Origin: Malacoraja senta
Lineage: Eukaryota
DNA: 64,000 nucleotides
NCBI GenBank assembly: GCA_038087875.1
Contig: CM075991.1
Location: 13,704,001-13,768,000, forward strand
Direction of reading: 5' to 3'
Shown: piece after piece, positions 1-64,000 of the stretch
Layout of the letters: each line of letters opens with the position of its first letter
How positions within the stretch are numbered: the first letter of the stretch is position 1
Translations under genes and position numbers: made by a program
Notes under the pieces: generated by a model
The model's database searches: none
The model's input: the letters and a program-made list of their open reading frames with translations, nothing else
Told to the model about the DNA's origin: nothing

Positions 1-2064
1 TCGTTAGGGTTTAGGGTCGTTAGGGTTTAGGGTCGTTAGGGTTTAGGGTCGTTAGGGTTTAGGGGTCGTTAGGGTTTAGGGTCGTTAGGGTTTAGGGTCG
101 TTAGGGTTTAGGGTCGTTAGGGTTTAGGGTCGTTAGGGTTTAGGGTCGTTAGGGTTTAGGGTCGTTAGGGTTTAGGGTCGTTAGGGTTTAGGGTCGTTAG
201 GGTTTAGGGTCGTTAGGGTTTAGGGTCGTTAGGGTTTAGGGTCGTTAGGGTTTAGGGTCGTTAGGGTTTAGGGTCGTTAGGGTTTAGGGTTTAGGTTTTG
301 GGTCGTTAGGGTTTAGGGTCGTTAGGGTTTAGGGTCGTTAGGGTTTAGGGTCGTTAGGGTTTAGGGTCGTTAGGGTTTAGGGTCGTTAGGGTTTAGGGTC
401 GTTAGGGTTTAGGGTCGTTAGGTTTAGGGTCGTTAGGGTTTAGGGTCGTTAGGGTTTTAGGGTCGTTAGGGTTTAGGGTCGTTAGGGTTTAGGGTCGTTA
501 GGGTTTAGGGTCGTTAGGGTTTAGGGTCGTTAGGGTTTAGGGTCGTTAGGGTTTAGGGTCGTTAGGGTTTAGGGTCGTTAGGGTTTAGGGTCGTTAGGGT
601 TTAGGGTCGTTAGGGTTTAGGGTCGTTAGGGTTTAGGGTCGTTAGGGTTTAGGGTCGTTAGGGTTTAGGGTCGTTAGGGTTTAGGGTCGTTAGGGTTTAG
701 GGTCGTTAGGGTTTAGGGTCGTTAGGGTTTAGGGTCGTTAGGGTTTAGGGTCGTTAGGGTTTAGGGTCGTTAGGGTTTAGGGTCGTTAGGGTTTAGGGTC
801 GTTAGGGTTTAGGGTCGTTAGGGTTTAGGGTCGTTAGGGTTTAGGGTCGTTAGGGTTTAGGGTCGTTAGGGTTTAGGGTCGTTAGGGTTTAGGGTCGTTA
901 GGGTTTAGGGTCGTTAGGGTTTAGGGTCGTTAGGGTTTAGGGTCGTTAGGGTTTAGGGTCGTTAGGGTTTAGGGTCGTTAGGGTTTAGGGTCGTTAGGGT
1001 TTAGGGTCGTTAGGGTTTAGGGTCGTTAGGGTTTAGGGTCGTTAGGGTTTAGGGTCGTTAGGGTTTAGGGTCGTTAGGGTTTAGGGTCGTTAGGGTTTAG
1101 GGTCGTTAGGGTTTAGGGTCGTTAGGGTTTAGGGTCGTTAGGGTTTAGGGTCGTTAGGGGTTTAGGGTCGTTAGGGTTTAGGGTCGTTAGGGTTTAGGGT
1201 CGTTAGGGTTTAGGGTCGTTAGGGTTTAGGGGTCGTTAGGGTTTAGGGTCGTTAGGGTTTAGGGTCGTTAGGGTTTAGGGTCGTTAGGGTTTAGGGTCGT
1301 TAGGGTTTAGGGTCGTTAGGGTTTAGGGGTCGTTAGGGTTTAGGGTCGTTAGGGTTTAGGGTCGTTAGGGTTTAGGGTCGTTAGGGTTTAGGGTCGTTAG
1401 GGTTTAGGGTCGTTAGGGTTTAGGGTCGTTAGGGTTTAGGGTCGTTAGGGTTTAGGGTCGTTAGGGTTTAGGGTCGTTAGGGTTTAGGGTCGTTAGGGTT
1501 TAGGGTCGTTAGGGTTTAGGGTCGTTAGGGTTTAGGGTCGTTAGGGTTTAGGGTCGTTAGGGTTTAGGGTCGTTAGGGTTTAGGGTCGTTAGGGTTTAGG
1601 GTCGTTAGGGTTTAGGGTCGTTAGGGTTTAGGGTCGTTAGGGTTTAGGGTCGTTAGGGTTTAGGGTCGTTAGGGTTTAGGGTCGTTAGGGTTTAGGGTCG
1701 TTAGGGTTTAGGGTCGTTAGGGTTTAGGGTCGTTAGGGTTTAGGGTCGTTAGGGTTTAGGGTCGTTAGGGTTTAGGGTCGTTAGGGTTTAGGGTCGTTAG
1801 GGTTTAGGGTCGTTAGGGTTTAGGGTCGTTAGGGTTTAGGGTCGTTAGGGTTTAGGGTCGTTAGGGTTTAGGGGGGTTAGGGTTTAGGGGGTTAGGGTTT
1901 AGGGGGGTTAGGGTTTAGGGGGGTTAGGGTTTAGGGGGGTTAGGGTTTAGAGGGGTTAGGGTTTAGAGGGGTTAGGGTTTAGAGGGGTTAGGGTTTAGAG
2001 GGTTAGGGTTTAGAGGGGTTAGGGTTTAGAGGGGTTAGGGGTTAGGGTTAGGGTTAGGGTTAGG
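1..2064 (+). repeat. Telomere-variant tandem array: (TCGTTAGGGTTTAGGG)n 16-mer to ~1870, then 16-mer variants TTAGGGTTTAGGGGGG and TTAGGGTTTAGAGGGG, ending in ~4 canonical TTAGGG
   Basis: Read directly. G-rich strand is on +, the 16-bp period is kept across variants, and canonical TTAGGG occurs at ~2035-2064. Confidence 0.97.
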
Positions 2065-2257
2065 TTGTGATTTATCGGACAGTGGGACAACATGCCCTCT
2101 GGTGCTTATTGATCTCCCCCTGGGGATTCCTTTTCACTGTGTACTGTCACTTGGTATTTGGCCCACGGTTTCATCACCCTTGTCCAAATCTATTTGCCTT
2201 ACACTTGCCCTTCCATAGATTTGTGCGAGTCAGTCAGGATCCACCCTAGGTTTGAGT

Positions 2258-3153
2258 TTATGCTAGATTTAGGCCATTAGGCTCTTTTGTCTGTAGCGCT
2301 TCTATCCATAGCCTCTCTGCTCTCTTGCGTCTCCCTGTTGTTGCCAGTGGATTGAGGTAGTGGTCAATGTATTCTGCTACCCCATAGGATTCGCTACTAC
2401 AGTCTGACACTATGGGCCTACCTGGCGGTATTTCTCCAGGCACTGTCCACGTGTCTGGGTTTTTGTGTATCTTTGGGAGCATGTAGAATTTCCTCGCCCT
2501 GGGTTGTGTTCCTGTTAGGTATTCTACTTGTTTCTCTAGGATGTATCCTGATGTCTTAAGCTCTTCCAAAATGTCCCCTATTTCCTTTTGTGTTTCTTTA
2601 TATATGGGCTCATCTAACTTAGTGTAGTGTTCTATCTTGTTCAGTTGTCTATGTGCCTCGAAGAGGTACTGTTGTCTGTCCATGATAACTATACTGCTCC
2701 CCTTGTCTGCTGGTTTGATCACTATCTCGTTATTATCTCTCAGCTCTGTCAAGGCCTGCCTCTCTTTTCTGGTGATGTTGGACTTATCTTTTGTTGTGGG
2801 CATATCCTCAATGGCTGATGCCTGTCTCTGTTATAAATTCTGTTATCTGTCCAGGGACATCCTCGTCGTCTGGGGTCCACCCTGTGAGTGGCCTAAAGGG
2901 TATAATTTCTGCAGGGCTCTGCGCCACTGAAGTGGTGTATTAACTTAATGGATCGGTAAAATCTGTGTAGGTCCCCCTGCACTTGTTCCTTGTGGGATTT
3001 GGGAGTAGGGACGAAGGTGAGGCCTCTGTTCAATACCCTCTCTTGGGTTTCGGTAAGGGAGAATGTTTGAGAAAGGTTGATGATTGTTTTCCCTAATTGT
3101 GGGCCCTGCCTCTCTTGGCATGGTGTCCCTAACAGTTTAAATGCTTCATCCAC
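2258..3153 (-). pseudogene. PLE ORF2, copy 1 (internally deleted RT/GIY-YIG; two 1-bp indels versus consensus)
   Basis: Motifs IINLS..LTETQERVLNRGLTFVPTP, IKPADKGSSIVIMD, FYMLPKIHK and PGRPIVS, then directly ERLWIEALQTKEPNGLN*. Confidence 0.85.
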
Positions 3154-4908
3154 TCTCTGATCATGGCTCGGGCTGTGGGTTCTGTCCAGTGGATGTGGTC
3201 TACGTTTACTTTAAACTGGCTGGTGGGGATAGTGGGAATGTGTTTCTGGGTCTGTATGTAGTCATTAAGCTTTCTGAGTGTGACCTGCTCTGGTGCTGGG
3301 AGAGACTGGCTGAAGTTGATCATAGGGACCCATATGCTGGCATTAGGGAATTTACGACTGGCCATCTTGATTAGTGTTTGGAGTTGTTTGATGGCAGTCT
3401 GTGGTCTTTGTTCCTTATTGTTAATGCCAAACGAGAGAATGACTTTTTGAGTTTCTGGGCATTGGATCAATTTGTCAAGGATGGAAGTGCCATGTATGCA
3501 TTTGGCTCCTGGATAGCTGTCCAATTGTATGTTGTTGTTGTTGGAGAATTTGGGGATCCTGGCAATGTTGGAATCTCCAATTATTAAAACAGGCTTGCTG
3601 GGTTGTAGTTTCCAGGTAACATTTTTCTGACATGTGTGTGGGTGTTTAGTTACTTCAGCCAGTCTCTTCCCTGGACCCCTCTGTGTGTGCTGCTGAAAGT
3701 CGTCCTGAGAGTTACTGACTGTGTCTGTAGTCGGGGCCCTCTGGTGCTGTGTGCAGGCCCTACGTGCTGGTCTAACCCTCGGTGCTGGGACCCCCTGTGT
3801 TAGAGTGGAAAGGGTTGGTGTGAGGGAAGGGGTAGCAGTACCGGACCTGTTTCCCTGTGGTACCGCGGTCGTGACCTCCTTTCCGGTTGTCTCCGTGGTC
3901 GGTTCGGTCTCCCCCCTGGAGGGTCTGCGCTCGGCCCGTGGTCTCCGGGGGAGAGGGCCGTGGGATTCGTGGCGTGAGGAGATGCTCCGGTAGATAAGGG
4001 CGGATGTGCTGGGGGAATCGGAGCGCGTGGGCCGTGTCCAGTCATCCGACCAGGTCTCGGTCTCGGACCGGAAGTGGGCCTGGGGCTCGTGTACCGGGGG
4101 GACCGGCTGGGCCGGCTGCTGCGGTCGCAACACCACGATCTGGGGGCTGTTGGGGGGGGTTATGTCGGGGCTGGCGGGAGCGGAGCCGTGGGCGGCGCGG
4201 CCGCGGGGAGCGGGGCCGCGGGGAGCGGAGCGGGACGCGCTCTGGACGGGGTCGGGACGGGTGGTGACCCAAGCGGTGCGTGGCCGCTCGATCTGGCTTT
4301 CCTGTGAAATAGTAAACAAGTCTTGCGGGATATTTACTGCCACATTCGACGTTACAGCCGCTGGCCTACGGGGCTGGGCCTCCCGTAGGCTGCTGCGCTG
4401 TTCAGGCCCAGTCTCTGAGGTCAGGTTCAAAACTCGATGTCTGAGGTCCTCCAATCTGATTTTAAATTTATCTCCCAAATTTCTCTTGTTCCAGATTAGG
4501 GCCTTGGCGACCGCTTCCTGTACACGATCCGTAGGTTGGCCCTCACGGTATTCATCCTCAAGATGCTCCAGACTATTTTGGTAATGTTCAATCAAAATTT
4601 GTCGTGTTTGTTTAGCCCAGGTTTCAGCATTAGAAGCTAATTTTTTTAATGTTTCCTGGGTGGGATTTGCTGGTTTTACAAAGTATGTTAATATCTTGGC
4701 CTGCCTCGTGATACCCTTAGGGGGTACGTTCCGTTCCTTTAGAACTCCTAGATGGTGTAAAGCCTGGGCCATTTTATAAATAACTCTAACAGCAACTGCA
4801 AAGGAATCCCTCTGTCTAGATTGATTCCTGTGCTGGTTGCGATTCACCCCATTAACTGTTGTTAAACAATCCCCTTCTCCCCCCTTCCCTCTGCATGCCA
4901 GAACTCAT
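3129..4908 (-). CDS. PLE ORF1, copy 1 (SGNH/GDSL esterase-domain protein; 1-bp insertion near 4854 versus copy 2)
   Basis: Protein matches 9277..11055. ATG at 4908 is put out of frame by an extra A (attaactgtt versus attactgtt). Confidence 0.85.
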
Positions 4909-5045
4909 TTCTGGCCTAGTCGATTATGCTGTAATGCTAATACAGACAAATCGAAGTATCAATTATCTCTAGCGTCGTAGGGTTAACACCAAGGTGCTCA
5001 CCAATTCTTTGGTTATTTGCCAGCTCGCGGAGACCGCTTGCCGAA

Positions 5046-5108
5046 CTCTTCCCGACTGGGCAACGATTTTCCAGTTTCGCTATCACTGTAGCTTCGTCAG
5101 GGAAAGAG
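5046..5108 (-). ncRNA. Type I hammerhead ribozyme (copy 1)
   Basis: Minus strand reads CUCUUUCC-CUGACGA-A-GCUA(CAGUGA)UAGC-GAAA-CUGG(AAAAUCGUUGC)CCAG-UC^GGGAAGAG. All three stems pair, the core is canonical, and GUC cleavage is predicted between 5054 and 5053. Confidence 0.93.
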
Positions 5109-5442
5109 ATCTAGTCCTAGCCGGTTAGGGTTTTTAAAGGGTAGGTTGATGCTCCTCCCTTTCTGGGTGGAGCTTGCCATGTGTTGGGTCCTAGGACCGG
5201 TCACTTTGGTTGGGCACACCCTGTTTCTTGTTTGGACTGGTTAGCCCTCTTCCTTTGTTGTGTTAGTTACCACATGTCTCTGGTATCTTGTATCCTTTAT
5301 TGCTAATGTTTTCAGCCTCTGTTGATCAATAAATGTGCAAAAATCTCTTGTCCACTATTATGTTCTGCAAGTCTTTAAGTTGTGTCTGTGCTCTGCCAAC
5401 ATGTTTCTAGTCTGTGTGACGCCAAAGGCTCTTCTGGGTAGG

Positions 5443-7884
5443 GGATCCTGGCTGGGGTAGGGGTGGGTATCGTGTTGTGGATTTGTCAGGGTCTCCTCCC
5501 TCTCTTTCGTGCCTGTCTGGTCTATGTGGACGTTTGGTAGGTTCCTCGTATAATGGCTGCTAGGGGGTTGGGGGGGGGTTTCTGGGTAGTTCGGGGTGTT
5601 TTTTGGGGTTGTTTGGGGTGATTCGGTGGGGGTCTGCTGTTAGGTTTAGGTTGTAGGGGAGGGGGGGTTTATCAGTTGTTTAGGGGGAATGTTTTGGGTT
5701 GTTCGGGTTGTTTTTTTAGGGTTGTTTGGGGTGATTCAGTGGGGTCTACTGTTAGGTTTAGGTTGTAGGGGATGGGGGGGGTTTATCTGTTTTTTGTGGG
5801 GGATGTTTTGGGTTGTTCGGGTGTTTTTTTGGGTTTGGGGCGATTCAGTGGGGTCTGCTGTTGGGGTTAGGGTAGTAGGGCAGGGGGGGGGGGGTTTATC
5901 AGTTATATTGGGGAAATGTTTTGGGTTTGGGGTGTTCTTTGGGGTGATCCAGTGGTGTCTGCGCATTAGGTTTAGGTTGTAGGGGGGGGGGTTTCCTTTG
6001 TTTGGGGGAGATGTTTTGAGTTTTTCGGGGTGTTTCTTTTGTTGTTTGGGGTGAGGGGGTCCTGGCTAGGGTAGGGGTGGGTATCGTGTTGTGGATTTGT
6101 CAGGGTCTCCTCCCTCTCTTTCGTGCCTGTCTGGTCTATGTGGACGTTTGGTAGGTTCCTCGTATAATGGCTGCTAGGGGGTTGGGGGGTTTTCTCTGGG
6201 TAGTTCGGGGTGTTTTTTGGGGTTGTTTAGGGTGATTCGGTGGGGGTCTGCTGTTAGGTTTAGGTTGTAGGGGAGGGGGGGGGTTTTCAGTTGTTTAGGG
6301 GGGATGTTTTGGGTTGTTTTTTAGGGTTGTTTGGGGTGATTCAGTGGGGTCTACTGTTAGGTTTAGGTTGTAGGGGATGGGGGGGGTTTATCTGTTGTTT
6401 GTGGGGGATGTTTTGGGTTGTTCGGGTGTTTTTTTGGTTTTGGGGCGATTCAGTGGGGTCTGCTGTTGGGGTTAGGGTAGTAGGGCAGGAGGGGGTTTAT
6501 CAGTTATATTGGGGAAATGTTTTGGGTTTGGGGTGTTCTTTGGGGTGATCCAGTGGTGTCTGCGCATTAGGTTTAGGTTGTAGGGGGGGGGGGGGTTTCT
6601 TTGTTTGGGGGAGATGTTTTGAGTTTTTCGGGGTGTTTCTTTTGTTGTTTGGGGTGAGGGGGTCCTGGCTAGGGTAGGGGTGGGTATCGTGTTGTGGATT
6701 TGTCAGGGTCTCCTCCCTCTCTTTCGTGCCTGTCTGGTCTATGTGGGCGTTTGGTAGGTTCCTCGTATAATGGCTGCTAGGGGGTTGGGGGGTTTTCTCT
6801 GGGTAGTTCGGGGTGTTTTTTGGGGTTGTTTGGGGTGATTCGGTGGGGGTCTGCTGTTAGGTTTAGGTTGTAGGGGAGGGGGGGGTTTATCAGTTGTTTA
6901 GGGGGGATGTTTTGGGTTGTTTTTTAGGGTTGTTTGGGGTGATTCAGTGGGGTCTACTGTTAGGTTTAGGTTGTAGGGGATGGGGGGGTTTATCTGTTGT
7001 TTGTGGGGGATGTTTTGGGTTGTTCGGGTGTTTTTTTGGTTTTGGGGCGATTCAGTGGGGTCTGCTGTTGGGGTTAGGGTAGTAGGGCAGGAGGGGGGTT
7101 TTATCAGTTATATTGGGGAAATGTTTTGGGTTTGGGGTGTTCTTTGGGGTGATCCAGTGGTGTCTGCGCATTAGGTTTAGGTTGTAGGGGGGGGGGGGGG
7201 GGTTCCTTTGTTTGGGGGAGATGTTTTGAGTTTTTCGGGGTGTTTCTTTTGGTTGTTTGGGGTGAGGGGGTCCTGGCTAGGGTAGGGGTGGGTATCGTGT
7301 TGTGGATTTGTCAGGGTCTCCTCCCTCTCTTTCGTGCCTGTCTGGTCTATGTGGGCGTTTGGTAGATTCCTCGTATAATGGCTGCTAGGGGGTAGGGGGG
7401 TTTTCTCTGGGCAGTTCGGGGTGTTTTTTGGGGTTGTTTGGGGTGATTCGGTGGGGGTCTGCTGTTAGGTTTAGGTTGTAGGGGAGGGGGGTTTATCAGT
7501 TGTTTAGGGGGATGTTTTGGGTTGTTCGGGTTGTTTTTTAGGGTTGTTTGGGGTGATTCAGTGGGGTCTACTGTTAGGTTTAGGTTGTAGGGGATGGGGG
7601 GGGGGGTTTATCTGTTGTTTGTGGGGGATGTTTTGGGTTGTTCGGGTGTTTTTTTGGGTTCGGGGCGATTCAGTGGGGTCTGCTGTTGGGGTTAGGGTAG
7701 TAGGGCAGGGGGGGGGGGAGTTTATCAGTTATATTGGGGAAATGTTTTGGGTTTGGGGTGTTCTTTGGGGTGATCCAGTGGTGTCTGCGCATTAGGTTTT
7801 AGGTTGTAGGGGAGGAGGGGGGCTCCGTTGTTTGGGGGAGATGTTTTGAGTTTTTCGGGGTGTTTCTTTTGTTGTTTGGGGTGA
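5443..7884. repeat. Four tandem ~605-bp G/T-rich repeats made of ~120-bp subrepeats with degenerate telomere-like motifs
   Basis: Units start at ~5443, 6057, 6660 and 7268 (TCCTGGCT.GGGTAGGGGTGGGTATCG). Recurrent TTAGGTTTAGGTTGTAGGGG, GGGGTTAGGGTAG and TTTAGGG. Confidence 0.93.
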
Positions 7885-8406
7885 TTCAGTGGGGTCTGCT
7901 GGGGGGGGGGCCTATCCGTGGTTTGGTTATGATTATCATGGGGTGAGTTGTGCTTTGCCTATCCAGTCTGACCATCCTTTGGCTCCCTCTCTGGTCCTCC
8001 CTGTCTCCCTATCCTAGTTTTAGAGTGTCCCTCACTTCAATCCTATGATTATTCGAGCCCACTCTATTTCGGTTTGTACTGTTATTCTCCATCATCCCCC
8101 CTTTGGTTTGGGTTTCACCCTCCTGACTCCATTTGAATCTTTTCTTGTGGCCTGCTCCTTCTGCGGTTTTGATTTGCCTGAGTGATGAAGCCCGTGTCAC
8201 TGTAAAGGTTAGGTTGTGATTTATCGGACAGTGGGACAACATGCCCTCTGGTGCTTATTGATCTCCCCCTGGGGATTCCTTTTCACTGTGTACTGTCACT
8301 TGGTATTTGGCCCACGGTTTCATCACCCTTGTCCAAATCTATTTGCCTTACACTTGCCCTTCCATAGATTTGTGCGAGTCAGTCAGGATCCACCCTAGGT
8401 TTGAGT

Positions 8407-9301
8407 TTATGCTAGATTTAGGCCATTAGGCTCTTTTGTCTGTAGCGCTTCTATCCATAGCCTCTCTGCTCTCTTGCGTCTCCCTGTTGTTGCCAGTGGA
8501 TTGAGGTAGTGGTCAATGTATTCTGCTACCCCATAGGATTCGCTACTACAGTCTGACACTATGGGCCTACCTGGCGGTATTTCTCCAGGCACTGTCCACG
8601 TGTCTGGGTTTTTGTGTATCTTTGGGAGCATGTAGAATTTCCTCGCCCTGGGTTGTGTTCCTGTTAGGTATTCTACTTGTTTCTCTAGGATGTATCCTGA
8701 TGTCTTAAGCTCTTCCAAAATGTCCCCTATTTCCTTTTGTGTTTCTTTATATATGGGCTCATCTAACTTAGTGTAGTGTTCTATCTTGTTCAGTTGTCTA
8801 TGTGCCTCGAAGAGGTACTGTTGTCTGTCCATGATAACTATACTGCTCCCCTTGTCTGCTGGTTTGATCACTATCTCGTTATTATCTCTCAGCTCTGTCA
8901 AGGCCTGCCTCTCTTTTCTGGTGATGTTGGACTTATCTTTTGTTGTGGGCATATCCTCAATGGCTGATGCTGTCTTCTGTTATAAATTCTGTTATCTGTC
9001 CAGGGACATCCTCGTCGTCTGGGGTCCACCCTGTGAGTGGCCTAAAGGGTATAATTTCTGCAGGCTCTGCGCCACTGAAGTGGTGTATTAACTTAATGGA
9101 TCGGTAAAATCTGTGTAGGTCCCCCTGCACTTGTTCCTTGTGGGATTTGGGAGTAGGGACGAAGGTGAGGCCTCTGTTCAATACCCTCTCTTGGGTTTCG
9201 GTAAGGGAGAATGTTTGAGAAAGGTTGATGATTGTTTTCCCTAATTGTGGGCCCTGCCTCTCTTGGCATGGTGTCCCTAACAGTTTAAATGCTTCATCCA
9301 C
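8407..9301 (-). CDS. PLE ORF2, copy 2: RT N-terminal region fused in frame to the GIY-YIG C-terminal tail (~297 aa consensus; one 1-bp frameshift near 8975)
   Basis: ORF-track pieces 8957..9301 and 8407..8952. RT motifs A/B/C (DxxSLY, QxxGxxMG, YxDD) are absent. Overlaps the ORF1 stop by 25 nt. Confidence 0.85.
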
Positions 9302-11055
9302 TCTCTGATCATGGCTCGGGCTGTGGGTTCTGTCCAGTGGATGTGGTCTACGTTTACTTTAAACTGGCTGGTGGGGATAGTGGGAATGTGTTTCTGGGTC
9401 TGTATGTAGTCATTAAGCTTTCTGAGTGTGACCTGCTCTGGTGCTGGGAGAGACTGGCTGAAGTTGATCATAGGGACCCATATGCTGGCATTAGGGAATT
9501 TACGACTGGCCATCTTGATTAGTGTTTGGAGTTGTTTGATGGCAGTCTGTGGTCTTTGTTCCTTATTGTTAATGCCAAACGAGAGAATGACTTTTTGAGT
9601 TTCTGGGCATTGGATCAATTTGTCAAGGATGGAAGTGCCATGTATGCATTTGGCTCCTGGATAGCTGTCCAATTGTATGTTGTTGTTGTTGGAGAATTTG
9701 GGGATCCTGGCAATGTTGGAATCTCCAATTATTAAAACAGGCTTGCTGGGTTGTAGTTTCCAGGTAACATTTTTCTGACATGTGTGTGGGTGTTTAGTTA
9801 CTTCAGCCAGTCTCTTCCCTGGACCCCTCTGTGTGTGCTGCTGAAAGTCGTCCTGAGAGTTACTGACTGTGTCTGTAGTCGGGGCCCTCTGGTGCTGTGT
9901 GCAGGCCCTACGTGCTGGTCTAACCCTCGGTGCTGGGACCCCCTGTGTTAGAGTGGAAAGGGTTGGTGTGAGGGAAGGGGTAGCAGTACCGGACCTGTTT
10001 CCCTGTGGTACCGCGGTCGTGACCTCCTTTCCGGTTGTCTCCGTGGTCGGTTCGGTCTCCCCCCTGGAGGGTCTGCGCTCGGCCCGTGGTCTCCGGGGGA
10101 GAGGGCCGTGGGATTCGTGGCGTGAGGAGATGCTCCGGTAGATAAGGGCGGATGTGCTGGGGGAATCGGAGCGCGTGGGCCGTGTCCAGTCATCCGACCA
10201 GGTCTCGGTCTCGGACCGGAAGTGGGCCTGGGGCTCGTGTACCGGGGGGACCGGCTGGGCCGGCTGCTGCGGTCGCAACACCACGATCTGGGGGCTGTTG
10301 GGGGGGGTTATGTCGGGGCTGGCGGGAGCGGAGCCGTGGGCGGCGCGGCCGCGGGGAGCGGGGCCGCGGGGAGCGGAGCGGGACGCGCTCTGGACGGGGT
10401 CGGGACGGGTGGTGACCCAAGCGGTGCGTGGCCGCTCGATCTGGCTTTCCTGTGAAATAGTAAACAAGTCTTGCGGGATATTTACTGCCACATTCGACGT
10501 TACAGCCGCTGGCCTACGGGGCTGGGCCTCCCGTAGGCTGCTGCGCTGTTCAGGCCCAGTCTCTGAGGTCAGGTTCAAAACTCGATGTCTGAGGTCCTCC
10601 AATCTGATTTTAAATTTATCTCCCAAATTTCTCTTGTTCCAGATTAGGGCCTTGGCGACCGCTTCCTGTACACGATCCGTAGGTTGGCCCTCACGGTATT
10701 CATCCTCAAGATGCTCCAGACTATTTTGGTAATGTTCAATCAAAATTTGTCGTGTTTGTTTAGCCCAGGTTTCAGCATTAGAAGCTAATTTTTTTAATGT
10801 TTCCTGGGTGGGATTTGCTGGTTTTACAAAGTATGTTAATATCTTGGCCTGCCTCGTGATACCCTTAGGGGGTACGTTCCGTTCCTTTAGAACTCCTAGA
10901 TGGTGTAAAGCCTGGGCCATTTTATAAATAACTCTAACAGCAACTGCAAAGGAATCCCTCTGTCTAGATTGATTCCTGTGCTGGTTGCGATTCACCCCAT
11001 TACTGTTGTTAAACAATCCCCTTCTCCCCCCTTCCCTCTGCATGCCAGAACTCAT
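9277..11055 (-). CDS. PLE ORF1, 592 aa: helical N-terminus, Pro/Arg/Thr-rich linker, C-terminal SGNH/GDSL esterase
   Basis: Uninterrupted ORF with SGNH blocks VLIIGDSN, SYPGA, ILSFGINN and VDHIHW. Confidence 0.9.
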   Translation of the reverse strand: MSSGMQREGGRRGLFNNSNGVNRNQHRNQSRQRDSFAVAVRVIYKMAQALHHLGVLKERNVPPKGITRQAKILTYFVKPANPTQETLKKLASNAETWAKQTRQILIEHYQNSLEHLEDEYREGQPTDRVQEAVAKALIWNKRNLGDKFKIRLEDLRHRVLNLTSETGPEQRSSLREAQPRRPAAVTSNVAVNIPQDLFTISQESQIERPRTAWVTTRPDPVQSASRSAPRGPAPRGRAAHGSAPASPDITPPNSPQIVVLRPQQPAQPVPPVHEPQAHFRSETETWSDDWTRPTRSDSPSTSALIYRSISSRHESHGPLPRRPRAERRPSRGETEPTTETTGKEVTTAVPQGNRSGTATPSLTPTLSTLTQGVPAPRVRPARRACTQHQRAPTTDTVSNSQDDFQQHTQRGPGKRLAEVTKHPHTCQKNVTWKLQPSKPVLIIGDSNIARIPKFSNNNNIQLDSYPGAKCIHGTSILDKLIQCPETQKVILSFGINNKEQRPQTAIKQLQTLIKMASRKFPNASIWVPMINFSQSLPAPEQVTLRKLNDYIQTQKHIPTIPTSQFKVNVDHIHWTEPTARAMIREWMKHLNC

Positions 11056-11192
11056 TTCTGGCCTAGTCGATTATGCTGTAATGCTAATACAGACAAATCG
11101 AAGTATCAATTATCTCTAGCGTCGTAGGGTTAACACCAAGGTGCTCACCAATTCTTTGGTTATTTGCCAGCTCGCGGAGACCGCTTGCCGAA

Positions 11193-11255
11193 CTCTTCCC
11201 GACTGGGCAACGATTTTCCAGTTTCGCTATCACTGTAGCTTCGTCAGGGAAAGAG
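11193..11255 (-). ncRNA. Type I hammerhead ribozyme (copy 2)
   Basis: Identical to 5046-5108. Predicted cleavage is 145 nt upstream of the ORF1 ATG. Confidence 0.93.
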
Positions 11256-11594
11256 ATCTAGTCCTAGCCGGTTAGGGTTTTTAAAGGGTAGGTTGATGCT
11301 CCTCCCTTTCTGGGTGGAGCTTGCCATGTGTTGGGTCCTAGGACCGGTCACTTTGGTTGGGCACACCCTGTTTCTTGTTTGGACTGGTTAGCCCTCTTCC
11401 TTTGTTGTGTTAGTTACCACATGTCTCTGGTATCTTGTATCCTTTATTGCTAATGTTTTCAGCCTCTGTTGATCAATAAATGTGCAAAAATCTCTTGTCC
11501 ACTATTATGTTCTGCAAGTCTTTAAGTTGTGTCTGTGCTCTGCCAACATGTTTCTAGTCTGTGTGACGCCAAAGGCTCTTCTGGGTAGGGGATC

Positions 11595-11794
11595 NNNNNN
11601 NNNNNNNNNNNNNNNNNNNNNNNNNNNNNNNNNNNNNNNNNNNNNNNNNNNNNNNNNNNNNNNNNNNNNNNNNNNNNNNNNNNNNNNNNNNNNNNNNNNN
11701 NNNNNNNNNNNNNNNNNNNNNNNNNNNNNNNNNNNNNNNNNNNNNNNNNNNNNNNNNNNNNNNNNNNNNNNNNNNNNNNNNNNNNNNNNNNNNN
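11595..11794. other. Assembly/scaffold gap (200 N)
   Basis: Run of exactly 200 N. Confidence 0.99.
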
Positions 11795-12516
11795 TCTCCG
11801 CTCTCCCCTCCCATCCGTATCCGAGATCTGGCCGCCATTGCTGGTCCGGTTGCCGCCTCGCACGCGACCGCTGGAAAACCAACGCAGAATCACTCCCTGA
11901 CCCTGGAGCTGGAGTAACTCCCTGGAATAACTCTTGCTTCTAGTTTCCTGGTCCTCCATAAATATTCTAAATGGAATTTAAACTGGAGGGCTGAACAATA
12001 ACAGCCTATTGCATTTTATCTGTTTATTTATTGTGTATATATATGGTATATGGTATATAAACACACTGAACTTTTATCTCCTGTTCTGTATTATGTTTAC
12101 ATATCCTGTGAGACATGACAATAAAACTCTCTTGACTCTTGACTTGGACTTAAGCAAAAAAGGGTTCTTGGGGAAAAATGAGGTACCTTAAATTTAGTTG
12201 CATCTGGTTGGGTAACTATGGTAGGGTGAAGACTATTCCATGCTTTAATTGTGCGGGGGAACTCCATGGAGCAGGCAGCAACTCTGGATAGAAGAAATTG
12301 AGTGACGTTTCGGGTAGAGACCCTTCTTTAGACTCCCTCTGGTCTATCCCACACATTAGCATCAAGGGTGTTTTATTCTCTCACTTTCCAGTTAGAACAA
12401 TGAAATCCTTACTTGCAGCAGCACAACAGAATATGTAAACATAGTACTCTGTAAACAATGTTATAAACGAGGAAACAAAACGGTGTATATTTATATATGA
12501 ATATATAACTATACAA

Positions 12517-12518
<2 letters not shown>

Positions 12519-12586
<68 letters not shown>

Positions 12587-12610
12587 ATATATATATATAT
12601 ATTATATATG

Positions 12611-12660
<50 letters not shown>
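12519..12660. repeat. (GT)n/(TA)n microsatellite
   Basis: Read directly. Confidence 0.97.
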
Positions 12661-12662
<2 letters not shown>

Positions 12663-13380
12663 CCCACAAACACACAATTTCCCTCCTGGGATTAACAAAG
12701 TTCTATCGTATAGTATTCTGTGCGTAGGAAGGAACTGCAGATGGTGGTTTAAACTAAAGATGGACACAAAAAGCAGGAGTAACTCAACAGGTCAGACAGA
12801 ATCTCTGGACAAAAGGAAAATATTACGTTTTGGGTTTGGTCTGAAATAGGTTCCTGCACACCTTTGGAATGTGGAGGGAAATAAGAGCACCCGGAGAAAA
12901 CCCATGCGATCAAAGAGAAAAGGAGCAAACTCTATACAGACAGCACCCATATTCAGGATCAATTCCGGGTCTCTGGCACTTTTAGGCAGCAACTTTATGG
13001 CCAATGTACTGCCCCATAGTCTTGAACTTAATTAAAACATACAGTAGCTGTAAGGGGGACATAGCGTCACTTGGAGATTTAAAACTGAAAATGAATATTT
13101 TCATTTTTTTTAGTAACCAAAGTTATCAACGTATAATTTTGTGTGTGTGGAAAACAAAATATAGTGGCACAGCTGGTAGAGTTGCTGCCTCACACGCCAG
13201 AGATCTGTGTCCTCGGGCACTGTATGTGTTGAATTTGTACATTCTCCCTGCAAGCGTGTGGGCTTCCTCCCACATCCCAAAGACGCATTGGCTTTGTAGG
13301 TTAACTTGTCTCTGTAATATTGCCCCAAATGTGTAGGGAGTGGGTGAGGAAAGTGGGATAACAGAACTTATGTGAATGGG

Positions 13381-14550
13381 TAGACAAAAATGCTGGAGAA
13401 ACTCAGCGAGTGAGGCAGCATCTATGGAGCGAAGGAAATAGGCGACGTTTCAGGTCGAGACCCTTCTTCAGACTGATGTGAGGGTGGGGGGGACGGGAGG
13501 AAGAAAGGAAGAGGCGGAGACAGTGGGCTGAGGGAGAGCTGTGAAAGGGAGGAGAAAGCAGGGATTACCAGAAATTGAAGAAGTCAATGTTCATACCGCT
13601 GGGGTGTAAACTGCCCAAGCAAAATATGAGGTGCTGCTCCTCCAATTTACGGTGGGCCTCACACTGGCCATGCAAAAGGCCCAGGACAGAAAGGTCGGTT
13701 TTCAGAATGGGAGGGGGAGTTGAAGTGCTGAGCCACGGGGAGATCAGCTTGGTTATTGCAGACCGAGCGGAGTTGTTGGGCGAAGCGATCGCCAAGCCTA
13801 CAATTGGTCTCACCGATATAGAGCAGCTGACACCTAGAGCAGTGGATGCAATAGATGAGGTTGGAGGAGGTGCAGGTGAACCTCTGCCACACCTGGACAG
13901 ACTGCTTGGGTCCTTGAAAGGAGTCAAGGGCGGAGGTAAAGCGACAAGTGTAGCATTTCCTGCGGTTGCAAGGGAAAGTGCCAGGAGAGGCGGTGGTTTG
14001 GGTGGGAAGGGACGAATTGACCAGGGAGTTACGGAGGGAGCGGTCTCTGTGGAAAGCCAACGGGGGAGGAGATGAGAAGATGAGGCCAGTGGTGGCATCC
14101 CATTGGTAGACAAAAAAGCTGGAGAAAATCAGCGGGTAAGGCAGCATCTATGGTGCGAAGGAATAGATGACGTTTCGCGTCGAGACCCATCTTCAGATTG
14201 ATGTCGGGGGGTGGGGGGGGGGCACACGAAAAAGAAAGTAAGAGGCAGAGACAGTAGGCTGTGGGAGAGCTGGGAATTGGAGGGGAAGGAGGGATAAAGC
14301 AAGGACTATCTGAAATTAGAGAAGCCAATGTTCATACCGCTGGGGTGTAAACTACCCAAGCAAATATCTGCTCCTCCAATGTGTGGTGGGCCTCACTCTG
14401 GCCATGGAGGAGGCCCTGGACAGCAAGATCGGATTCAGAATGGGAAGGGGAGTTGAAGTGTTGTGCCACCGGGACATCAGGTTGGTTATTGCGAACTGAG
14501 TGGAGGTGTGTGCGAAGCGATCGCCAAGCCTGCGCTTGGACTCACCGAGG
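13381..14550 (-). mobile_element. Two tandem 3' fragments of a dispersed Penelope-like element (GIY-YIG end plus terminal repeat with minimal hammerhead)
   Basis: CTSSNLIYCIHCSRCQLLYIGET and KLEEQHLIFCLGSLHPSGMNIDF. CTGAAGAAGGGTCTCGACCTGAAACGTC on - at ~13444-13471. Confidence 0.85.
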
Positions 14551-15451
14551 TTGATCATACGCTGAATAATCCAAGCACATTATTGTTTGGAAATGCAAAG
14601 AAATAATAGAAATTGTATTCATTGCAATGTGTAAAAAGAGTTGAGATACTGTATATAATTTTGCTGCATGTCATTGTGGTATATATCATGTCTTGTTTGG
14701 TGAATATGTTTGGTTTGTGACTTTATTTGAAGGAGAAATAATATGTGAATGCTTCATTGAGCATAATTCCGACTGGTAAGTACGCACTTCGTCCGAGCAC
14801 ATTATCGCACTCGTCATGCAAGCTGTCTTAAATGACCACCTAAACTCTCATTTGGCAACTTAAAAAGCGGCTAAGGTTGCCCGGCTGACAACAGAGAAAA
14901 TAAATTAAGTGAGAGCCCTGCAAGGTGTATATATTTTTGACACTGTCATAGGCCTTTCTTACATATGCTGTCACAACGCACTGTAGTCTCTAAACAACCC
15001 TTCAGTAATTTTCCTTGCCCTCCATTTCAGAATAATAGTGTTTTAAGCCAATAACTCGAAACTAGCACTGGCAATAAATTAAAAAATAAATAAAAAGCGC
15101 AGCTTTCCAGCCCCTTATCTCATTGGCCACGCTCGGCTGCAAATCGGTGTCAATCTGGTGGACCATCTTCCTCTAGTCGTGGGGGGGGGGGGGGGTTGGG
15201 AGGGGCCTCACAGGTGGAACAGCTTAGCGCCTCTCTTCACCTAAATCCGGCCCAGGGTCTGGTGCCAAAAACATTCCACCGACATTGAATAAACAGGGCG
15301 GGGGGAGGGAGGTAGAGAAACATAACATCGGTGGGGACCAGACTGTAACCCTGGTGATCATACCGCCATGTTTGAGTTCCACCCCCATAGAATCATCTTT
15401 AGATTATTCTTACAGTTGTTTCTAATACTACCGTGCTTCATATTTTCTCAG

Positions 15452-15763
15452 ATCCCATAGTGCCACGATTGGTATCCAAAGATGACCAGTGCTCGGGAAG
15501 ACTTGAGATGCGATATGGTGAAACCTGGGGAACCGTGTGCGACCTGCACTGGGATATGGATGATGCCAACGTGGTGTGCAATGCGCTTCAATGCGGAGCC
15601 GCTCTATCTGTGGTGGGAGGGGCTTATTTCGGAGAGGGAACTGGGATTGTGCGGAATGATGTCTTTGGATGTCAGGGTAATGAGTCAAGCCTTTGGCACT
15701 GCCCCCATTCTTCAGGAACTCGTCATTGCAACCACGGGAATGATGTCGGTGTGATCTGTTCTG
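15452..15763 (+). CDS. WC1/CD163-like SRCR receptor, SRCR exon 1 of 6 visible
   Basis: ag|AT CCC...TCT G|gtgag, phase 1-1. RLV...CSGRLEM..WGTVCD..W.....VVC..LQCG. Confidence 0.9.
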
Positions 15764-16935
15764 GTGAGTGCCGCCTTTGGGGGAAATATTTTTAACCTCG
15801 ATTGCACTTGGGAGACAAAGATCAGTTGTTGCCATTTATTTTTAAAATGGCTTATAAAAATGCTTCAATACAATTCAGTGCCATGTCATTTTGATGTGAT
15901 AAGTTTCTCAATATGGAGTGAGGAAGGGGAAATTAAGAATACCTACTTTAGGTGACTTCCATGCGCGGAAAGAGCAATCCGCCAGCAAATCCGGACAGAT
16001 CTGCCCATTGATAAAAATGAATGTAGAACAATTCAAGTTGATTGTGAACAAAAGTACCCTGCATAGAATCTCAGTGTTGTGAGTGGAGAGTTTGGTGTTA
16101 AAAGAGCAGCCATGACCGGCTGTAGAGGTGAGGGAGTCGCACACAAACGTACTGACGATGATGCTGGCGACGAGGACATTACTGACGATGAAACTCTGTA
16201 CAACACATAGAAAGGGATGCAAGAACGATGCATGAGGATAAAACATCGGATTTATCCTGAGATTTCTTAACTTGGTTCGGAATGAATTTGGTCATGCAGC
16301 ATTTTTATAAAAACTGAAGGGGTTCGGAATGGAAACGTCGCCTATCAATTCCTCCATAGATGCTGCTCGACCCGCGTAATTATTCCAACACTTTGATTTT
16401 TGCACTGGGTCAAGTGTGGGTTTTTACAATTCTTGAGAGAAGATGTTCTTGCCTCCTGTATAACGTTATGTCTCAACCAAAGGCCGTCATGGTAGTGAAA
16501 CATCCGAAGCCATCAGTATTCCAGACGGGATCTCAACCTACTTCATCGAAACAAGGAACTGCAGATGCTGTTTTTTGTTAAGACACAAAGTGCTGGAGTA
16601 ACTCCACGGGGTTGGCAGCATCCCCGAAGAACATGGATAGGTTAAATTTCAGGCCGGGACCCTTCTTCAGACTGTTTATGGGGTGGGAGGGAGCAGGGGG
16701 TAGTGGGTGGGAATTCTTTGGGTCTCTGATCGAGGAAAATCCGGAGAGCCTTGAGACCTTCCTGGTGAGGGAGATGTGAAGGGACCTGACCTGCACGGTA
16801 AAGATAGGACATAAGACATTTATTGTCACATACACCAGTTGGTGTAGTGAAATTTGAGTTGCCATTGCAGCACACAAATAAGTTAAACATAACACTATGG
16901 AATTTAACATTAAACATAAAAAACACCCCCCCACA

Positions 16936-17330
16936 GGGGATCTCATTGAAACATATAAGATTGTTAAGGGTTTGGACACGCTAGAGGCAGGAAACGTGTT
17001 CCCGATGTTGGGGGAGTCCAGAACCAGGGGCTACAGTTTAAGAATAAGGATTAAGCAATTTAGAACGGAGACGAGGAAACACTTTTTCAAACAGAGAGTG
17101 GTGAGTCTGTGGAATTCTCTGCCTCAGAGGGGGGTGGAGGCAGGTTCTCTGGATGCTTTCAAGAGAGAGCTAGATAGGGCTCTTAAAAACAGCGGAGTGA
17201 GGGGAAATGGGGAGAAGGCAGGAACGGGGTACTGATTGGGGATGATCAGCCATGATCACATTGAATGGCGGTGCTGGCTCGAAGGGCCGAATGGTGTACT
17301 CTTGCACCTATTGTCTATTGTCTATTGACT
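16936..17330 (+). mobile_element. CR1/HER1-like LINE 3' fragment
   Basis: GDLIETYKIVKG...RTRG...FFKQRVVSLWNSLP, with a (CTATTGT)n tail. Confidence 0.88.
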
Positions 17331-17547
17331 ATTGTATCTCTTGTGTTGTAAACTGATGATCCCGTCACACTGATGTACAAAAAACGTTGTGGCATTATAC
17401 TATTCAATATTATATTATTGAAATATCACTGCACACTCACACTTGGAAGGCAGCTATGTCAGAAAGTGAAAACAGTAAACAAATCTTCCAATTTCACTGT
17501 ACCTTTAACGTAATTAACAGCCTTCACGTTTTGTTTTACTAAAACAG

Positions 17548-17862
17548 GGAACCATGGACCACGACTGGTGGGTGGGAAGAACAGATGTTCAGGCCGGGTG
17601 GAAGTTGTACACGGAGACAAGTGGGGGACAGTTTGTGATCAATACTTCAGCTTGGATGCTGCCGGCGTGGTCTGTGAACACCTACAGTGCGGGGCAGTGG
17701 CCGCAACTCCCGGAGGTGCTCACTTTGGCGAAGGAACCGGCCCCGTGTGGAAGGAAAACTACCGTTGTCTGGGGAACGAGTCCCGATTAGCTGATTGTCC
17801 AGTCTCAGCCTGGGATCAGATTAGCTGTTCGCACAGAAACGACGCCGGTCTCATCTGCTCAG
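17548..17862 (+). CDS. SRCR exon 2
   Basis: cag|GG AAC...TCA G|gtgag. RLVGGKNRCSGRVEV...WGTVCD. Confidence 0.92.
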
Positions 17863-18769
17863 GTGAGTCACCAAAGTCCTTAGTGCGGAAAAGTAGAGGT
17901 TCTCCGGTCGCAGAGATGTTCACAGGAGTGACTTTTCTTAACAATTTAATGAATCTGCCATATTGTGGCAACCATCTTTGTTTTATTTTCAGAGGGACGT
18001 CAGTTGTCTTTCATCTCTCCCCCACTGGTAGGTAGCTGGGTCATTTCAGTGCTATGACCTGTCGATAGACTGAACATGAGTGTGTAGTGCAGAATTCTGG
18101 AGTTTAGCAATAAATATCTTCCTATAAATGGACTAGAACGATGGCGATCTCTGCGATCGGATTCTAATTATCGACATGCCACTGAAATACACAGGCACTC
18201 ATTCTCTCCATAGATGCTGCCTGTTCCGCTGAGTTACTCCAGCATTCTGTGCCTATCTTCCGTGTAAACCAGCATCTGTAGTTCCTTCCTACATATAAAT
18301 AAATGATATTTGCCGCACCAATGTGTCATGGGTTTCACTTTGGATGCGCGATTAGACGCTTTGTGACCTTAAAGTGGGCGAGTAAGAGGAGAGACTGGCA
18401 CGGTTTCGCGGGTTTTCAATGTAGAATTAGAAACGGGAAATCCATTATTTAACGAGTTTTTTTTGACTCACTGAAAACCATTACTGATAGAGAACAAAAA
18501 TAAAGGAACACTTCCAAAAGACACCGCCCATTTTCTGGAAAAGCCACGCGCGAGTCTCGCCGAGCGTTTTGCATTCAGTTCTGATCAGTATATTAGCTAT
18601 TTGATGAATAGGTGACTATCGTTTACTGGTGTTTCTTCAATAGACTGTTGTTTTTCTTGTTGCTGGATCCGGCTCTCTATGTTGGACACATATATTACTC
18701 GGTGTGCTTTTCCGTGTACGCAGAGGAAAGTGACCGGTGCTGTTTATCTGCCGAGACGACATGTGGTTT

Positions 18770-19170
18770 CTTGGTTTCCTGGTTTCCTGGTCCTCCAAAA
18801 ATATTCCAAGTGGAATTTAAACCGGAGGTGGCGGAGGGTGGACTTCAGCAAAAAAGGGTTCTTGGAGAAAGAGCTACCTTAAATTTAGTTGCGTCTGGTT
18901 GGGTAACTATGGGAGGGTGAAGACTATTCCATGCTTTAATTGTGCCGGGGGAGAATGAATTGCTTTACACATTTGTCTTGGTAGCAGGTATCTCAAATTG
19001 GATCGAATGCCCTCGACTGCTCCTAATAGGTTTGGTAATCTATATCGAACTCAACATTTAACATTTTGTAAAAGCAGGTCAAACGGTGAGCTTTTCGTCT
19101 GTCTTGGAGAAGGTTCCATCCCAGTGAATTCAGAAGTTTGGTAATGTGGGCAAGATGTGGGCAACTGTGT
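18770..19170 (-). mobile_element. LINE (CR1/L2-group) 3' fragment; a related fragment lies at ~11935-12260, interrupted by a Rex1-like tail
   Basis: Minus strand encodes RGHS..F..P.....TIKAWNSLHP. Sequence is shared with 11935-11990 and 12146-12260. Confidence 0.65.
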
Positions 19171-19276
19171 CAGCAAACAACCCTTACAACTAGTAGCTGA
19201 CCAGCTACGTGTTGATAATGAATGGAATGTTTTGGCTTCAGTTTCAAAATTTCAGTCAACCTGTTTCGTTTTGTAG

Positions 19277-19591
19277 ATGAGAGTTGGTCTCTGAGGCTGA
19301 GCAATGGGGGCAGCCGCTGCGACGGCCGGGTGGAGGTTTACCACAATGGCAGCTGGGGGCGAGTACAGGATCGCTCCTGGGACATCAATGATTCCAACGT
19401 GGTCTGCAGAGAGTTGGGCTGCGGCTCCGCCATATTCGCCTACAATTCCTCAAGGTACGGAGAGAGTGAGCTGCCCGTGTGGGTGAACGACGTTCACTGT
19501 GAAGGGGACGAGGCGCAACTCCGAAATTGCAGCCCATTTACCATGAATCCGTTTCTCACTGACAGCATCGGCGTTGGGGTCCTGTGTTCAG
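19277..19591 (+). CDS. SRCR exon 3 (lacks Cys2/Cys7 pair)
   Basis: tag|AT GAG...TCA G|gtga. LRLSNGGSRCDGRVEV..GSWGRVQD. Confidence 0.92.
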
Positions 19592-20862
19592 GTGAATATT
19601 GTTACAAAGTTTGAAATAAAAAATGATAAACTTTGTGAAAGATTAATAATGAGAAGGAAGTTCGAGTTGTAGAGATATGTAGATCGGCATCTGGCTCTTG
19701 GGCTCATAATTCCCGCGCCAATAATCAAATCCCCTTTTACACGATGTCCATTGTGTTCTCCCGACAACTGCCACCCCCAGACTACAACTCACTTACACAC
19801 TGGGGACAATATACAATGGCAGGCGATGGTGAGGAGTGGAGCTTGTGAAGGAGAAGTCTACACAAGAAACGCCCTGGTGTGGTGTGGAACAACACCGGGG
19901 GCATTTCCGAGGGACAGCTCGTGGTTTTGCCGGGCTGGCTCCAGACGGGGATTTCGGGGCCTGCTTCCAATCAGCAATTCTAGGCGAGCGGGGTTTATCC
20001 GGGCGTCATCACCCCGTTCTCACCGAGTTCTCCTGACCCCCATTGTGAACGGACAGTCGGGCGCTTTGACAACAAGCCACAGCGCCATGTTGGTCGCTTC
20101 CCCACCGTCTGGTCCACCCCTTCGCCTGACAGCCCTGGCGGCTGAGCGCCCCCCAGTGGAGACATGAGGAGCCCATGGCCCAGACCCTGAAAACATCCGG
20201 TTTTATATGAATAATCTACAACCACCGAGTGACATGGGCGATGCTTGCCACTGTGAACCGAGTGTGGTCCTGAGGGCAGTTCCTCGAACCAAGAAGTCGG
20301 TCGCTAGGGTCACCCAGCTGGGATGGTCGTGATGTCCATGTATGTATCTCTGCAGGGTTTGAAGTCGGAGAGCCAGTCTGTGGGTTCAGACCGTAACCAA
20401 CACGCCGAGTCTTACAGCATTTTATGTTTCAACTTCTACTTTAGATTTCCTCTGAGCTAAATCTGAGCTAAATGTAAAATTCTTGTAAATATTATTGCTC
20501 AAGCAGATTCAGAAATTCTGACCAAGTGACAGACATAATGTGCAATGACATAGGGGACCCCCTGTTTTATCTTCTTCCCCTCAGTTATCGGGCTTATGAA
20601 CGGTCCTTCCATGAGCTGGGATACTGTACGATTCACCTCTACCCCATTGCGGACTTCGGACTTTGTTGATAGAACTGGTGCGCTAGATGCGGAAAAGTAT
20701 ATTCTGCACATTGTATTTTTCCGTGTATCTATCTATTGCAGTTTGACTTGCTTGTATTTATGTATAGTATCAATTGATCCGATTAGATTGGATGCAAAAG
20801 TTGATCATTGTACACAATAATAACCTAAACCTTTGATCAACTCCCCTGCTGTTATTCAACAG

Positions 20863-21177
20863 ACCACCGCCGATTACGACTGACCGGGGGTGGAAGTACA
20901 TGTGCTGGACGACTGGAGCTTTATTACCACGGGTCTTGGGGCACAGTTTGTAATGACTTATGGGATCTGCTTGATGATAACGTGGTCTGCAGGCAGCTGG
21001 GTTGTGGATATGCTTTGCAAGATAAACCTCTTGGATACTGTGGAGGAAGTCGTGGTCCTATTTGGTTGGATGAAGTAAGATGCTCGGGTAACGAATCATA
21101 TCTCTGGGAGTGTCCCTCCGCACCACTGGGTGAACACGATTGCAGTCATAAAGAAGATGTGACAGTGAAGTGTTCTG
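20863..21177 (+). CDS. SRCR exon 4
   Basis: cag|AC CAC...TCT G|gtaag. LRLTGGGSTCAGRLELYYHGSWGTVCND...GPIWLDEVRCSGNE. Confidence 0.92.
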
Positions 21178-21404
21178 GTAAGGGTATCTTCAATCTGCTG
21201 ATTCCCTGCAGCATGGGATGGGAGGATTCATTCCAGAGATGTAATAAATAATTTACAGCATCCAAAGGGAGCATTGACTGCGGGTAACGGTGCAGAGGCT
21301 TCACTCTGAGTAAGTTGTCACCCACTCAACATCAAACTCATTCCGCGCGCTGCTCTGTTGATTTCTCTATCAGCAGTTTCCTGGGTCCACGGAAGTTAGA
21401 ACAT

Positions 21405-22207
21405 GTGAGGTTATCCACTTGGTGGCAAAAACAGGAAAGCAGACTATTATCTAAATGGTGGCCGATTAGGAAAAGGGGAGATGCAACGAGACCTGGGTGT
21501 CATGGTACACCAGTCATTGAAAGTAGGCATGCAGATGCGGCAGGCAGTGAAGAAAGCGAATGGTATGTTAGCATTCATAGCAAAAGGATTTAAGTATAGG
21601 AGCAGGGAGGTTCTACTGCAGTTGTACAGGGTCTTGGTAAGACCACACCTGGAGTATTGCGTACAGTTTTGGTCTCCAAATCTGAGGAAGGACATTATTG
21701 CCATAGAGGGTGTGCAGAGAAGGTTCACCAGACTGATTACTGGGATGTCAGGACTTTCATATGAAGAAAGATTGGATAGACTCGGCTTGTACTCGCTAGA
21801 ATTTAGGAGATTGAGGGGGGATCTTATAGAAACTTACAAAATTCTTAAGGGGTTGGACAGGTTAGATGCAGGAAGATTGTTCCCGATGTTGGGGAAGTCC
21901 AGGACAAGGGGTCACAGCTTAAGGATAGAGGGGAAATCCTTTAGGGCCGAGATGAGAAAAACCTTTTTCACACAGAGAGTGGTGAATCTCTGGAACTCTC
22001 TGCCACAGAAGGTAGTTGAGGCCAGTTCATTGGCTATATTTAAGAGGGAGTTAGATGTGGCCCTTGTGGCTAAAGGGATCAGGGGGTATGGAGAGAAGGC
22101 GGGTACGGGATACTGAGTTGGATGATCAGCCATGATCATATTGATTGGCGGTGCAGGCTCGAAGGGCCGAATGGCCTACTCCTGCACCTATTTTCTGTGT
22201 TTCTATG
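21405..22207 (+). mobile_element. CR1/HER1-like LINE 3' fragment (intronic)
   Basis: RDLGV...LYRVLVRPHLEYCVQFWSP...RRLRGDLIETYK, followed by the 3' UTR GAAGGGCCGAATGGCCTACTCCTGC. Confidence 0.92.
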
Positions 22208-23664
22208 TAACAAACAACAGTGCGGCGCACAAACAGGCCTTTCTGCCCACAATACCGCGCCGCACATAATGCCAAGTTGAACTAATCTGCTCTGCCTGTC
22301 CTTGTTATTCCCTTCCATTCCCCGCATTGCATATGCCGATGGAAAAGCCTTCTAAATGTCAATATTCTATCTCCCTCTACGCCAACCCTGGCAGCATGTT
22401 TCAGGCACCCGCCACTCCCTGTGTGAGAAACTTGGCACGGACATCTTCTTTAATCTTTGCCTCTCTCACCGTAAAGCTGGGGTGGAAGATTGCAACCTTC
22501 ACGTGGTCCGCCCTGTTTCGACTAATGCAATCAACTCGACGTGCACAAACGGAAGATCAAATAGAACAAGTTGTCCAACAACTTTAGGCTGTGCACGCCA
22601 CACGAAAGAAGAAGTCCGTAAAGCTCTGCCCTCTCGTGATTAAAAATTGCGCCACTATTCAATCTGTTCTGCGCCCACTCCAAAGCCTCCACATTCTTGC
22701 AGGAACGGGGCGACCAGAACTGCACACAGTACAGCAAATGCGCCCTAACCTAATTAAAGCTGAAACGTGACTTCCTGACTCTTATACTCATTTCCCCGAC
22801 AGAGGAAGGCAAGCATACCTAACGCCTTCTTTACAACTCTATCTCATTGTGTGCCTACAGTCGTCTACAATTCCAGAAACGTCTTTCGTAAAACGCACGT
22901 TTGCGTTGAATAGCAACTCCCTCACATTATAACCTGCAATGTGAGCATCTATCAATGAGGAACATATCCCCTTTCATACATTCAAATGCATTAGGATATA
23001 CGAATAATTTAGATTTGGATTTAAATTTAATTTGAATATACAAATAATTGTAGTTACAAGCTCAAGTTCACGCATTTTTATCTTTCGGGAAACGGAAGGG
23101 TAGACCATCCAGATTCCCCGATTATGCACTTGACGTTACACACTTATAATGGGTATTATGACTGTGAAACGTCATTTTGACGTGCTGGAAAATTATTTTT
23201 TCTCATGAAATTCTGCCAATTTCACTTTCAGGCTTTAACTCTCGAAATTATTCTCCCATATATTTTCACATTTGGATTTCTCGTATTGCGTGCTGTGATT
23301 TTAATCATGATTCTACATAACCTACCCATTGAAACCGATAGATCCAAATTATATGCCATGCAGCTTCTAAACGTCCATGTCCGCTCTGTGGTACACGCAT
23401 GTTTCAAGAACATTTCCTAGACCGCAGAACATTTCACCGCCAGATGCATATTCCCCTCCCCACCACTTTCGGTAATTTGACTGAACAGCTCACTTTGTGA
23501 TGACCTGACGCAGTTATTTTTCCCAACTAACCCTCGCTGATGAGTGTTTTCCGGCGATTTGTTTTGTTAAACTAGATGCGCGTTTTTGTTCAGCGACAAA
23601 GAATCTTTGCTGGCTGTTGATGGAAACATTGTGATGATCTATATATTACCCGCTTCGTTCACAG

Positions 23665-23982
23665 AGCACAAAGAGATGCGCCTTGTGAACGGAGAGCATC
23701 GATGTGAAGGGAGAGTGGAAGTGCGGTACAACGGGACATGGGGGACAGTGTGCTCCGAGAAGTTTCACAGAAAGGATGCGGAAGTGATCTGTAAACAAGT
23801 AAAATGTGGACCTCTCATATCTATTTATTATGACGCCTGGACATTTGGAGCGGGTTCTGGGCCCATATGGCTGGATGAGATGGAATGTAATTCGCACGAG
23901 TCGACCCTTTGGCAGTGTCAGTCAGACCCTTGGGGGAAACACAACTGTCGCCACGGGGAGGATGCAGGTGTTGCATGTGAAG
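23665..23982 (+). CDS. SRCR exon 5
   Basis: cag|AG CAC...GAA G|gtaa. MRLVNGEHRCEGRVEV...GPIWLDEMEC. Confidence 0.92.
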
Positions 23983-24229
23983 GTAACACAAGCAATACAT
24001 CACATGGCGGCTGACATATTAAACCTGAATGTATAAAACCGTCAGCATCCACCTCTTCTCCACAGATGCCGAAATGCCAGAGAGATCCAGTGGAAAGGCC
24101 TGTGACGAAGGAAATGAATCTCAATCTCGCCGTTTACCAGGCGAGTCATCTTTATTAATTTTAGCATCAGCCTGACGTCAATTCCGGATGTGTATTTAAC
24201 GCATAATGTGATTATTTTTAACTTTACAG

Positions 24230-24541
24230 ATCTACCACTGCGGCTTGATGGCGGCAGCAACAATTGCTCCGGACGGGTTCAGTTATTGTTCAACAACAGC
24301 TGGGGCACAGTGTGTGATGACTCCTGGGATGTTGCCGATGCCAATGTCGTCTGCAGACAGTTGGGATGTGGCGATGCTCGTTGGACTCCAGGAGCGGCTC
24401 CCATTGCCCCAGTCTCCGGGGATATCTGGCTGGATGAAGTCAAATGCACAGGAAGTGAATCATTCCTGTCCCGTTGTCTGGCTTCACCGATCGGTCAGCA
24501 TGACTGTGATCACAAGGAGGATGTCATTGTTATTTGTTCCG
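24230..24541 (+). CDS. SRCR exon 6 (membrane-proximal)
   Basis: cag|AT CTA...TCC G|gtac. LRLDGGSNNCSGRV...WGTVCDDSWD...CDHKEDVIVICS. Confidence 0.92.
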
Positions 24542-24674
24542 GTACGTCTTGTTCGACAGATTCCTGGATCATTATAACACTTTAAAATCATAATTAAATG
24601 TGTTTTTAGTTTCTTTAATGCAGAAAACCTAATTAGATTAAGTTGACAATATGTGTTTGCAATAATGTTCACAG

Positions 24675-24710
24675 GTCCAGTTTTGACTCCCACTGGCTCC
24701 AGCATTTCAG
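24675..24710 (+). CDS. Probable 36-nt stalk exon (GPVLTPTGSSIS)
   Basis: cag|GTCCAG...TTCAG|gtatt, phase 1-1, Pro/Thr/Ser-rich. Confidence 0.55.
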
Positions 24711-26076
24711 GTATTTATTATTCACGCGATGTTGATGTTTAGAATTCCAATCTTTGTTGACAATGCTGATACTCGCTTGGTAAGATTTGCTAATTACTAA
24801 AGTACACGGTAGATAGTTTACACAATGTTTAGCCCAGTATTCGAACCAGTCTTGTAAACTTCTAAAACTGTGTGTCCAACTCCAGCCAAAATATCTTGGT
24901 GACGTCACAGAATGCGGACGTCCGCATTGTTGTCCGCCCTCGACACCCCCAATAAAGTGGCGATCAGCTGCCTCAATCAAAGGCGGCAGTTGGTAGAATT
25001 TCTATGCGCTTTTGGGTTAGGATTACTGATTTTAGAGTCGCCGCTATTAATGAATTCGTATCATGTGTTGGAACCAAGATAAGTTGTGACGTTGAGAATA
25101 ATTTGTCGGTGTCATTATTCCTAACTGACGGTTGCATTTCGATCCAGTGGAGAAAATGGTTCGCTCTTTTATAAAGTATTGTCGAAATACCCCTGATGAC
25201 TTACTCTTAGTGCATATCATACATGTTCGGCCCTTTGTAACAAGCATCATCCTGAGCAAAACGATGTCAACATTTAGGACATGCACTTCTTGGTGTCAGT
25301 ATTCCTCTGATTTGGATTTTATGACACCGGGTGTGTGCCGAGCTCTGTGGATACACATTATGTTTGAATATAATTATGTATCTTCCAGTTGGATACAGTG
25401 CGCCACTGGTTAGGAATCAGGACTTTCCGATATGTTCTGTATTCATCCCGTTCTGCCCAGCACGACAGAGAATTCCGGTGATTTCACCACGTCTCTTTGT
25501 GCCGTGATAACCCCTGTGTAGTGGTCATCGGCAGGAAAATGTAAAACAAAACATCAACGGCAGAGCCCTAATTATAAGTGTTATTGCTTGTCTTGTTTTC
25601 ATTAAACTAGTTCACTCGACTCCGAAAATGTATCCTATTCGAGTTCCTCTATCGCGAGATGCTTGGTGATGATCATTGAATCACACAACCTATTTGCAGA
25701 CGCGGCTAATCTGGGGATATTTTTATGTATTCTTGAACGGGCAATCGTTCCAAATCCAGAATTGTGAGTGGAAACCAAAATAACTTGCTTCGGTCGAGTT
25801 TGTTCTCCATGGCATGAGAAATCACGCGGCCTGCAGCCAATGGGGACCACTATGCAAGGGATAGTCCTGATAAACCAGGCCTGATTGAGAATTAGTATTT
25901 TTATTGGTTTCCACTCACGTGTTAATCTGCTGCAATGCCCCAGAGGATTATTGGGAACATTCCTGGCGAAGGAAGATGCACAATCAGAGGTGAAAATTAA
26001 TCAAAGTTCGCTGCGCCTGCTTTAACTATGGAGCTACAACGTCTGTTATGAAGTTATCCCTGAATTTGTATTTCAG

Positions 26077-26193
26077 TGTTGGGGAATAAGATGCCCTCTA
26101 TGATTGTTGTCGCCTGTATAACCCTTGGAATCGTCCTCATCGGTGAATTACTCGCACTGATGATGATATCACGGAGACGGGCAGCAAAAAGAG
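26077..26193 (+). CDS. Transmembrane exon of SRCR receptor
   Basis: tttcag|...G|gtgag. Hydrophobic MIVVACITLGIVLIGELLALMMI followed by basic SRRRAAKR. Confidence 0.88.
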
Positions 26194-26679
26194 GTGAGGT
26201 TCAACTTTACACAATTATTGTTGCGGCTAGTATTTCACAACTCGGTGAGACTCCGGTTCCAACCACTTTTCCCAAAGTTATTGCATTATTAAATAAGTAT
26301 ATTTTGTAACTCTTTAAATGGTTCTATTCAAATTCTCCATTTGTAGTAACAAAATGGAAAGGTTAATGGTTTCTTGTTGGATGCCTGCTCGATTGGTCAC
26401 GTGACCGTCGTTCAAATATCTGTTCAACATTTGGCTCATTTCACTGATGCGAACCCGCTGCAGAACCTCCAACATTCTGATTAGATTCTATTCATCACAT
26501 CAAGATGTTGCACTTTCCTCGCGTTTAATGAACTAGGACTTCCTTATTCCCCATCTCTTAACATTCATTTGATGCAACTCAATCCTTATCTCTCACTTAT
26601 CTGTCACTTCCTAAATTGACAAATCTGCGGAAATTTCAATTTCTCGTCACCGTCCGCCACACTGCTGCTATCTGCACAT

Positions 26680-29600
26680 ACATAGATACATAGAAAATAG
26701 GTGCAGGAGTAGGCCATTCGGCCCTTCGAGCCTGCACCGCCATTCAATATGATCATGGCTGATCATCCAACTCAGTATCCCGTACCTGCCTTCTCTCCAT
26801 ACCCCCTGATCCCTTTAGCCACAAGGGCCACATCTAACTCCCTCTTACATATAGCCAATGAACTGGCCTCAACTACCCTCTGTGGCAGAGAGTTCCAGAG
26901 ATTCACCACTCTCTGTGTGAAAAAGTTTTTTCTCATCTCGGTCTTAAAGGATTTCCCCCTTATCCTTAAGCTGTGACCCCTTGTCCTGGACTTCCCCAAC
27001 ATCGGGAACAATCTTCCTGCATCTAGCCTGTCCAACCCTATAAGAAATTTGTACGTTTCTATAAGATCCCCTCTCAATCTCCTAAATTCTAGCGAGTATA
27101 AGCCAAGTCTATCCAGTCTTTCTTCATATGAATGTCCTGACATCCCAGGAATCAGTCTGGTGAACCTTCTCTGCACTCCCTCTATGGCTATAATGTCCTT
27201 CCTCAGATTTGGAGACCAAAACTGTACACAATACTCCAGGTGTGGTCTCACCAAGACCCTGTACAACTGCAGTAGAACCTCCCTGCTCCTATACTCAAAT
27301 CCTTTTGCTATGAAAGCTAACATACCATTCGCTTTCTTCACTGCCTGCTGCACCTGCATGCCTACTTTCAATGACTGGTGTACCATGACACCCAGGTCTC
27401 GCTGCATCTCCCCTTTTCCTAATCGGCCACCATTTAGATAATAGACTTCTTTCCTGTTTTTGCCACCAAAGTGGATAACCTCACATTTATCCACATTATA
27501 CTGCATCTGCCAAACATTTGCCCACTCACCCAGCCTATCCAAGTCACCTTGCAGTCTCCTAGCATCCTCCTCACAGCTAACACTGCCCCCCAGCAGTGTC
27601 ATCCGCAAACTTGGAGATGTTGCCTTCAATTCCCTCATCCAGTTCATTAATATAAATTATAAATAGCTGGGGTCCCAGCACTGAGCCTTGCGGTACCCCA
27701 CTAGTCACTGCCTGCCATTGTGAAAAGGACCCGTTTACTCCTACTCTTTGCTTCCTGTTTGCCAGCCCATTCTCTATCCACATCAATACTGAACCCCCAA
27801 TACCGTGTGCTTTAAGTTTGTATACTAATCTCTTATGTGGGACCTTGTCGAAAGCCTTCTGAAAGTCCAGATACAACACATCCACTGGTTCTCCCTTATC
27901 CACTCTACCAGTTACATCCTCGAAAAATTCTATAAGATTCGTCAGACATGATTTACCTTTCGTAAATCCATGCTGACTTTGTCCAATGATTTCACCACTT
28001 TCCAAATGTGCTGCTATCCCATCTTTAGTAACTGACTCTAGCAGTTTCCCCACTACCGATGTTAGCCTAACTGGTTTGTAATTCCCCGTTTTCTCTCTTC
28101 CTCCCTTCTTAAAACGTGGGGTTACATTTGCTACCCTCCAATCCTCAGGAACTACTCCAGAATCTAAAGAGTTTTGAAAAATTATCACTAATGCATCCAC
28201 TGTTTCTGGAGCTACTTCCTTAAGTACTCTGGGATGCAGCCTATCGGGCCCTGGTGATTTATCTGCCTTTAATCCATTCAATTTACCCAACACCACTTCC
28301 CAACTAACCTGGATTTCACTCAGTTCCTCCATCTCCTTTGACCCGCGGTCCCCTGCTATTTCCGGCAGATTATTTATGTCTTCCTCAGTGAAGACGGAAC
28401 CAAAGTAGTTATTCAATTGGTCCGCCATATCCTTGTTCCCCATGATCAATCCACCTGTTTCTGACTGCAAGGGACCTACATTTGTTTTAACTAATCTCTT
28501 TCTCTTCACATATCTATAAAAACTTTTGCAGTCAGTTTTTATGTTCCCTGCCAGTTTTCTTTCATAATCTATTTTCCCTTTCCTAATTAAGCCCTTTGTC
28601 CTCCTCTGCTGGGCTCTGAATTTCTCCCAGTCCTCTGGTATGCTGCTTTTTCTGGCCAATTTGTACGCATTGATACTATCCCTGATTTGCCTTGTTATCC
28701 ACGGATGCACTACCTTCCCTGATTTATTCTTTTGCCAAACTGGGATGAACAATTTTTGTAGTTCATCCATGCAGTCTTTAAATGCCTTCCATTGCATATC
28801 CACCGTCAACCCTTTTAGAACTAATTGCCAGTCAATCTTGGCCAATTCACGTCTCATACCCTCAAAGTTACCTTTCTTTAAGTTCAGAACTGTTGTTTCT
28901 TAATTAACAATGTCACTCTCCATCCTAATGAAGAACTCAACCATATTATGGTCACTCTTGCCCAAGGGGGCACGCACAACAAGACTGCTAACTAACCCTT
29001 CCTCATTACTCAATACCCAGTCTAGAATAGCCTGCTCTCTCGTTGGTTCCTCTACATGTTGGTTTAGATAACTATCCCACATACATTCCAAGAAATCCTC
29101 TTCCTCAGCACCCCTGCCAATTTGATTCACCCAATCTATATGTAGATTGAAGTCACCCATTATAACTGTTTTGCCTTTGTTGCACGCATTTCTAATTTCC
29201 TGTTTGATGCCATCCCCAACTTCACCACTACTGCTAGGTGGCCTGTACACAACACCCACCAGCGTTTTCTGCCCCTTAGTGTTTCGCAGCTCTACCCATA
29301 CCGATTCCACATCCTCCAAGCTAATGTCCTTCCTTTCCACTGCGTTAATCTCCTCTCTAACCAGCAACGCTACCCCACCTCCTTTTCCTTTCTCTCTATC
29401 CCTCCTGAATATTGAATATCCCTGGATGTTCAGCTCCCAGCCTTGGTCACCCTGGAGCCATGTCTCCGTGATCCCAACTATATCATAATCATTAATAGCT
29501 ATCTGCACGTTCAACTCATCCACCTTATTACGAATGCTCCTTGCATTGAGACACAAAGCCTTCAGGCTTGTTTTTACAACGCTCTTACCCCTTATACAAT

Positions 29601-31153
29601 TATGTTGAAAAGTGGCCCTTTTTGATATTTGCCCTGGATTTGTCTGCCTGTCACTTTTACTTTTCACCTTGCTACCTATTGCTTCCGCCCGCATTTTACA
29701 CCCCTCTGTTTCTCTGCTCACCCATTTAAGAACCCCACCACCTCTTATTCTCTGTTTATTATTGTTTTCTTCTTTCCCCCCTACATGTTGGGTCTGAGTG
29801 CTTTCCTTCTCTGCCTCCTGCCTCACACACTGTCTAATAGCTTTCTCTATTTGAGTCCCTCCCCCCAACCATTCTAGTTTAAAGTCTCCCCAGTAGCCTT
29901 TGCAGATCTCCCAGCCAGGATATCGGTTCCCCTCAGGTTCAACTGCAACCCATCCTTTTTGTACAGGTCGCACCTTCCACAAAAGAGGTCCCAATGATCC
30001 AGAAATTTGAATCCCTGCCCTCTGCACCAGTCCTTCAGCCACGCATTTATCCTCCACCTCGCTCCATTCCTACTCTCACTGTCGCGTGGCACAGGCAGTA
30101 ATCCCGAGATTGTTACCTTTGCTGTCCTACTCTTTAACTCATCCTCCTAACTCCCTAAATTCTCCTTTCAGGACCTCTTCTCTTTTTTTACCTATGTCAT
30201 TGGTACCTATATGTACCACGACCTCAGGCTCCTCTCCCTCCCCTTTCAGGATATCTTGGACACGTTGAGACACATCACAGACCCTGGCACCAGGGAGGCA
30301 AACTACCATCCGGGTCTCCCGACTGCGTCCACAGAATCGCCTGTCTGACCCCCTAACTATAGAGTCCCCTATTAGTATTGCCCTCCTCTTCTTTTCCTTA
30401 CCCTTCTGAGCAACAAGACCGGTCTCTGTACTGGAGGCCCGGCCGCTGTCGCTACCCCCAGGTAGGCTGTCCCCCCCAACAGTGCTCAAACAGGAGTACT
30501 TATTGTCAAGGTGTACAGCCACCGGGGTACTCTCTAGTCCCTGCCTGTGCCCCTTGCTTCTCCAAACCGTGATCCACTTGCCTGCCTCCTGTGGTCTTGG
30601 AGTGACCACCTCCCTGTAACTCCTCTCAATGACTTCCTCGCTCTCCCTGACCAGACGGAGGTCATCGAGCTGCTGCTCCAGGTTCCTAATACGGTCCCTT
30701 AGGAGCCCCATCTCGATACACCTGGCGCAGATGTGGACGTCTGGAGGGCTATCAGACTCGGTGACTTCCCACATCTGACATCCAGAACAGTAAACTGCCC
30801 TGGCCCTCATACTCCCCTTACCCTGGATACAATACATCTGACATCCAGAACAGTAAACTGCCCTGGCCCTCATACTCCCCCCTTACCCTGGATACAATAC
30901 ATCTGACATCCAGAACAGTAAACTGCCCTGGCCCTCATACTCCCCTTACCCTGGATACAATACATCTGACATCCAGAACAGTAAACTGCCCTGGCCCTCA
31001 TACTCCCCTTACCCTGGATACAATACATCTGACATCCAGAACAGTAAACTGCCCTGGCCCTCATACTCCCCTTACCCTGGATACAATACATCTGACATCC
31101 AGAACAGTAAACTGCCATGGCCCTCATACTCCCCTTACCCTGGATACAATACA
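26680..31153 (-). mobile_element. Near full-length CR1/HER1-like LINE in the SRCR gene intron: ORF1 (Zn finger plus SGNH esterase), APE endonuclease and RT, with several frameshifts
   Basis: ORF1: [80 protein letters not shown]. Confidence 0.95.
30771..31153. repeat. Six tandem 63-bp repeats at the LINE 5' end
   Basis: Units start at 30771, 30834, 30899, 30962, 31025 and 31088. Each encodes MRARAVYCSGCQMYCIQGKGS on -. Confidence 0.95.
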
Positions 31154-31605
31154 AAACAAACTGCTACAATACAGTACAATCAGCAGGGATCTGGCTCCCA
31201 ATCAGCTGCTCCCTCTTGTCTGCTTCCACCCATCAGCGGCTTCCTTAAGCCCACTTGTTTTTGAAGTGCGAGTGGAACTTGAAACGTTACAGATTCCGGT
31301 TCCTCCTCCCTCTGCGACCGACCGCTCCAACGGCTCTCGGGCAACGCCACCCAGAATGTAATCATTGTCAACGCGAGGAAGTCCTACTGACGCAGCATGC
31401 TTTAGATCTTCCTGATGTTAATATCATTAGCTCGTTTATGCAATTAGACATTAGTCCGTGCAGCGGGATTCTTCGATGTTTCTGCTCACCAACACTTTAC
31501 CTTGATTATCAACGCGTTATCATTTTGCATCTTGTTCACAAAGGTTGAACTGTTAAATTCAAGTCTTGCATGTCAGTAAGTTAAACCCAACCGTTTCTCC
31601 GGCAG

Positions 31606-31713
31606 CTGCAGATATTAGTGGCAGGGGATCACCAATCGGCTTTTACCAGGCAATTTATGAAGAGATTGCGGATTTTCCTGCTGCCAATAATTTCAGCCAG
31701 ACACATGATTCAG
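31606..31713 (+). CDS. SRCR receptor cytoplasmic exon (IYEEI motif)
   Basis: cag|CT GCA...TCA G|gtgag, encoding FYQAIYEEIADF. An alternative acceptor at 31612 is possible. Confidence 0.82.
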
Positions 31714-32206
31714 GTGAGTATTTGCACCTGACATCCACTTTTGAAAGAATAAATGTGGCCTCATTTCCAACATCGCATTAATGATCACTTAATAAAAAGA
31801 AAACAAAAACAACAGATACGTCATGCAATAAAAACAATCTGCTGGAGGATCTCAGCGGTCAGGCAGAATCTATGATGGTAAATGGGCAGAGGGGCTTTGG
31901 TGTCGGGACCCTTCTTCAAGAGGACCACGGGGAGGCAGACAATAGAAAGAAGCGAGGGGAAGAAGTGGGGCTAGATCTGAAAAATGAGAGGCATATCCAT
32001 ACGGAGGGCGGGGGGGATTTGCAGATGCGTGAAATTGGGGGAGAAGAGTGGAGGTCGACACCAAGGCTGGAGGTGCTAAGCGGAGAAATTGAGAAGTCAA
32101 AGGGCGGCAGAAGTTGGAATCAGAAGAGAACGAAAAGTGCAAGTAATATATGGAACCTGAAATTGGAGAGTTTAATAACTGTCGCTTGTGCTGTGTTGAC
32201 TTTTAG

Positions 32207-32317
32207 TCTCTGGTTCCATTGATTCCATCAATCAACTCGAATATTACACCAGCGACCCTCTGGATGGTTCTCTTCTTGCACAAGAATATCCCGAAGGAAA
32301 CTCCTCCAGTGTTCACG
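32207..32317 (+). CDS. SRCR receptor cytoplasmic exon (LEYYT)
   Basis: ttttag|TC TCT...CAC G|gttgg, 111 nt, open in phase 1-1. Confidence 0.72.
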
Positions 32318-32760
32318 GTTGGTACACATTTTTTTTTCTCCTCTTTTTCTTATTTTATTTCATTCTGCCTGTGATCAGAAACGAACATAGAAATATGCGC
32401 GAAAATGTCCGCCGAGAAATGAGTGGGAAAAGATCTCAAGGTGTTGGAAAAGGTTTTCTTTCCGAGAGAACAGTGATCGAGTTTGAATTTGAAGAACAAT
32501 CTCTCATCTGTAACCAGCTGTGTGATTGAACAAAACATTCCATGTTTCTCCTTTGACACACAATGCGTTGTAGGCCTTGCTGTGTGAAATGAATGCCCAG
32601 GCTTGATGCGCGATTAATTAGTTCATCGCCACAAGACGACTCAAGATCCTCTCTCTTTCCAAATCCCCATTCACACGATCAACAGAATCTCTCATCAGGC
32701 GGAGCTTGCTGTACAATATTGACTTTCAGGACCATAATTCTGGCTTATGCTTCCTCCTAG

Positions 32761-32892
32761 ACCTGGTTCCTGACGACTATGACGATGCCGAGAGTAAAAC
32801 CACCGCTTCTCGGAGTTGTCAGTTCTCGATGGGCGCTGGCGACGATGACCTTCTGAAGATCACAGTTGCCGGCGATGATGTCGACAATGACG
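32761..32892 (+). CDS. SRCR receptor cytoplasmic exon (DDYDDAE)
   Basis: ctag|AC CTG...GAC G|gtgag, 132 nt. Confidence 0.8.
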
Positions 32893-33350
32893 GTGAGTTC
32901 AGTCTCTTCCATCACACAGTAACCGGGTATCTGTGTAGAAAATCGTTCCACGGATTGAGTTTTTCTTTATTCACTTCCGTGCTTCAAAGTTTTCATGAAA
33001 TGAAATACAATGTTCCGAGAAAGCAGCCCACGAGCAGTTCTGTTCTCACTCCAAGAAGGTGACACTCCCGACTGTAATGTCGACCACATGCCTATTAGAT
33101 AGTACATGTTCATGTCGGCTTTTGTTTTCCATATACTTTGTTGTAGACCTGAACTTGAATGGAGGTAGAAAACAGAAACCATTCCCAGTCGCCGTGCACC
33201 AACAATGGGTCCTTGTACATAACAGAATTATACACAATCTGTCCTGATGATTATTCCAATGTCGCCGTTCTTCCATAATTGGACAAACCTCGCCGTGCGA
33301 TGCCGTCTCTCACGCACTGAGATTCCTGTCATTCTTTATCACTCCCGCAG

Positions 33351-33505
33351 AGCGGACTCCGCAGATTCTCCACGATCCTGCTTTCTCGGCTGCCTGCTCT
33401 ACAAACAGCAATGACCAACTTCACTGCGGCACATTCACTGTTCCTGCCCTTGCAGCACCCATTGGGGTCGACGACTCGTTTCCATGTTTAACATCAGAGC
33501 CATGA
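33351..33505 (+). CDS. Probable last coding exon of SRCR receptor
   Basis: cgcag|AG CGG...CCA TGA is open in phase 1. A gtaag donor lies 5 nt after the stop, and AATAAA occurs at ~34357. Confidence 0.6.
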
Positions 33506-34474
33506 AGACGGTAAGGAAAACATTTCATTGTTTGCTTCCTCTGGCTGTATCCCGACACCAGCGATGTGTGGGTTGGGAGTTGTGCAATTCAGGATGCATT
33601 TCCCACCGAACAATGAGGACTATGGTGAAGTATCAGTGACATTATACGAATTAAATTTATCAATGAGAACATTGCAGATACTTGCGTTGAAAAAAAAAAG
33701 TTACTTTTACATTGCCTCCACATGATGTCATGACGCCGGTATCTATTAATTTTCAGGAAATACTTTCCGTATGCTTAGACCATGCATTGGTAATTTAGAG
33801 GCTTTAATGGAGACAATATTATCACGACTAGTTCTATTTAACTCCATTGTACATTTTAGCTTACGCAATGTTTTTATTCCTCAGGTACTTTCTTCCAACG
33901 CGAGTCCTGAAGTGATGAAAAGGGTTCTGCGTTTCATTGGACAGCACATACCTCTCACCTTTCCAGCAACATGAACAAGCAGATCTCCACTGCATTGCCT
34001 TCACTCGCTGTATAATCACAAACACACATATTGATTGGCTTTGAGATCACTGCATTTGATGTTTGTCCGAGAGCTTGCATGAAAACATCTTTATTCTGCT
34101 AATGCGCACGTGTAGGAAACTGACTTGATTTGTAGGAAACCCATGGAAGAGAGATCAAAGTTACATTTATTCAATGGTAAACAATTTATCGGAATTTGTC
34201 TTTTTGAGCCTATCCCAATATTCTGCATAATTGCTTAAGAGAGCACGAGAGATCAAATTAATGCAATTTCGGTTTTACCACACCTTACATTGTTCTGGTT
34301 ATGGTCAGTAATATTTTTTCATTCTCACCGTGTTTAATGGAAAGATCGAAAAACGTAATAAATACTTTGGATGATGTTTGATATTAATGTGTTTTTATTT
34401 TGTCAAGAAACAAGTGTCTGAAACAACACCCATTAGTTTTTTTGTAATCTTAAAACGAGAAGAGGATATCTCAG

Positions 34475-35720
34475 ATGTCCTGGAGTGGAAGCATTATCTT
34501 GGGACCAATTGGAGAAGAGGCGGAGAGACTCAGAGTAAGAGATGGGAACCTTGCAAGAGGCGTGGGTGTAGGCGTAGTAAAGGTAGCTGTGAGAATCAAT
34601 GGGTTTCTACTACGTGTCGGTGGATATTCTATTCTATCCCCTGTGATCGATCCAGAGATCTCAAGAGACTGGAGAGAGTTATCACAGATAGACCAAATGA
34701 AGTTTAGGGCTGGGTCGAAATTATTAGTGAAATTGACGTAATCAATCAGTCTCTGTGTACAGGATGCAGCCCAGACACAGCCATCGATGTAGCAGAGACA
34801 TGTTTGGGGATTCTGCGGGTTATGTGTAGAGCAAAGAGCATTCGCTGTAATCAACGAAAAGACAGGTATAAATGGGCCAATGCAACTGTACACTGCTACA
34901 CTTTTGACACGGGGAAAATAAGAGAAACCAAAGGAAAGCTTGTTGGGTGAGATATCCATCAGGTGGAGCAGAAGAAAAAGGCAAAAACTCTGCGGATCAG
35001 GCAGAATCCCCATTAGAACATGGATAGGCGAGGTTTCAGATCGGGATCCTTCTTCAGACTGGTGGTAGTGGGTGGGTTGGGGAGCTATAGGGAGGAGGGA
35101 CAGGGCAAGTCTGGCAGGTAATAGGTGGATACAGGTGATGGTGGAGGGTGGGGGTATTTTGCAGGCAGATATTTGGACAAAGGCCAGAGATGAAAAGACA
35201 GATGTGAGACACAAGGATTGAAGAGTTATGACTTTAGAAGCTTGGTCTCGACCCTGGAGCAGAATGTTAGCTGAGGGAATCTGATTGGTTATCTGTTCGC
35301 GGAAGAAACGGAGGCCCCGAGGCCTTCCTGATGGGGAATAGACCTGCAAAGGAACTGGACTATAACGACTGGGCAACGGGGAAACGGGTTTGAGGCTGTG
35401 GAGGCGTCACTGGTTCAGTGTCAATGGTGAGCATGGGTGTGTCTGAGATCTGACGCCTGGCCTCAGCACGCTAGAGGTCAGTCTACCAGACTACGACAGC
35501 ACTTCCCTTGTCAGTGGGTTTGATGCTAATATTGGGAGTAGTATTGAGTAAGTCGAGAGCTGTGTGGGGTAGTGGAGAAATAGCGATGGTCGATGTTGTG
35601 GTGGCAGTAGGAGATCAAACGGTCGAGAGAGGTTAGACGTCTGGCAGGGGTTGTCCAGGGGGAGGAGTATTTGAGTCGGGAGAAGGGTGTCATCAGTGCG
35701 GCCGAAATAAATAGGCATGC
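34475..35720 (-). mobile_element. Old degenerate Penelope-like RT fragments with an embedded terminal-repeat piece
   Basis: LCYIDGC...YVNFTNNFDPALNF and GLRFF. Hammerhead-like CTGAAGAAGGATCCCGATCTGAAAC on - at ~35033-35057. Confidence 0.6.
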
Positions 35721-36076
35721 AGGGGTAGACACTGGACATCATGGCGCCTCGGGACAGATCGAGGAGTCGGCGCATGGGATGCAAGCATATCGCCTCTGCT
35801 GAGGATTGCTATGTCAATGGGTCGTGAAGAATTAATGTAAACAGCTCTATTGCAGATATAGTGCTCGGGGAAGTTGACACGAGCCATTAAAACTGATTAG
35901 CTGATTGGTGCTTGTCATTACAGGGGGGGTCATTTTTTAATAATCTTCTCCTTATCGCGATTCTGGCAATTTGTTCTATCGCGATCTGCCCAAAACCTTA
36001 ATATTGAGGTGTCGCCATCGTTAACAGGTGAGCCTTAAGGACGCAAAACAAAATAACTCTGAGATAGACACAAAAT

Positions 36077-36315
36077 GTAGTTGAGGCCAGTTCATTGGCT
36101 ATATTTAACTGCCACAGAATTTAGTTGAGGCCAGTTCATTGGCTGTATTTAAGAGGGAGTTAGATGTGGCCCTTGTGGCTAAAGGGATCAGGGGGTATGG
36201 AGAGAAAGCAGGTACAGGATACTGAGTTGGATGATCAGCCATGATCATATTGAATGGCGGTGCAGGCTCGAAGGGCCGAATGGCCTACTCCTGCACCTAT
36301 TTTCTATATCTATCT
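36077..36315 (+). mobile_element. CR1/HER1-like 3' end fragment
   Basis: Matches 22011-22200. Confidence 0.85.
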
Positions 36316-36329
36316 ATGTTAAAAAAAAA

Positions 36330-38700
36330 ATACTGGAGCAGCTCAGTGGGACAGGCAGCATCTCTGGATAGAAGGAATGGGTGACGTTTCGGATCGAGAC
36401 CCTTCTTTAGACTTGTGTTGGTGACGATAACAACCTCAATGATTGTTCCACTGGTTCTTCCCCTTCCCCCTCAAACCATGTGACCCCAGCTCTTCCCCAC
36501 CCACACTATAGGCCTCATACCCCCTTCCTCCCTGACCACCCACCGCCTCGGCCTCAGTCCACTCACCTGCCTTCCTCCGGCCCCAAACCCCATGCTTGCC
36601 ATGTGTTCACCAATCCCCTGACCTCCCCCTCTCGGATACGGAACATTCTGTCCTCAGCAGAGGCCTCACCTTTGTTCCCCTCCGTCCCCACCTCAATGAG
36701 TTCCGCGTCCGCCACGATGTGGAGCTCTTCTTGTCTTGCCTCCGCATCAAAGCATTTTTCCATGGGAAGGAGTCCTCGCCCCCAGTGATGACCCCTTCTC
36801 CCGTCTCCAATGGACCCTTCCTCTTGGACTCCCCCTCATGGTCATCTACCGGCTTTAGGCCTTTTTATTTTAAACTGCCGGTGGAACATCAGCCGCCTCA
36901 ACTTCTCCACTCCCCTTTCTTACTCTAACCCCCCCCCCCCCTCCTGACGTACAGCCCTCCACTCACTCTGCAACAACCCAGACTGGGTGATCAAAACTGC
37001 CGACAAGGGAGGTGCCGTGGTAATCTGGCGCGCTGATCTCTACAAAGCTGAGGCCACGCGTCAATTCTCAGACACTTCCTCCTAGTTATCCTTGGACCAT
37101 GACCCCACAGATGAGCACCATGCCACCATCTCTAACACTATCACTGACTTCATCACTTCCGTCTTCCTGCCCTCCCAAGCCTCCAACCTCATCGTTCCCC
37201 AGCCCCGCACGGCCCAATTTTACCTTCTCCCCAAAATCCACAAACCTGACTGTCCCGGCAGACCCATTGTTTCTGCCTGTTCGTGCCCCACCGAACATAT
37301 TTCCACATACCTCGACTCCATCCAATCCCCCTTGGTTAAATCCCTCCCTACGCATGTTCAAGACACCTCACACGTTCTTAGCCTCCTCCATGACTTCCGT
37401 TTTCTAGGCCCCCATTCCCTCATCTTCACCAAGGATGTCCAGTCACTCTACACCTCCATCCGCCACCAGGAGGGTCTTAAAGCCCTCCGTTTCTTGCTCG
37501 ACCACAGAAGCAGCCAATCCCCGTCTACTGATAATCCCCTCTGCCAAACGGAGCTGGTCCTTACCCTTAACAACTTTTCATTTGACTCCTCCCATTTCCT
37601 CCAAATCCAAGGCGTAGCTATGGGCATGCACATGGGCCCAAGCTATGCCAGCCTCTTTTGAAGGGTTAGTCGAACAATCCTTGTTCGATGTGTACCACGG
37701 CCCTATCCCTGAACTCTACCTCTGCTACATCGACAACTGCATTGGTGGTACCTCCTGCACCCATACACAATTCGCTGACTTCATCCAATTCACCACTAAC
37801 TTCCATCCGGCACTCAAATACACATCTCCCTACAGTTTCTGGACCTCACTATCTCCATCGCAGGTGACAGAATACTGACCGGCATCTACTATAAACCCAA
37901 TGACTCCCATGGCTATCTGGAGTACACTTCTTCCCACCCTGCTTCCTGTAACTACATCCTCTACTCACACTTCCTCCGTCTACGCCACATCTGCACCCAG
38001 ATAAGGTGTCCCAGGGCATCGGAGATGTCCTCATTCTTTAGAGAACAGGGGGTCCCCTCTTCTACTATAGATGAGGCTCTCATCAGGGTCTGTTCTGTAC
38101 ACCGTAACTCTGCTCTCACTCCCCATCACCACAATCGTAACAAGGGCAGAGTCCCCCTTGTCCTCACCTTCCACCCTACCAACCGTCACATACAACAAAT
38201 AATCCCCCGACATTTTCGCCACCTCCAACGGGATCCCACCACTGGCCACATCTTCCCATCTCTTCTCCTTTCGGCTTTCCGCAGAGACCGCTCCCTCCGT
38301 AACTCCCTGGTCAATTCCTCCCTTCCCACCCAAACCACACCCTCTCCGGGCACTTTCCCTTGCAACCGCAGGAAATGATAAACGTATCGCTTTACCTCCC
38401 CCCTTGACTCCATTCAAGGACCCAAGCAGTCTTTCCAGGTGCTGCAGAGGTTCACCTGCTCCTCCTCCAACCTTATCAATTGCATCCGCTGCTCTCTAGG
38501 TGTCAGCTGCTCTACACCGGTGAGACCAAGCCTAGGCTTGGCGATCGCTTCGCCCAACACCTCTGCTCTGTTCGCAATAACCAACTTCATCTCCCGGTGA
38601 CTCAGCTCTTCAACTCCCCCTCCCATTCCGAATCCGACCTTTCTTTCCTGGGACTCCTCCATGGCCAGAGTGAGTCCCACCGTAAATTGGAGGAGCAGCT
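36330..38700 (+). mobile_element. Degenerate long copy of dispersed Penelope-like element (RT plus GIY-YIG), preceded by an inverted terminal-repeat fragment (36330-36412)
   Basis: VLSRGLTFVP, KTADKGGAVV, FYLLPKIHK, DVQSLYTSI, QIQGVAMG, YIDN, CSSSNLI.CI, YTGETK.RLGDRFAQHL. Multiple stops and frameshifts. Confidence 0.9.
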
Positions 38701-39264
38701 CCAATTTAAGGTACTGGTGCTATGAGGTTTTTCACATTAACCTCAACAAGAGCAGACACAGTGGCGCATGTCAAAAGCCCCGTGATCGATCCTCCCCGAG
38801 TTTGTACGCTGTCCCCATGACCTGCGAGGGTTTTCTCCGGGAGCTCCGGTTTCCTCCCACTCACCAAATACGTTAAATTTGTAGGTTAATTAGCTTGGTA
38901 AAATTGTAAATTGTCCCTAGTCGATCCCTGGGCCTTGTCCTCCACCTTTCAGCTCCGCAATCTCTGTTAACAGTAACCTGCCCTTATTCATATGACAGAT
39001 GACAATAAAACACCCTTGACTCTTCTAACAGCTGCTTTTCAGATTTCTCAGAGTCCTCATCTTGTCAGCTCTGCAATCTCTGTTGAAACAATGGTTTGAC
39101 GACAGCAGGGTTTATTGACCCAATTATTTTTTTTAGAATTGCGGATAAACTGATGAAAATAGGGTGGTTCTCCGAGGCAGTTGCATTGAGATCTGATAGA
39201 GGTGGTTAAATTCAAGAAGGATCTGGGCAGAGTAGATAGAAACTCTTTTCATTGAGAGTGCATG

Positions 39265-39570
39265 ACACTACAGTAGAGTTGCTGCCTTACAGCGAATGCA
39301 GCGCCGGAGACCCGAGTTCGATCCCGACTACGGGTGCTGTCTGCGCGGAGTTAGTACATTCTCCCCGTGACCTGCGTGGGTTTTCTCCAAGATCTTCGGT
39401 TTCCTCCCACACCCCAAAGACGTACAGGTTTGTAGCTTAATTGGCTTGGTGTAAATGTAAAAATTGTCCCTGGTGGGTGTAGGATAGTGTTAATGTGCGG
39501 GGATCGCTGGTCGGCGCGGATCCAGTGGGCCGAAGAGTGTGTTTCCGCGCTGTATCTCTAAACTAAATTA
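39265..39570 (+). mobile_element. tRNA-derived HE1/V-SINE-like element
   Basis: GTAGAGTTGCTGCCT..., B-box-like GAGTTCGATCC, core GGTTTCCTCCCAC, tail TGTATCTCTAAACTAAA. Confidence 0.82.
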
Positions 39571-40873
39571 AGAAGGGTTAATTAATATGGAAGACAAAAG
39601 TAATGAGATTTGGAAATTAGTCAGTGTTGAAACAACAAGTAGTTAGGGTTTAGAATGCACCATCCTGGGTTGTAATGGAGGCAGATTGAAAGATGTCAAA
39701 GGCGATGTGGTTTAGTATCTGAAAGAAAATAATCTGCTGAGCTGTGAGAGAGACAAGTGACAAATTTAGCTGGATTGATCTTAAATAGAGCCAATATGAA
39801 CTCAGTGGGGAACTTGGTCTCCTTCTGTGCTCCGTTACCGTGTTAATTTGAAAATGCACCTCACAATTCCACAAAAATAAACTGCAATGATACATCCAAT
39901 TTAGTTTTACATTTATTTTATTGTCCATCACCCCCCTGCCTTGTTTCAAAGCTGAATCGCAAGGGCCTCATTGATCAGCAGCGACTGCCTATTTGGAAGA
40001 CGACCTACTGAGGCATTTTATAAGGCTCCATTTGCCCTGTCACTTCCACAGTCTGGGCACATATCGTTATAGGTCTCTCTATTCATTTGCTCATTTTAGA
40101 TATCGTTGGATGAAACAAAGAATTTGAGGGAGCCTTTTAATGTGGATTAGAAGCTTAAGTTAACAAAGTTCGGGAACATAGAACAATACAACATAGAAAC
40201 AAGACCTTCACCCCATAAGTTCTGTGTTCAACATGATACCGACCAACTTTTATCTTACTGCACATGATCAATGAGCTTATCCAAAATCCTGAAATGTCAC
40301 TATCCACCACCACTGCTAGACAATTCTAGACACACGTCACTTTTTAGTCAAGGGAATAAATGAAAGCTTCTCATTTGTCCTCATTCGTTCACAATCCTTG
40401 AATCCATCCTGTAATTTAGGCATATAAAAATCAGAAAGTCTTGAAAAGAACAAGTAATTTGAGATCGCAGTTGACAGCCAACATCAACATCATGACCTCT
40501 CTTGTTATCATCTCAAGTTCGGTTACCCACGTTGCAAGTAAGAAGAAAACTAGCAAAGCTACCTAACTGCATAATAGCAAGTTACGTTGTTTTTATCTTC
40601 TACAGATTATTACCCGAGAAGTTATTGTTTAATTCTATTTTGTTTATCTTTTATCAGATGTATTTAATATTGCGTTAGGTGTAGTTGGATGTAAGATGAG
40701 CCTCGGTTGAATGAGTTCAATGTGACTAAGTTGAAACCTGGGTACTTTAAGCCAATAAATCTATTAATTTTTCACAATTGACGGGAATGCAAATTACATA
40801 ATGTGTGAGAATACACATTTAGAGCAGGCCTGAAACTGTTTCATGTTTTGACCTACTGGAGAAATTATGTTAT

Positions 40874-41108
40874 AGACAATAGACAATAGACAATAGACAA
40901 TAGACAATATGTGCAAGAGTAGGCCATTTGGCCCTTCGAGCCAGCACCGCCATTCAATGTGATCATGGCTGATCATCCCCAATCAGTACCCCGTTCCTGC
41001 CTTCTCCCCATATCCCCTGACCGCTATTTTTAAGAGCCCTATCTAGCTCTCTCTTGAAAGCATCCAGAGAACCTGCCTCCACCGCCCTCTGAGGCAGAGA
41101 ATTCCACG
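40874..41108 (-). mobile_element. CR1/HER1-like 3' fragment with (AGACAAT)n tail
   Basis: Reverse complement of the 17110-17330 type sequence. Confidence 0.85.
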
Positions 41109-41944
41109 GAAATTATGTTGGATAAAGTTATTCTCGCAGCCTTTCCTTAAACAGGTCCCAGAGGAGAAAGCAGCATGTTAGTGCGCTGAGCCATCCATGT
41201 TCGCTATTTGTTGGCAGAAAACCTCACTAAAATATTAGACCATTGATTCATTGTAGCATTTCATCTGTCCTGTAAAATAAATGCATGGAACTACAGGTTA
41301 GCAGAATGCCTCTGTTGTTGAATGTAAGTTTTTGCTGCATCACACACAATATTAATGTGATCATCATCTAAACGTCTGTAGTTTTATAACCACCATATAG
41401 TGATGTTGGGAGTTTGGACACAGCATTTTGAATTAGCCTATGGTATTTTAGGTTAGGAGGCGCAAAGCAATTCAGTGTGTGAATGAAAGGGGTTGAACAG
41501 TTGCTTGGTGAGGAGCAGCAAAGTGTTGGTTGGTTCGCTGTTTGGCCTGTTGTTTTCTACTTGAATTAATGGAGAAACATAAGACTAAATCTAAGCTCCA
41601 AAGGCCTTGAAGAAATGAAGACTGCGTGAAGCATGATGAAAGTAAACATCTCATGTAACAGCTGGATCTGGGGCAAGCAGGCATGATGCAAGGAAATCAA
41701 TTTGGAGATTTACAGGAAATAAATTGCTCATTGGAGAAATGTTGCTTGTAAAATAGCTTGAAAATGTAAATACTGAACAGGATACAATGCTTGCACTGAA
41801 AATATTAACTTTTATATTTAAAAAATCTTGTCAAAAATGATGCAAAATAAATTACTTGGAGGACCACAGCAGGTCAAGCAGCATCTCTGGAGCCAAATGC
41901 ATAGTTGATATTTTGGGTCCACCTCCCGCATCGAGACTTAGAAT

Positions 41945-43190
41945 GTCAAGATTCAAGATTCAAGATTCAAGAGAGTTTATTGTCATGTGTCCCAGATAGG
42001 ACAATGAAATTCTTGCTTTGCTTCAGCACAACAGAATATGGTAGGCATGAATACAGAACAGATCAGTGTGTCCATATACCATTATATAAATATATGCACA
42101 CATGAATAAATAAACAGATAATGTGCAAATAAACAGTTAATGGGCTATTAATGTTCAGAGTTTTGTTTGAGTTCAGTTTAATAGCCTGATGGCTGTGGGG
42201 AAGAGCTATTCCTGAAGCTGGACGTTGCAGTCTTCAGGCTCCCGTGCCTTCTACCTGAAGGTAGCGGGGAGATGAGTGTGTGGCCAGGGTGGTATGGGTC
42301 CTTGATGATGCTGCCAGCCTTTTTGAGGCAGCGACTGCGATAGATCCCCTTGATGGTAGGGAGGTCAGAGCCGATGATGGACTGGGCAGTGTTTACTACT
42401 TCTTGTAGTCTTTTCTGCTCCTGGGCACAAGTTGCCGAACCAAGCCATGATGCAACCGGTCAGCATGCTCTCTACTGTGCACATGTAGAAGTTAGAGAGA
42501 GACCTCCTTGACATACCGACTCTCCATAATCTTCTCATGAAGTAGAGGCGCTGATGTGCTTTCTTTATAATTGCATCAGTATTCTCGGACCAGGAGAGAT
42601 CTTCAGAGATGTGCACGCCCAGGAATTTGAAGCTCTTGACCCTCTCCACCATCGACCCGTTCATATAAATGGGACTGTGGGTCCCCATCCTACTCCTTCC
42701 AAAGTCCACAATCAGTTCCTTGGTTTTGCTGGTGTTGAGGGCCAGATTATTGTACTGGCACCATTTGGTCAGTTGGTCGATCTCACTTCTGCACTCTGAC
42801 TCCTCCCCATCAGTGATACATCCCACAACAGTGGTGTCGTCAGCGAACTTGATGGTGGTGTTCGCACTATGACCGGCTACGCAGTCATGAGTATAGAGTG
42901 AGTACAGCAGGGGCTGAGCACGCAGCCTTGAGGTGCTCCCTTGCTGATTGTTATCGAGGCTGACACCTTTCCACCAATACCAACTGACTGTGGTCTGTGA
43001 ATGAGGAAGTCGAGGATCCAAATGCAGAGGGAAACACAGATACCCAGTTCTACGAGTTTGGTAACCAGCTTGGAGGGGATGATTGTATTAAATGCCGAGC
43101 TGTAATCAATGAATAACAGCCTGGCATATGAGTTTTTGTTGTCCAAGTGGTCCAGAGCGGAGTGGAGAGTCAGCTAGATCGCATCTGTTG
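41945..43190 (-). mobile_element. Rex1/Babar-like LINE 3' part (RT)
   Basis: [53 protein letters not shown]. (TCTTGAA)n tail after AATAAA. Confidence 0.85.
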
Positions 43191-44789
43191 TGGCGGTAGA
43201 TGCGATCCCTGGTACGTCGATGCGATCCCTGTACATCGTCTCTGGTGCATGTAGGATAGTGTTAGGGTGCGGGAGTCGGTGTGGTCTTGATGGGCCGAAG
43301 GGCCTGTTTCCGTGCTGTATCTCCAAACTTAATAATTAAACTTGAAGAGACATTGGTTATCAGTAACCCCCACACATGGTACTGAAAAGTACACAAAGTA
43401 GGAGGAGAATGAAGCACTCATGGGAAAATAAAGCGATCATGGGGAGAACTTGCAAACTCCACACAGACAGCACCCAAGGTCAGGATGGAGCCCGGGTCTC
43501 CGGCGCTGTGAGGCAGCTGCTCTACCCGCTCCCCTGCTGCAGCCGTTTCTGCGATCCTTGTTTAATGCCCACATCCCGGAAATAGAATTGCATTTGTAAG
43601 TAACGTCTATGGGTTCACCATAGAAGTGTAGATACCTCTAACTACCAACCAACTGAAACACTTGATGAAAACCATGGCAGGCTGGGAGCTGAACTAATGC
43701 AACTGAATCATCCTACCACAACTAGAGAGCAGTCCTGAACTACTATCGACCTCTTTGGTGACCCTCGCACTATCCTTGATCGAACTTTGCTGACTTTACC
43801 TTGCACCAAACGTTATTCCCTCATTCGGTTGTTTAAGAAAAAACTGCAGATACTGGAAAAATCGAAGGTATACAAAAATTCTCGAGGAACTCAGCGGGTG
43901 AGGCAGCATGTATAGGCGATGTTTCACATAGATGCTTTCCTTAGATGCTGCCTCACCCACTGAGTTCCTCCAGCATTGTTGTCCACATTCCCTCATTCGG
44001 CATATCTGTACCCTAGAAATGGCTCGACTGTAATCATGTATTGTCTTTCTGCTGACTGGTTAGCACGCAACAGAAGCTTTTCACTCTACCTCGGTACACG
44101 TGACAATAAACTAAACTGAACTAAAGGCTGCTGGTGGAAACTGAGCCCAACCTCTTTGCCAAGTAGTTAAGACCCCAAATGTGTGTTTTGCCTGTAAAGT
44201 AACGTAAAATAATGAGGACTTTCGAAAGACATTTGGACAGAGTTATGGATGGGAACGATTTGGAGGGCTATGGGCCAACTGAAGGCTAATGGGACTAGCC
44301 CAGCGTGGACAAGTTGGGCCAAAAGGCTTGTTTCCACGTCGTATAGCTCTGCGACTCGCTGTTACTTCAGCACTTTGCTGCTTTCCATGCATTCAGTTGG
44401 GAAAACCTTCCATCGTTCTGTGTCCAAGCAGCTCCACCCACCTGTTTCATTCTTCCCTCCACCACAACAACAGAGTCATCAAGGATGTGCAGGAAGGAAC
44501 TGCAGATGCTGGATAAAAAAATCGACGAAACAAAATGCTGGAGTAACTCAGCGGGACAGGCAGCATCGCTGGAGAGAAGGAATGGGTGACGTTTCGGGGC
44601 GAGACCCTTCTTCAGACTGAGACCCATGAAAGAGACTGATTTGAATTGATTTAAAAGATACAGCATGGAAACAGGCCCTTCGGCCCATCGGGTCCACGCT
44701 GACCATTGATCACCCATTCACACTAGTTTTACTCTATTTAAAAAAAACGCACAAAGTAACTCAACGGGTCGGACAGTTAACACTATCAC

Positions 44790-45005
44790 TAGGGACCATT
44801 TTTACATTTATACCGAGCCAATTAACCTACAACCCTGTACGTCTTTGGACTGTGGGTGGAAACCGAAGATCTCGGAGAAAACCGACGCAGGTCACGGGGA
44901 GAACGTACAAACTCCGTACAGGCAGCACCCGTAGTCGGGATCGAACCCGGGTCTCCGGTGCTGCATTCGCTGTAAGGCAGCAACTCTACCGCTGCGCCAC
45001 CGTGA
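44790..45005 (-). mobile_element. HE1/V-SINE-like element
   Basis: Reverse complement of the 39265-type SINE, with A/B boxes. Confidence 0.82.
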
Positions 45006-45241
45006 CCGCCCGAATTTCTATGCATCCTCTACTTAATCGGGTATGGCAATATTCTTACTGATCTCTGTATGCAGAAAATGAATTTCAATGTATTTGGACA
45101 GGTACCCGTTGGGACAGTGTGTAGGAAGGAACTGTGTGCTGTATGATTCTGTGACTCAGGTTTAACCTTGAGATTGCCTCCAAACACCGCTTAAAAATCT
45201 GTGACTCTTGGGTGTAAGACGAATGACACGAAAACCATTGG

Positions 45242-45918
45242 TGTTTAAGAAGCAGCTGCAGATGCTGGAAAATTGAAGGTAGACAAAAATGCTGGAGAAA
45301 CTCAACCGGTGAGGCAGCATCTATGGAGCAAAGTAAATAGGCAACGTTTCGGGTCGAAGCCCTTCTTCAGACTGATGTGAGGGTGGGGGGGGGGAGGAAG
45401 AAAGGAAGAGGTGGAGGCAGTGGGCTGAGAGAGAGCTGAGAAGGGCAGGTGAAAGCAGGGACTACCTGAATAGAGAATTCAATGTTCATACCGCTGGGGT
45501 GCAAACTGCCCAAGCGAAATATGAGGTGCTGCTCCTCCAATTTACGATGGTCCTCAGTCTGGCCATGGAGGAGGCCCAGGACAGAAAGGTCAGATTCGGA
45601 ATGGGAGGGGGAGTTGAAGTGTTGAGCAACCGGGAGATCAGTTTGGTTAGTGCGAACCGAGCGGAGGTGTTCAGCGAAACGATCGCCAAGCCTACGCTTG
45701 GTCTCACCGATGTAGAGCAGCTGACATCTAGAGCAGCGGATGCAATAGATGAGGTTGGAGGAAGTGCAGGTGAACCTCTGTCGCACCTGGAACGGCTGCT
45801 TGGGTCCTTGAATGGAGTCAAGGGGGTAGGTAAAGCGACAAGTGTAACATTTCTTGTGGTTGCAAGGGAAAGTGCCAGGAGTGGGGGTGGTTCGGGTGGA
45901 AAGGGACGAATTGACAAG
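45242..45918 (-). mobile_element. Penelope-like 3' fragment (GIY-YIG plus terminal repeat)
   Basis: CTSSNLIYCIRCSRCQLLYIGETKRRLGDRFAEHL...LEEQHLIFRLGSLHPSGMN. Confidence 0.9.
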
Positions 45919-47591
45919 GGACCCTCTTTTGAACCATTGAACCCTCTTTCTCTGAAGGATTAATGTTACTGGGCCAGCGACTCCTCACCCGCTCACCCTC
46001 TGATCAGAGGGGGGAAAAGTCGAGAAGAAATCATCTGCTATCTCTCGCTTCCATCCTCTCTGCATGGAGTTTTCGCATTCTCCCCGTGACCTCGTGGCTT
46101 CTGACAGGGGCTCAGGCTTCCCCCCCACTTCCCAACGTCCCGCTCAGAGGTGAATTGTCCTCTGTAAATGATCCCACAGACAGGAGAATCACTGAATGTA
46201 GAACAGTACCGCACACAAACAGGCCCTTCGGCCCGCAATGTTCCTGCTGTACATGACGCCAGGATAAACCACTGCACATGACCAATATCCCACCATTCCG
46301 TGCATATCCATATCCTTAACCAACAACTGTCTTAAACGCCACTATCGTATCTGCCTTCATCACCCAAGCTGGTAGCGTATTTCAGACACCCACCATTCTC
46401 TGTGTAAAAAACTTGACCCCCACATCTTTTTTAAACTTTGCCCCTCATACCTTAAATCTATGCCCACTAGTATTTGATAAATCCATAACCTATTTCTGGT
46501 TATAAAATGTTCTGACCGTCTTGGGGGAAGTTGATGACTACTCGAGAGAGAGAGAGAGAGAGAGGGAATCTGTTACGGGGAATAAGTGATGGAATGGGAT
46601 TGCCCTGAGAGTCGGCATTGATCACATGGGCTGAATGGCCTCCTCTCCTACATAGAAGTGTTAATAAGTTTGTTGGCCGTATACTCATGAGCACAAAAGC
46701 CTGTACTTCCTCGGCTGGCTCTGTGCCATAAGACCGTAAGATATAGAAGAATTAAGCCATTCAGCCCATCGTGCATTCAATCACGGCTGATCTAATTTCC
46801 CCTCTCAACCCCATTCTCCTGCCATCTCCCTGTAACCTTTGATGCCCTTATAATCAAGAACCTGTCAAATCTCCGCCTTAAAAGCACCCAATGTTTTGGC
46901 CTCCACAGTCTTCTGTGGCAATGAATTCCACAGATTCACCACCTTCTGACTAAAGAAATTCCTCCTCATCTCCAATTTGAAAGTACGTCCTTTTGTTCTG
47001 AGTTAGCACCCTCTGTTTTTTTTCTCCCACCACTGTAAACATCCTCCCCATTTCCACTCTATCCAGGAATTTCATTATTCGGTGGGTTTCAATGAATTTG
47101 CAACTCATCCTTCTAAACTCCAGCGAGTACAGGACCAGAGCCTTCAAAAACTACCCAACCACCCCCGGGATCATACCCGTAATCCTAAACCAAGACCACT
47201 GAACAGAAGACTGCAGGAATTTGTTACACACAGGAGATTTTTAAATTGGATCCAGCTTTAATACGTTCCTTTCAACAATGCATCAAAGGCACTCGTTGAC
47301 TCGGTAAGGTGGTGCGAGGGCATTCCCCCCCCCCCCCCCTCCCCCTCGAAACTTCAGGTGGCAAACACAAGTAAACAGGTCTGTGCAATAACTCAAGCCG
47401 CTGTGAGAATATGAAGTCCAAAACAAAGGCTCGTTGTACAGCCTCCTCACAGCTGTTCTCTCCAACGCACTGTCACAGTTCATCCAAACACCAGCGGGCT
47501 CAGCGATGCCAGCCAGGCTAAGCTATGTACAAGAGGCACCACATGCCTGGGCGATGAAAGCTAGGGATGGCGAACCGCAGGACGATATTGG

Positions 47592-47975
47592 CTAGACGTC
47601 GGTGGTTCGAATCCCGTCATCGTCCAGCTTGTAATCGAAGTGGTGTTCTTTGTGCGGCGCGGGCTGGGACCGGTGCCTGCGCCGCTGGTCTTGCCCGTTC
47701 ACGCGTGCCGGCGGCGTGGTGGGGGACTGCGGGTGGGCCTGGTGCCCGCCGGCTTCCCCCGCCGGTGTGGTGGTGCCGGGCGGCTTGGTGGTGGTGGTGG
47801 TGGTGGTGGTGGCGGTGGTTGGCACCGGGGTCCAGGGCTGCCACGAGGGCACCACGGAGGACGACTTGCCCAGGGGCCGCTTCTCATCGGCAGAGGCCGG
47901 GGCCGGGGGGGCGGCTGGGTCGGCCGCCATCGCCGGGACGGTCCTGCCCGTGAAGGAGCCTGGAGCCGGGACCAC
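47592..47975 (-). CDS. PLEKHA2: PLEKHA2 (TAPP2) last coding exon, ending in a PDZ-binding motif
   Basis: tttacag|GTG GTC...; SWQPWTPVP and LDDDGIRTTDV* (TAPP2-type IRT(S/T)DV C-terminus). Confidence 0.8.
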   Translation of the reverse strand: MVPAPGSFTGRTVPAMAADPAAPPAPASADEKRPLGKSSSVVPSWQPWTPVPTTATTTTTTTTKPPGTTTPAGEAGGHQAHPQSPTTPPARVNGQDQRRRHRSQPAPHKEHHFDYKLDDDGIRTTDV

Positions 47976-49009
47976 CTGTAAACAAGAAGAGAAGGGCGGA
48001 GAGGGTGGGGGGGGGGTGTACACACGACAATGAGAAAGGAGATGGAACCGGGGAAGTTTGAGCCGTCCCCACTAGACTAGTCCCCATCCTACACACACTG
48101 GGGACAATCTACAGACGCCCAGAAACTTGCGCTTCTTTGGAGGAAACCGGAGCACCCCTGGAGAAAGCCCACGCAGGTGGCGGGGAGAACGCGCAAACTC
48201 AACACCGGCAGTACCCGCGCAGAAAGGAGATGCCCCCTCAATCCATCACCTTCTCCCACTGGGACAGGCATGTCCACACAGCCCAGAGCGGACAACAGGC
48301 TTGGCCAAGGACGGGTCGCCGAGAGGCGGTGGGGGCCACCTCACTGAGAACAAAGAGGGGCCCGGTCGGTGGTGGGAGGGGGGGGCTGAGAATCAAGTGG
48401 CACCCGGCACGGGGGGGGGGGCTGATTTACTGTGAATAAACAGGGACCCGGCGCGAGGGGGGGCCCCACTGCGAACAAGGGGGACAAGGGAGGTCGCAGC
48501 AGGGGAGAGACCACCGAGAACAAAGAGAGGCCCAGACTGGGGGAGCTGCCGAGAGCAAAGAGGGACCCTAATGTGTACTTTTGTAGCTTTGTCGATCCCA
48601 GAAACGTGGCTGTCCGCTCGAACGAACCATTTCACTAGACCTGGGTACAGTATTGGTCAATAAAGTATCATTGAATTATCATCATCTCTCCGCCATCGAT
48701 CTTCAGCCCCCCCCCCCACCCCCCACACACCAAAAAAATGTTACAAAACAATTTTGAAGCTCTTATGCAGATCAGTACAGCACAGGAGCAGGTCATTCGG
48801 CCCACAATGTCCATGCTGAACACGATGCCGAGTTAAACTGTTCTCCTCTGCCTGCACGTGATCCATACACGTCCGCTCCTCACATATCCATGCGCCCGTC
48901 TAAACGCCTCTTCAGCACCACAATTCTCCGACAATTCCGGTTTCCTCCCACAGACGTTCAGATTTGTAGGTTAATTGGCTTGGTGTATATGTTAAAAATA
49001 TTCTATGAC

Positions 49010-50281
49010 TGTGGCCCCTGGTTCTGGACTCGCCCAACATTGGGAACATTGTTCCTGCATCTAGCTTGTCCAGACAGTCCTTTTATAATTTTATATGTTT
49101 CTATAAGATCTCCCCTCATCCTTCTAAACTATAGTGAATACAAGCCTAGTCTTTTCAATCTTTCCTCATATGACAGTCCCGCCATCCCAGGGATCAATCT
49201 CGTGAACCTACGCTGCACTGCCTCAATCACAAGGATGTCCTTCCTCAAATTAGGAGACCAAAACTGTACACAATACTCCAGATGTGGTCTTACCAGAGCC
49301 CTATGCAACTGCAGAAGAACCTCTCTACTACTATACTGAAATCCTCTTGTTATGAAGGCCAACATTCCATTAGCTTTCTTCACTGCCTGCTGTACCTGCA
49401 CGCCAACTATCAGTGTCCGGTGTACAAAGACACCCAGGTCTCGCTGTACATCCCCCTTACCTAACCTAACCCCACTGAGATAATAGGTGCAGGAGTAGGC
49501 CATTCGGCCCTTCGAGCTAGCACCACCATTCAATGTGATCATGGCTGATCATCCCCAATCAGTAACCCGTTCCTGCCTTCTCCCCATATCCCCTGACTCC
49601 GCTATCTTTAAGAGCCCTATCTAGCTCTCTCTTGTAAGTATCCAGAGAACCGGCCTCCACCGCCCACTGAGGCAGAGATTTCCACAGACTCAAACTCTCT
49701 GTGAGAAAAAGTGTTTCTTCGTCTCCGTTCTAAATGGCTTACCCCTTATTCTTAAACTGTGGCACCTGGTTCTGGACTCCCCCAACATCGGGAACATTTT
49801 TCCTGCCTCTAGCGTGTCCAAACCCTTAACAATCTTATATGTTTCAATAAGATACCCTCTCATCCTTCTAAACTCCAGAGTGTACAAGCGCAGCCACTCC
49901 ATTCTCTCAGCATATGACAGTTCCGCCATCCCGGGAATTAACCTTGTAAACCTACGCTGCACTCCCTCAATAGCAAGAATGTCCTTCCTCAAATTAGGGG
50001 ACCAAAACTGCACACAATACTCCATGTGTGGTCTCACTAGGGCTCTGTACAACTGCAGAAGGACCTGTTTGCTCCTATACTCGACTCCCCTTGTTATAAA
50101 AGCCAACATGCCATTCGCTTTCTTCACTGCCTGCTGTACCTGCATGCTTACTTTCATAGACTGATGAACAAGGACCACCAAATCCTGTTGTACTTCCCCT
50201 TTTCCCAACTTGATGCTATTTAGATAGTGATCTGCCTTCCTGTTTTTGCTACCAAAGTGGATAACCTCACACTTATCCACA
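49010..50281 (-). mobile_element. Two adjacent CR1/HER1-like LINE fragments
   Basis: ORFs 49129..49542 and 49690..50280 carry RPH(L/M)EYCVQFWSP motifs. Confidence 0.9.
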
Positions 50282-50291
50282 TTTCCTTGTG

Positions 50292-51017
50292 TCAGAAGGA
50301 ACTGCAGATGCTGGAAAAATCAAGGTAGACAAAAATGCTGGAGAAACTCAGCGGGTGAGGAAGCAACTATGGAGCGAAGGAATAGGTGATGTTTCGTGTC
50401 GAGACCCTTCTTCAGACTGCTGTGGGGAGGCGGGAAGAAGAAAGGAAGAGGCGGAGACAGTGGGCTGTGGGAGAGCTGGGAAGGGGAGGGGAAAGAGGGA
50501 GAAAGCAAGGACTACCTGAAATTGGAGAAGTCAATGTTCATACCGCTGGGGTGTAGACTACCCAAGCGAAATATGAGGTGCTGCTCCTCCAATTTACAGT
50601 GGGACTGACCCTGGCCATGGAGGAGGCCCAGGACAGAAAGGTCGGATTCGGAATGGGAGGGGGAGTTGAAGTGCTGAGCCACCGGGAGATCAGGTTGGCT
50701 AATGCGAACAGAGCAGAGGTGTTGGGCGATGCGATCCCCAAGCCTACGCTTGGTCTCACCGATGTAGAGCAGCTGACACCTAGAGCAGCGGATGCAATAG
50801 CTGAGGTTGGAGGAGGTGCAGGTGAACCTCTGCCGCACCTGGAAAGACTGTTTAGGTCCTTGGATGGAGTCAAGGGGGGTGATAAAGCGACAAGCATTTC
50901 CTGCGGTTGCAAGGGAAAGTACCAGTGGAGGGGGTGGTTTGGGTGGGAAGGGACGAATGGACCAGGGGGTTACGGAGGGAGCAGTCTCTGCGGAAAACCA
51001 AAAGGGGACGAGATGGG
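50292..51017 (-). mobile_element. Penelope-like 3' fragment
   Basis: GIY-YIG motif in ORF 50512..50838 and a terminal repeat with hammerhead-like core. Confidence 0.88.
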
Positions 51018-51019
51018 AA

Positions 51020-52165
51020 TCTGAATTATGTCAGATTAGAAAAAGGGGCGGTGGAACGAGACCTGGGTGTCCTTGTTCATCAGTCACTGAAAGTAAACAT
51101 GCAGGTACAGCAGGCAGTGAAGAAAGCTATTGGCATGTTGGCGTTCATAGTGAGAGGATTTGAGTTTAGGAGCAAGGAGGTCCTACTGCAGTTGTACAGG
51201 GCCTTGGTGAGACCACACCTGGAGTATTGTGTGCAGGTTTGGTCTCCTAATTTGAGAACGGACATTCTTGCTATTGAGGGAGTGCAGCGTTGGTTCACCG
51301 GGTTAACTCCCAGGTTGGCGGGACTGACAAATGTCCATGAAAGCTTGTTTGTATTCACTTGAATTTAGAAGGATGAGAGGGGATCGTATAGAAACATACA
51401 ACATTCTTAAAGGATTGGACAGGCTAGATGCAGAAATAATTGTTCCTCGATGTTGGGAGAATACAGAACCAGGGGTCACAGTTGAAGAATAAGGGGTAGG
51501 CCATTTAGAACAGATGAGGAAATACCTTTTCACCAAGAGAGTTGTGAATCTGTGGAATTCTCTGCCACAGAAGGCAGTGGAGGCCAATTCACTGGATGTT
51601 TCAAGAGAGAGTTAGACATAGCTCTTAGGGCTAACGGAATCGAGGGTTATGGGTAGAATGCAGGAACAGGGTATTGATTTAGGATTATCAGCCATGATCA
51701 TATTGAATGGCGGTGCTGTCAGGGGCGAATGGCCTACTCCTGTATGTTTCTATGTTTCTATGCTAGCTTTCATAGGTCAGTGCGTTGAGTATAAGGGTCA
51801 GGAAGTCATGATGCTACTTTATAGAAGGCATTTGGAGAATTATGTGCAGTTCTGGTCACCCCATTACAGGAAGGGAGTGTAGGCTTTGGAGAGGGTGCAG
51901 AGGTTTACCAGGATGCAGGCTGGATTAGGGGGGTTTTAGCTACAGGGAGAGGTTAGATTGTTTTCTCTTGAATGCTAGAGGTTGTTGGGTATATAATGAT
52001 GAGAGGCAGAGATAAGGTAGACAGTCAGAACCTTTTCCACCAGGGTGCAAATCTCAAAGACTAGAGGGCATTACTTTAAGGTAAGAGGGTTAAAGTTTAA
52101 AAGAGTTATGAGGAACAATGCTTTTTTTATACAGAGGGTGGTGGGTGCCTGGAACAACCTGGAAT
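51020..52165 (+). mobile_element. CR1-type LINE fragments (two subfamilies)
   Basis: ERDLGVLVH..RPHLEYCVQVWSP. A second, more divergent copy starts at ~51760. Confidence 0.82.
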
Positions 52166-52419
52166 TTAGACTTATCTATACTCCCAAGCCTTTCCTGACA
52201 TCCTCTGAGTGAGGGCTACATGTATATATGTATGTAGTTTGTTTTGTTGTGCTATTCTTATAACAAATGTAAAGCACTTCGGCCAATGAGAGTTGTTTTT
52301 TAAATGTGCTATATAAATAAATGTGACTTGACTTGACTTGGAATTGTAGAGGCAGATATGATAGTGGCGTTTTAGAGGTTTTAGGACAGGCAAACGTATA
52401 GTGCTTTCCATGAGGGCTT

Positions 52420-52910
52420 TGAGGGAATGGAAAGCCCTCAATAACATGGGAAAAATCTGGACGTCTCGGATGTCTATGGGTCTCAAACTGAGATTGTTCC
52501 ATGCAACTGTAGAGACCACATTATTGTACGGGTGTGAGGCATGGACTCTCACTCGAGCACTGTCCAAATCTCTCGATAGTACCTACACCCGAATGCTCGG
52601 AAACGTTCAAAATGTCAGTTGGAGGGACCACATTTCCAACGCCCAGCTCTATGGGGAGATTCCACCGCTGACCGAGAAGATCAGGTGGAGAAGGATGAGG
52701 CTCGCTGGTCACTGCCACCGCCACCCAGAAATGCCAGCAAACAAGGTTGTGCTGTGGGAACCCACCCATGGTAGACATGACCTGAGACGGCCACCGCTGA
52801 AGACGGGGATGGAAGACGCATGTGTAGAGCTTGCCAGCTGCAAGGAGGACAGAGATGTGTGGTGCGTCCGTCACCGTGCCCGTCGGAAACCAGCACCACT
52901 GCGTCGCTAA
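52420..52910 (+). mobile_element. RTE-group LINE C-terminal fragment
   Basis: KIWTS.....KLRLFHATVETTLLYGCEAWTLT...RMRLAGHCHRH, with a (TAA)n tail at ~52930. Confidence 0.75.
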
Positions 52911-53209
52911 TGTTTTCAACGATTTAATAAATAATAATAAAAATGTAATAGGCAGGGAATGGAAGGATATGGATTAAACACAGGTCGATAAGAGTTGGTT
53001 TTGGCATCATGTGCAGCACAGATACCATGGGCCAAAGGGCCTGTTCTTGTGCTATACTGTTCTATGCTCCATGTCTGTCTCCTGTTCATTCCTTCCACAG
53101 ATGCTGCCTGACCCGATGAATTCCTCCAGCATTTTTGCCTTTGGCTCAAAATTCCAGCATCTGCAGTTCCTTGCGTCTCCTGCTCCCGACTCTGCCGCAC
53201 AAGACAGTA

Positions 53210-53500
53210 CAATGGCGCAGCGGTAGAGTTGCTGCCTCACAGCGCCAGAGACCCGGGTTCAATCCTGACTATGGGTGCTGTCTGTACGGAGTTTCTCCCT
53301 GCGACTGCGTGGGTTTTCTCTGGGTGCTCAAGTTTCCTCCCACCCTCCAAAGACGTGCAGATTTGCAGGTTAATTGTTTTCTGTAAATTGTAAATTGTCC
53401 CTAGTGTGTAGGATAGTGCTAGTGCACGGGGTGATCGCTGATCGGCATGGACGCGGTGGGCCGAAGGGCCTGTTTCCGCGCTGTATCTCTATAGTCTGAA
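53210..53500 (+). mobile_element. HE1/V-SINE-like element
   Basis: A box TGGCGCAGCGG, B box GGTTCAATCC, conserved core and tail. Confidence 0.85.
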
Positions 53501-54205
53501 GTAAAGTCTAAAGTAAAGTTACTGTGTCAGTGTTCCATGCAAAGATATTCAAGCAGAATGGATAGGAAAGGTTTAGAAGGATCCGGGCCGAATGTGGGCA
53601 AGCAGGGCTAGAGTGTAGATGGGACATCTTGGTCTGCATGGGCAAGTTGGGCTGAAGGGCCTGTTTCCATGCTGTATAATAATATAATGAAGCAAACTGC
53701 AGCTGTGCAGGGTCTGCAGAAGCGGGGTGGATGTTTAGGCCGAGAGGCAATGATGTTTATGGTTTATTCCCCCAAGTCCCATTAAAAAACTAATTTAAAC
53801 ATTATTTTGGCAGGGTGCAGGTAAAAACAGCAGTAAAATAAAAACCGCAGAAACTTCAAAAGGCCTGGAATAAATAAAGCAAGGCCCATCCAGACACACA
53901 CACACACACACGGGATGTGTATGAGGCAATTCACGTTTATAAATCACCTTTCCATCACCACACTCACTGCTTATCCACCTGTCGTGCTGTAGAAGCAGGC
54001 AATAATACACTATGTTGTGCTATCCTTATTGTAACTCCCATGTGAAGCGGTGTTTTCAATAACTAGTGGTCTGGAGGCAAATGGATCCATGTGCAGGCAG
54101 ATGAGATCAGTTTAGCTTGTCATCGAGGTCCAGTACAGACATTGTGGGCTGAAGGGCCTGTTCCTGTGCTGCACTGTTCAATGCTCTATGTGCAGAGGTA
54201 CCTAC

Positions 54206-54289
54206 TGTGGCATTGCTTGGAATCTTCTGTAGCTTAATCGCCTGGTTGACTGCCTTTATCCAGCTGTCCATCTCCGCGGGACTGTCGGC
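54206..54289 (-). CDS. PLEKHA2: PLEKHA2 exon: end of second PH domain
   Basis: aaacag|GCC GAC AGT...ACA|gtagg, encoding ADSPAEMDSWIKAV. Donor position is slightly uncertain. Confidence 0.82.
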
Positions 54290-54533
54290 CTGTTTAAACA
54301 AAGCACAAGACGACCATCATATTAGTTTCAACTGAAGGTAGACACAAAATGCTGGAGTCACTCAGCGGGACAGGCAGCATCTCTGGAGAGAAGGAATGGG
54401 TGACGTTTCGGGTCGAGACATATTAGATTCTATGCGTCCTGTACTTAATCAGAGATTGTACTTATGTATGGAAATATTCTCACTGATCTGTATGCAAAAA
54501 AAGAAATTTCAATGTACCGATAGGATACGTTTA

Positions 54534-55011
54534 AGGGGCTGTCCCACTTGGGCGACCTAATCTGCGAGTTCTGGCGAGTTTGCCCTCGACTCATACTCAC
54601 AGCATGGTCGACCCGAGGTCGTAGGAGGTCTTCCTAACTCTCATTCATGCTTGAGAGTGGTCTCCGCATGTTGAAAAATGCCCGCAGGTAAAAAAAGGTC
54701 GCTATGGAAAAAACGGATACTTTTTTTACTCTTAGGTTTAGTCGTAGTAGGTCGGCATGTAGTCGTAGGTAATCAAGGGTAATCGAAGGTAGTCGTAGAT
54801 AGTCTTCATCATAGTCGAAGGGAGGTCAAAGGAGATCGAAGGAGATCGTCTTCACTCTCCACTATTCGGTGTCCAATTTTCTTGAAGTTAGTCGTAGCTA
54901 GTCGTAGCTAGTTGAAGCTGGTCTTCAACATAGTCGAAGGAGGTCTTCAACATGACATTTTTTCAAACTCTTCGAAAGTTGCCAATTAGGTCGCCAAGTG
55001 GGACAGCCCCT
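54534..55011. mobile_element. Non-autonomous PIF/Harbinger-type MITE (478 bp)
   Basis: TIR AGGGGCTGTCCCACTTGG(G)CGACCTAAT at both ends, flanked by a TTA/TTA 3-bp TSD. Internal AGTCG(T/A)AG repeats. Confidence 0.85.
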
Positions 55012-55034
55012 TTAGGGGTAATGTGTAGGAAGGA

Positions 55035-57885
55035 ACATAGAAACATAGAAAATAGGTGCAGGAGTAGGCCATTCGGCACTTCGAGCCTGCACCGCCATTC
55101 AATATGATCATGGCTGATCATCTAACTCAGTATCCTGTACCTGACTTCTCTCCATACCCCCTGATCCCTTTAGCCACAAGGGCCACATCTAACTCCCTCT
55201 TAAATATAGCCGATCAACTGGCCTCAACTACTTTCTGTCGGGGAAAAACCCACAGATTCACCACCTTCATTGTGAAAAAAAAATGTCTCATCTCGGTCCT
55301 AAAATACTTCCCTCTTATCCTTAAACTGTGACCCCTTGTTCTGGACTTCCCCAACATCAACAAACTTCTTGCATCTAGCCTGTCCAACCCCTTAAGATTT
55401 TTGTACATTTCTATAAGATCCCCCCTCAATCTTCTAAATTCCAGCGTGTACAAGCCGGGTCTATCCAGTCTTTCTTCATATGAAAGTCCTGCCATCCCAG
55501 GAATCAGTCTGGTGAACCTTCTCTGTACTCCCTCTATGGCAAGAATGTATTTCCTCAGATTAGGAGACCAAAACAGTACGCAGTCCTCCAGGTGTGGTCT
55601 CACCAAGGCCCTGTACAACTGCAGTAGAACCTCCCTGCTCCTATACTCAAATCCTTTTGCTAAGAATGCTAACATACTATTCACTTTCTTCACTGCCTGC
55701 TGCACCTGCATGCCTACTTTCAATGTCTGGTGTACCATGACACCTAGGTCTCGTTGCATCTCCCCTTTTCCTAATCGGCCGCCATTCAGATAATAATCTA
55801 CTTTCCTGTTCTTGCCACCAAAGTGGATAACCTCATATTTATCCACATTTAAGCTGCATTTGCCATGCATTTGCCCACTCACCCAACCTATCCAAGTCAC
55901 CTTGCAGCCTCCTAGCATCCTCCTCACAGCTAACACTGCCCCCCAGCTTTGAGTCATCCGCAAACTTGGAGATGTTGCATTCAATTACCTCGTCCAAATC
56001 ATTAATATAAATTGTAAATAGCTGGGGTCCCAGCACTGAGCCTTGCGGTACCCCACTAGTCACTGCGTGCCATTCTGAAAAGGACCCGTTTACTCCTACT
56101 CTTTGCTTCCTGTCTGCCAGCCAGTTCTCTATCCACATCAATACTGAACCCCCAATACCGTGTGCTTTAAGTTTGCATACTAATCTCTTATGTGGGACCT
56201 TGTCGAAAGCCTTCTGAAAGTCCAGATATAACACATCCACTGGTTCTCCCTTATCCACTCTAGTAGTTATATCCTCAAAAAATTCTATAAGATTCGTCAG
56301 ACATGATTTACCTTTCATAAATCCATGCTGACTTTGTCCAATGATTTCACCACTTTCCAAATGTGCTGCTACCCCATCTTTAATAACTGACTCTAGCATT
56401 TTCCCCACTCCCGATGCTAGACTAACTGGTCTGTAATTCCCCGTTTTCTCTCTCCCTCCCTTTTTAGAAAGTGGGGTTACATTAGCTACCCTCCAATCCT
56501 CAGGAACTACTCCAGAATCTAAAGAGTTTTGAAAAATTATCACTAATGCATTCACTATTTCTGGGGCTACTTCCTTAAGCACTCCAGGATGCAGCCTATC
56601 TGGCCCTGGGGATTTATCGGCCTTTAATCCATTCAATTTACCTAACACTACTTCCCTGGATTTCTCTCAGTTCCTCCATCTAATTTCCCTTTCCTAATTA
56701 AGCCCTTTGTCCTCCTCTGCTGGACTCTGAATTTCTCCCAGTCCTCTGGTAGGCTGCTTTTTCTTGCTAATTTGCATGCTTCATCTTTTGTTTTGATACT
56801 ATCCCTGATTTCCCTTGTTTTCCACGGATGCACTACCTTCCCTGATTTATTATTTTGCCAAACTGGGATGAACAATTGTTGTAGTTCATACATGCAGTCT
56901 TTAAATGCCTTCCATTGCATATCCACCGTCAACCCTTTAAGAATCAATTGCCAGTCTATCTTGGCCAATTCATGTCTCATACCCTCAAAGTTACCTTTCG
57001 TTAAGTTCAGAACCCTTCTTTCTGAATTAACTATGTCACTCTCCATCCTAATGAAGAACTCATCCATATTATGGTCACTCTTGCCCATGGGGCCACGCAC
57101 AACAAGACTGCTAGCTAACTCATTACTCAATACCCAGTCTAGAATAGCCTGCTCTCTACATGTTGGTTTGGAAAACTATCTGGTTCCTCTACATGTTGGT
57201 TTGGAAAACTATCCCGCATACATTCCAAGAAATCCTCTTCCTCAGCACCCCTGCCAATTTGATTCACCCTATCTATATGTAGATTGAAGTCACCCATTAT
57301 AACAGTTTTACCTTTGTTGCACGCATTTCTAATTTCCTGTTTGATGCCATCCCCAACTCCACTACTACTGTTAGATGGCCTGTACACAACTCGCACTAGC
57401 GTTTTCTACCCCTTAGTGTTTTGCAGCTCTACCCATATCGATTCCACATCCTCCGGGCTAATGTCCTTCCTTTCTATTGCGTTAATCTCCTCTCTGACCA
57501 GCATCGCTACCCCACCTTTCTGTCTATCCCTCCTGAATATTGAATATCCCTGGATGTTCAGCTCCCAGCCTTGGTCACCCTGGAGCCATGTCTCCGTGAT
57601 CCCAACTATATCATATTCATTAATAACTAACTGCACATTCAACTCATCCACCTTATTACGAATGCTCCTTGCATTGAGACAAAGCCTTCAGGCTTGTTTT
57701 TACAACACTCTTACCCCTTATACAATTATGTTGAAAAGTTGCCCTTTTTGATTTTTGCCCTGGATTTGTCTGCCTGCCACTTTTACTTTTCACCTTGCTT
57801 CCTATTGCTTCTACCCTCATTTTACACCCCTCTGTCTCTCTGCTCATGCTCCCATCCCCCTGCCACATTAGTTTAAATCCTCCTC
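55035..57885 (-). mobile_element. Long CR1/HER1-like LINE (EN plus RT) with an internal deletion near 56660
   Basis: Highly similar to 26680-29890. The segment equivalent to ~28340-28570 is missing. Confidence 0.93.
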
Positions 57886-58544
57886 GACAGAGCTGCAGAT
57901 GCAGGTTTAAACCGAAGGTAGATAGACACAAAAAGGTGGAGTAACTCAGCAGGTTGGACAGCGTCTCTGGAGAAAAGGAATAGGTGGCTTTTCAAGTCGA
58001 GACCCTTCTTCAGACGGAGTGGAGAGGGGAACAAGAGATATACACAGTGATATAGAGAGATTTAGAATGAAAGATATGCAAAATTGTAACGATGATAAAG
58101 GAAACAGTCCATTGTTAGCTGTGGGCTAGGTGAAAACCAGTTACAGACAGTGAAGCTCAACAGGATGACTTTGATGCTATCACAAGGCTTGGGTGGGGAG
58201 GGATGGAGCGAGAGAGGATGCAAGGATTACTCGAAGTTAGAGAAATCAACATTCATACCGAAGATGGACACACCGCTGGGTTGTAAGCTGCTCGTTTAAT
58301 TTAAAGATACAGAGCAGAAACAGGCCCTTTGGCCCACCAATTCTGCGCTGACCATCCTACACGCATTTGGGACAATTTATAATTTTGCCGAGCCAACCTG
58401 TACAATTTTTAAGCGTGGGAAGAAACTGGAGCACCCGGAGAAAACCCACGCAGATCTCGGGAGAAAGAACAAACTCCGTACAGACAGCATCCAAAGTCAG
58501 GATCCTTTCACCCTCCAAGGCTTGCTTGGAAAATCGAGGCTCTC

Positions 58545-58848
58545 ACAGCGGTAGAGTTGCTGCCTCACGGTGCCAGAGAACCGTGTTCGCTCCTGACTAC
58601 GGGTGCTGTCTGTACGGAGTTCGTTCGTCCTCTCTGTGACTTGTGTGGGTTTCCTCTGGGTGTTCTGGTTTCCTCCCACATTCCAAGTACATACAGGTTT
58701 GTAGGTTAATTGGCTTCTGGAATTTGTGTGTAAAATGTGAAAGTGGGATAACGAAGACCCAGTATACGGGCGAGCGATGGCCGGCGTGGACACGGTGGGC
58801 CGATGGGCCTGTTACCATGCTGTATCTCTAAACTAAACTAAACTAAAC
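58545..58848 (+). mobile_element. HE1/V-SINE-like element
   Basis: Same head, core and (TAAAC)n tail as the other copies. Confidence 0.8.
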
Positions 58849-59431
58849 AATCCTGCTGCTAAATTGCTGCTAAATGTGTCTTAATCCTTTAGCAGAGTCG
58901 AGTTTGAATGGTGCCATTATGCGATAGATTGGCCAAACTCCCAAAGATGGTTTGTTTTGGTTTTTTTGCACTATATTGAGTTTTTTATTTATAGAACTAA
59001 TTTTATTTACAGCACGGCGGAGTAGCAGTAGAGTTGCTGCCTTACAGTGCTTGCAGCGCCAGAGACCTGGGATCGATCCTGACTACGGGTACTGTCTGTA
59101 CTGAACAAGACATCTTTGAAGCTGGTACGACTTGGGTGGGGGAGGGACGGAGTCAGAGGGGATGGAAGGGTTACTTCTGTAACTTCAAGTAACCCCATTC
59201 TCTCGACTCGAAATGTCACCTATTCCTTTCCTCCAGAGATGTTGTCTGACCCGCTGAGTTACTCCATCTTTCTGTGTACATCTCTGGAAAGATTCAGCAT
59301 GGCTTTGCAGAATCCATTGCCCCCTGCTGTTGTACAGCAGTGCCGCCTGCTGGTGGCACGGTGATATTACAGACCATGTTCTGCAGGACTGCCTGTTGGC
59401 CACTGTGTGGCGCTGCCCTAAGCTGCCCACT

Positions 59432-60035
59432 TTCAGGTGAGGCAGAGGTTCACTTGCACCTCCTCCAACCTCATCTACTGTATCTGCTGTTCAAGATGTG
59501 GACTCTTATACATGGGCGAGACCAAACGCAGACTGGGCGATCGCTTTGCAGAACACCTTCGCTCAGCCCGCCTGAACCAACCTGATCTCCAGGTTGCTAA
59601 ACACTTTAATTCTCCTTCCCATTCCTACACAGACCTTTCTGTCCGAGGTCACCTCCATTGTCAGAGTGAGGCTGAACACAAATTGGAGGAACAGCATCTC
59701 ATATTTCGCTTGGGACGCTTACAGCCCAGTGGTATGAATATTGATTTCTCTCACTTCAGGTAGCCCCGGCATTCCCTCTCTCTCTATCCCTCCTCCACCC
59801 AAGTCACACCAGCTTCTCATTTTCACCTTACATACAGTTTTCTTTATCATCGTTAGTTTTTTGCATATCTTTCCTTCATTGTTCTTTATCTCTCCACATC
59901 ACCGTCTATATCTCTCGTTTCCCTTATCCCTGTCCAGGCTGAAGAAGGGTCTCGACCCGAAATGTCATCCATTCCTTCTCTCCGGAGATGCTGCCTGTCC
60001 CGCTGAGTTACTCCAGCTTTTTGCGTCTATCTTCA
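59432..60035 (+). mobile_element. Penelope-like 3' fragment with minimal hammerhead
   Basis: GIY-YIG ORF 59437..59763. CTGAAGAAGGGTCTCGACCCGAAATGTC at ~59939-59966. Confidence 0.88.
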
Positions 60036-60661
60036 CTTAATGATTAGTTATCCCTTCCTCACACAGCACGGAAACGGGCCCTTCAGCCCATCGAGTCCGT
60101 GCCGACCAGACATCACTCCGTACAATAACACTATCATACACACTAAGGACAGTTTACAATTTTATCAAAGCTAGTTAACATACAAACCTCTACATCTTTG
60201 GAGTGTGGGAGGAAACCCGAGCACCCGGAGAAAACCCAGGTGGTCACAGAGAGAACGTACAAACGCCACAGACAGCAACCGTAGTCAGGATCGAACTCAG
60301 GTCCAGGAACACCTGCTAGTGTTTGGCCCAAACCCCTCGAAACCTTTCCCATTGACGTACCTGTCTAAATGCTGTTCTAGTACCTGCCTCAACTACCTCC
60401 TCTGGCAGCTCGTTTCATATACCTATGACAGTTTAAATGTTGCCCCTCAGATCCCTATTCAATTTTGCCCTCTCACCTTAAACCTATGTCCTCTGGTTCT
60501 TGATGCCCCTATCCTAAGACTCTGTTCATTCATGCAGTCTATTCCCCTCATGATCTTATACACCTCTATATGATCCCTCCTCATCCTCCTGCACTCCACG
60601 GAATAAAGTCCCAGCCCGCCCGACCTCCCCCTACAGCCCAGACCCCCACGTCCCTTCAACA

Positions 60662-61300
60662 TTGCTAATGGAATGTTGGCCTTCATAACAAGAGGATTTC
60701 AGTATAGGAGTAAAGAGGTTCTTCTGCAGTTATATAGGGCTCTGGTGAGACCACATCTGGAGTATTGTGTACAGTTTTGGACTCCTAATTTGAGGAAGGA
60801 CAACCTTGTGATTGAGGCAGTGCAGCGTAGGTTCACGAGATTGATCCCTGGGATGGCGGGACTGTCATAGGAGGAAAGATTGAAAAGACTAGGCTTGTAT
60901 TCACTGGAGTTTAGAAGGATGAGGGGAAAATCTTATAGAAACATATAAAATTATAAAAGGACTGGACAAGCTAGATGCAGGAAAAATGTTCCCAATGTTG
61001 GGCGAGTCCAGAACCAGGGGCCACAGTCTTAGAATAAAGGGGAGGTCATTTAAGACTGAGGTGAGAAAAACGTTTTCATCCAGAGAGTTGTGAATTTATA
61101 GGAATTCCCTGCAACAGAGGGCAGTGGAGGCCAAGTCACTGGATGGATTTAAGAGAGAGTTAGATAGAGCTCTAGGGGCTAGTGGAGTCAAGGGATATGG
61201 GGAGAAGGCAGGCACAGGTTATTGATAGGGGACAATCAGCCATGGTCACAATGAAGGGCCAAATGGCCTCCTCCTGCACCTATTTTCTCTGTTTCTATGT
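60662..61300 (+). mobile_element. CR1/HER1-like 3' fragment
   Basis: MLAFITRGFQYRSKEVLLQLYRALVRPHLEYC. Confidence 0.9.
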
Positions 61301-61383
61301 TTCCATGTAACATTCCGGTAAATCTTCTCTGCACTCTTGGGTGCAAACAGAGTGAAATGTTTAACAATTTTTGACCGAATTAC

Positions 61384-61447
61384 CTGAATGTAGAATGTTC
61401 TAGTCGCTGTCACCAATTCAAATAAATTATCCCTCATCAGGGCTTGG
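61384..61447 (-). CDS. PLEKHA2: PLEKHA2 exon (second PH domain)
   Basis: ttgcctgcag|C CAA GCC CTG ATG AGG...CAG|gtaa, encoding LMRDNLFELVTATRTFYIQ, the TAPP1/2 C-terminal PH signature. Confidence 0.87.
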
Positions 61448-62134
61448 CTGCAGGCAAAAGAAACGACAAAATGAGTAATGGGTGCAGGACGAGAAACTGT
61501 GGGAAAGTCATAGAGTCACACAGCATGGAAACAGGCCCTTCGGCCCAACTTGTCCATCCTGACCAACATGTCACATCTACATTAGTCCCACCTGCCTGCG
61601 TTTGGCCCATATCCCTCTAAACATGACCTATCCATGCATCTGTCTAAATGTTTCTTAAACATGGCGAGAGCCCCTCCTCTAGAACTACCTCCTCCGGCAG
61701 CTCGTTCCATACACCCACCGCCCTTTGTGCAAAGAAGTTACCCCTATTAAATCTTTCCCCACCCACCTTAAGCCTTTGTCTTCTGTTCTCAATTCCCCTA
61801 CTGCGGGCAAAGACTGTATCTATGCCTCTCATGATCTTGTACACCTCTATAAGATCACCCTCATCCTCCTGCGCTCTGGAAAGGATTACAAGGTTCTTCT
61901 TACCTGCAGCTACAGTCCTGAGCTCTCTGAATGTCCTTTAGTGGGATTGCTCGTAAAGGTTCTTTTTCCTAAACAAAACCACAAACAGTTTTAAATTATT
62001 TAACTAAAAACCATCAGGAGGTTTAGTTTAATTTAGTTTCATGTTCATACCTCCTAGGAGCATAATTAGGCCATTCGGCCCATCACATCAACTCAGCCAT
62101 TCAATCACGGCTGATCTATTTTTTCATCTTAGGG

Positions 62135-62835
62135 TTTAGAGATACCGCGCGGAAACAGGCCCTTCGGCCCACTGAGCCCGCGCCGACCAGCAATCCCCGC
62201 ACATTAACACTATCCTACACACACAAGGGACAATTTTAACATTGATACCAAACCAATTTACCTGCAAACCTGTACATCTTTGGAGTGTGGGAGGAAACCG
62301 AAGATCTCGGAGAAAATCCACGCAGGTCACGGGGAGAATGTACAAACTCCATGCAGACAGAATCAAACCTGGGTTGCTGGCGCTCTAAGCGCTGTAAGGC
62401 AGCAACTCTACCGCTGCCCCACCATGCGGTTCTATATCGCACATAAAGATTACAGGGGAGGGTGGGCAACCCTGTCTGACTCCAGACTTGATGGGGATTC
62501 TATCCGTTTCTCACTCATTGATGTAGAATGGAAGCCAGCAAGTTGTGCGGCATGGTGGCGCAGCATTAGAGTCACTGCCTTACAGCGCTTGCAGCGCCGT
62601 AGACCCGGGTTCGATCCCGACTACGGGTGCTGTCTGTACGGAGTTTGTACGTTCTCCCCATGACCGTGTGGGTTTTCTCCGAGATCTTCAGGTCAGCCCA
62701 CACTCTGAAAACGTGCAGGTTTGTAGGTTAATTAGCTTGGTATAAGTGTAAATTGTCCCTAGTGTGTAGGATAGCGTCAATGTGCGGGGATCGCTGGTGG
62801 GTGCGGACTCGGTGGGCTGAAGTGCCTATTTCTGC
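62135..62835. mobile_element. Two HE1/V-SINE-like copies in divergent orientation (62135-62425 on -, 62552-62835 on +)
   Basis: Heads, core and tails match the other SINE copies. Confidence 0.8.
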
Positions 62836-63669
62836 GCAAAATTGGGGTCAAGGAAAGAGCGTTCACGTCGCCGCCCTGTTTCCACCAATCTTTCCACCAC
62901 CACGCACAAGAAGCACAAGAAGCACAAGCAGCGCAAGACGCCATTGTAAGCAGATGCCGAGAAGTGCGTTCAGCTCTGGCTGAACAATTTCTAATCTTGT
63001 GATGTGGACTCGATAAGAAGATCTCTCTAAACTAAACCAAGTTAGAATGTAGAATAGGAGAGCACAACTGTTAGATAACACGTGGCCATGAACACTCTTC
63101 CACAGTCCCACCTCTGGATACATATCCACTAAATAGAGACACAAAATGCTGGAGTAACTCAACGGGACAGGCAGCATCTCTGGAGAGAGAGAATGGGTGA
63201 CGTTGTGGGGCCGAGCCCCTTCTTCAGACTGAGAGTCAGGGGAGAGGGAGACTAGGGATTCGTGAAAGGGTAAGGTTTGAAAACGATAGATCAAAGCAGA
63301 CGGTGTTCAAGGTTCAGAATGGTTCATTGTTGGCTGAGGGGAAGGTGAGAACGAGGCAAACAAACAGTAAAATGAATCAGGAGGCCAGTGAAACTAGTCG
63401 GAGAACGAGGGTGGGGAAGAGACGGAGAGAGAGGGAAAGTAAGGATTACATGGAGTTAGAGAAATCAATATTTATACCGCTGGGTTGCAGCAGAATATCC
63501 ACTAACTCCTCTTTTACACTAACCCAAGGGGCAATTTCCCGCACTGCCATCAGAGTTAATCCCAAACACTCTGTGAAGGGCCGCGGACGGCAACAGGATC
63601 ATCAGGAAGGCCGGCTCCATGCTCGGGGCGGAGTTGAATTCGCGGGAGTTTGTTTCACGGGAGGTTGGT

Positions 63670-64000
63670 CTTGGAGGGAAGGATGCTCCTCAAACTGCGG
63701 AGCATCCTGGACAATACAGCTCACCCCCTCCATGACGCACTGGTCAACCTGAGGAGCACCTTCAGCTACAGACTGGTTCCACCATGCAGCACGGAACGCC
63801 ACAGGAGATCCTTCTTCCCTGTGGCTATCAAACTGGACAACTCCTCCCCCTTCTGTTGTGGGGTAGACTGAGATTGACTCCCCTTCCCTCTCCCCACCCC
63901 CCCTCCCACCCCCCCACCCCCCCCCCCCTAATCTTTGCGCATCCCCAATCCTTTCCACTCGTCGCTTTAATTTCATGTTTCATGTGTTTTTATGACTGTT
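63670..64000 (+). mobile_element. Rex1/L2-group LINE 3' fragment
   Basis: SILDNTAHPLH....RL..P..TERHRRSFFPVAIKL.N. Confidence 0.7.

Follow-up and report, generated by a model that had tools for sequence, protein, structure and literature searches.

A Penelope-like element, probably specific to telomeric repeats and encoding a GIY-YIG endonuclease, in the skate Malacoraja senta

Telomere-associated retroelements and the skate family

The reverse transcriptases (RTs) of Penelope-like elements (PLEs) are the closest relatives of telomerase. Among LINEs, SART1 and TRAS1 of Bombyx mori encode an endonuclease and insert nowhere but in telomeric repeats, always with the same orientation and register; elements and repeats coexist. 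To our knowledge, a telomere-dedicated element of such a kind has not been described in a vertebrate, and a search of the full-text literature returned no account of a retrotransposon specific to telomeres in this group. In lake sturgeon, GIY-YIG PLEs bounded by telomere-like repeats are mentioned in passing, and left uninterpreted, in the relevant passage of PMC12031113. PLEs are described in PMC8557442 as split into endonuclease-bearing members, inserting anywhere, and endonuclease-less ones, living at telomeres. For Athena, Coprina and the Terminons, the traits given are reverse-complement telomeric repeats at the 3′ end, fixed polarity, capped 5′-truncated copies and terminal arrays (PMC8557442, PMC6431247, PMC3846280).

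The family reported here has two copies in a window of 64,000 nucleotides (the whole stretch of DNA analysed; Malacoraja senta, CM075991.1) and is most probably a telomeric-repeat-specific, endonuclease-encoding (EN+) PLE. As such, it would break the rule above, because the endonuclease is kept and yet the element sits on telomeric repeats only, in a vertebrate. If confirmed, it would offer a tractable vertebrate system for how a GIY-YIG element gains target specificity, how chromosome ends are shared between retroelements and telomerase, and how subtelomeres and interstitial telomeric arrays arise.

With Athena/Coprina (bdelloid rotifers, fungi, protists, plants) and the Terminons, the skate element shares a PLE-type RT and, as far as the cited accounts describe them, a telomeric complement at the RNA 3′ end, fixed G-strand polarity, telomere-capped 5′-truncated copies, and head-to-tail or interspersed arrays at chromosome ends. 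However, Athena and Coprina are without endonuclease, whereas the GIY-YIG domain of the skate element is present and open at 20 of 26 full-length loci; their hammerhead adjoins the tail, whereas none was detected in the skate element with Rfam. The sequence-only reading had likened the family to this class; since the endonuclease is kept, the family is not Athena-like. Terminons reach up to 40 kb with many accessory ORFs, compared to 7467 bp and two ORFs here, and a GDSL esterase is the only accessory domain common to both. Unlike the hosts of all three groups, the skate is a vertebrate with TTAGGG telomeres.

The working model favoured here is that of SART1/TRAS1, which are alike in having insertion confined to telomeric repeats at a fixed register and orientation, although these insect elements have an AP-type endonuclease, a LINE RT and no tandem pseudo-LTR, in contrast to the GIY-YIG domain, PLE RT and tandems of the skate element. 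Canonical fish EN+ PLEs (Neptune, Penelope/Poseidon) have the same ORF2 architecture, 45–50% identity (teleost PLE proteins) and the same tandem/pseudo-LTR organisation; they differ by a single ORF, genome-wide insertion and a hammerhead, where the skate element has a separate ORF1, telomeric repeats as its only site and no hammerhead by Rfam. The CX2-5CxxC linker between RT and endonuclease, named for Neptune and Nematis in PMC8557442, recurs as CGQRRCGAC. The C-terminal esterase of ORF1 resembles that of CR1/L2-type LINE ORF1 (ZfL2-1, PDB 4c1b), albeit in a PLE. Non-LTR retrozymes are reported as tandem non-autonomous vertebrate PLE derivatives, with Xenopus multimers enriched near chromosome termini (bioRxiv 10.64898/2026.07.22.740005). 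On that account, they resemble the skate derivatives in being small ends-only units in long tandem arrays, but retrozymes are defined by hammerhead ribozymes, whereas none was detected in the skate element, whose 330-bp units are joined through the telomere-complement tail. Finally, the HeT-A/TART/TAHRE arrays of Drosophila replace telomerase repeats altogether, whereas in the skate canonical repeats cap and separate the copies.

The window and its two deleted units

Features of the window are listed in Table 1. Its first 2064 bp are a telomere-type repeat with the G-strand on the plus strand, for which Tandem Repeats Finder reported 128 copies of the 16-bp unit TCGTTAGGGTTTAGGG at 1–2048 (98% match), the unit shifting to other variants from ~1860. 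Within the tract, canonical TTAGGG with at least three repeats in a row occurs only at 2042–2059. As the 16-bp variant dominates and canonical TTAGGG fills only the last ~25 bp, the tract is a telomere-derived variant satellite ending in about four canonical repeats, rather than plain TTAGGG. The earlier statement that a TTAGGG tract runs straight into the antisense strand of a PLE is thus correct for the direct junction at 2065 but not for the composition of the tract. Leftward of the window, the tract extends for at least 4 kb as TCGTTAGGGTTTAGAG; it starts between C15:13698060 and 13700001, with ordinary DNA reached by C15:13698060 according to short probes. An identical 16-mer array lies upstream of another element copy, at C5:4.247–4.249 Mb.

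Table 1. Coordinates of repeat and element features in the window.
Feature	Position	Strand	Remarks
16-bp telomere-variant satellite, (TCGTTAGGGTTTAGGG)n	1–1859	+	G-strand on +
Transition zone: other telomere variants, GGGGGGTTAGGGTTTA then GAGGGGTTAGGGTTTA units	1860–2041	+	Read directly in the sequence
About four canonical TTAGGG repeats	2042–2064	+	Last 7 nt GGTTAGG (2058–2064) = element 3′ tail
Unit 1, 3′ untranslated end	2065–2257	−	Element sense positions ~7275–7467
Unit 1, ORF2 remnant	2258–3128	−	N-terminal PLE domain to RT motifs 1–2, fused in frame to last ~30 codons
Unit 1, ORF1	3129–4904	−	591 aa stop-to-stop
Unit 1, unique 5′ leader	4905–5440	−	
Unit 1, 5′ repeat region	5441–7910	−	Four ~610-bp repeats made of ~109-bp subrepeats
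Unit 1, 5′ terminal segment	7911–8206	−	Ends ...CACTGTAAA at 8206
Unit 2	8207–11594	−	Tail GGTTAGG 8207–8213, body from 8214
Run of 200 N	11595–11794		Scaffold join; right limit of assembled array

The antisense strand of the PLE begins directly at 2065, and the ORFs lie on the minus strand. The GGTTAGG preceding it (CCUAACC in RNA) is assigned to the element because it is present at every head-to-tail junction. Direct repeats at offsets of 6147–6149 bp reveal a second head-to-tail unit starting at 8207/8214, so the near-identical tandem partner that had been claimed is real: at the 6148-bp offset, an alignment of 3383 columns shows 4 indels and no mismatch between the units (99.88% alike). 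The ORF2 remnant of unit 1 carries a 1324-bp deletion (junction 2336–2341) and an additional frameshift upstream. Unit 2 shares the deletion (junction 8485–8490), has ORF2 remnants at 8407–8979 and 8957–9358 and ORF1 at 9277–11070 (597 aa), and is incomplete, as a gap interrupts its 5′ leader. Because of the deletion, the GIY-YIG domain is missing from both. They are internally deleted, non-autonomous derivatives without RT core and endonuclease, but with both termini and ORF1. The 5′ repeat region of unit 1 is strongly G-biased on the plus strand (43% G, 9% C), with 37 TTAGG against 0 CCTAA and seven G-quadruplex motifs against none on the minus strand.

Public read runs (X1–X4) were compared with window positions 2030–5300, of which the non-repeat part, i.e., beyond 2074, was taken in. 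Among the read contigs listed (789 further pieces lie beyond these), none bridged the deletion junction at 2336–2341, and the loose ends there corresponded to the full-length form. That the telomere-type/element junction of the window might be a chimeric join of the assembly is very improbable: although an N gap cuts the array and the read comparison covers the element side of the junction only, the assembly contains the identical junction 46 times, on 21 contigs and in both orientations, and in public runs of this organism the read depth over the element 3′ end is 5–10 times that over the ORFs.

Coding capacity and age of the full-length element

The full-length element encodes ORF1 of 597 aa and ORF2 of 759 aa, and its RNA terminates in ...CACAACCUAACC. 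ORF2 consists, in order, of PLE N-terminal motifs, RT, a Zn-finger-like CX4CxxC linker and an intact GIY-YIG endonuclease. The Pfam RVT_1 profile scored 27.5 bits, slightly below its 29.6 cut-off, and GIY-YIG (PF01541) 27.2 bits, over its cut-off of 22.6. A homologue search returned 2396 matches carrying PF00078/PF28514/PF26215, the teleost PLE-type proteins among them being 45–50% identical. In an alignment of seven ORF2 sequences (the query, P0001, P0002 and four teleost homologues), the RT columns KPADKG, PKIHK, GRPIVS and YLDD-type were invariant, as were the endonuclease columns Y670, C674, C677, Y681, G683, R692, H696, E741 and N757; the catalytic ones are likewise kept in a 94% and a 55% identical relative. 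The CGQRRCGAC linker is present in the query, P0001 and P0002 and absent from the four teleost homologues. With an RT and a GIY-YIG endonuclease in ORF2, the PLE identity proposed earlier is well founded.

The N-terminal part of ORF1 is lineage-specific, and a Pro/Ser/Thr/Arg-rich middle separates it from a C-terminal SGNH/GDSL esterase domain. Its last 150 residues are predicted to fold as an SGNH hydrolase, the best match of the model being the PAF acetylhydrolase-type 2hsj (E 2e-7, TM 0.67); the domain also matches 4c1b (E 4e-6, 21% identity), and GDS(N) and DxxH are invariant. The N-terminal two-thirds have a single clear relative at 81% identity. The relatives in public data are P0001 (94% to ORF2) and P0121 (81% to ORF1). 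Small shares of element words were also seen in runs of several other organisms, and X3 and X4 gave low-depth pieces.

No hammerhead family of Rfam was found in window 1–14000 at E≤1, nor in 7850–8550 at E≤10 with lax filters, a search whose models divergent minimal motifs could escape. In this respect the element departs from canonical and telomeric PLEs alike. No other Rfam family was matched by the 3′ untranslated end in window 1–14000, and the element 3′ end folds no better than shuffles (z +0.64). The remaining Rfam matches were microsatellite-driven miRNA look-alikes at 12.5–12.7 kb and a weak match to NEAT1_2, and were rejected.

Across 26 non-deleted loci, ORF2 is open at 20, ORF1 at 18 and both at 14. 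ORF2 copies are 99.56–100% identical (median 99.96%), in agreement with the recent activity that had been proposed: the family is very young. The distinct ORF2 changes comprise 9 synonymous and 8 non-synonymous ones, a ratio of ~0.24 that derives from only 17 changes and from a set chosen beforehand for open frames, which left out 6 of the 26 copies. The endonuclease part alone has 1 synonymous and 3 non-synonymous changes, too few for power. Near-identity could partly come from array recombination, gene conversion or assembly collapse instead of repeated transposition.

Junctions, chromosome ends and the mode of insertion

A 27-nt word from the element 3′ end occurs 223 times genome-wide (reversed control 0). 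Of these 3′ ends, 46 are joined to telomeric repeats by the exact junction GGTTAGGGTTAGG/TTGTGA, on 21 contigs and in both orientations (control 0), 164 follow another unit by the head-to-tail junction CACTGTAAA-GGTTAGG/TTGTGA, and 13 are those whose flanks were not listed; none of the 223 was found joined directly to other, non-telomeric DNA. The preceding G is present at every 3′ end, C or T before GGTTAGG at none, and at least 7 nt of CCTAACC (sense) at every junction, unit-to-unit ones included. The polarity noted in the window, with 3′ ends on the telomeric G-strand, is therefore the same everywhere, and dispersed copies lacking telomeric flanks, sought genome-wide as a potential refutation, were absent among exact 3′ ends. 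The complete 5′ terminus occurs 164 times genome-wide, within tandems only, and is followed by telomeric repeats in no case. Truncated 5′ ends meet TTAGGG at seven element positions (333, 446, 1524, 1597, 2355, 2396 and 7378), each at a G-run, which argues for independent events. Telomeric tracts between copies go down to 24–150 bp.

Derivatives retaining the ends form units of graded size (6148, ~4500, ~3800, 1561, 1443 and 330 bp). The 330-bp unit combines 196 bp of the 3′ end with 154 bp of the 5′ end, joined via the telomere-complement tail, and occurs in runs of more than 30 identical units; 1561-bp units are also tandem. A head-to-head inversion of arrays was seen at C14:18.313 Mb. The tandem arrays, holding 164 of the 223 3′ ends and many mini-units, can grow by unequal exchange. 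A subtelomeric satellite, in which a few ancient insertions were amplified and spread by unequal crossing-over, break-induced replication and ectopic exchange while the family hardly or no longer transposes, would agree with this share of internal tandem junctions and the runs of identical 330-bp units, with the lack of substitutions between the two window units, with the same 16-bp satellite preceding both the C15 and C5 copies, and with the C14 inversion. Nevertheless, it is improbable as the main explanation, since the seven truncation points and very unequal tract lengths point to independent events, both long ORFs remain open at 14 of 26 loci, small isolated copies occupy unrelated internal sites, and synonymous changes among copies are above expectation.

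The terminal arrays that had been claimed are represented by one real case, the start of scaffold C17 (12.39 Mb). It opens with a (CCCTAA)n cap at 5–310, followed by a copy that begins at sense position 333 and has its 3′ end at 6333, (CCCTAA)n at 6339–6482, and a second copy ending at 11844, after which canonical repeats grade into degenerate ones to ~13.9 kb. Both copies are 5′-truncated with the element 5′ ends distal and telomeric repeats between them; this is a genuine terminal array at a telomere-capped chromosome end, the only capped one among the ends of large scaffolds/contigs inspected (13 left, 12 right). The window, by comparison, is not demonstrably terminal as had been assumed: it lies 576–640 kb inward of the scaffold end and borders a scaffold gap, and this position (~0.6 Mb) itself rests on the scaffold join. 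The C5 copy, 4.25 Mb from a scaffold end, also stops at an N run. As both stop at N gaps, their chromosomal positions are uncertain, and therefore neither can serve as proof of interstitial insertion. Two other sites are short and interstitial: the copy at C4152:472490 has only ~24 bp of telomere-like sequence ahead of it inside SINE-like DNA (short probes), and a 97-bp 3′ fragment at C12:8.28 Mb is flanked by two repeats on one side and three on the other, with a possible target duplication. Both sites speak against the need for a free chromosome end. Assembly contigs break at arrays of the element.

An Athena-like attachment to ends is possible, albeit rather doubtful. Here the endonuclease would be unused in integration, the CCUAACC tail would pair with a single-stranded G-overhang or deprotected end, the chromosome would be lengthened by reverse transcription, telomerase would re-cap the truncated 5′ end, and arrays would be successive terminal additions. 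The polarity at the capped C17, with the 5′ end distal, the tail complementary to the G-strand at every junction, and the absence of dispersed copies among exact 3′ ends are all as expected. So are 5′-truncated copies capped by telomeric repeats at variable positions, which the accounts in PMC3846280 and PMC8557442 give for endonuclease-deficient PLEs; moreover, the window and C5 contigs end within an array, distal to variant-repeat satellites, which would look like chromosome ends if the scaffold joins are wrong. However, 20 of 26 copies have an intact GIY-YIG domain with conserved catalytic columns, whereas known end-attaching PLEs have lost it, the C4152 and C12 copies lie at short telomere-like sites within ordinary DNA, inter-copy tracts are as short as 24–150 bp, and no hammerhead motif was found by Rfam beside the tail. 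The sequence-only reading of self-addition by chromosome-end priming is partly supported, by the telomere-repeat specificity, the fixed polarity and the C17 array, but free-end priming is not required because full-length copies keep an intact GIY-YIG. Nor need the arrays be successive end additions: PLEs are usually organised in tandem, and head-to-tail units that have no telomeric repeats between them fit this pattern.

The reading that we favour is that of a telomeric-repeat-specific EN+ PLE, with the window as the proximal edge of one of its arrays. The anatomy, the junction counts, the coding capacity, the young age and a single real terminal array are observed directly; the priming step, the 3′-OH source and the adder of distal repeats we infer as follows. 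The terminal CCUAACC of the RNA would pair with a 3′-OH on the telomeric G-strand (...GGTTAGG-3′), and reverse transcription would lay down the antisense strand in constant register and polarity. By analogy with insect telomere-specific LINEs, there is about an even chance that the element’s own endonuclease provides the 3′-OH by nicking duplex TTAGGG; a chromosome end, natural or deprotected, might supply it instead. Head-to-tail tandems would form with the unit boundary always internal, and the outermost copy would be 5′-truncated, with TTAGGG repeats resuming after it. These distal repeats might be joined, by telomerase or microhomology, at G-runs of the G-rich, TTAGG-studded antisense 5′ region. 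The deleted window units were presumably mobilised or amplified in trans.

It is unlikely that this PLE extends chromosome ends in a jawed vertebrate with TTAGGG telomeres, element and telomerase alternating in building the terminus. In that case, the CCUAACC tail would prime on a G-strand end, and the distal G-rich, TTAGG-studded and quadruplex-prone cDNA could be directly re-extended by telomerase. The family would then blur the accepted line between genome-wide EN+ and telomeric EN− PLEs, and would stand, in a living vertebrate, as an intermediate between retroelements and end maintenance by telomerase. A profile search for the telomerase gene with Pfam PF12009 gave no match in the genome, and the control genomes behaved in the same way.

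Junctions between the element and telomeric repeats

The element family is very probably a Penelope-like element (PLE) specific to telomeric repeats. A 27-nt word from its 3' end occurs 223 times in the genome assembly (1.94 Gb, 6182 contigs), and the reversed control word not once. The 3' end is joined to telomeric repeats in 46 cases on 21 contigs, 23 per orientation (GGTTAGGGTTAGG directly followed by TTGTGA...), and to the next unit, head-to-tail, in another 164; the remaining 13 must be sequence variants. No exact 3' end lacked the preceding G, and none had C or T before GGTTAGG. The sequence-only reading had proposed a PLE that adds itself to telomeres, and the fixed telomeric flanks were borne out: dispersed copies without them, named there as the main observation against it, numbered zero among the exact 3' ends. 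The heptamer GGTTAGG also separates successive units and is therefore part of the element, whose RNA ends in CCUAACC.

The complete 5' terminus was found 164 times and was never followed by telomeric repeats. In each array, (TTAGGG)n is followed by at least one unit, then by a 5'-truncated unit and finally by (TTAGGG)n again. Seven such 5' caps joined to TTAGGG were found, each at a G-run and each at its own position in the element; they represent independent events.

Placement in the window and at scaffold ends

The window (G000:C15:13704001-13768000) begins within a 16-bp satellite, which is a telomere-derived variant and switches to other unit variants from about position 1860; canonical TTAGGG in runs of at least three is confined to 2042-2059. 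To the left, the satellite extends at least 4 kb beyond the window, at first as TCGTTAGGGTTTAGAG, and ordinary DNA is already reached at C15:13698060, which gives a satellite length of about 6-8 kb. At window 2065 it meets the antisense strand of the element, the ORFs being encoded on the minus strand. The second unit follows as a direct repeat at an offset of 6147-6149 bp; the two units are 99.88% alike across 3383 aligned columns and differ by four indels but by no substitution.

Coordinates of the main features in the window and at the left end of scaffold C17
Sequence	Coordinates	Strand	Feature
Window	1-2048	+ (G-strand)	16-bp telomere-variant satellite TCGTTAGGGTTTAGGG, 128 copies, 98% match
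Window	8200-8219		Unit-to-unit junction ...CACTGTAAA / GGTTAGG / TTGTGATTT...
Window	11595-11794		Run of 200 N, cuts unit 2
Window	26772-30069, 42365-43087, 55214-56666	-	LINE fragments with AP-endonuclease and reverse-transcriptase domains
C17	5-310		(CCCTAA)n cap
C17	3' end at 6333		First element copy, from sense position 333
C17	6339-6482		(CCCTAA)n between copies
C17	ends at 11844		Second element copy
C17	to ~13.9 kb		Canonical repeats (170 bp), then degenerate repeats

The scaffold C15 is 14,344,143 bp long and the window lies 576-640 kb from its right end; therefore, the finding is not at a contig end. A real chromosome end is present at the left of the 12.39-Mb scaffold C17, which carries a capped terminal array with the 5' ends of the element directed toward the terminus, as the sequence-only reading had predicted. 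This was the sole correctly oriented terminal cap among the 13 left and 12 right scaffold or contig ends inspected. At the right end of C4490, a truncated copy is followed by degenerate G-strand repeats up to the contig end, and several small contigs begin within G-strand tracts preceding copies or break within copies.

A similar arrangement to that of the window is present at C5:4.25 Mb (4247376-4251014), where the 16-bp satellite (1213 exact two-unit matches genome-wide) passes through GGTCAG variants and two canonical repeats into an element copy; 1365 bp of this copy are present before an N run cuts it off, as happens to the window copy. Because of these N gaps, both "interstitial" placements depend on scaffold joins. 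Two smaller copies lie in ordinary DNA: one at C4152:472490, preceded by about 24 bp of telomere-like sequence, and a 97-bp 3' fragment at C12:8.28 Mb, flanked by two and three repeats, possibly with an imperfect target duplication.

An element cluster of about 160 kb lies on scaffold C14, at a distance of 86 kb from the right scaffold end. It opens with canonical TTAGGG repeats (at least 4.5 kb) and continues through forward arrays to a gap-free switch at 18.313 Mb, and then through reverse arrays and 400 bp of CCCTAA into a GTCGTCTTC-type satellite. At the switch (C14:18312100-18314700), the arrays flip from forward to reverse within about 450 bp, with 5' ends face to face and no N gap; the sequence in between contains a (GAA)n microsatellite and jumbled pieces of the element, together with a short TTAGGG tract. 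A fusion of two telomeres, an inverted duplication or a misassembly could each explain this structure. The GACGACGAAGAC / GTCGTCTTC-type satellite, which may be subtelomeric or centromeric, also forms several ends (C14 right, C15 left, C4472 right and C2833 left) and occupies C14:18406493-18409092, directly after the telomeric tract flanking the cluster.

Apart from the PLE units, the window held LINE fragments and nothing related to the PLE finding, the DNA past the 200-N gap being ordinary and rich in transposable elements. An ORF at window 13659-14147 (minus strand) with a GIY-YIG-like motif (…LIYCIHCSRCQLLYIGET…) comes from a different, degraded PLE and had no Pfam match at E<=0.001. A 63-bp tandem repeat (six copies, 98% match) occupies 30771-31153. 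Sub-threshold matches to mir-297, mir-466 and mir-5014 at 12520-12660 were rejected as composition artefacts of a (TG)n(TA)n microsatellite.

Element proteins, proposed priming and related elements

Near-identical copies of the element are numerous in the genome, and most hold 1324 bp absent from both window units; a natural copy (C14:18244607-18252073, 7467 bp) served as the coordinate reference. ORF2 (759 aa) matches Pfam RVT_1 and GIY-YIG, and its 2396 homologues include teleost PLE-type proteins at 45-50% identity, one relative at 94% and one at 55%. All endonuclease catalytic columns are conserved in the alignment with homologues. The linker between the reverse transcriptase (RT) and the endonuclease, CGQRRCGAC, corresponds to the CX2-5CxxC feature named for Neptune and Nematis by Craig et al. 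(PMC8557442). For ORF1 (597 aa), just 12 relatives were found: one has 81% identity, and the rest resemble it only in the C-terminal third. This third is predicted to fold as an SGNH hydrolase (mean pLDDT 84, pTM 0.80), with the PAF-acetylhydrolase-type 2hsj as the best structure match (E 2e-7) and a further match to the esterase domain 4c1b, which is part of the ORF1 protein of zebrafish L2. The esterase-like domain of the element contains the invariant motifs GDSN and DxxH. In the window units, an in-frame deletion (...YLNPLA / TTGRRKRAERLW) removes the RT core and the endonuclease, and together with a further frameshift it renders them non-autonomous.

The 5' 2.5 kb of the element consists of ~610-bp repeats made of ~109-bp subunits. 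Its strand continuous with the telomeric G-strand contains 43% G and 9% C, 37 TTAGG against no CCTAA, and seven quadruplex motifs, compared to none on the opposite strand. Rfam models detected neither a hammerhead ribozyme nor any other family at the element termini, and the 3' end had no unusual fold.

Reverse transcription would be primed, via the CCUAACC tail of the RNA, on a G-strand 3'-OH ending in ...GGTTAGG, as indicated by this tail, the unvarying register and the polarity. The favoured source of the 3'-OH, with confidence about evenly balanced, is an endonuclease nick within duplex telomeric repeats. Priming on natural chromosome ends, described for Athena and Coprina (PMC3846280), is rather improbable here: it would account for the complete lack of dispersed copies and for the contig-end contexts, but the GIY-YIG domain is intact in the element and its relatives, and small copies occupy short internal telomere-like sites, and for these two reasons the nick is preferred.

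The element resembles Athena, Coprina and the Terminons in its behaviour at telomeres. However, it keeps the endonuclease, whose loss is their defining feature, and has no detected adjacent hammerhead. SART and TRAS of Bombyx show a comparable repeat-specific insertion, although their enzymes are unrelated. With the endonuclease-bearing PLEs of fish (Neptune-like linker), it has ORF2 in common; it differs from them by an additional esterase ORF1, strict telomeric confinement and the lack of a detectable hammerhead. No vertebrate telomere-specific retrotransposon was found in the literature searched, whose scope excluded subscription journals and Repbase; a sturgeon paper mentions, without comment, GIY-YIG PLEs bounded by telomere-like repeats (PMC12031113).

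Coding capacity, derivatives and sequencing reads

Among 26 non-deleted loci, the 759-aa frame is open in 20, the 597-aa frame in 18 and both in 14. The ORF2 copies are 99.56-100% identical, with 9 synonymous and 8 non-synonymous distinct changes (ratio ~0.24), a comparison of few changes from pre-selected open copies with no power for the endonuclease alone. Graded derivatives retain both termini, down to a 330-bp unit (3' 196 bp plus 5' 154 bp) forming arrays of more than 30 units. Since the mini-units are identical and the two window units lack substitutions, array growth surely proceeded partly by recombination, but recombination alone would leave the varied 5' caps unexplained.

Reads covering the element, including both full-length and mini-unit junctions, are present in public sequencing runs from one organism; their depth is 5-10 times higher at the 3' end. 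In addition, 8-24% of the element's sampled words were present in runs assigned to other organisms or to fish metagenomes (X3-X24), where they could stem from relatives, from data of this species filed under different labels or from carry-over. Two of these runs (X3 and X4) contained near-identical element pieces at low depth.

Follow-up and report, generated by a model that had tools for sequence, protein, structure and literature searches.

The window, the whole stretch of 64,000 nucleotides analysed here, begins with about 2 kb of G-rich repeats, which are followed by a 6149-bp unit, a partial second copy of that unit and a gap of 200 Ns. The features of this left-hand part are as follows.

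1..2041, plus strand: telomere-like variant repeats, a 16-bp satellite TCGTTAGGGTTTAGGG in about 128 copies that grades into TTTAGGGGGG and TTTAGAGGGG variants
2042..2064, plus strand: three canonical TTAGGG repeats and TTAGG, the sole canonical stretch adjoining the element
2058..2064, plus strand: GGTTAGG microhomology at the junction, which reads CCUAACC in the element RNA and lies about 190 nt past the ORF2 stop
2058..8206, minus strand: tandem unit copy 1, 6149 bp, a deleted Neptune-type Penelope-like element (PLE), a retrotransposon
8207..11594, minus strand: tandem unit copy 2, interrupted by the assembly gap at 11595-11794
8207..8213, minus strand: this heptamer within copy 2; here the element runs on past it

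Outside 2042-2064, the roughly 2-kb tract consists of the 16-bp variant satellite TCGTTAGGGTTTAGGG and GGGG variants. Read along the G strand, telomeres usually pass from variant repeats on the inner side to canonical repeats on the outer side, as they do here. The position of these G-rich repeats at the left end suggests that a terminal contig was flipped, that the site is internal, or that the window begins inside the tract, and the first contig may be wrongly oriented in the assembly. This contig stops at a GATC about 10 nt into the start of a 605-bp repeat, and the 200-N gap follows (11591-11794). The 5' end of the tandem array falls beyond the gap, and a target-site duplication within a perfect repeat is ill-defined. 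Right of the gap lie other elements and an exon (26772-30069, 55214-56666, 45367-45984, 36948-37334 and 15460-15770). Besides a LINE that encodes endonuclease and reverse transcriptase (RT) domains and a further RT copy, there are numerous GIY-YIG fragments from a different PLE family, a distant RT fragment of the Neptune-like type (39%) and, judged by eye, an SRCR-like exon.

Structure and identity of the element

Each unit carries an ORF1, a remnant of ORF2 and a predicted ribozyme, and copy 1 also includes a block of long repeats.

2258..3153, minus strand: ORF2 remnant of copy 1, an RT N-terminus fused to the last 27 residues of a GIY-YIG domain
8407..9301, minus strand: ORF2 remnant of copy 2, with the deletion join at 8490/8491
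3129..4904, minus strand: ORF1 of copy 1, 591 aa from stop to stop
9277..11070, minus strand: ORF1 of copy 2
5046..5108, minus strand: predicted type I hammerhead ribozyme (motif and three-stem fold) with a CUGACGA/GAAA core and a GUC site ending at 5054
near 11193-11255, minus strand: second predicted hammerhead copy
5123..5132, minus strand: 10-nt telomere complement AACCCUAACC, not used as a junction, 23 nt 5' of the hammerhead core
5436..7907, minus strand: about four 605-bp repeats made of subrepeats of about 109 bp, with one 10-nt telomere match per 605-bp unit

A search of longer proteins identified P0001 (740 aa), which is 95% identical to the window ORF2. Relative to this protein, the deletion joins residue 270 to residue 714 in frame, so the window copies are in-frame deletion derivatives without the RT core and most of the endonuclease; the ORF2 remnant of copy 1 additionally has single-base indels relative to copy 2. 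The full-length relatives P0001 and P0122 contain an RT, a CX4CX2C linker (CGQRRCGAC in both) and a GIY-YIG domain above the Pfam cut-off. The linker is lacking in most fish-like homologues (alignment A1). Conserved residues of the GIY-YIG domain are Y651, Y662, G664, R673, E722 and N738, and the CCHH residues C655, C658, H677 and H693 are invariant across 15 sequences. The ORF2 cluster includes a named Amblyraja radiata protein, which makes a skate the likely host.

An RT with a C-terminal GIY-YIG domain, a CX2-5CxxC linker and the CCHH residues are described as hallmarks of Neptune elements (PMC8557442). Tandem organisation and a hammerhead motif, both Neptune features, are present in the 6149-bp unit, and by eye the RT motifs match the published consensus of a killifish Neptune, which itself has degenerate TTAGG-type repeats on its antisense strand (PMC12602865). 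By these sequence features the element is classed as an internally deleted Neptune-type PLE, not an Athena; the RT tree was built from relatives, with no named Neptune references. The initial annotation had proposed priming without an endonuclease, as for Athena, and this part is not supported: the family is of the Neptune type, its GIY-YIG domain looks intact, and undeleted copies occur in sequencing runs X1 and X2, where loose ends at 8490/8491 continue into the deleted RT and endonuclease sequence. Because such copies occur, a source of endonuclease acting in trans is plausible. The close relatives P0121-P0124 come from short contigs of 44,960 and 17,207 bp, the latter of which encodes three ORF2 products, consistent with tandem arrays.

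The C-terminus of ORF1 contains a GDSL/SGNH-like domain, a weak Pfam match below the cut-off, and ORF1 homologues sit upstream of ORF2 in many relatives. The predicted hammerhead fold has a z of -1.39, and an Rfam search for a hammerhead returned no match at E up to 1. The heptamer used at the junction lies about 3 kb from a hammerhead on either side. Nearer to the ribozyme, in addition to the unused AACCCUAACC, an 8-nt telomere match about 70 nt downstream of the cut site is likewise unused. The sequence AAACCCTAACCGGC (5119-5132, minus strand) matches CCTAACCGGC of the 3'-UTR slot in the related loci L043, L054, L056, L057, L059 and L063; it adjoins the hammerhead and may be a second pairing site. 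A broken frame at 5260-5430 on the minus strand, immediately upstream of the ribozyme, resembles by eye a GIY-YIG remnant, and it is unlike the element's own ORF2 end.

The junction at GGTTAGG and a second 3' end

Over 3.39 kb, copy 1 (2058-5447) and copy 2 (8207-11594) share 99.9% identity, and four single-base indels set them apart. Their identity begins exactly at GGTTAGG (2058 = 8207), which bears out the claim that the junction falls precisely on an internal copy of this heptamer. Left of the heptamer the bases are TTAG in copy 1 and TAAA in copy 2, and the overlap at the junction is 7 nt when perfect and 9 of 11 when mismatches are allowed. There is no poly(A) at the junction. The heptamer of copy 2 is predicted to be unpaired (0.85-0.98, compared with a mean of 0.51).

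Telomere matches of at least 7 nt occupy 116 of the 6149 positions of the unit (1.9%), or 28 of 3677 positions outside the repeats (0.8%), and the probability that the junction coincides with a telomere match by chance is about 1-2%. Chance alone predicts one heptamer somewhere in the element, but not that the junction lands on it. Ten longer telomere matches (8-10 nt) in the unit are unused as junctions. In the comparison with sequencing runs, for which 20 of 108 loose ends and 32 of 1010 pieces were listed and the compared stretch left out the 605-bp repeats, none of the 20 listed loose ends (4 of 24 runs) fell at 8207. The exact junction pattern had no match in metagenome contigs.

Two sources of the repeats were rejected. 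The argument that telomerase healing is impossible, because on the G strand the repeats are found 5' of the element, is correct, and we rejected healing for this wrong polarity. Slippage of the RT on CCUAACC was also rejected, as we infer that it would yield TTAGG pentamers, not TTAGGG.

A second 3' end recurs further downstream in the element.

8078..8430, minus strand: 3' segment with a recurring end at 8078

This end lies 129 nt beyond the heptamer. It is found in two head-to-tail joints (8427 to 8078 and 8408 to 8078, a unit of about 350 bp) and in one contig from run X3 with unlike flanks. The summed depth of 8078-8430 is about tenfold higher, although summed depth is not copy number, and the segment appears to be amplified as the head-to-tail unit of about 350 bp. 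One of the two tandem joints at 8078 directly follows a TTAGG-like 5-mer within the end of the element's own ORF2, and the other is without telomere-like bases. Within 8078-8430, the heptamer is the sole telomere match of at least 6 nt.

The heptamer in related families

To survey relatives, we scanned metagenomes with the 15-sequence alignment, which gave at least 489 relatives. The 77 loci listed have 31-55% identity and form 63 clusters. No relatives were found in viral contigs. We searched for perfect CCCTAA-phase runs of at least 11 nt within 1 kb of the match in the 52 clusters that had at least 150 nt after it (11 were dropped). Among these listed loci, such runs occurred in 16 of 52 clusters in the sense orientation and in none antisense, compared with 0-1 for nine permuted hexamers and a mean of 0.27 over 30 shuffles.

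The heptamer itself was scored in the 48 clusters with a matched ORF2 end and at least 200 nt beyond it (15 were dropped). Among the loci listed, CCTAACC lies within 350 nt past ORF2 in 20 of 48 clusters. As controls, the antisense strand and the final 350 nt of ORF2 gave 2 clusters each, and 102 non-telomeric permutations averaged 1.3 (maximum 6). The heptamer thus looks like a feature of the clade, judging from these counts. RT and endonuclease share one ORF in 19 of the 20 families that bear the heptamer and in 24 of the 28 that do not (among the loci listed); because retention is equally high without the heptamer, it does not tie the enzyme to telomere insertion.

We also found a 3'-UTR motif, GTGCCNGTGCA, with the repeat slot a little way behind it. 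Among the loci listed, the motif is present at up to one mismatch in 22 of 49 clusters in the sense orientation and in none antisense, and at up to two mismatches in 32 of 49 clusters, with 7 antisense. CCTAACC follows GTGCCNGTGCA within 75 nt in 15 of the 32 motif-bearing loci, and in L024, L025, L035 and L040 the motif is followed by (CT)n or (TATG)n. Both GTGCCNGTGCA and the CAGTGCC pattern that follows CCTAACC were derived after seeing the data. The window contains a likeness of each.

8289..8299, minus strand: weak, two-mismatch copy of the clade 3'-UTR motif GTGCCNGTGCA, 76 nt upstream of the heptamer
8196..8202, minus strand: CAGTGAC directly 3' of the heptamer, one mismatch from the relatives' CAGTGCC

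The likeness of CAGTGAC, which lies 4 nt downstream of the heptamer, is to a pattern derived post hoc and would arise by chance at about 1.5%. In L071 (3220) and L077 (3486) the slot consists of CCTAA pentamers, which might match hosts of the TTAGG type.

Three related contigs, L063, L068 and L072, each contain one continuing copy and one telomere-joined copy. In L063 and L068, perfect (CCCTAA)n sets in exactly behind CCTAACC, the same heptamer as in the window, and the switch to telomeric repeat in L072 has a 4-nt match. At the corresponding position L052 runs into a perfect repeat of 96 nt, and it lacks a continuing copy for comparison. These four loci hold the only perfect tracts of at least 30 nt in the 77 loci listed, and all have the polarity of the window. 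The proposal that CCUAACC in the RNA is where pairing with the telomere starts is supported both by the presence of the heptamer after ORF2 in 20 of 48 related families, among the loci listed, and by the exact joins in L063 and L068. In L068 and L072, 8-11 repeats are followed by an element that belongs to another family and is truncated at its 5' end; longer repeat tracts are not bridged by short-read contigs. These truncated elements (L068:5453 and L072:6645) start almost at the same point, which is the NLS tripeptide in the N-terminal part of ORF2. The telomere-joined copy of L072 (4432-6477) has a 682-aa RT ORF that ends before any GIY-YIG domain.

Among the listed loci, a CCCTAA run of at least 10 nt occurs somewhere in 9 of 9 members of the P0001 subclade, compared with 3 of 16 in its sister group; the positions of these runs vary, and none of the nine has a perfect junction tract. 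In L009 (1901-2006), L011 (2660) and L003 (1923-2163), all members of this subclade, CCCTAA-like runs lie inside ORF2 or ORF1 regions. The four junction loci sit outside the P0001 subclade. Several of the counted loci are close kin, so that the counts overstate the number of independent events.

Proposed priming at telomeric repeats and comparison with known systems

We tentatively favour a model in which the deleted Neptune-type copy would have entered TTAGGG repeats through an endonuclease nick and annealed internal priming at CCUAACC. The GIY-YIG endonuclease, supplied by intact copies, would nick the telomeric G strand; the freed end, ...GGTTAG or ...GGTTAGG-3', would pair with CCUAACC in the 3' UTR; and the paired end would prime reverse transcription inside the element RNA. 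The deleted copy would have been mobilised in trans and would lie at or near a chromosome end. The initial annotation described copy 1 as 3'-truncated at the heptamer. This holds only relative to copy 2, and the heptamer more probably serves as a regular point at which telomere insertions start.

The steps of this model differ in strength. Pairing of CCUAACC with a G-strand 3' end, whether made by a nick or natural, is probable, because the heptamer is conserved in a strand- and position-specific manner and in-phase junctions recur. As to where that 3' end came from, the balance tips modestly toward a nick, because the family keeps its endonuclease and a hammerhead-adjacent arrangement is absent, and because the same 3'-UTR motif precedes interstitial microsatellites, which have no free end. 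The microhomology cannot separate the two sources, because SART1Bm is described as starting internally at telomere-like bases following an endonuclease cut (PMC7265360). Several observations count against the favoured model. The roughly four canonical repeats between the variants and the element fit an eroded natural end better than a random nick in a long tract (n = 1), and the heptamer is absent from the 350-nt interval in 28 of 48 families, among the loci listed. The ten longer matches left unused, the joint at 8078 without telomere-like bases and the non-homologous starts of Poseidon PAc (PMC11167929) also weigh against it.

An endonuclease-free route like that of Athena, in which an eroded or deprotected telomere would offer its natural G-rich 3' overhang for pairing with CCUAACC and the RT would extend that overhang, is unlikely but deserves weight. 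The sole polarity that it allows is that of the window and of all four perfect tracts in the 77 loci listed, and it fits the gradient from variant to canonical repeats, with about four canonical repeats before the element. The arrangement in L068 and L072 resembles the chains described for Athena and Terminons (PMC6431247), although repeated nicking would also yield chains with short spacers and short-read contigs bridge only short tracts. The telomere-joined copy of L072, whose ORF ends before the endonuclease, also favours this route, as do the weak grouping of Neptune with the endonuclease-less Coprina and an endonuclease-less Neptune-like shrimp element cited in PMC8557442. Against it, the family has kept GIY-YIG, the site does not adjoin the hammerhead, the same motif precedes interstitial microsatellites in relatives, and the terminal position of the window is itself one that we infer.

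It is distinctly unlikely that the start site was set by protein binding or RNA structure, as in Poseidon, with the endonuclease alone selecting telomeric repeats. CCUAACC would then be an inherited scar of earlier targets, and pairing would be unnecessary. Such starts have a precedent in Poseidon PAc, described as the only EN+ PLE tested in vitro, which starts internally at RNA sites that are not homologous to the cut DNA (PMC11167929). A conserved motif a short distance upstream of the repeat slot, the longer matches left unused elsewhere and the match of just 4 nt in L072 would also fit. However, the junctions in the window, L063 and L068 are in phase at the last CCTAACC with the repeat register kept, and the degenerate tract is inherited across diverged families together with a fixed downstream motif.

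Joining at the DNA level, without reverse transcription, would link a TTAGGG end to the array by microhomology-mediated end joining, break-induced replication or telomere fusion. Any repair that uses homology leaves such a footprint, the segment 8078-8430 appears abundant and has the heptamer as its only match of at least 6 nt, and the G-rich repeats, as assembled, point toward the interior of the scaffold, as would suit a fusion remnant. Even so, we regard this as quite improbable, since it leaves unexplained why the motif after ORF2 is conserved by strand and position, why the same junction recurs in distant families, and why 10-nt matches were passed over. Finally, an assembly error, in which a short overlap led to the fusion of a satellite contig with the element, has very little chance of being correct: the junction is not among the 20 of 108 loose ends listed, and the short contig, which may be misoriented, stops at a gap, but the same junction type occurs in independent assemblies and usual assembly overlaps are far above 7 nt.

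A broader and rather doubtful idea is that Neptunes carry an exchangeable RNA guide slot behind the conserved 3'-UTR motif, a slot that holds the complement of the target repeat. Lineages with CCUAACC, including one in a skate-relative vertebrate, would then home to telomeres and build Athena-like terminal chains while keeping their endonuclease. If this were true, they would be living intermediates between endonuclease-bearing PLEs and the telomere-capping, endonuclease-free PLEs. An EN+ clade that attaches to telomeres, with a vertebrate member, would blur the split between EN+ and EN- PLEs and would bear on how these relatives of telomerase shifted between chromosome ends and interiors. Whether repeat targeting by Neptunes comes from the zinc-finger linker or from RNA-DNA pairing becomes a testable question, for which an intact ORF2, a 7-nt site, natural variants with other repeats and an existing in vitro PLE assay are at hand.

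The element shares with known EN+ Neptunes the RT and C-terminal GIY-YIG in one ORF, the CX4CX2C linker and CCHH residues, tandem arrays, a hammerhead and an association with simple repeats, as described in PMC8557442 and PMC4209133. It differs from them in that it targets the telomeric repeat and encodes the complement of that repeat in its 3' UTR, and in that the window copies are deleted. In the accounts given in PMC8557442 and PMC6431247, telomere attachment through reverse-complement repeats is assigned to endonuclease-free PLEs, and treated as peculiar to them, and a microsatellite bias is noted for Neptune; EN+ PLEs have been described as intrachromosomal. Our literature search, beyond whose scope lay the primary Athena paper and Repbase reports, found no account of telomere-targeting EN+ Neptunes.

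Among LINEs, SART1 and TRAS1 of the silkworm also bear an endonuclease and target telomeric repeats, and SART1 is described as starting inside its 3' UTR (PMC7265360). Those elements are APE-type LINEs with poly(A) tails, whereas the window element has a PLE-type RT with GIY-YIG. The 3' end of SART1 joins the G-rich repeat, the opposite polarity; TRAS shares the polarity of the window element. Poseidon PAc of Anolis is an EN+ PLE with more than one fixed internal start, comparable to 8207-8213 and 8078 here, but it is described as cutting AT-rich DNA and starting without primer homology (PMC11167929).

The EN- Athena, Coprina and Terminon elements resemble the window element in polarity, in the joining of the 3' end to the C-rich repeat with the G strand as primer, in carrying reverse-complement telomeric sequence in the RNA and in having a GDSL-like accessory ORF; chains with short repeat spacers are shared with relatives of the window element. 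They lack the endonuclease domain, whereas the window family keeps GIY-YIG fused to the RT. Priming of the Athena type, as initially annotated, is further disfavoured by the location of the used site, about 3 kb from either hammerhead, since the Athena hallmark is described as telomere-complementary repeats directly downstream of the ribozyme (PMC6431247). Taken together, these comparisons point to an element that is Neptune-type in its sequence and that possibly works like Athena at the priming step.

What the first reader, a model, noticed from the sequence alone, without database searches (positions are those of the whole stretch)
5046..5108. Full three-stem type I hammerhead ribozyme defines unit-length RNA of the array
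Seen: 8-bp stem I (one G-U pair), CUGACGA, 4-bp stem II, GAAA, stem III with an 11-nt loop and a GUC cleavage site. It is identical at 11193-11255. Established: PLE terminal repeats carry hammerheads, usually minimal dimer-dependent ones; this one looks monomer-competent. Inference: read-through transcripts are cut into ~6147-nt monomers (11200 to 5054). Each would have a 145-nt leader before ORF1 and the telomere-like repeats in its 3' UTR, and might circularise.
Basis: partly seen in the sequence, partly recalled or inferred. Interest (0 to 1): 0.75.

Follow-up and report, generated by a model that had tools for sequence, protein, structure and literature searches.

The report
Full-stem hammerhead in telomeric Neptune retroelement
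A complete hammerhead ribozyme motif sits between tandem copies of a defective Penelope-type retrotransposon joined to telomere repeats; unlike the dimer-dependent motifs usual in these elements it is predicted to cut on its own, though nearby sequence likely switches it off in much of the RNA.

Summary
Observation confirmed, on the minus strand: 8-bp stem I, CUGACGA, 4-bp stem II, GAAA, 5-bp stem III, GUC site; identical at 11193-11255. The host is a Neptune-type Penelope-like element: esterase ORF1, conserved -1 slippery site, and an ORF2 lacking 443 residues of RT/GIY-YIG. It is joined to telomeric repeats at 2058. PLE hammerheads and the cleave-and-circularise idea are published (2014). 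The unusual part holds: 40 of 77 related loci carry minimal palindromic hammerheads and none a long stem III, though these relatives are distant. Three findings weaken the monomer story. Natural flanks are predicted to fold across the cut site (helix probability 0.7 to 0.02-0.05, with a brief co-transcriptional window). The copy's 3' end lies 3.1 kb from the cut. Both junctions are seamless, so the template spanned the cut: uncut RNA, a circle, or DNA duplication. No cleavage or RNA-end data exist. The scan noted PLE hammerheads before in fungi, rotifers and a protist, but no look-alike sequence. Verdict: new variant of a known kind.

The parts
5046..5108 (-). Type I hammerhead motif, copy 1; predicted cut between 5054 and 5053; extra A at 5093
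11193..11255 (-). Type I hammerhead motif, copy 2 (identical); predicted cut between 11201 and 11200
5109..5132 (-). Upstream segment (AACCCUAACC telomere-complementary 10-mer overlapping CCGGCU) predicted to pair across the cut site and block the active fold
   Evidence: prediction only
5016..5045 (-). Downstream segment: can extend stem I while nascent, then is predicted to form its own hairpin and release the upstream blocker
   Evidence: prediction only
11056..11200 (-). 145-nt AUG-free leader between the cut site and ORF1
9277..11055 (-). ORF1, 592 aa, C-terminal SGNH/GDSL esterase-like domain; ends in UUUAAAC slippery site
   Evidence: (PF13472 E 0.005, below cut-off)
8407..9358 (-). ORF2 in the -1 frame, defective: one-base frameshift near 8975 and an in-frame deletion at 8490/8491 fusing the RT N-terminus to the last 27 residues of the GIY-YIG domain
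5436..7901 (-). About four 603-614-bp C/A-rich repeats (about 110-bp subrepeats) in the 3353-nt 3' UTR, each with a 10-nt telomere-complementary stretch
2058..5053 (-). Second, 3'-terminal partial unit (ORF1 3129-4908 broken by a one-base insertion at 4854; same ORF2 deletion); ends at 2058
1..2059 (+). Telomeric tract, G-rich on +: three canonical TTAGGG (2042-2059) at the junction, grading into a 16-bp variant array (128 copies by TRF); 7-nt microhomology CCTAACC with the element
11595..11794 (.). 200-N assembly gap that cuts the array; the true copy number and the orientation relative to the rest of the window are unknown

Best explanation
This is the terminal-repeat hammerhead motif of a Neptune-type Penelope-like retrotransposon, with a full 5-bp stem III that likely lets it cut as a single copy, but probably in only part of the transcripts, because flanking sequence is predicted to refold across the cut site soon after the motif is transcribed. 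Shown: the motif, the element's anatomy, the internal deletion, the join to telomeric repeats about 3.1 kb upstream of the cut site, and two scar-free junctions. Inferred: (1) cutting happens in a short co-transcriptional window; (2) cut RNA starts 145 nt before ORF1 with an uncapped 5'-OH end and serves as the element's message, ORF2 being reached by -1 frameshifting; (3) RNA that escapes cutting still spans the junction and is the likely template; (4) an intact family member's RT, acting in trans, primed internally at CCUAACC on a telomeric G-rich end and copied at least 1.5 units.
For: Motif and fold. Neptune anatomy: the 95%-identical relative P0014 has RT, a CX4CxxC linker and GIY-YIG; fish Neptune esterases are known (PMC5408684 passage). 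Long stem III in 0 of 77 relatives against 40 minimal, all 41 minimal motifs with the extra A; P0014 nests among minimal-type rows in a quick tree. Fungal PLE motifs with large helix III cleave as monomers (0.16/min at 1 mM Mg; PMC4209133). Helix I/III probability is about 0.7 alone, 0.53-0.57 with 14-16 nt of 3' flank, and 0.03-0.05 from 25 nt on. Natural upstream sequence suppresses the fold more than most shuffles: 3 of 300; 3-7 of 150 for 25-30-nt flanks. Internal priming, and use of unprocessed RNA, were shown in vitro for a Poseidon PLE (PMC11167929). In run X15 depth rises several-fold between about 8075 and 8430, so many family copies appear to end far from the cut site.
Against: No cleavage or RNA-end data. 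The switch rests on ViennaRNA for one sequence, tested after the fact. The gap is 3.6 kcal/mol and ignores Mg and tertiary contacts. Significance fades with longer flanks (14-15 of 150 shuffles at 40-60 nt), and downstream shuffles are never significant (15-55 of 150). No covariation could be scored: read laying hid 518 substitutions and 42 indels. Relatives with visible hammerheads are distant (best RT identity 59%), and 37 of 77 loci show no motif, including the closest L001-L003 and L013. Only one telomere junction is seen; an X1 contig ends at the same base (8207) in non-telomeric DNA.
Confidence: 0.5

Rival explanations
1. Circle model: both ends are cut, the 8-bp stem I re-pairs the monomer's two ends, they are ligated, the alternative fold protects the circle from re-cutting, and rolling-circle reverse transcription from a telomeric primer made the tandem.
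For: Seamless junctions and near-identical units with no substitutions. The stem I duplex is -9.5 kcal/mol, and stem I is longer than in 40 of 41 relative motifs. The inactive fold applies equally to a circle junction. The model was proposed for PLEs in PMC4209133 and shown for small retrozymes (PMC7229834 passages).
Against: Known retrozyme circles are 170-800 nt, against 6-7.5 kb here. No HHR-cut ends were found in RNA-seq for the one PLE tested. There is no RNA evidence here.
Confidence: 0.2
2. One reading: cutting is efficient and most RNA ends up as linear 6147-nt monomers, which are the functional RNA.
For: The core alone folds as a hammerhead. The active fold reaches about 0.55-0.66 while nascent. 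The only AATAAA in the 3' UTR (5301) is fewer than the about 3 expected from base composition (hand calculation), so read-through is plausible.
Against: A linear monomer primed internally gives copies with no ribozyme 5' half, so it cannot explain the array. The flanks are predicted to disfavour the fold in the full transcript.
Confidence: 0.15
3. The ribozyme acts mainly at the 5' end: transcription starts near stem I, the blocker is not transcribed, the cut removes a short capped leader, and this enables cap-independent translation of ORF1, as with R2-type 5' ribozymes.
For: A TATA-like TTTAAAAA lies 23-30 nt upstream of stem I; one X1 loose end has TATAA at a similar distance. Without upstream flank the fold probability is 0.66-0.70. 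The leader has no AUG. Type I hammerhead cleavage promoted cap-independent translation in reporters (PMC13725137 passages).
Against: The TATA-like motif has a mismatch and lies in A-rich DNA; no start-site data exist. X7 contigs (RNA only by guess) have similar depth on both sides of the motif.
Confidence: 0.15
4. The tandem arose at DNA level (unequal exchange or break-induced copying at a telomere), and the ribozyme is an idle passenger in this defective copy.
For: Subtelomeric position, near-identical units sharing one deletion, and internal 600-bp repeats that are themselves tandem expansions. In X15 the main contig at 8491 continues into intact RT, so the deleted form is rare there.
Against: It does not explain the conserved core or the intact stems. 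Partial-tandem structure is the norm for PLE insertions. It concerns this locus, not the family's ribozyme.
Confidence: 0.15

Closest known systems
Minimal type I hammerheads of metazoan PLEs (Xena, Poseidon, Neptune; Cervera and De la Pena 2014, PMC4209133)
   Same: Located in the PLE terminal repeat, type I topology, extra nucleotide between 9 and 10.1, G10.1-C11.1 pair, proposed role in cutting precursor RNA
   Different: Stem III is a 5-bp non-palindromic hairpin with an 11-nt loop rather than a 2-4-nt palindrome; stem I is 8 bp rather than 4-6
Large-helix-III hammerheads of telomere-associated EN- PLEs of fungi and protists (same paper)
   Same: Long helix III, predicted monomer activity, no recognisable loop 1-loop 2 contact, telomeric position
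   Different: Host family is EN+ (GIY-YIG in the intact relative) and, by its named homologs and telomere repeat, vertebrate
Neptune clade PLEs of fish (Craig et al. 2021, PMC8557442; esterase noted in PMC5408684)
   Same: RT plus CX2-5CxxC linker plus C-terminal GIY-YIG in the 95% relative; esterase ORF1; partial tandem with terminal repeat
   Different: Window copies have lost RT core and nuclease; 3.3-kb repeat-rich 3' UTR; joined to telomeric repeats
Athena / Coprina / Terminon telomere-attaching PLEs
   Same: C-rich sense strand, 3' end joined to telomeric repeats through a short reverse-complement stretch, hammerhead present
   Different: In Terminons the stretch lies immediately downstream of the ribozyme (PMC6431247); here the used stretch is about 3.1 kb upstream, and the family encodes an endonuclease
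Non-LTR retrozymes (PMC7229834; bioRxiv 10.64898/2026.07.22.740005)
   Same: Non-autonomous head-to-tail repeats with one type I hammerhead per unit, PLE-derived
   Different: Unit is 6147 bp and encodes ORF1; reported retrozyme units are 51-972 bp and non-coding; no circular RNA shown here

Membership tests
Type I hammerhead ribozyme | Conserved core CUGANGA, GAAA, NUH with three helices, helix I open | tested here: met
   extra A after A9 is the usual PLE variant
Type I hammerhead ribozyme | Match to an Rfam hammerhead covariance model | tested here: not met
   no hit at gathering score or at E<=10 on 4900-5500
Type I hammerhead ribozyme | Self-cleavage at C17 | not testable with these tools
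   only contigs were available; needs an in vitro assay or raw RNA reads
Type I hammerhead ribozyme | Covariation of stems among relatives | tested here: inconclusive
   one search shows one loop-III indel (11215, run X7) and similarity ending at 11170 and 11259 in X1, but most variant letters were not displayed
Canonical (Schistosoma-like) type I hammerhead | 6-bp helix I followed by a loop 1 that contacts loop 2 | tested here: inconclusive
   stem I is 8 contiguous pairs then a U-U mismatch; no tertiary modelling was done
Minimal PLE hammerhead (dimer-dependent) | Helix III absent or a short palindrome | tested here: not met
   5-bp stem with 11-nt loop, -4.1 kcal/mol alone; differs from all 41 relative motifs
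Neptune clade (EN+ PLE) | RT with C-terminal GIY-YIG | tested here: met
   met in relative P0014, 95% identical; window copies keep only the N-terminal part and the last 27 residues
Neptune clade (EN+ PLE) | CX2-5CxxC linker finger between RT and EN | tested here: met
   CX4CxxC in P0014 and P0015; deleted in the window; shared with Nematis
Neptune clade (EN+ PLE) | RT groups with named Neptune references | not tested
   no named references were available; the tree holds only unnamed relatives and one fish-named protein
Athena/Coprina/Terminon (EN- telomeric PLE) | Family lacks an endonuclease | tested here: not met
   GIY-YIG in P0014; intact continuations at 8490/8491 in X15 and X7
Athena/Coprina/Terminon (EN- telomeric PLE) | 3' end joined to telomeric repeats through a reverse-complement stretch | tested here: met
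   one junction at 2058 with a 7-nt microhomology; not adjacent to the ribozyme
Non-LTR retrozyme | Short (<1 kb) non-coding tandem unit | tested here: not met
   6147-bp unit with a 592-aa ORF
Non-LTR retrozyme | Accumulates as circular RNA | not testable with these tools
   circle and tandem junctions are identical in sequence; only contigs were available

The most novel reading that the evidence does not exclude
A vertebrate Neptune lineage has replaced dimer-dependent control of its hammerhead with a monomer-active ribozyme under a co-transcriptional conformational switch. It cuts 6-7.5-kb unit RNAs that circularise, are protected by the alternative fold, and are copied by rolling-circle reverse transcription onto telomeric ends, giving an Athena-like telomere-extending retroelement in a vertebrate.
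Probability: 0.15. Interest if true: 0.75.

Novelty: new variant of a known kind. Interest (0 to 1): 0.42.

Why it matters
The function of PLE hammerheads is an acknowledged open question (PMC8557442, PMC7761336), partly because animal versions barely cleave without a partner copy or protein. A version predicted to work as a monomer, with one cut site per unit, makes the question directly testable: cut ends, circles, translation from the 5'-OH RNA, and whether flanks gate cleavage. If telomere attachment proves typical of the family, it would extend telomere-joining PLEs to vertebrates. As it stands it is one defective locus and a computed fold.

Tried and rejected
Rfam: no hammerhead hit. No whole genome is held, so copy number, other chromosome ends and orientation could not be examined. 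The look-up of sequencing runs: no RNA holder listed; 14 of 18 rows were small-share 'RNA?' guesses. Four runs were laid, all contigs, and no end pile-ups were reported, which contigs cannot show anyway. Viral contigs: 105 pattern matches, none confirmed. Telomere-overhang activation: forcing the 10-nt telomere-complementary stretch (5132-5123) unpaired restored stem III only partly (0.43) and stem I hardly (0.08), whereas windows covering CCGGCU restored both (0.62-0.70), so a telomere-triggered switch is not supported. The downstream-flank effect is not significant against shuffles. My linker-finger pattern count (92 of 110) mostly caught the nuclease's own CxxC and is discarded. My -1 frame translation was out of frame and was not used. 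The tree is the quick one (74 of 77 loci plus 10 proteins, midpoint-rooted). L023 and L054 show minimal motifs but fail the strict census and are not in the 40. Arkhipova 2017 (Terminons) and Lunse 2017 were not available, so a long-stem-III animal PLE motif may be described there or in supplements I could not see. Seven literature searches listed no paper on such a motif or on telomere-joined Neptune in vertebrates; the library is limited to open-licence papers.

Full report
Observation. The motif is real and lies on the minus strand, 5108 to 5046. All stated pairs exist: stem I 8 bp with one U-G, stem II 4 bp, stem III 5 bp with an 11-nt loop, and a GUC site with C17 at 5054. The 63-mer folds as a hammerhead at -17.5 kcal/mol, with 8 of 200 shuffles as stable. 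A descriptor scan of both strands found only the two copies, and 0 hits in 100 random 64-kb sequences. Rfam finds nothing. The copies are identical, but so is almost all of the 3.39-kb overlap (4 one-base indels, no substitutions), so identity says nothing about selection.

The element. Between the cut sites lie 6147 nt: an AUG-free 145-nt leader, ORF1 (11055-9277, 592 aa), ORF2, and a 3353-nt C/A-rich 3' UTR holding about four 603-614-bp repeats. ORF1 ends in a GDSL/SGNH-like domain. The Pfam match is weak (E 0.005), but the GDSN, G-N and D-xHW positions are invariant or nearly so in 14 aligned proteins. ORF2 overlaps ORF1 in the -1 frame and has no Met in its first 133 codons. An in-frame XXXYYYZ heptamer lies just before the ORF1 stop in the window and in 42 of 48 related loci with an esterase ORF1, 34 of them UUUAAAC (no shuffle control). 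So -1 frameshifting is inferred. ORF2 is defective. A 95%-identical 740-aa relative (P0014) has RT, a CX4CxxC linker and GIY-YIG, and the window lacks its residues 271-713. Contigs of runs X15 and X7 continue into intact sequence on both sides of 8490/8491 and lack the extra base at 8975. These features fit the Neptune clade as defined in PMC8557442 (introduction and passages read), and fish Neptune esterases are mentioned in PMC5408684 (passages). Named ORF2 homologs come from fishes. That the SINE and LINE remains beyond the gap look like those of cartilaginous fish is recalled, not tested.

Telomere link. The distal unit ends at 2058, where the element's CCTAACC runs into three canonical repeats and then a 16-bp variant array. 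The G-rich strand is on +, as expected if a telomeric 3' end primed on the element RNA. The stretch 1-11594 ends at a 200-N gap; if position 1 is a scaffold end, this contig is probably flipped. The junction (equivalent to 8207) is about 3.1 kb upstream of the ribozyme cut. One X1 contig ends at the same base in non-telomeric DNA, and X15 depth rises several-fold between about 8075 and 8430, so the family appears to prime internally. The 3' UTR has only five 10-nt telomere-complementary stretches, four in the repeats and one just upstream of stem I. Several related loci also end in or contain CCCTAA runs (L001, L002, L050, L051, L066).

Is the full stem III unusual? Of 77 related loci, 40 carry a hammerhead by a strict census. 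All 41 motifs are on the sense strand, have the extra A and a 4-6-nt palindromic stem III; none has a long one; 37 loci show no motif. P0014 nests among minimal-type rows in a quick tree, so the long stem looks derived. Limits: the best RT identity among motif-bearing loci is 59%, and the closest loci show no motif. Within the family, X7 contigs differ by a one-base deletion in loop III, X1 similarity ends at 11170 and 11259 (close to the motif's edges), and depth over the motif is raised in 3 of 4 runs (X15 about 690 against 265-318; X7 988-1889 against 216-301; X1 81-91 against 6-13; not in X17). Most variant letters were hidden, so covariation is untested. PMC4209133 (parts 1-2 of 4 read) reports minimal motifs in fish Neptune, Poseidon and Xena, and large-helix-III motifs that cleave as monomers in telomeric PLEs of fungi and protists. 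It already proposes precursor cleavage and circles. bioRxiv 10.64898/2026.07.22.740005 (parts 1-3 of 5) derives short vertebrate retrozymes from PLE terminal repeats.

Would it cut in context? Alone, helices I and III form with probability about 0.7. With 30-60 nt of natural flank this falls to 0.01-0.05, and with 100-150 nt it is about 0.3. The cause is an upstream CCGGCU that pairs across the cut site once a downstream hairpin forms. In a 3'-extension series the active fold peaks at 0.53-0.57 at 14-16 nt and drops to 0.03-0.05 from 25 nt. Shuffled upstream flanks are as inhibitory in 3 of 300 and 3-7 of 150 trials for 25-30-nt flanks, but in 14-15 of 150 for 40-60-nt flanks; downstream shuffles are not significant. 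The energy gap is 3.6 kcal/mol, within reach of Mg and tertiary contacts that the program ignores. One X1 loose end keeps the CCGGCUAG octamer while the neighbouring bases differ. This is a prediction, not a result.

Mechanism. Both junctions carry an intact ribozyme, so whatever was copied spanned the cut site. A linear monomer primed internally could not do that. The options are uncut read-through RNA, a circle, or DNA-level duplication. For a Poseidon PLE, RT starts internally, ribozyme mutants insert normally, unprocessed RNA is the main substrate, and no cut ends were seen in RNA-seq (PMC11167929, parts 1-2 of 4). I therefore favour partial, co-transcriptional cutting: cut RNA as message and uncut RNA as template, with RT supplied in trans (0.5). 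Rivals are the circle (0.2), efficient monomer production (0.15), a 5'-end or translation role suggested by PMC13725137 (passages) (0.15), and an idle passenger in a DNA-amplified array (0.15); the last two can coexist with the others. Divergent RT-PCR cannot separate circles from tandem read-through here.

Other papers seen: PMC6431247, PMC7229834, PMC7761336, PMC6155905, PMC12602865 and PMC13159263 as passages. Arkhipova 2017 and Lunse 2017 were not available. The scan's own notes list PLE hammerheads in fungi, a rotifer and a protist and no look-alike sequence.

Verdict. A real hammerhead motif of a known class, in a known kind of element, with an atypical monomer-type stem III, a predicted conformational gate and a single telomere junction. 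New variant of a known kind; interest 0.42.

Noticed in passing
window 9283-9289 (minus strand); L001-L077: UUUAAAC slippery site at the ORF1 end followed by a predicted hairpin; an in-frame slippery heptamer is present in 42 of 48 relatives with an esterase ORF1, pointing to clade-wide -1 frameshifting.
   Followed up: partly
window 1-2059: A 16-bp telomere-variant array (128 copies, 98% matches) is G-rich on the + strand at the window start and grades to canonical repeats at the element junction; the contig may be inverted in its scaffold.
   Followed up: partly
window about 8078-8430: In run X15 this 3' piece has several-fold more depth than ORF1 and shows head-to-tail joints (8408 to 8078, 8427 to 8078): possibly a 330-350-bp non-autonomous tandem derivative without the ribozyme.
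   Followed up: no
window 9058-11259: Run X1 has a contig (depth 61) that skips 9058-10642 and 10727-11170: a possible short, internally deleted, hammerhead-bearing derivative; the matched sides are short (30-55 nt).
   Followed up: no
L001, L002, L050, L051, L066: Endonuclease-bearing relatives with CCCTAA runs in or right after their 3' ends; L051 ends in 15 perfect repeats, suggesting other telomere-joined EN+ lineages.
   Followed up: no
L006, L008, L015, L004: Telomere-like CCCTAA runs lie inside the coding region of these relatives.
   Followed up: no
window 5131-5138 (minus strand): TATA-like TTTAAAAA 23-30 nt upstream of stem I, directly followed by a branch-point-like CCCTAAC; neither was tested.
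   Followed up: no
window 26772-30873 (minus strand): A fragmented LINE with AP endonuclease and RT domains, with related pieces at 21403-22209, 49478-51762, 55035-57846 and 60664-61300.
   Followed up: no
window 30771-31153: A 63-bp minisatellite, 6 copies at 98% identity, overlapping the start of the ORF at 30139-30873.
   Followed up: no

Follow-up and report, generated by a model that had tools for sequence, protein, structure and literature searches.

A telomere-associated Neptune-type Penelope-like element of Malacoraja senta, joints at its predicted hammerhead cleavage site and a rare derivative lacking the reverse transcriptase core and endonuclease

Penelope-like elements (PLEs) that carry an endonuclease (EN+) move throughout the genome with (TA)n among their preferred targets, and those lacking one (EN-) attach to telomeres, according to PMC8557442; a 2026 preprint adds that EN- PLEs have not been found in vertebrates. 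Hammerhead ribozymes are present in fish Neptune PLEs (PMC4209133), their function in EN+ PLEs being described as unclear (PMC8557442). The Neptune-like PLEs of fish and mollusks include esterase-bearing members (PMC5408684), and an ORF1 frameshift is drawn for some PLEs (Fig. 1 legend, PMC8557442). Two non-autonomous systems bear on the present case: retrozymes, given as PLE derivatives in bioRxiv 10.64898/2026.07.22.740005, and Drosophila HeT-A, which corresponds to TAHRE minus the reverse transcriptase (RT; PMC6581046).

The window (the whole stretch of 64,000 nucleotides of M. senta DNA analysed here) contains two deleted copies of a PLE whose full-length parent occurs in the same genome. 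Unlike the Neptune EN+ PLEs of PMC8557442, described there as inserting genome-wide, this family turned up nowhere but on TTAGGG-type repeats or its own tail. In joining telomeric repeats through a short reverse-complement stretch at the 3′ junction, in being truncated at the 5′ end by telomeric repeats, and in forming polar head-to-tail arrays with GDSL-type ORFs, it resembles the Athena and Coprina EN- PLEs and the Terminons as presented in PMC6431247 and PMC8557442. Those elements are however without an endonuclease, whereas the parent here keeps an intact GIY-YIG and hence differs from the telomeric EN- type, and their telomeric stretch adjoins the hammerhead, whereas about 3 kb separate the CCTAACC used here from the ribozyme that follows downstream. 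In the literature searched, no telomere-specific EN+ PLE was found for a vertebrate and no joints at a ribozyme cut; Repbase and some earlier PLE papers lay outside that scope, and a prior description is possible.

The deleted copy shares with HeT-A, seen beside TAHRE and TART, an ORF1-bearing unit without RT, polar head-to-tail telomeric arrays, autonomous relatives alongside and a long strand-biased non-coding region (PMC6581046). HeT-A is a jockey-clade, gag-only element, the predominant telomeric element of a host without telomerase. The deleted copy by contrast is a PLE with an SGNH-like ORF1, retains a non-catalytic remnant of ORF2 (290 aa), is interspersed with TTAGGG and makes up about 2% of element 3′ ends with zero divergence. 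The comparison with HeT-A drawn in the earlier note, which was made from the sequence alone, thus holds as an analogy (ORF1 kept, RT lost, telomeric arrays) but not for an established lineage; by that analogy only, the deleted copy may work like a nascent HeT-A. Non-LTR retrozymes are likewise non-autonomous, hammerhead-bearing tandem PLE derivatives, but their families span 51-972 bp and are non-coding (bioRxiv 10.64898/2026.07.22.740005), against a unit here of 6.1 kb (6,149 bp) with a 592-aa ORF1. The Neptune-like MjPLE01 of kuruma shrimp has also lost its endonuclease; as cited in PMC8557442 it lost the endonuclease only, whereas the loss in the deleted copy here extends to the RT core and the parent retains both.

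Both window copies lie on the minus strand (copy 1 at 2058-5447, copy 2 at 8207-11594) and differ by 0 substitutions and 4 single-base indels. Their ORF2 reads through KPADKG, FYMLPKIHK, GRPIVS and YLNPLA and then directly into TTGRRKRAERLW...GLNLA and a stop, while full-length relatives have QQHPSY at the deletion point and a 759-aa RT plus GIY-YIG frame. Measured against these natural full-length copies, the deletion is 1,329 bp, that is 443 aa in frame, and it takes away parent residues 290-732 with DVESLY, GTAMG, FLDD, the CxxxxCxxC linker and the VYAIRC/YIG core of the GIY-YIG domain. The junction falls at 8490..8491 in copy 2 and at 2342/2341 in copy 1 (both on the minus strand), with imperfect homology TGG(C)ACAACA on both sides but no exact overlap; it differs by one A from what exact homology would have given, an out-of-frame product, and the remaining two frames across it reach a stop inside about 75 nt. 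One deletion in three is expected to be in frame by chance. With the motifs of the RT core, the Zn-linker and the endonuclease absent, the deleted copy is predicted to be catalytically dead. The earlier note had proposed such an in-frame loss, with N-terminal RT motifs jumping to the last GIY-YIG helix in both copies, and the translation and the motif-by-motif comparison bear it out. It had also quoted a different +1 indel in each copy; both are present, although a second ORF2 +1 (2914) and an ORF1 +1 (4854) in copy 1 had been missed. The search that it suggested for a full-length parent returned dozens of intact copies in the same genome, one of them in the same array as deleted copies, supplying the autonomous partner that it had called for, and the junction is not private to this contig, being found on both C15, the scaffold on which the window occupies positions 13,704,001-13,768,000, and C3241.

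To judge by motifs and profile matches, the parent is an intact EN+ Neptune-type PLE with an SGNH-like ORF1. It combines a PLE-type RT with a C-terminal GIY-YIG, the latter above the Pfam cut-off (27.2 vs 22.6 bits) and RVT_1 just under it (E 3e-6), and CGQRRCGAC at residue 629 corresponds to the CxxxxCxxC linker by which PMC8557442 recognises Neptune. Fish homologs are 45-55% identical to it, and the named relatives of highest identity, from Callorhinchus, Gasterosteus, Hypanus and Oryzias, reach 59-66% over partial lengths. The interspersed repeats of the window appear to be of a ray/skate-like kind, in line with a fish host that is probably cartilaginous. The family appears near-identical and largely intact, with a mean distance between parents of 0.0015 per site (50 copies) and ORF2 open in 28 of the 47 copies examined. 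A 45%-identical PLE ORF2 (P0088) is filed as a protein of the bacterium ‘Candidatus Epulonipiscioides gigas’ and is likely to be fish host contamination of that assembly. The window itself holds degraded copies of a different, dispersed Neptune-type family (13500-14200, 36400-38700, 45367-45984, 50512-51030 and 59422-59763; CxxxxCxxC ... IYCIRCSRC..LYIGET). It also holds LINE copies, presumably of CR1/L2 type, with a GDSL-like ORF1 (RRAILIGDSIVRG) at 26772-30882 and 55214-57751, a second esterase-bearing retroelement, and at 15403-24585 repeated SRCR-domain-like exons (GRLEV.Y..WGTVC), which from these motifs we take to be a scavenger-receptor gene cluster.

ORF1 of copy 2 (9277..11055, minus strand) encodes 592 aa with a predicted helical N-terminus, a low-complexity middle and an SGNH/GDSL-like C-terminal domain (GDSN, G, GxN, DxxH), whose GDSN and DxxW/H columns are conserved in 14 sequences. 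Its Pfam match to Lipase_GDSL_2 is below cut-off (E 0.00087), the sole match in a PDB profile search was the retrotransposon ORF1 protein 4c1b (E 0.13) and a single-sequence AlphaFold model was of low confidence (mean pLDDT 43.5). ORF2 has no ATG upstream of AIEDM and overlaps ORF1 in the -1 frame. The overlap (ORF1 ..H-L-N-C-stop, ORF2 F-K-L-L-G) contains T_TTA_AAC at 9283..9289 of the minus strand, read from 9289 to 9283, which we take to be a standard -1 slippery heptamer. Among 120 ORF2 homologs, 63 were testable at this place (4 had no anchor and 53 were too short) and 49 of these carry xK[L/C] there (FKL 27, VKL 14), against 20 of 3,966 control windows with [FV]KL, while in 8 of 13 ORF1 homologs LN occupies the C-terminus or a place no more than 6 aa from it; both frames therefore conserve the same heptamer and the overlap is likely to be a -1 ribosomal frameshift site, as predicted from these alignments. 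A predicted stem-loop 5 nt after the heptamer (9249..9277, minus strand; -13.9 kcal/mol) is no stronger than shuffles, and the fold of the 82-nt frameshift region was not significant against them (z -1.25).

The association with telomeric sequence was examined at 81 3′ ends, all of which terminate at ACAACCTAACC; 38 of them adjoin telomeric repeats or variants of these, and 43 the tail of the element itself. As 100 of the 218 3′ ends matched by exact search genome-wide were listed, the tally covers part of the family; among the 81, the family is restricted to TTAGGG-type repeats or its own tail. In the window the 3′ UTR (8207..8406, minus strand, with an allele private to deleted copies at 8375) ends in this stretch, which is complementary to the telomeric G strand. 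The array's target side (1..2057, plus strand) consists of TTAGGG repeats that grade into a telomere-like satellite of 16 bp; together these span about 6 kb and extend beyond the left edge of the window. Between the copies lie the tail and a spacer of about 3 kb (5109..8206, minus strand) with four repeats of about 600 bp, about 78% A+C on the element strand as measured on the C1804 unit and so G/T-rich on the telomeric G strand, and beyond copy 2 the array is cut by an assembly gap (11595..11794), inside which further copies may lie. C17 starts with (TAACCC)n followed by sense copies, a polar array, and TTAGGG tracts, some of them reaching kilobases, are scattered among the arrays. Of three sites examined deep in scaffolds, one lies on telomere-variant repeats with the 16-bp satellite (C5) and one inside a (TAACCC)n tract (C17); the third, on C12, is a piece of 104 bp flanked by a short run of TAACCC at its 5′ side but not at the other. 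Among contigs of public runs aligned to the window, those of X4, from another organism, have a telomere-like loose end at 8207, while the loose end in X5 is not telomeric.

Several further observations concern these arrays. On the G strand the spacer of the C1804 unit is rich in telomere-like words (37 TTAGG, 62 TTGGG), and many 5′ truncations capped by telomeric repeats fall within the spacer. The array, telomeric satellite and shared subtelomeric block of window positions 1-11794 suggest a chromosome end; about 630 kb of scaffold lies beyond the 200-N gap and the last 10 kb of the C15 scaffold has no long tandem repeat, and the internal position of the C15 array may reflect a scaffolding misjoin or a fossil end. 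Near the scaffold end of C14, at about 18.2-18.41 Mb, arrays and kilobase TTAGGG tracts run in both orientations, which suggests joined ends or an end-to-end arrangement. A 15-bp GAC/GAA-rich satellite is present at C15:1-10000, another end of C15, and from C14:18,406,400 onwards, where it flanks an element.

Each window copy carries a type I hammerhead on the minus strand, at 11193..11255 in copy 2 (CUGACGA..GAAA..GUC, predicted cut 11201/11200) and at 5046-5108 in copy 1 (predicted cut 5054/5053), and the motif is intact in the deleted copies. The lowest-energy fold of its 63 nt has the three hammerhead stems. An Rfam scan of 1900-13000 gave no hammerhead match and only AT-repeat miRNA noise, and folding with flanks was not significant (z -0.90; stretches of 82-86 nt were used here and at the frameshift site). 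Within the regions examined, sequence ending at the predicted cut (unit position 3146) meets 8 different internal positions, in 32 occurrences, and each of 27 other break positions has at most 2 partners once the VNTR positions 330-2800 are excluded. Among the targets listed, these joints show no GTC homology, and a single reciprocal joint, entering at the base after the cut, was found on C5539. Across the genome, GUC runs into a non-canonical base at 38 sites, a count made without an offset control at that scale. Since 8 rearrangements join at the predicted cut, cleavage in vivo and template jumping by the RT are indicated; in the simplest reading the ribozyme would cut in vivo and the RT would jump from the point where it stalls onto the new 3′ end. 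The reciprocal joint belongs to 4.5-kb units (C5539:47004-38024) in which tail position 184 meets the base after the cut, the ribozyme and spacer being gone and ORF1 and ORF2 kept. At C14:18,273,530-18,312,200 there are long, retrozyme-like tandem arrays of 330-bp units (3′ UTR and tail) and of 1,561-bp units; in the 1,561-bp units the joint lies at the ribozyme cut, and one strand of stem I is thereby removed.

Exact searches for the junction found 5 deleted copies, two on C15 and three on C3241, a minimum because both arrays end at a gap or a contig end. The two arrays probably mark separate chromosome ends. Behind them lies a subtelomeric block common to 16 contigs at 97-100%, and that of C3241 is 100% identical to C9 and 98% to C15; beside the array C3241 matches C9 at 98-99% and C15 at 93-97% (98-100% against 93-98% overall) and carries different satellite variants. 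That C3241 is the other haplotype of C15 is for the same reasons less likely. The junction of copy 1 with (TAACCC)n falls at the canonical base, and a private allele lies 168 nt from it; had the deleted sequence recombined into a resident parent, the crossover would have had to fall inside those 168 bp. On C3241 a stack of three deleted units lies distal to a full-length unit without their alleles. The deleted units have a spacer variant of their own, present in 3 of 3 of them and in 0 of 15 second repeats of full-length units, and it extends as far as the repeat closest to the ribozyme, which places the haplotype switch within about 1 kb around the predicted cut. Both the copy-1 telomere junction and this interval fit copying in trans. 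We accordingly favour, with a probability of roughly 0.6, that the deleted copy was mobilised in trans as a recent passenger of the parent's RT and so reached two ends.

The strongest competitor, which we hold rather unlikely, is a single DNA-level origin of the deletion in the proximal C15 copy, followed by tandem duplication and by transfer to C3241 through subtelomeric recombination in the 3-kb spacer, the deleted element never having been retrotransposed. An out-of-register crossover between spacer repeats is present in the boundary spacer of C3241 and fits DNA recombination equally well, the 97-100% block common to 16 contigs is in keeping with it, and locally homogeneous arrays exist elsewhere, amplification being evident in six C14 units with the same 5′ truncation and in the 330-bp and 1,561-bp arrays. 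Against it, no full-length copy with the two private alleles remains (0 of 45 and 0 of 53 full-length copies; a third allele is in 1 of 46), and the switch interval contains the ribozyme cut, where jumping in this family is evident.

Whether the deleted form has become an established HeT-A-like subfamily, with selection keeping ORF1 and mini-ORF2 to supply ORF1, an RNA-binding RT N-terminus or telomere capping, turns on its numbers and age, which make this improbable. ORF1 is open (592 aa) in 3 of the 4 deleted copies that include its start, the hammerhead is intact, and location and polarity match telomeric arrays; the one-A departure of the junction from the out-of-frame exact-homology product also favours a kept frame. 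Mini-ORF2 (8407..9289 in copy 2, minus strand), in which the N-terminal part of the RT continues in frame into the 27 C-terminal aa of the GIY-YIG domain, is open in 2 of the 5 natural deleted copies, both on C3241 (316 aa stop-to-stop, 293 aa from the slippery site), and its breaks resemble errors: copy 2 has a +1 base at about 8975 and copy 1 (2058..5108 from hammerhead to 3′ UTR, minus strand) at about 2821 and 2914, with a further one in ORF1 at about 4854, and because T8975 is absent from the contigs of all four public runs aligned to the window (X1, X2, X4 and X5) the window's frameshift indels are probably assembly errors. An open frame such as the earlier note derived by consensus (about 297 aa there) thus exists in natural copies, and no consensus is needed to obtain it. 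Set against a selected subfamily, the deleted copies are 5 of 218 3′ ends (54 parent-type matches to the left side of the junction, in 19 contigs, were found by exact search) and are identical in 10 of 10 pairwise comparisons, with 4 substitutions in 3,093 sites to their nearest parents. Mini-ORF2 has no substitutions among the five and no sign of being kept by selection; as the copies are identical its openness reflects age only, and it is most likely a neutral remnant. ORF1 of deleted copies has 3 non-synonymous and 0 synonymous changes against the column majority, and shared variants in parent ORF2 (5 synonymous and 5 non-synonymous over about 476/1,732 sites) are few and mixed with assembly error. 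Other derivatives are commoner, with 32 units of 330 bp in one C14 run and, among the matches listed, at least 17 of 1,561 bp and at least 8 of 1,443 bp, and of 120 short homologs one alone, the teleost gene model P0152, has an RT N-terminus running into a GIY-YIG tail, and its breakpoint is different. By these measures the deleted form is a rare and apparently very young derivative without sign of selection. After the comparison of copy numbers that the earlier note proposed, its dead derivative keeping ORF1 and ribozyme stands, its amplification is slight, and a successful subfamily held open by selection finds no support.

Among the matches listed, the junction was unseen in the contigs of the six public runs used, those with small word shares having been left aside; this is weak evidence of absence, as contigs drop rare variants. 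Contigs of X1, X2, X3 and X19 matching the full-length copy show no deletion joint among the matches listed, and those of X1, X2, X4 and X5 diverge into parent sequence at 8490/8491 of the window. That the deletion is an assembly artefact is nevertheless highly improbable: although the window copies adjoin a gap and have scattered single-base indels, and no contig of the runs examined bridges the junction, the same junction occurs in 5 copies on 2 contigs, tied to private alleles and a private spacer variant.

A scheme built around trans-mobilisation would run as follows. Read-through RNA of an array would be cut by the hammerhead into units of ORF1, ORF2, 3′ UTR, CCTAACC, tail and spacer, from which ORF1 would be made alone and, via -1 frameshifting, an ORF1-RT-EN fusion. 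For priming, the RT would use the 3′ end of a telomeric G strand, either already free or created by GIY-YIG nicking, paired with the CCTAACC; it would copy toward the 5′ end of the RNA and then jump to the ribozyme-made 3′ end of another RNA, such RNA-to-RNA jumping giving head-to-tail chains. One lineage would have lost 1,329 bp at short imperfect homology, by RT slippage or end-joining repair, with all cis signals kept, and would then have been copied in trans and amplified locally. Taken whole, the picture of a vertebrate with an active, telomere-specialised EN+ PLE, whose RT jumps on hammerhead-cut ends to give chains like those of HeT-A and TART and whose deleted copy is a newborn ORF1-only passenger in trans, is a tentative one, advanced as possible.

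Taken alone, the deletion is nothing unusual for a retroelement family this young; the telomere-specific parent with its ribozyme footprint is the stronger result. Eight independent joints at the predicted cleavage base may be read as a genomic footprint of an RT using ribozyme-made RNA ends. As the family appears near-identical, largely intact and telomere-restricted, ribozyme function, telomere targeting, frameshifting and trans-mobilisation are directly testable in it, and one natural element with its natural, predicted dead derivative would suffice for testing all four.
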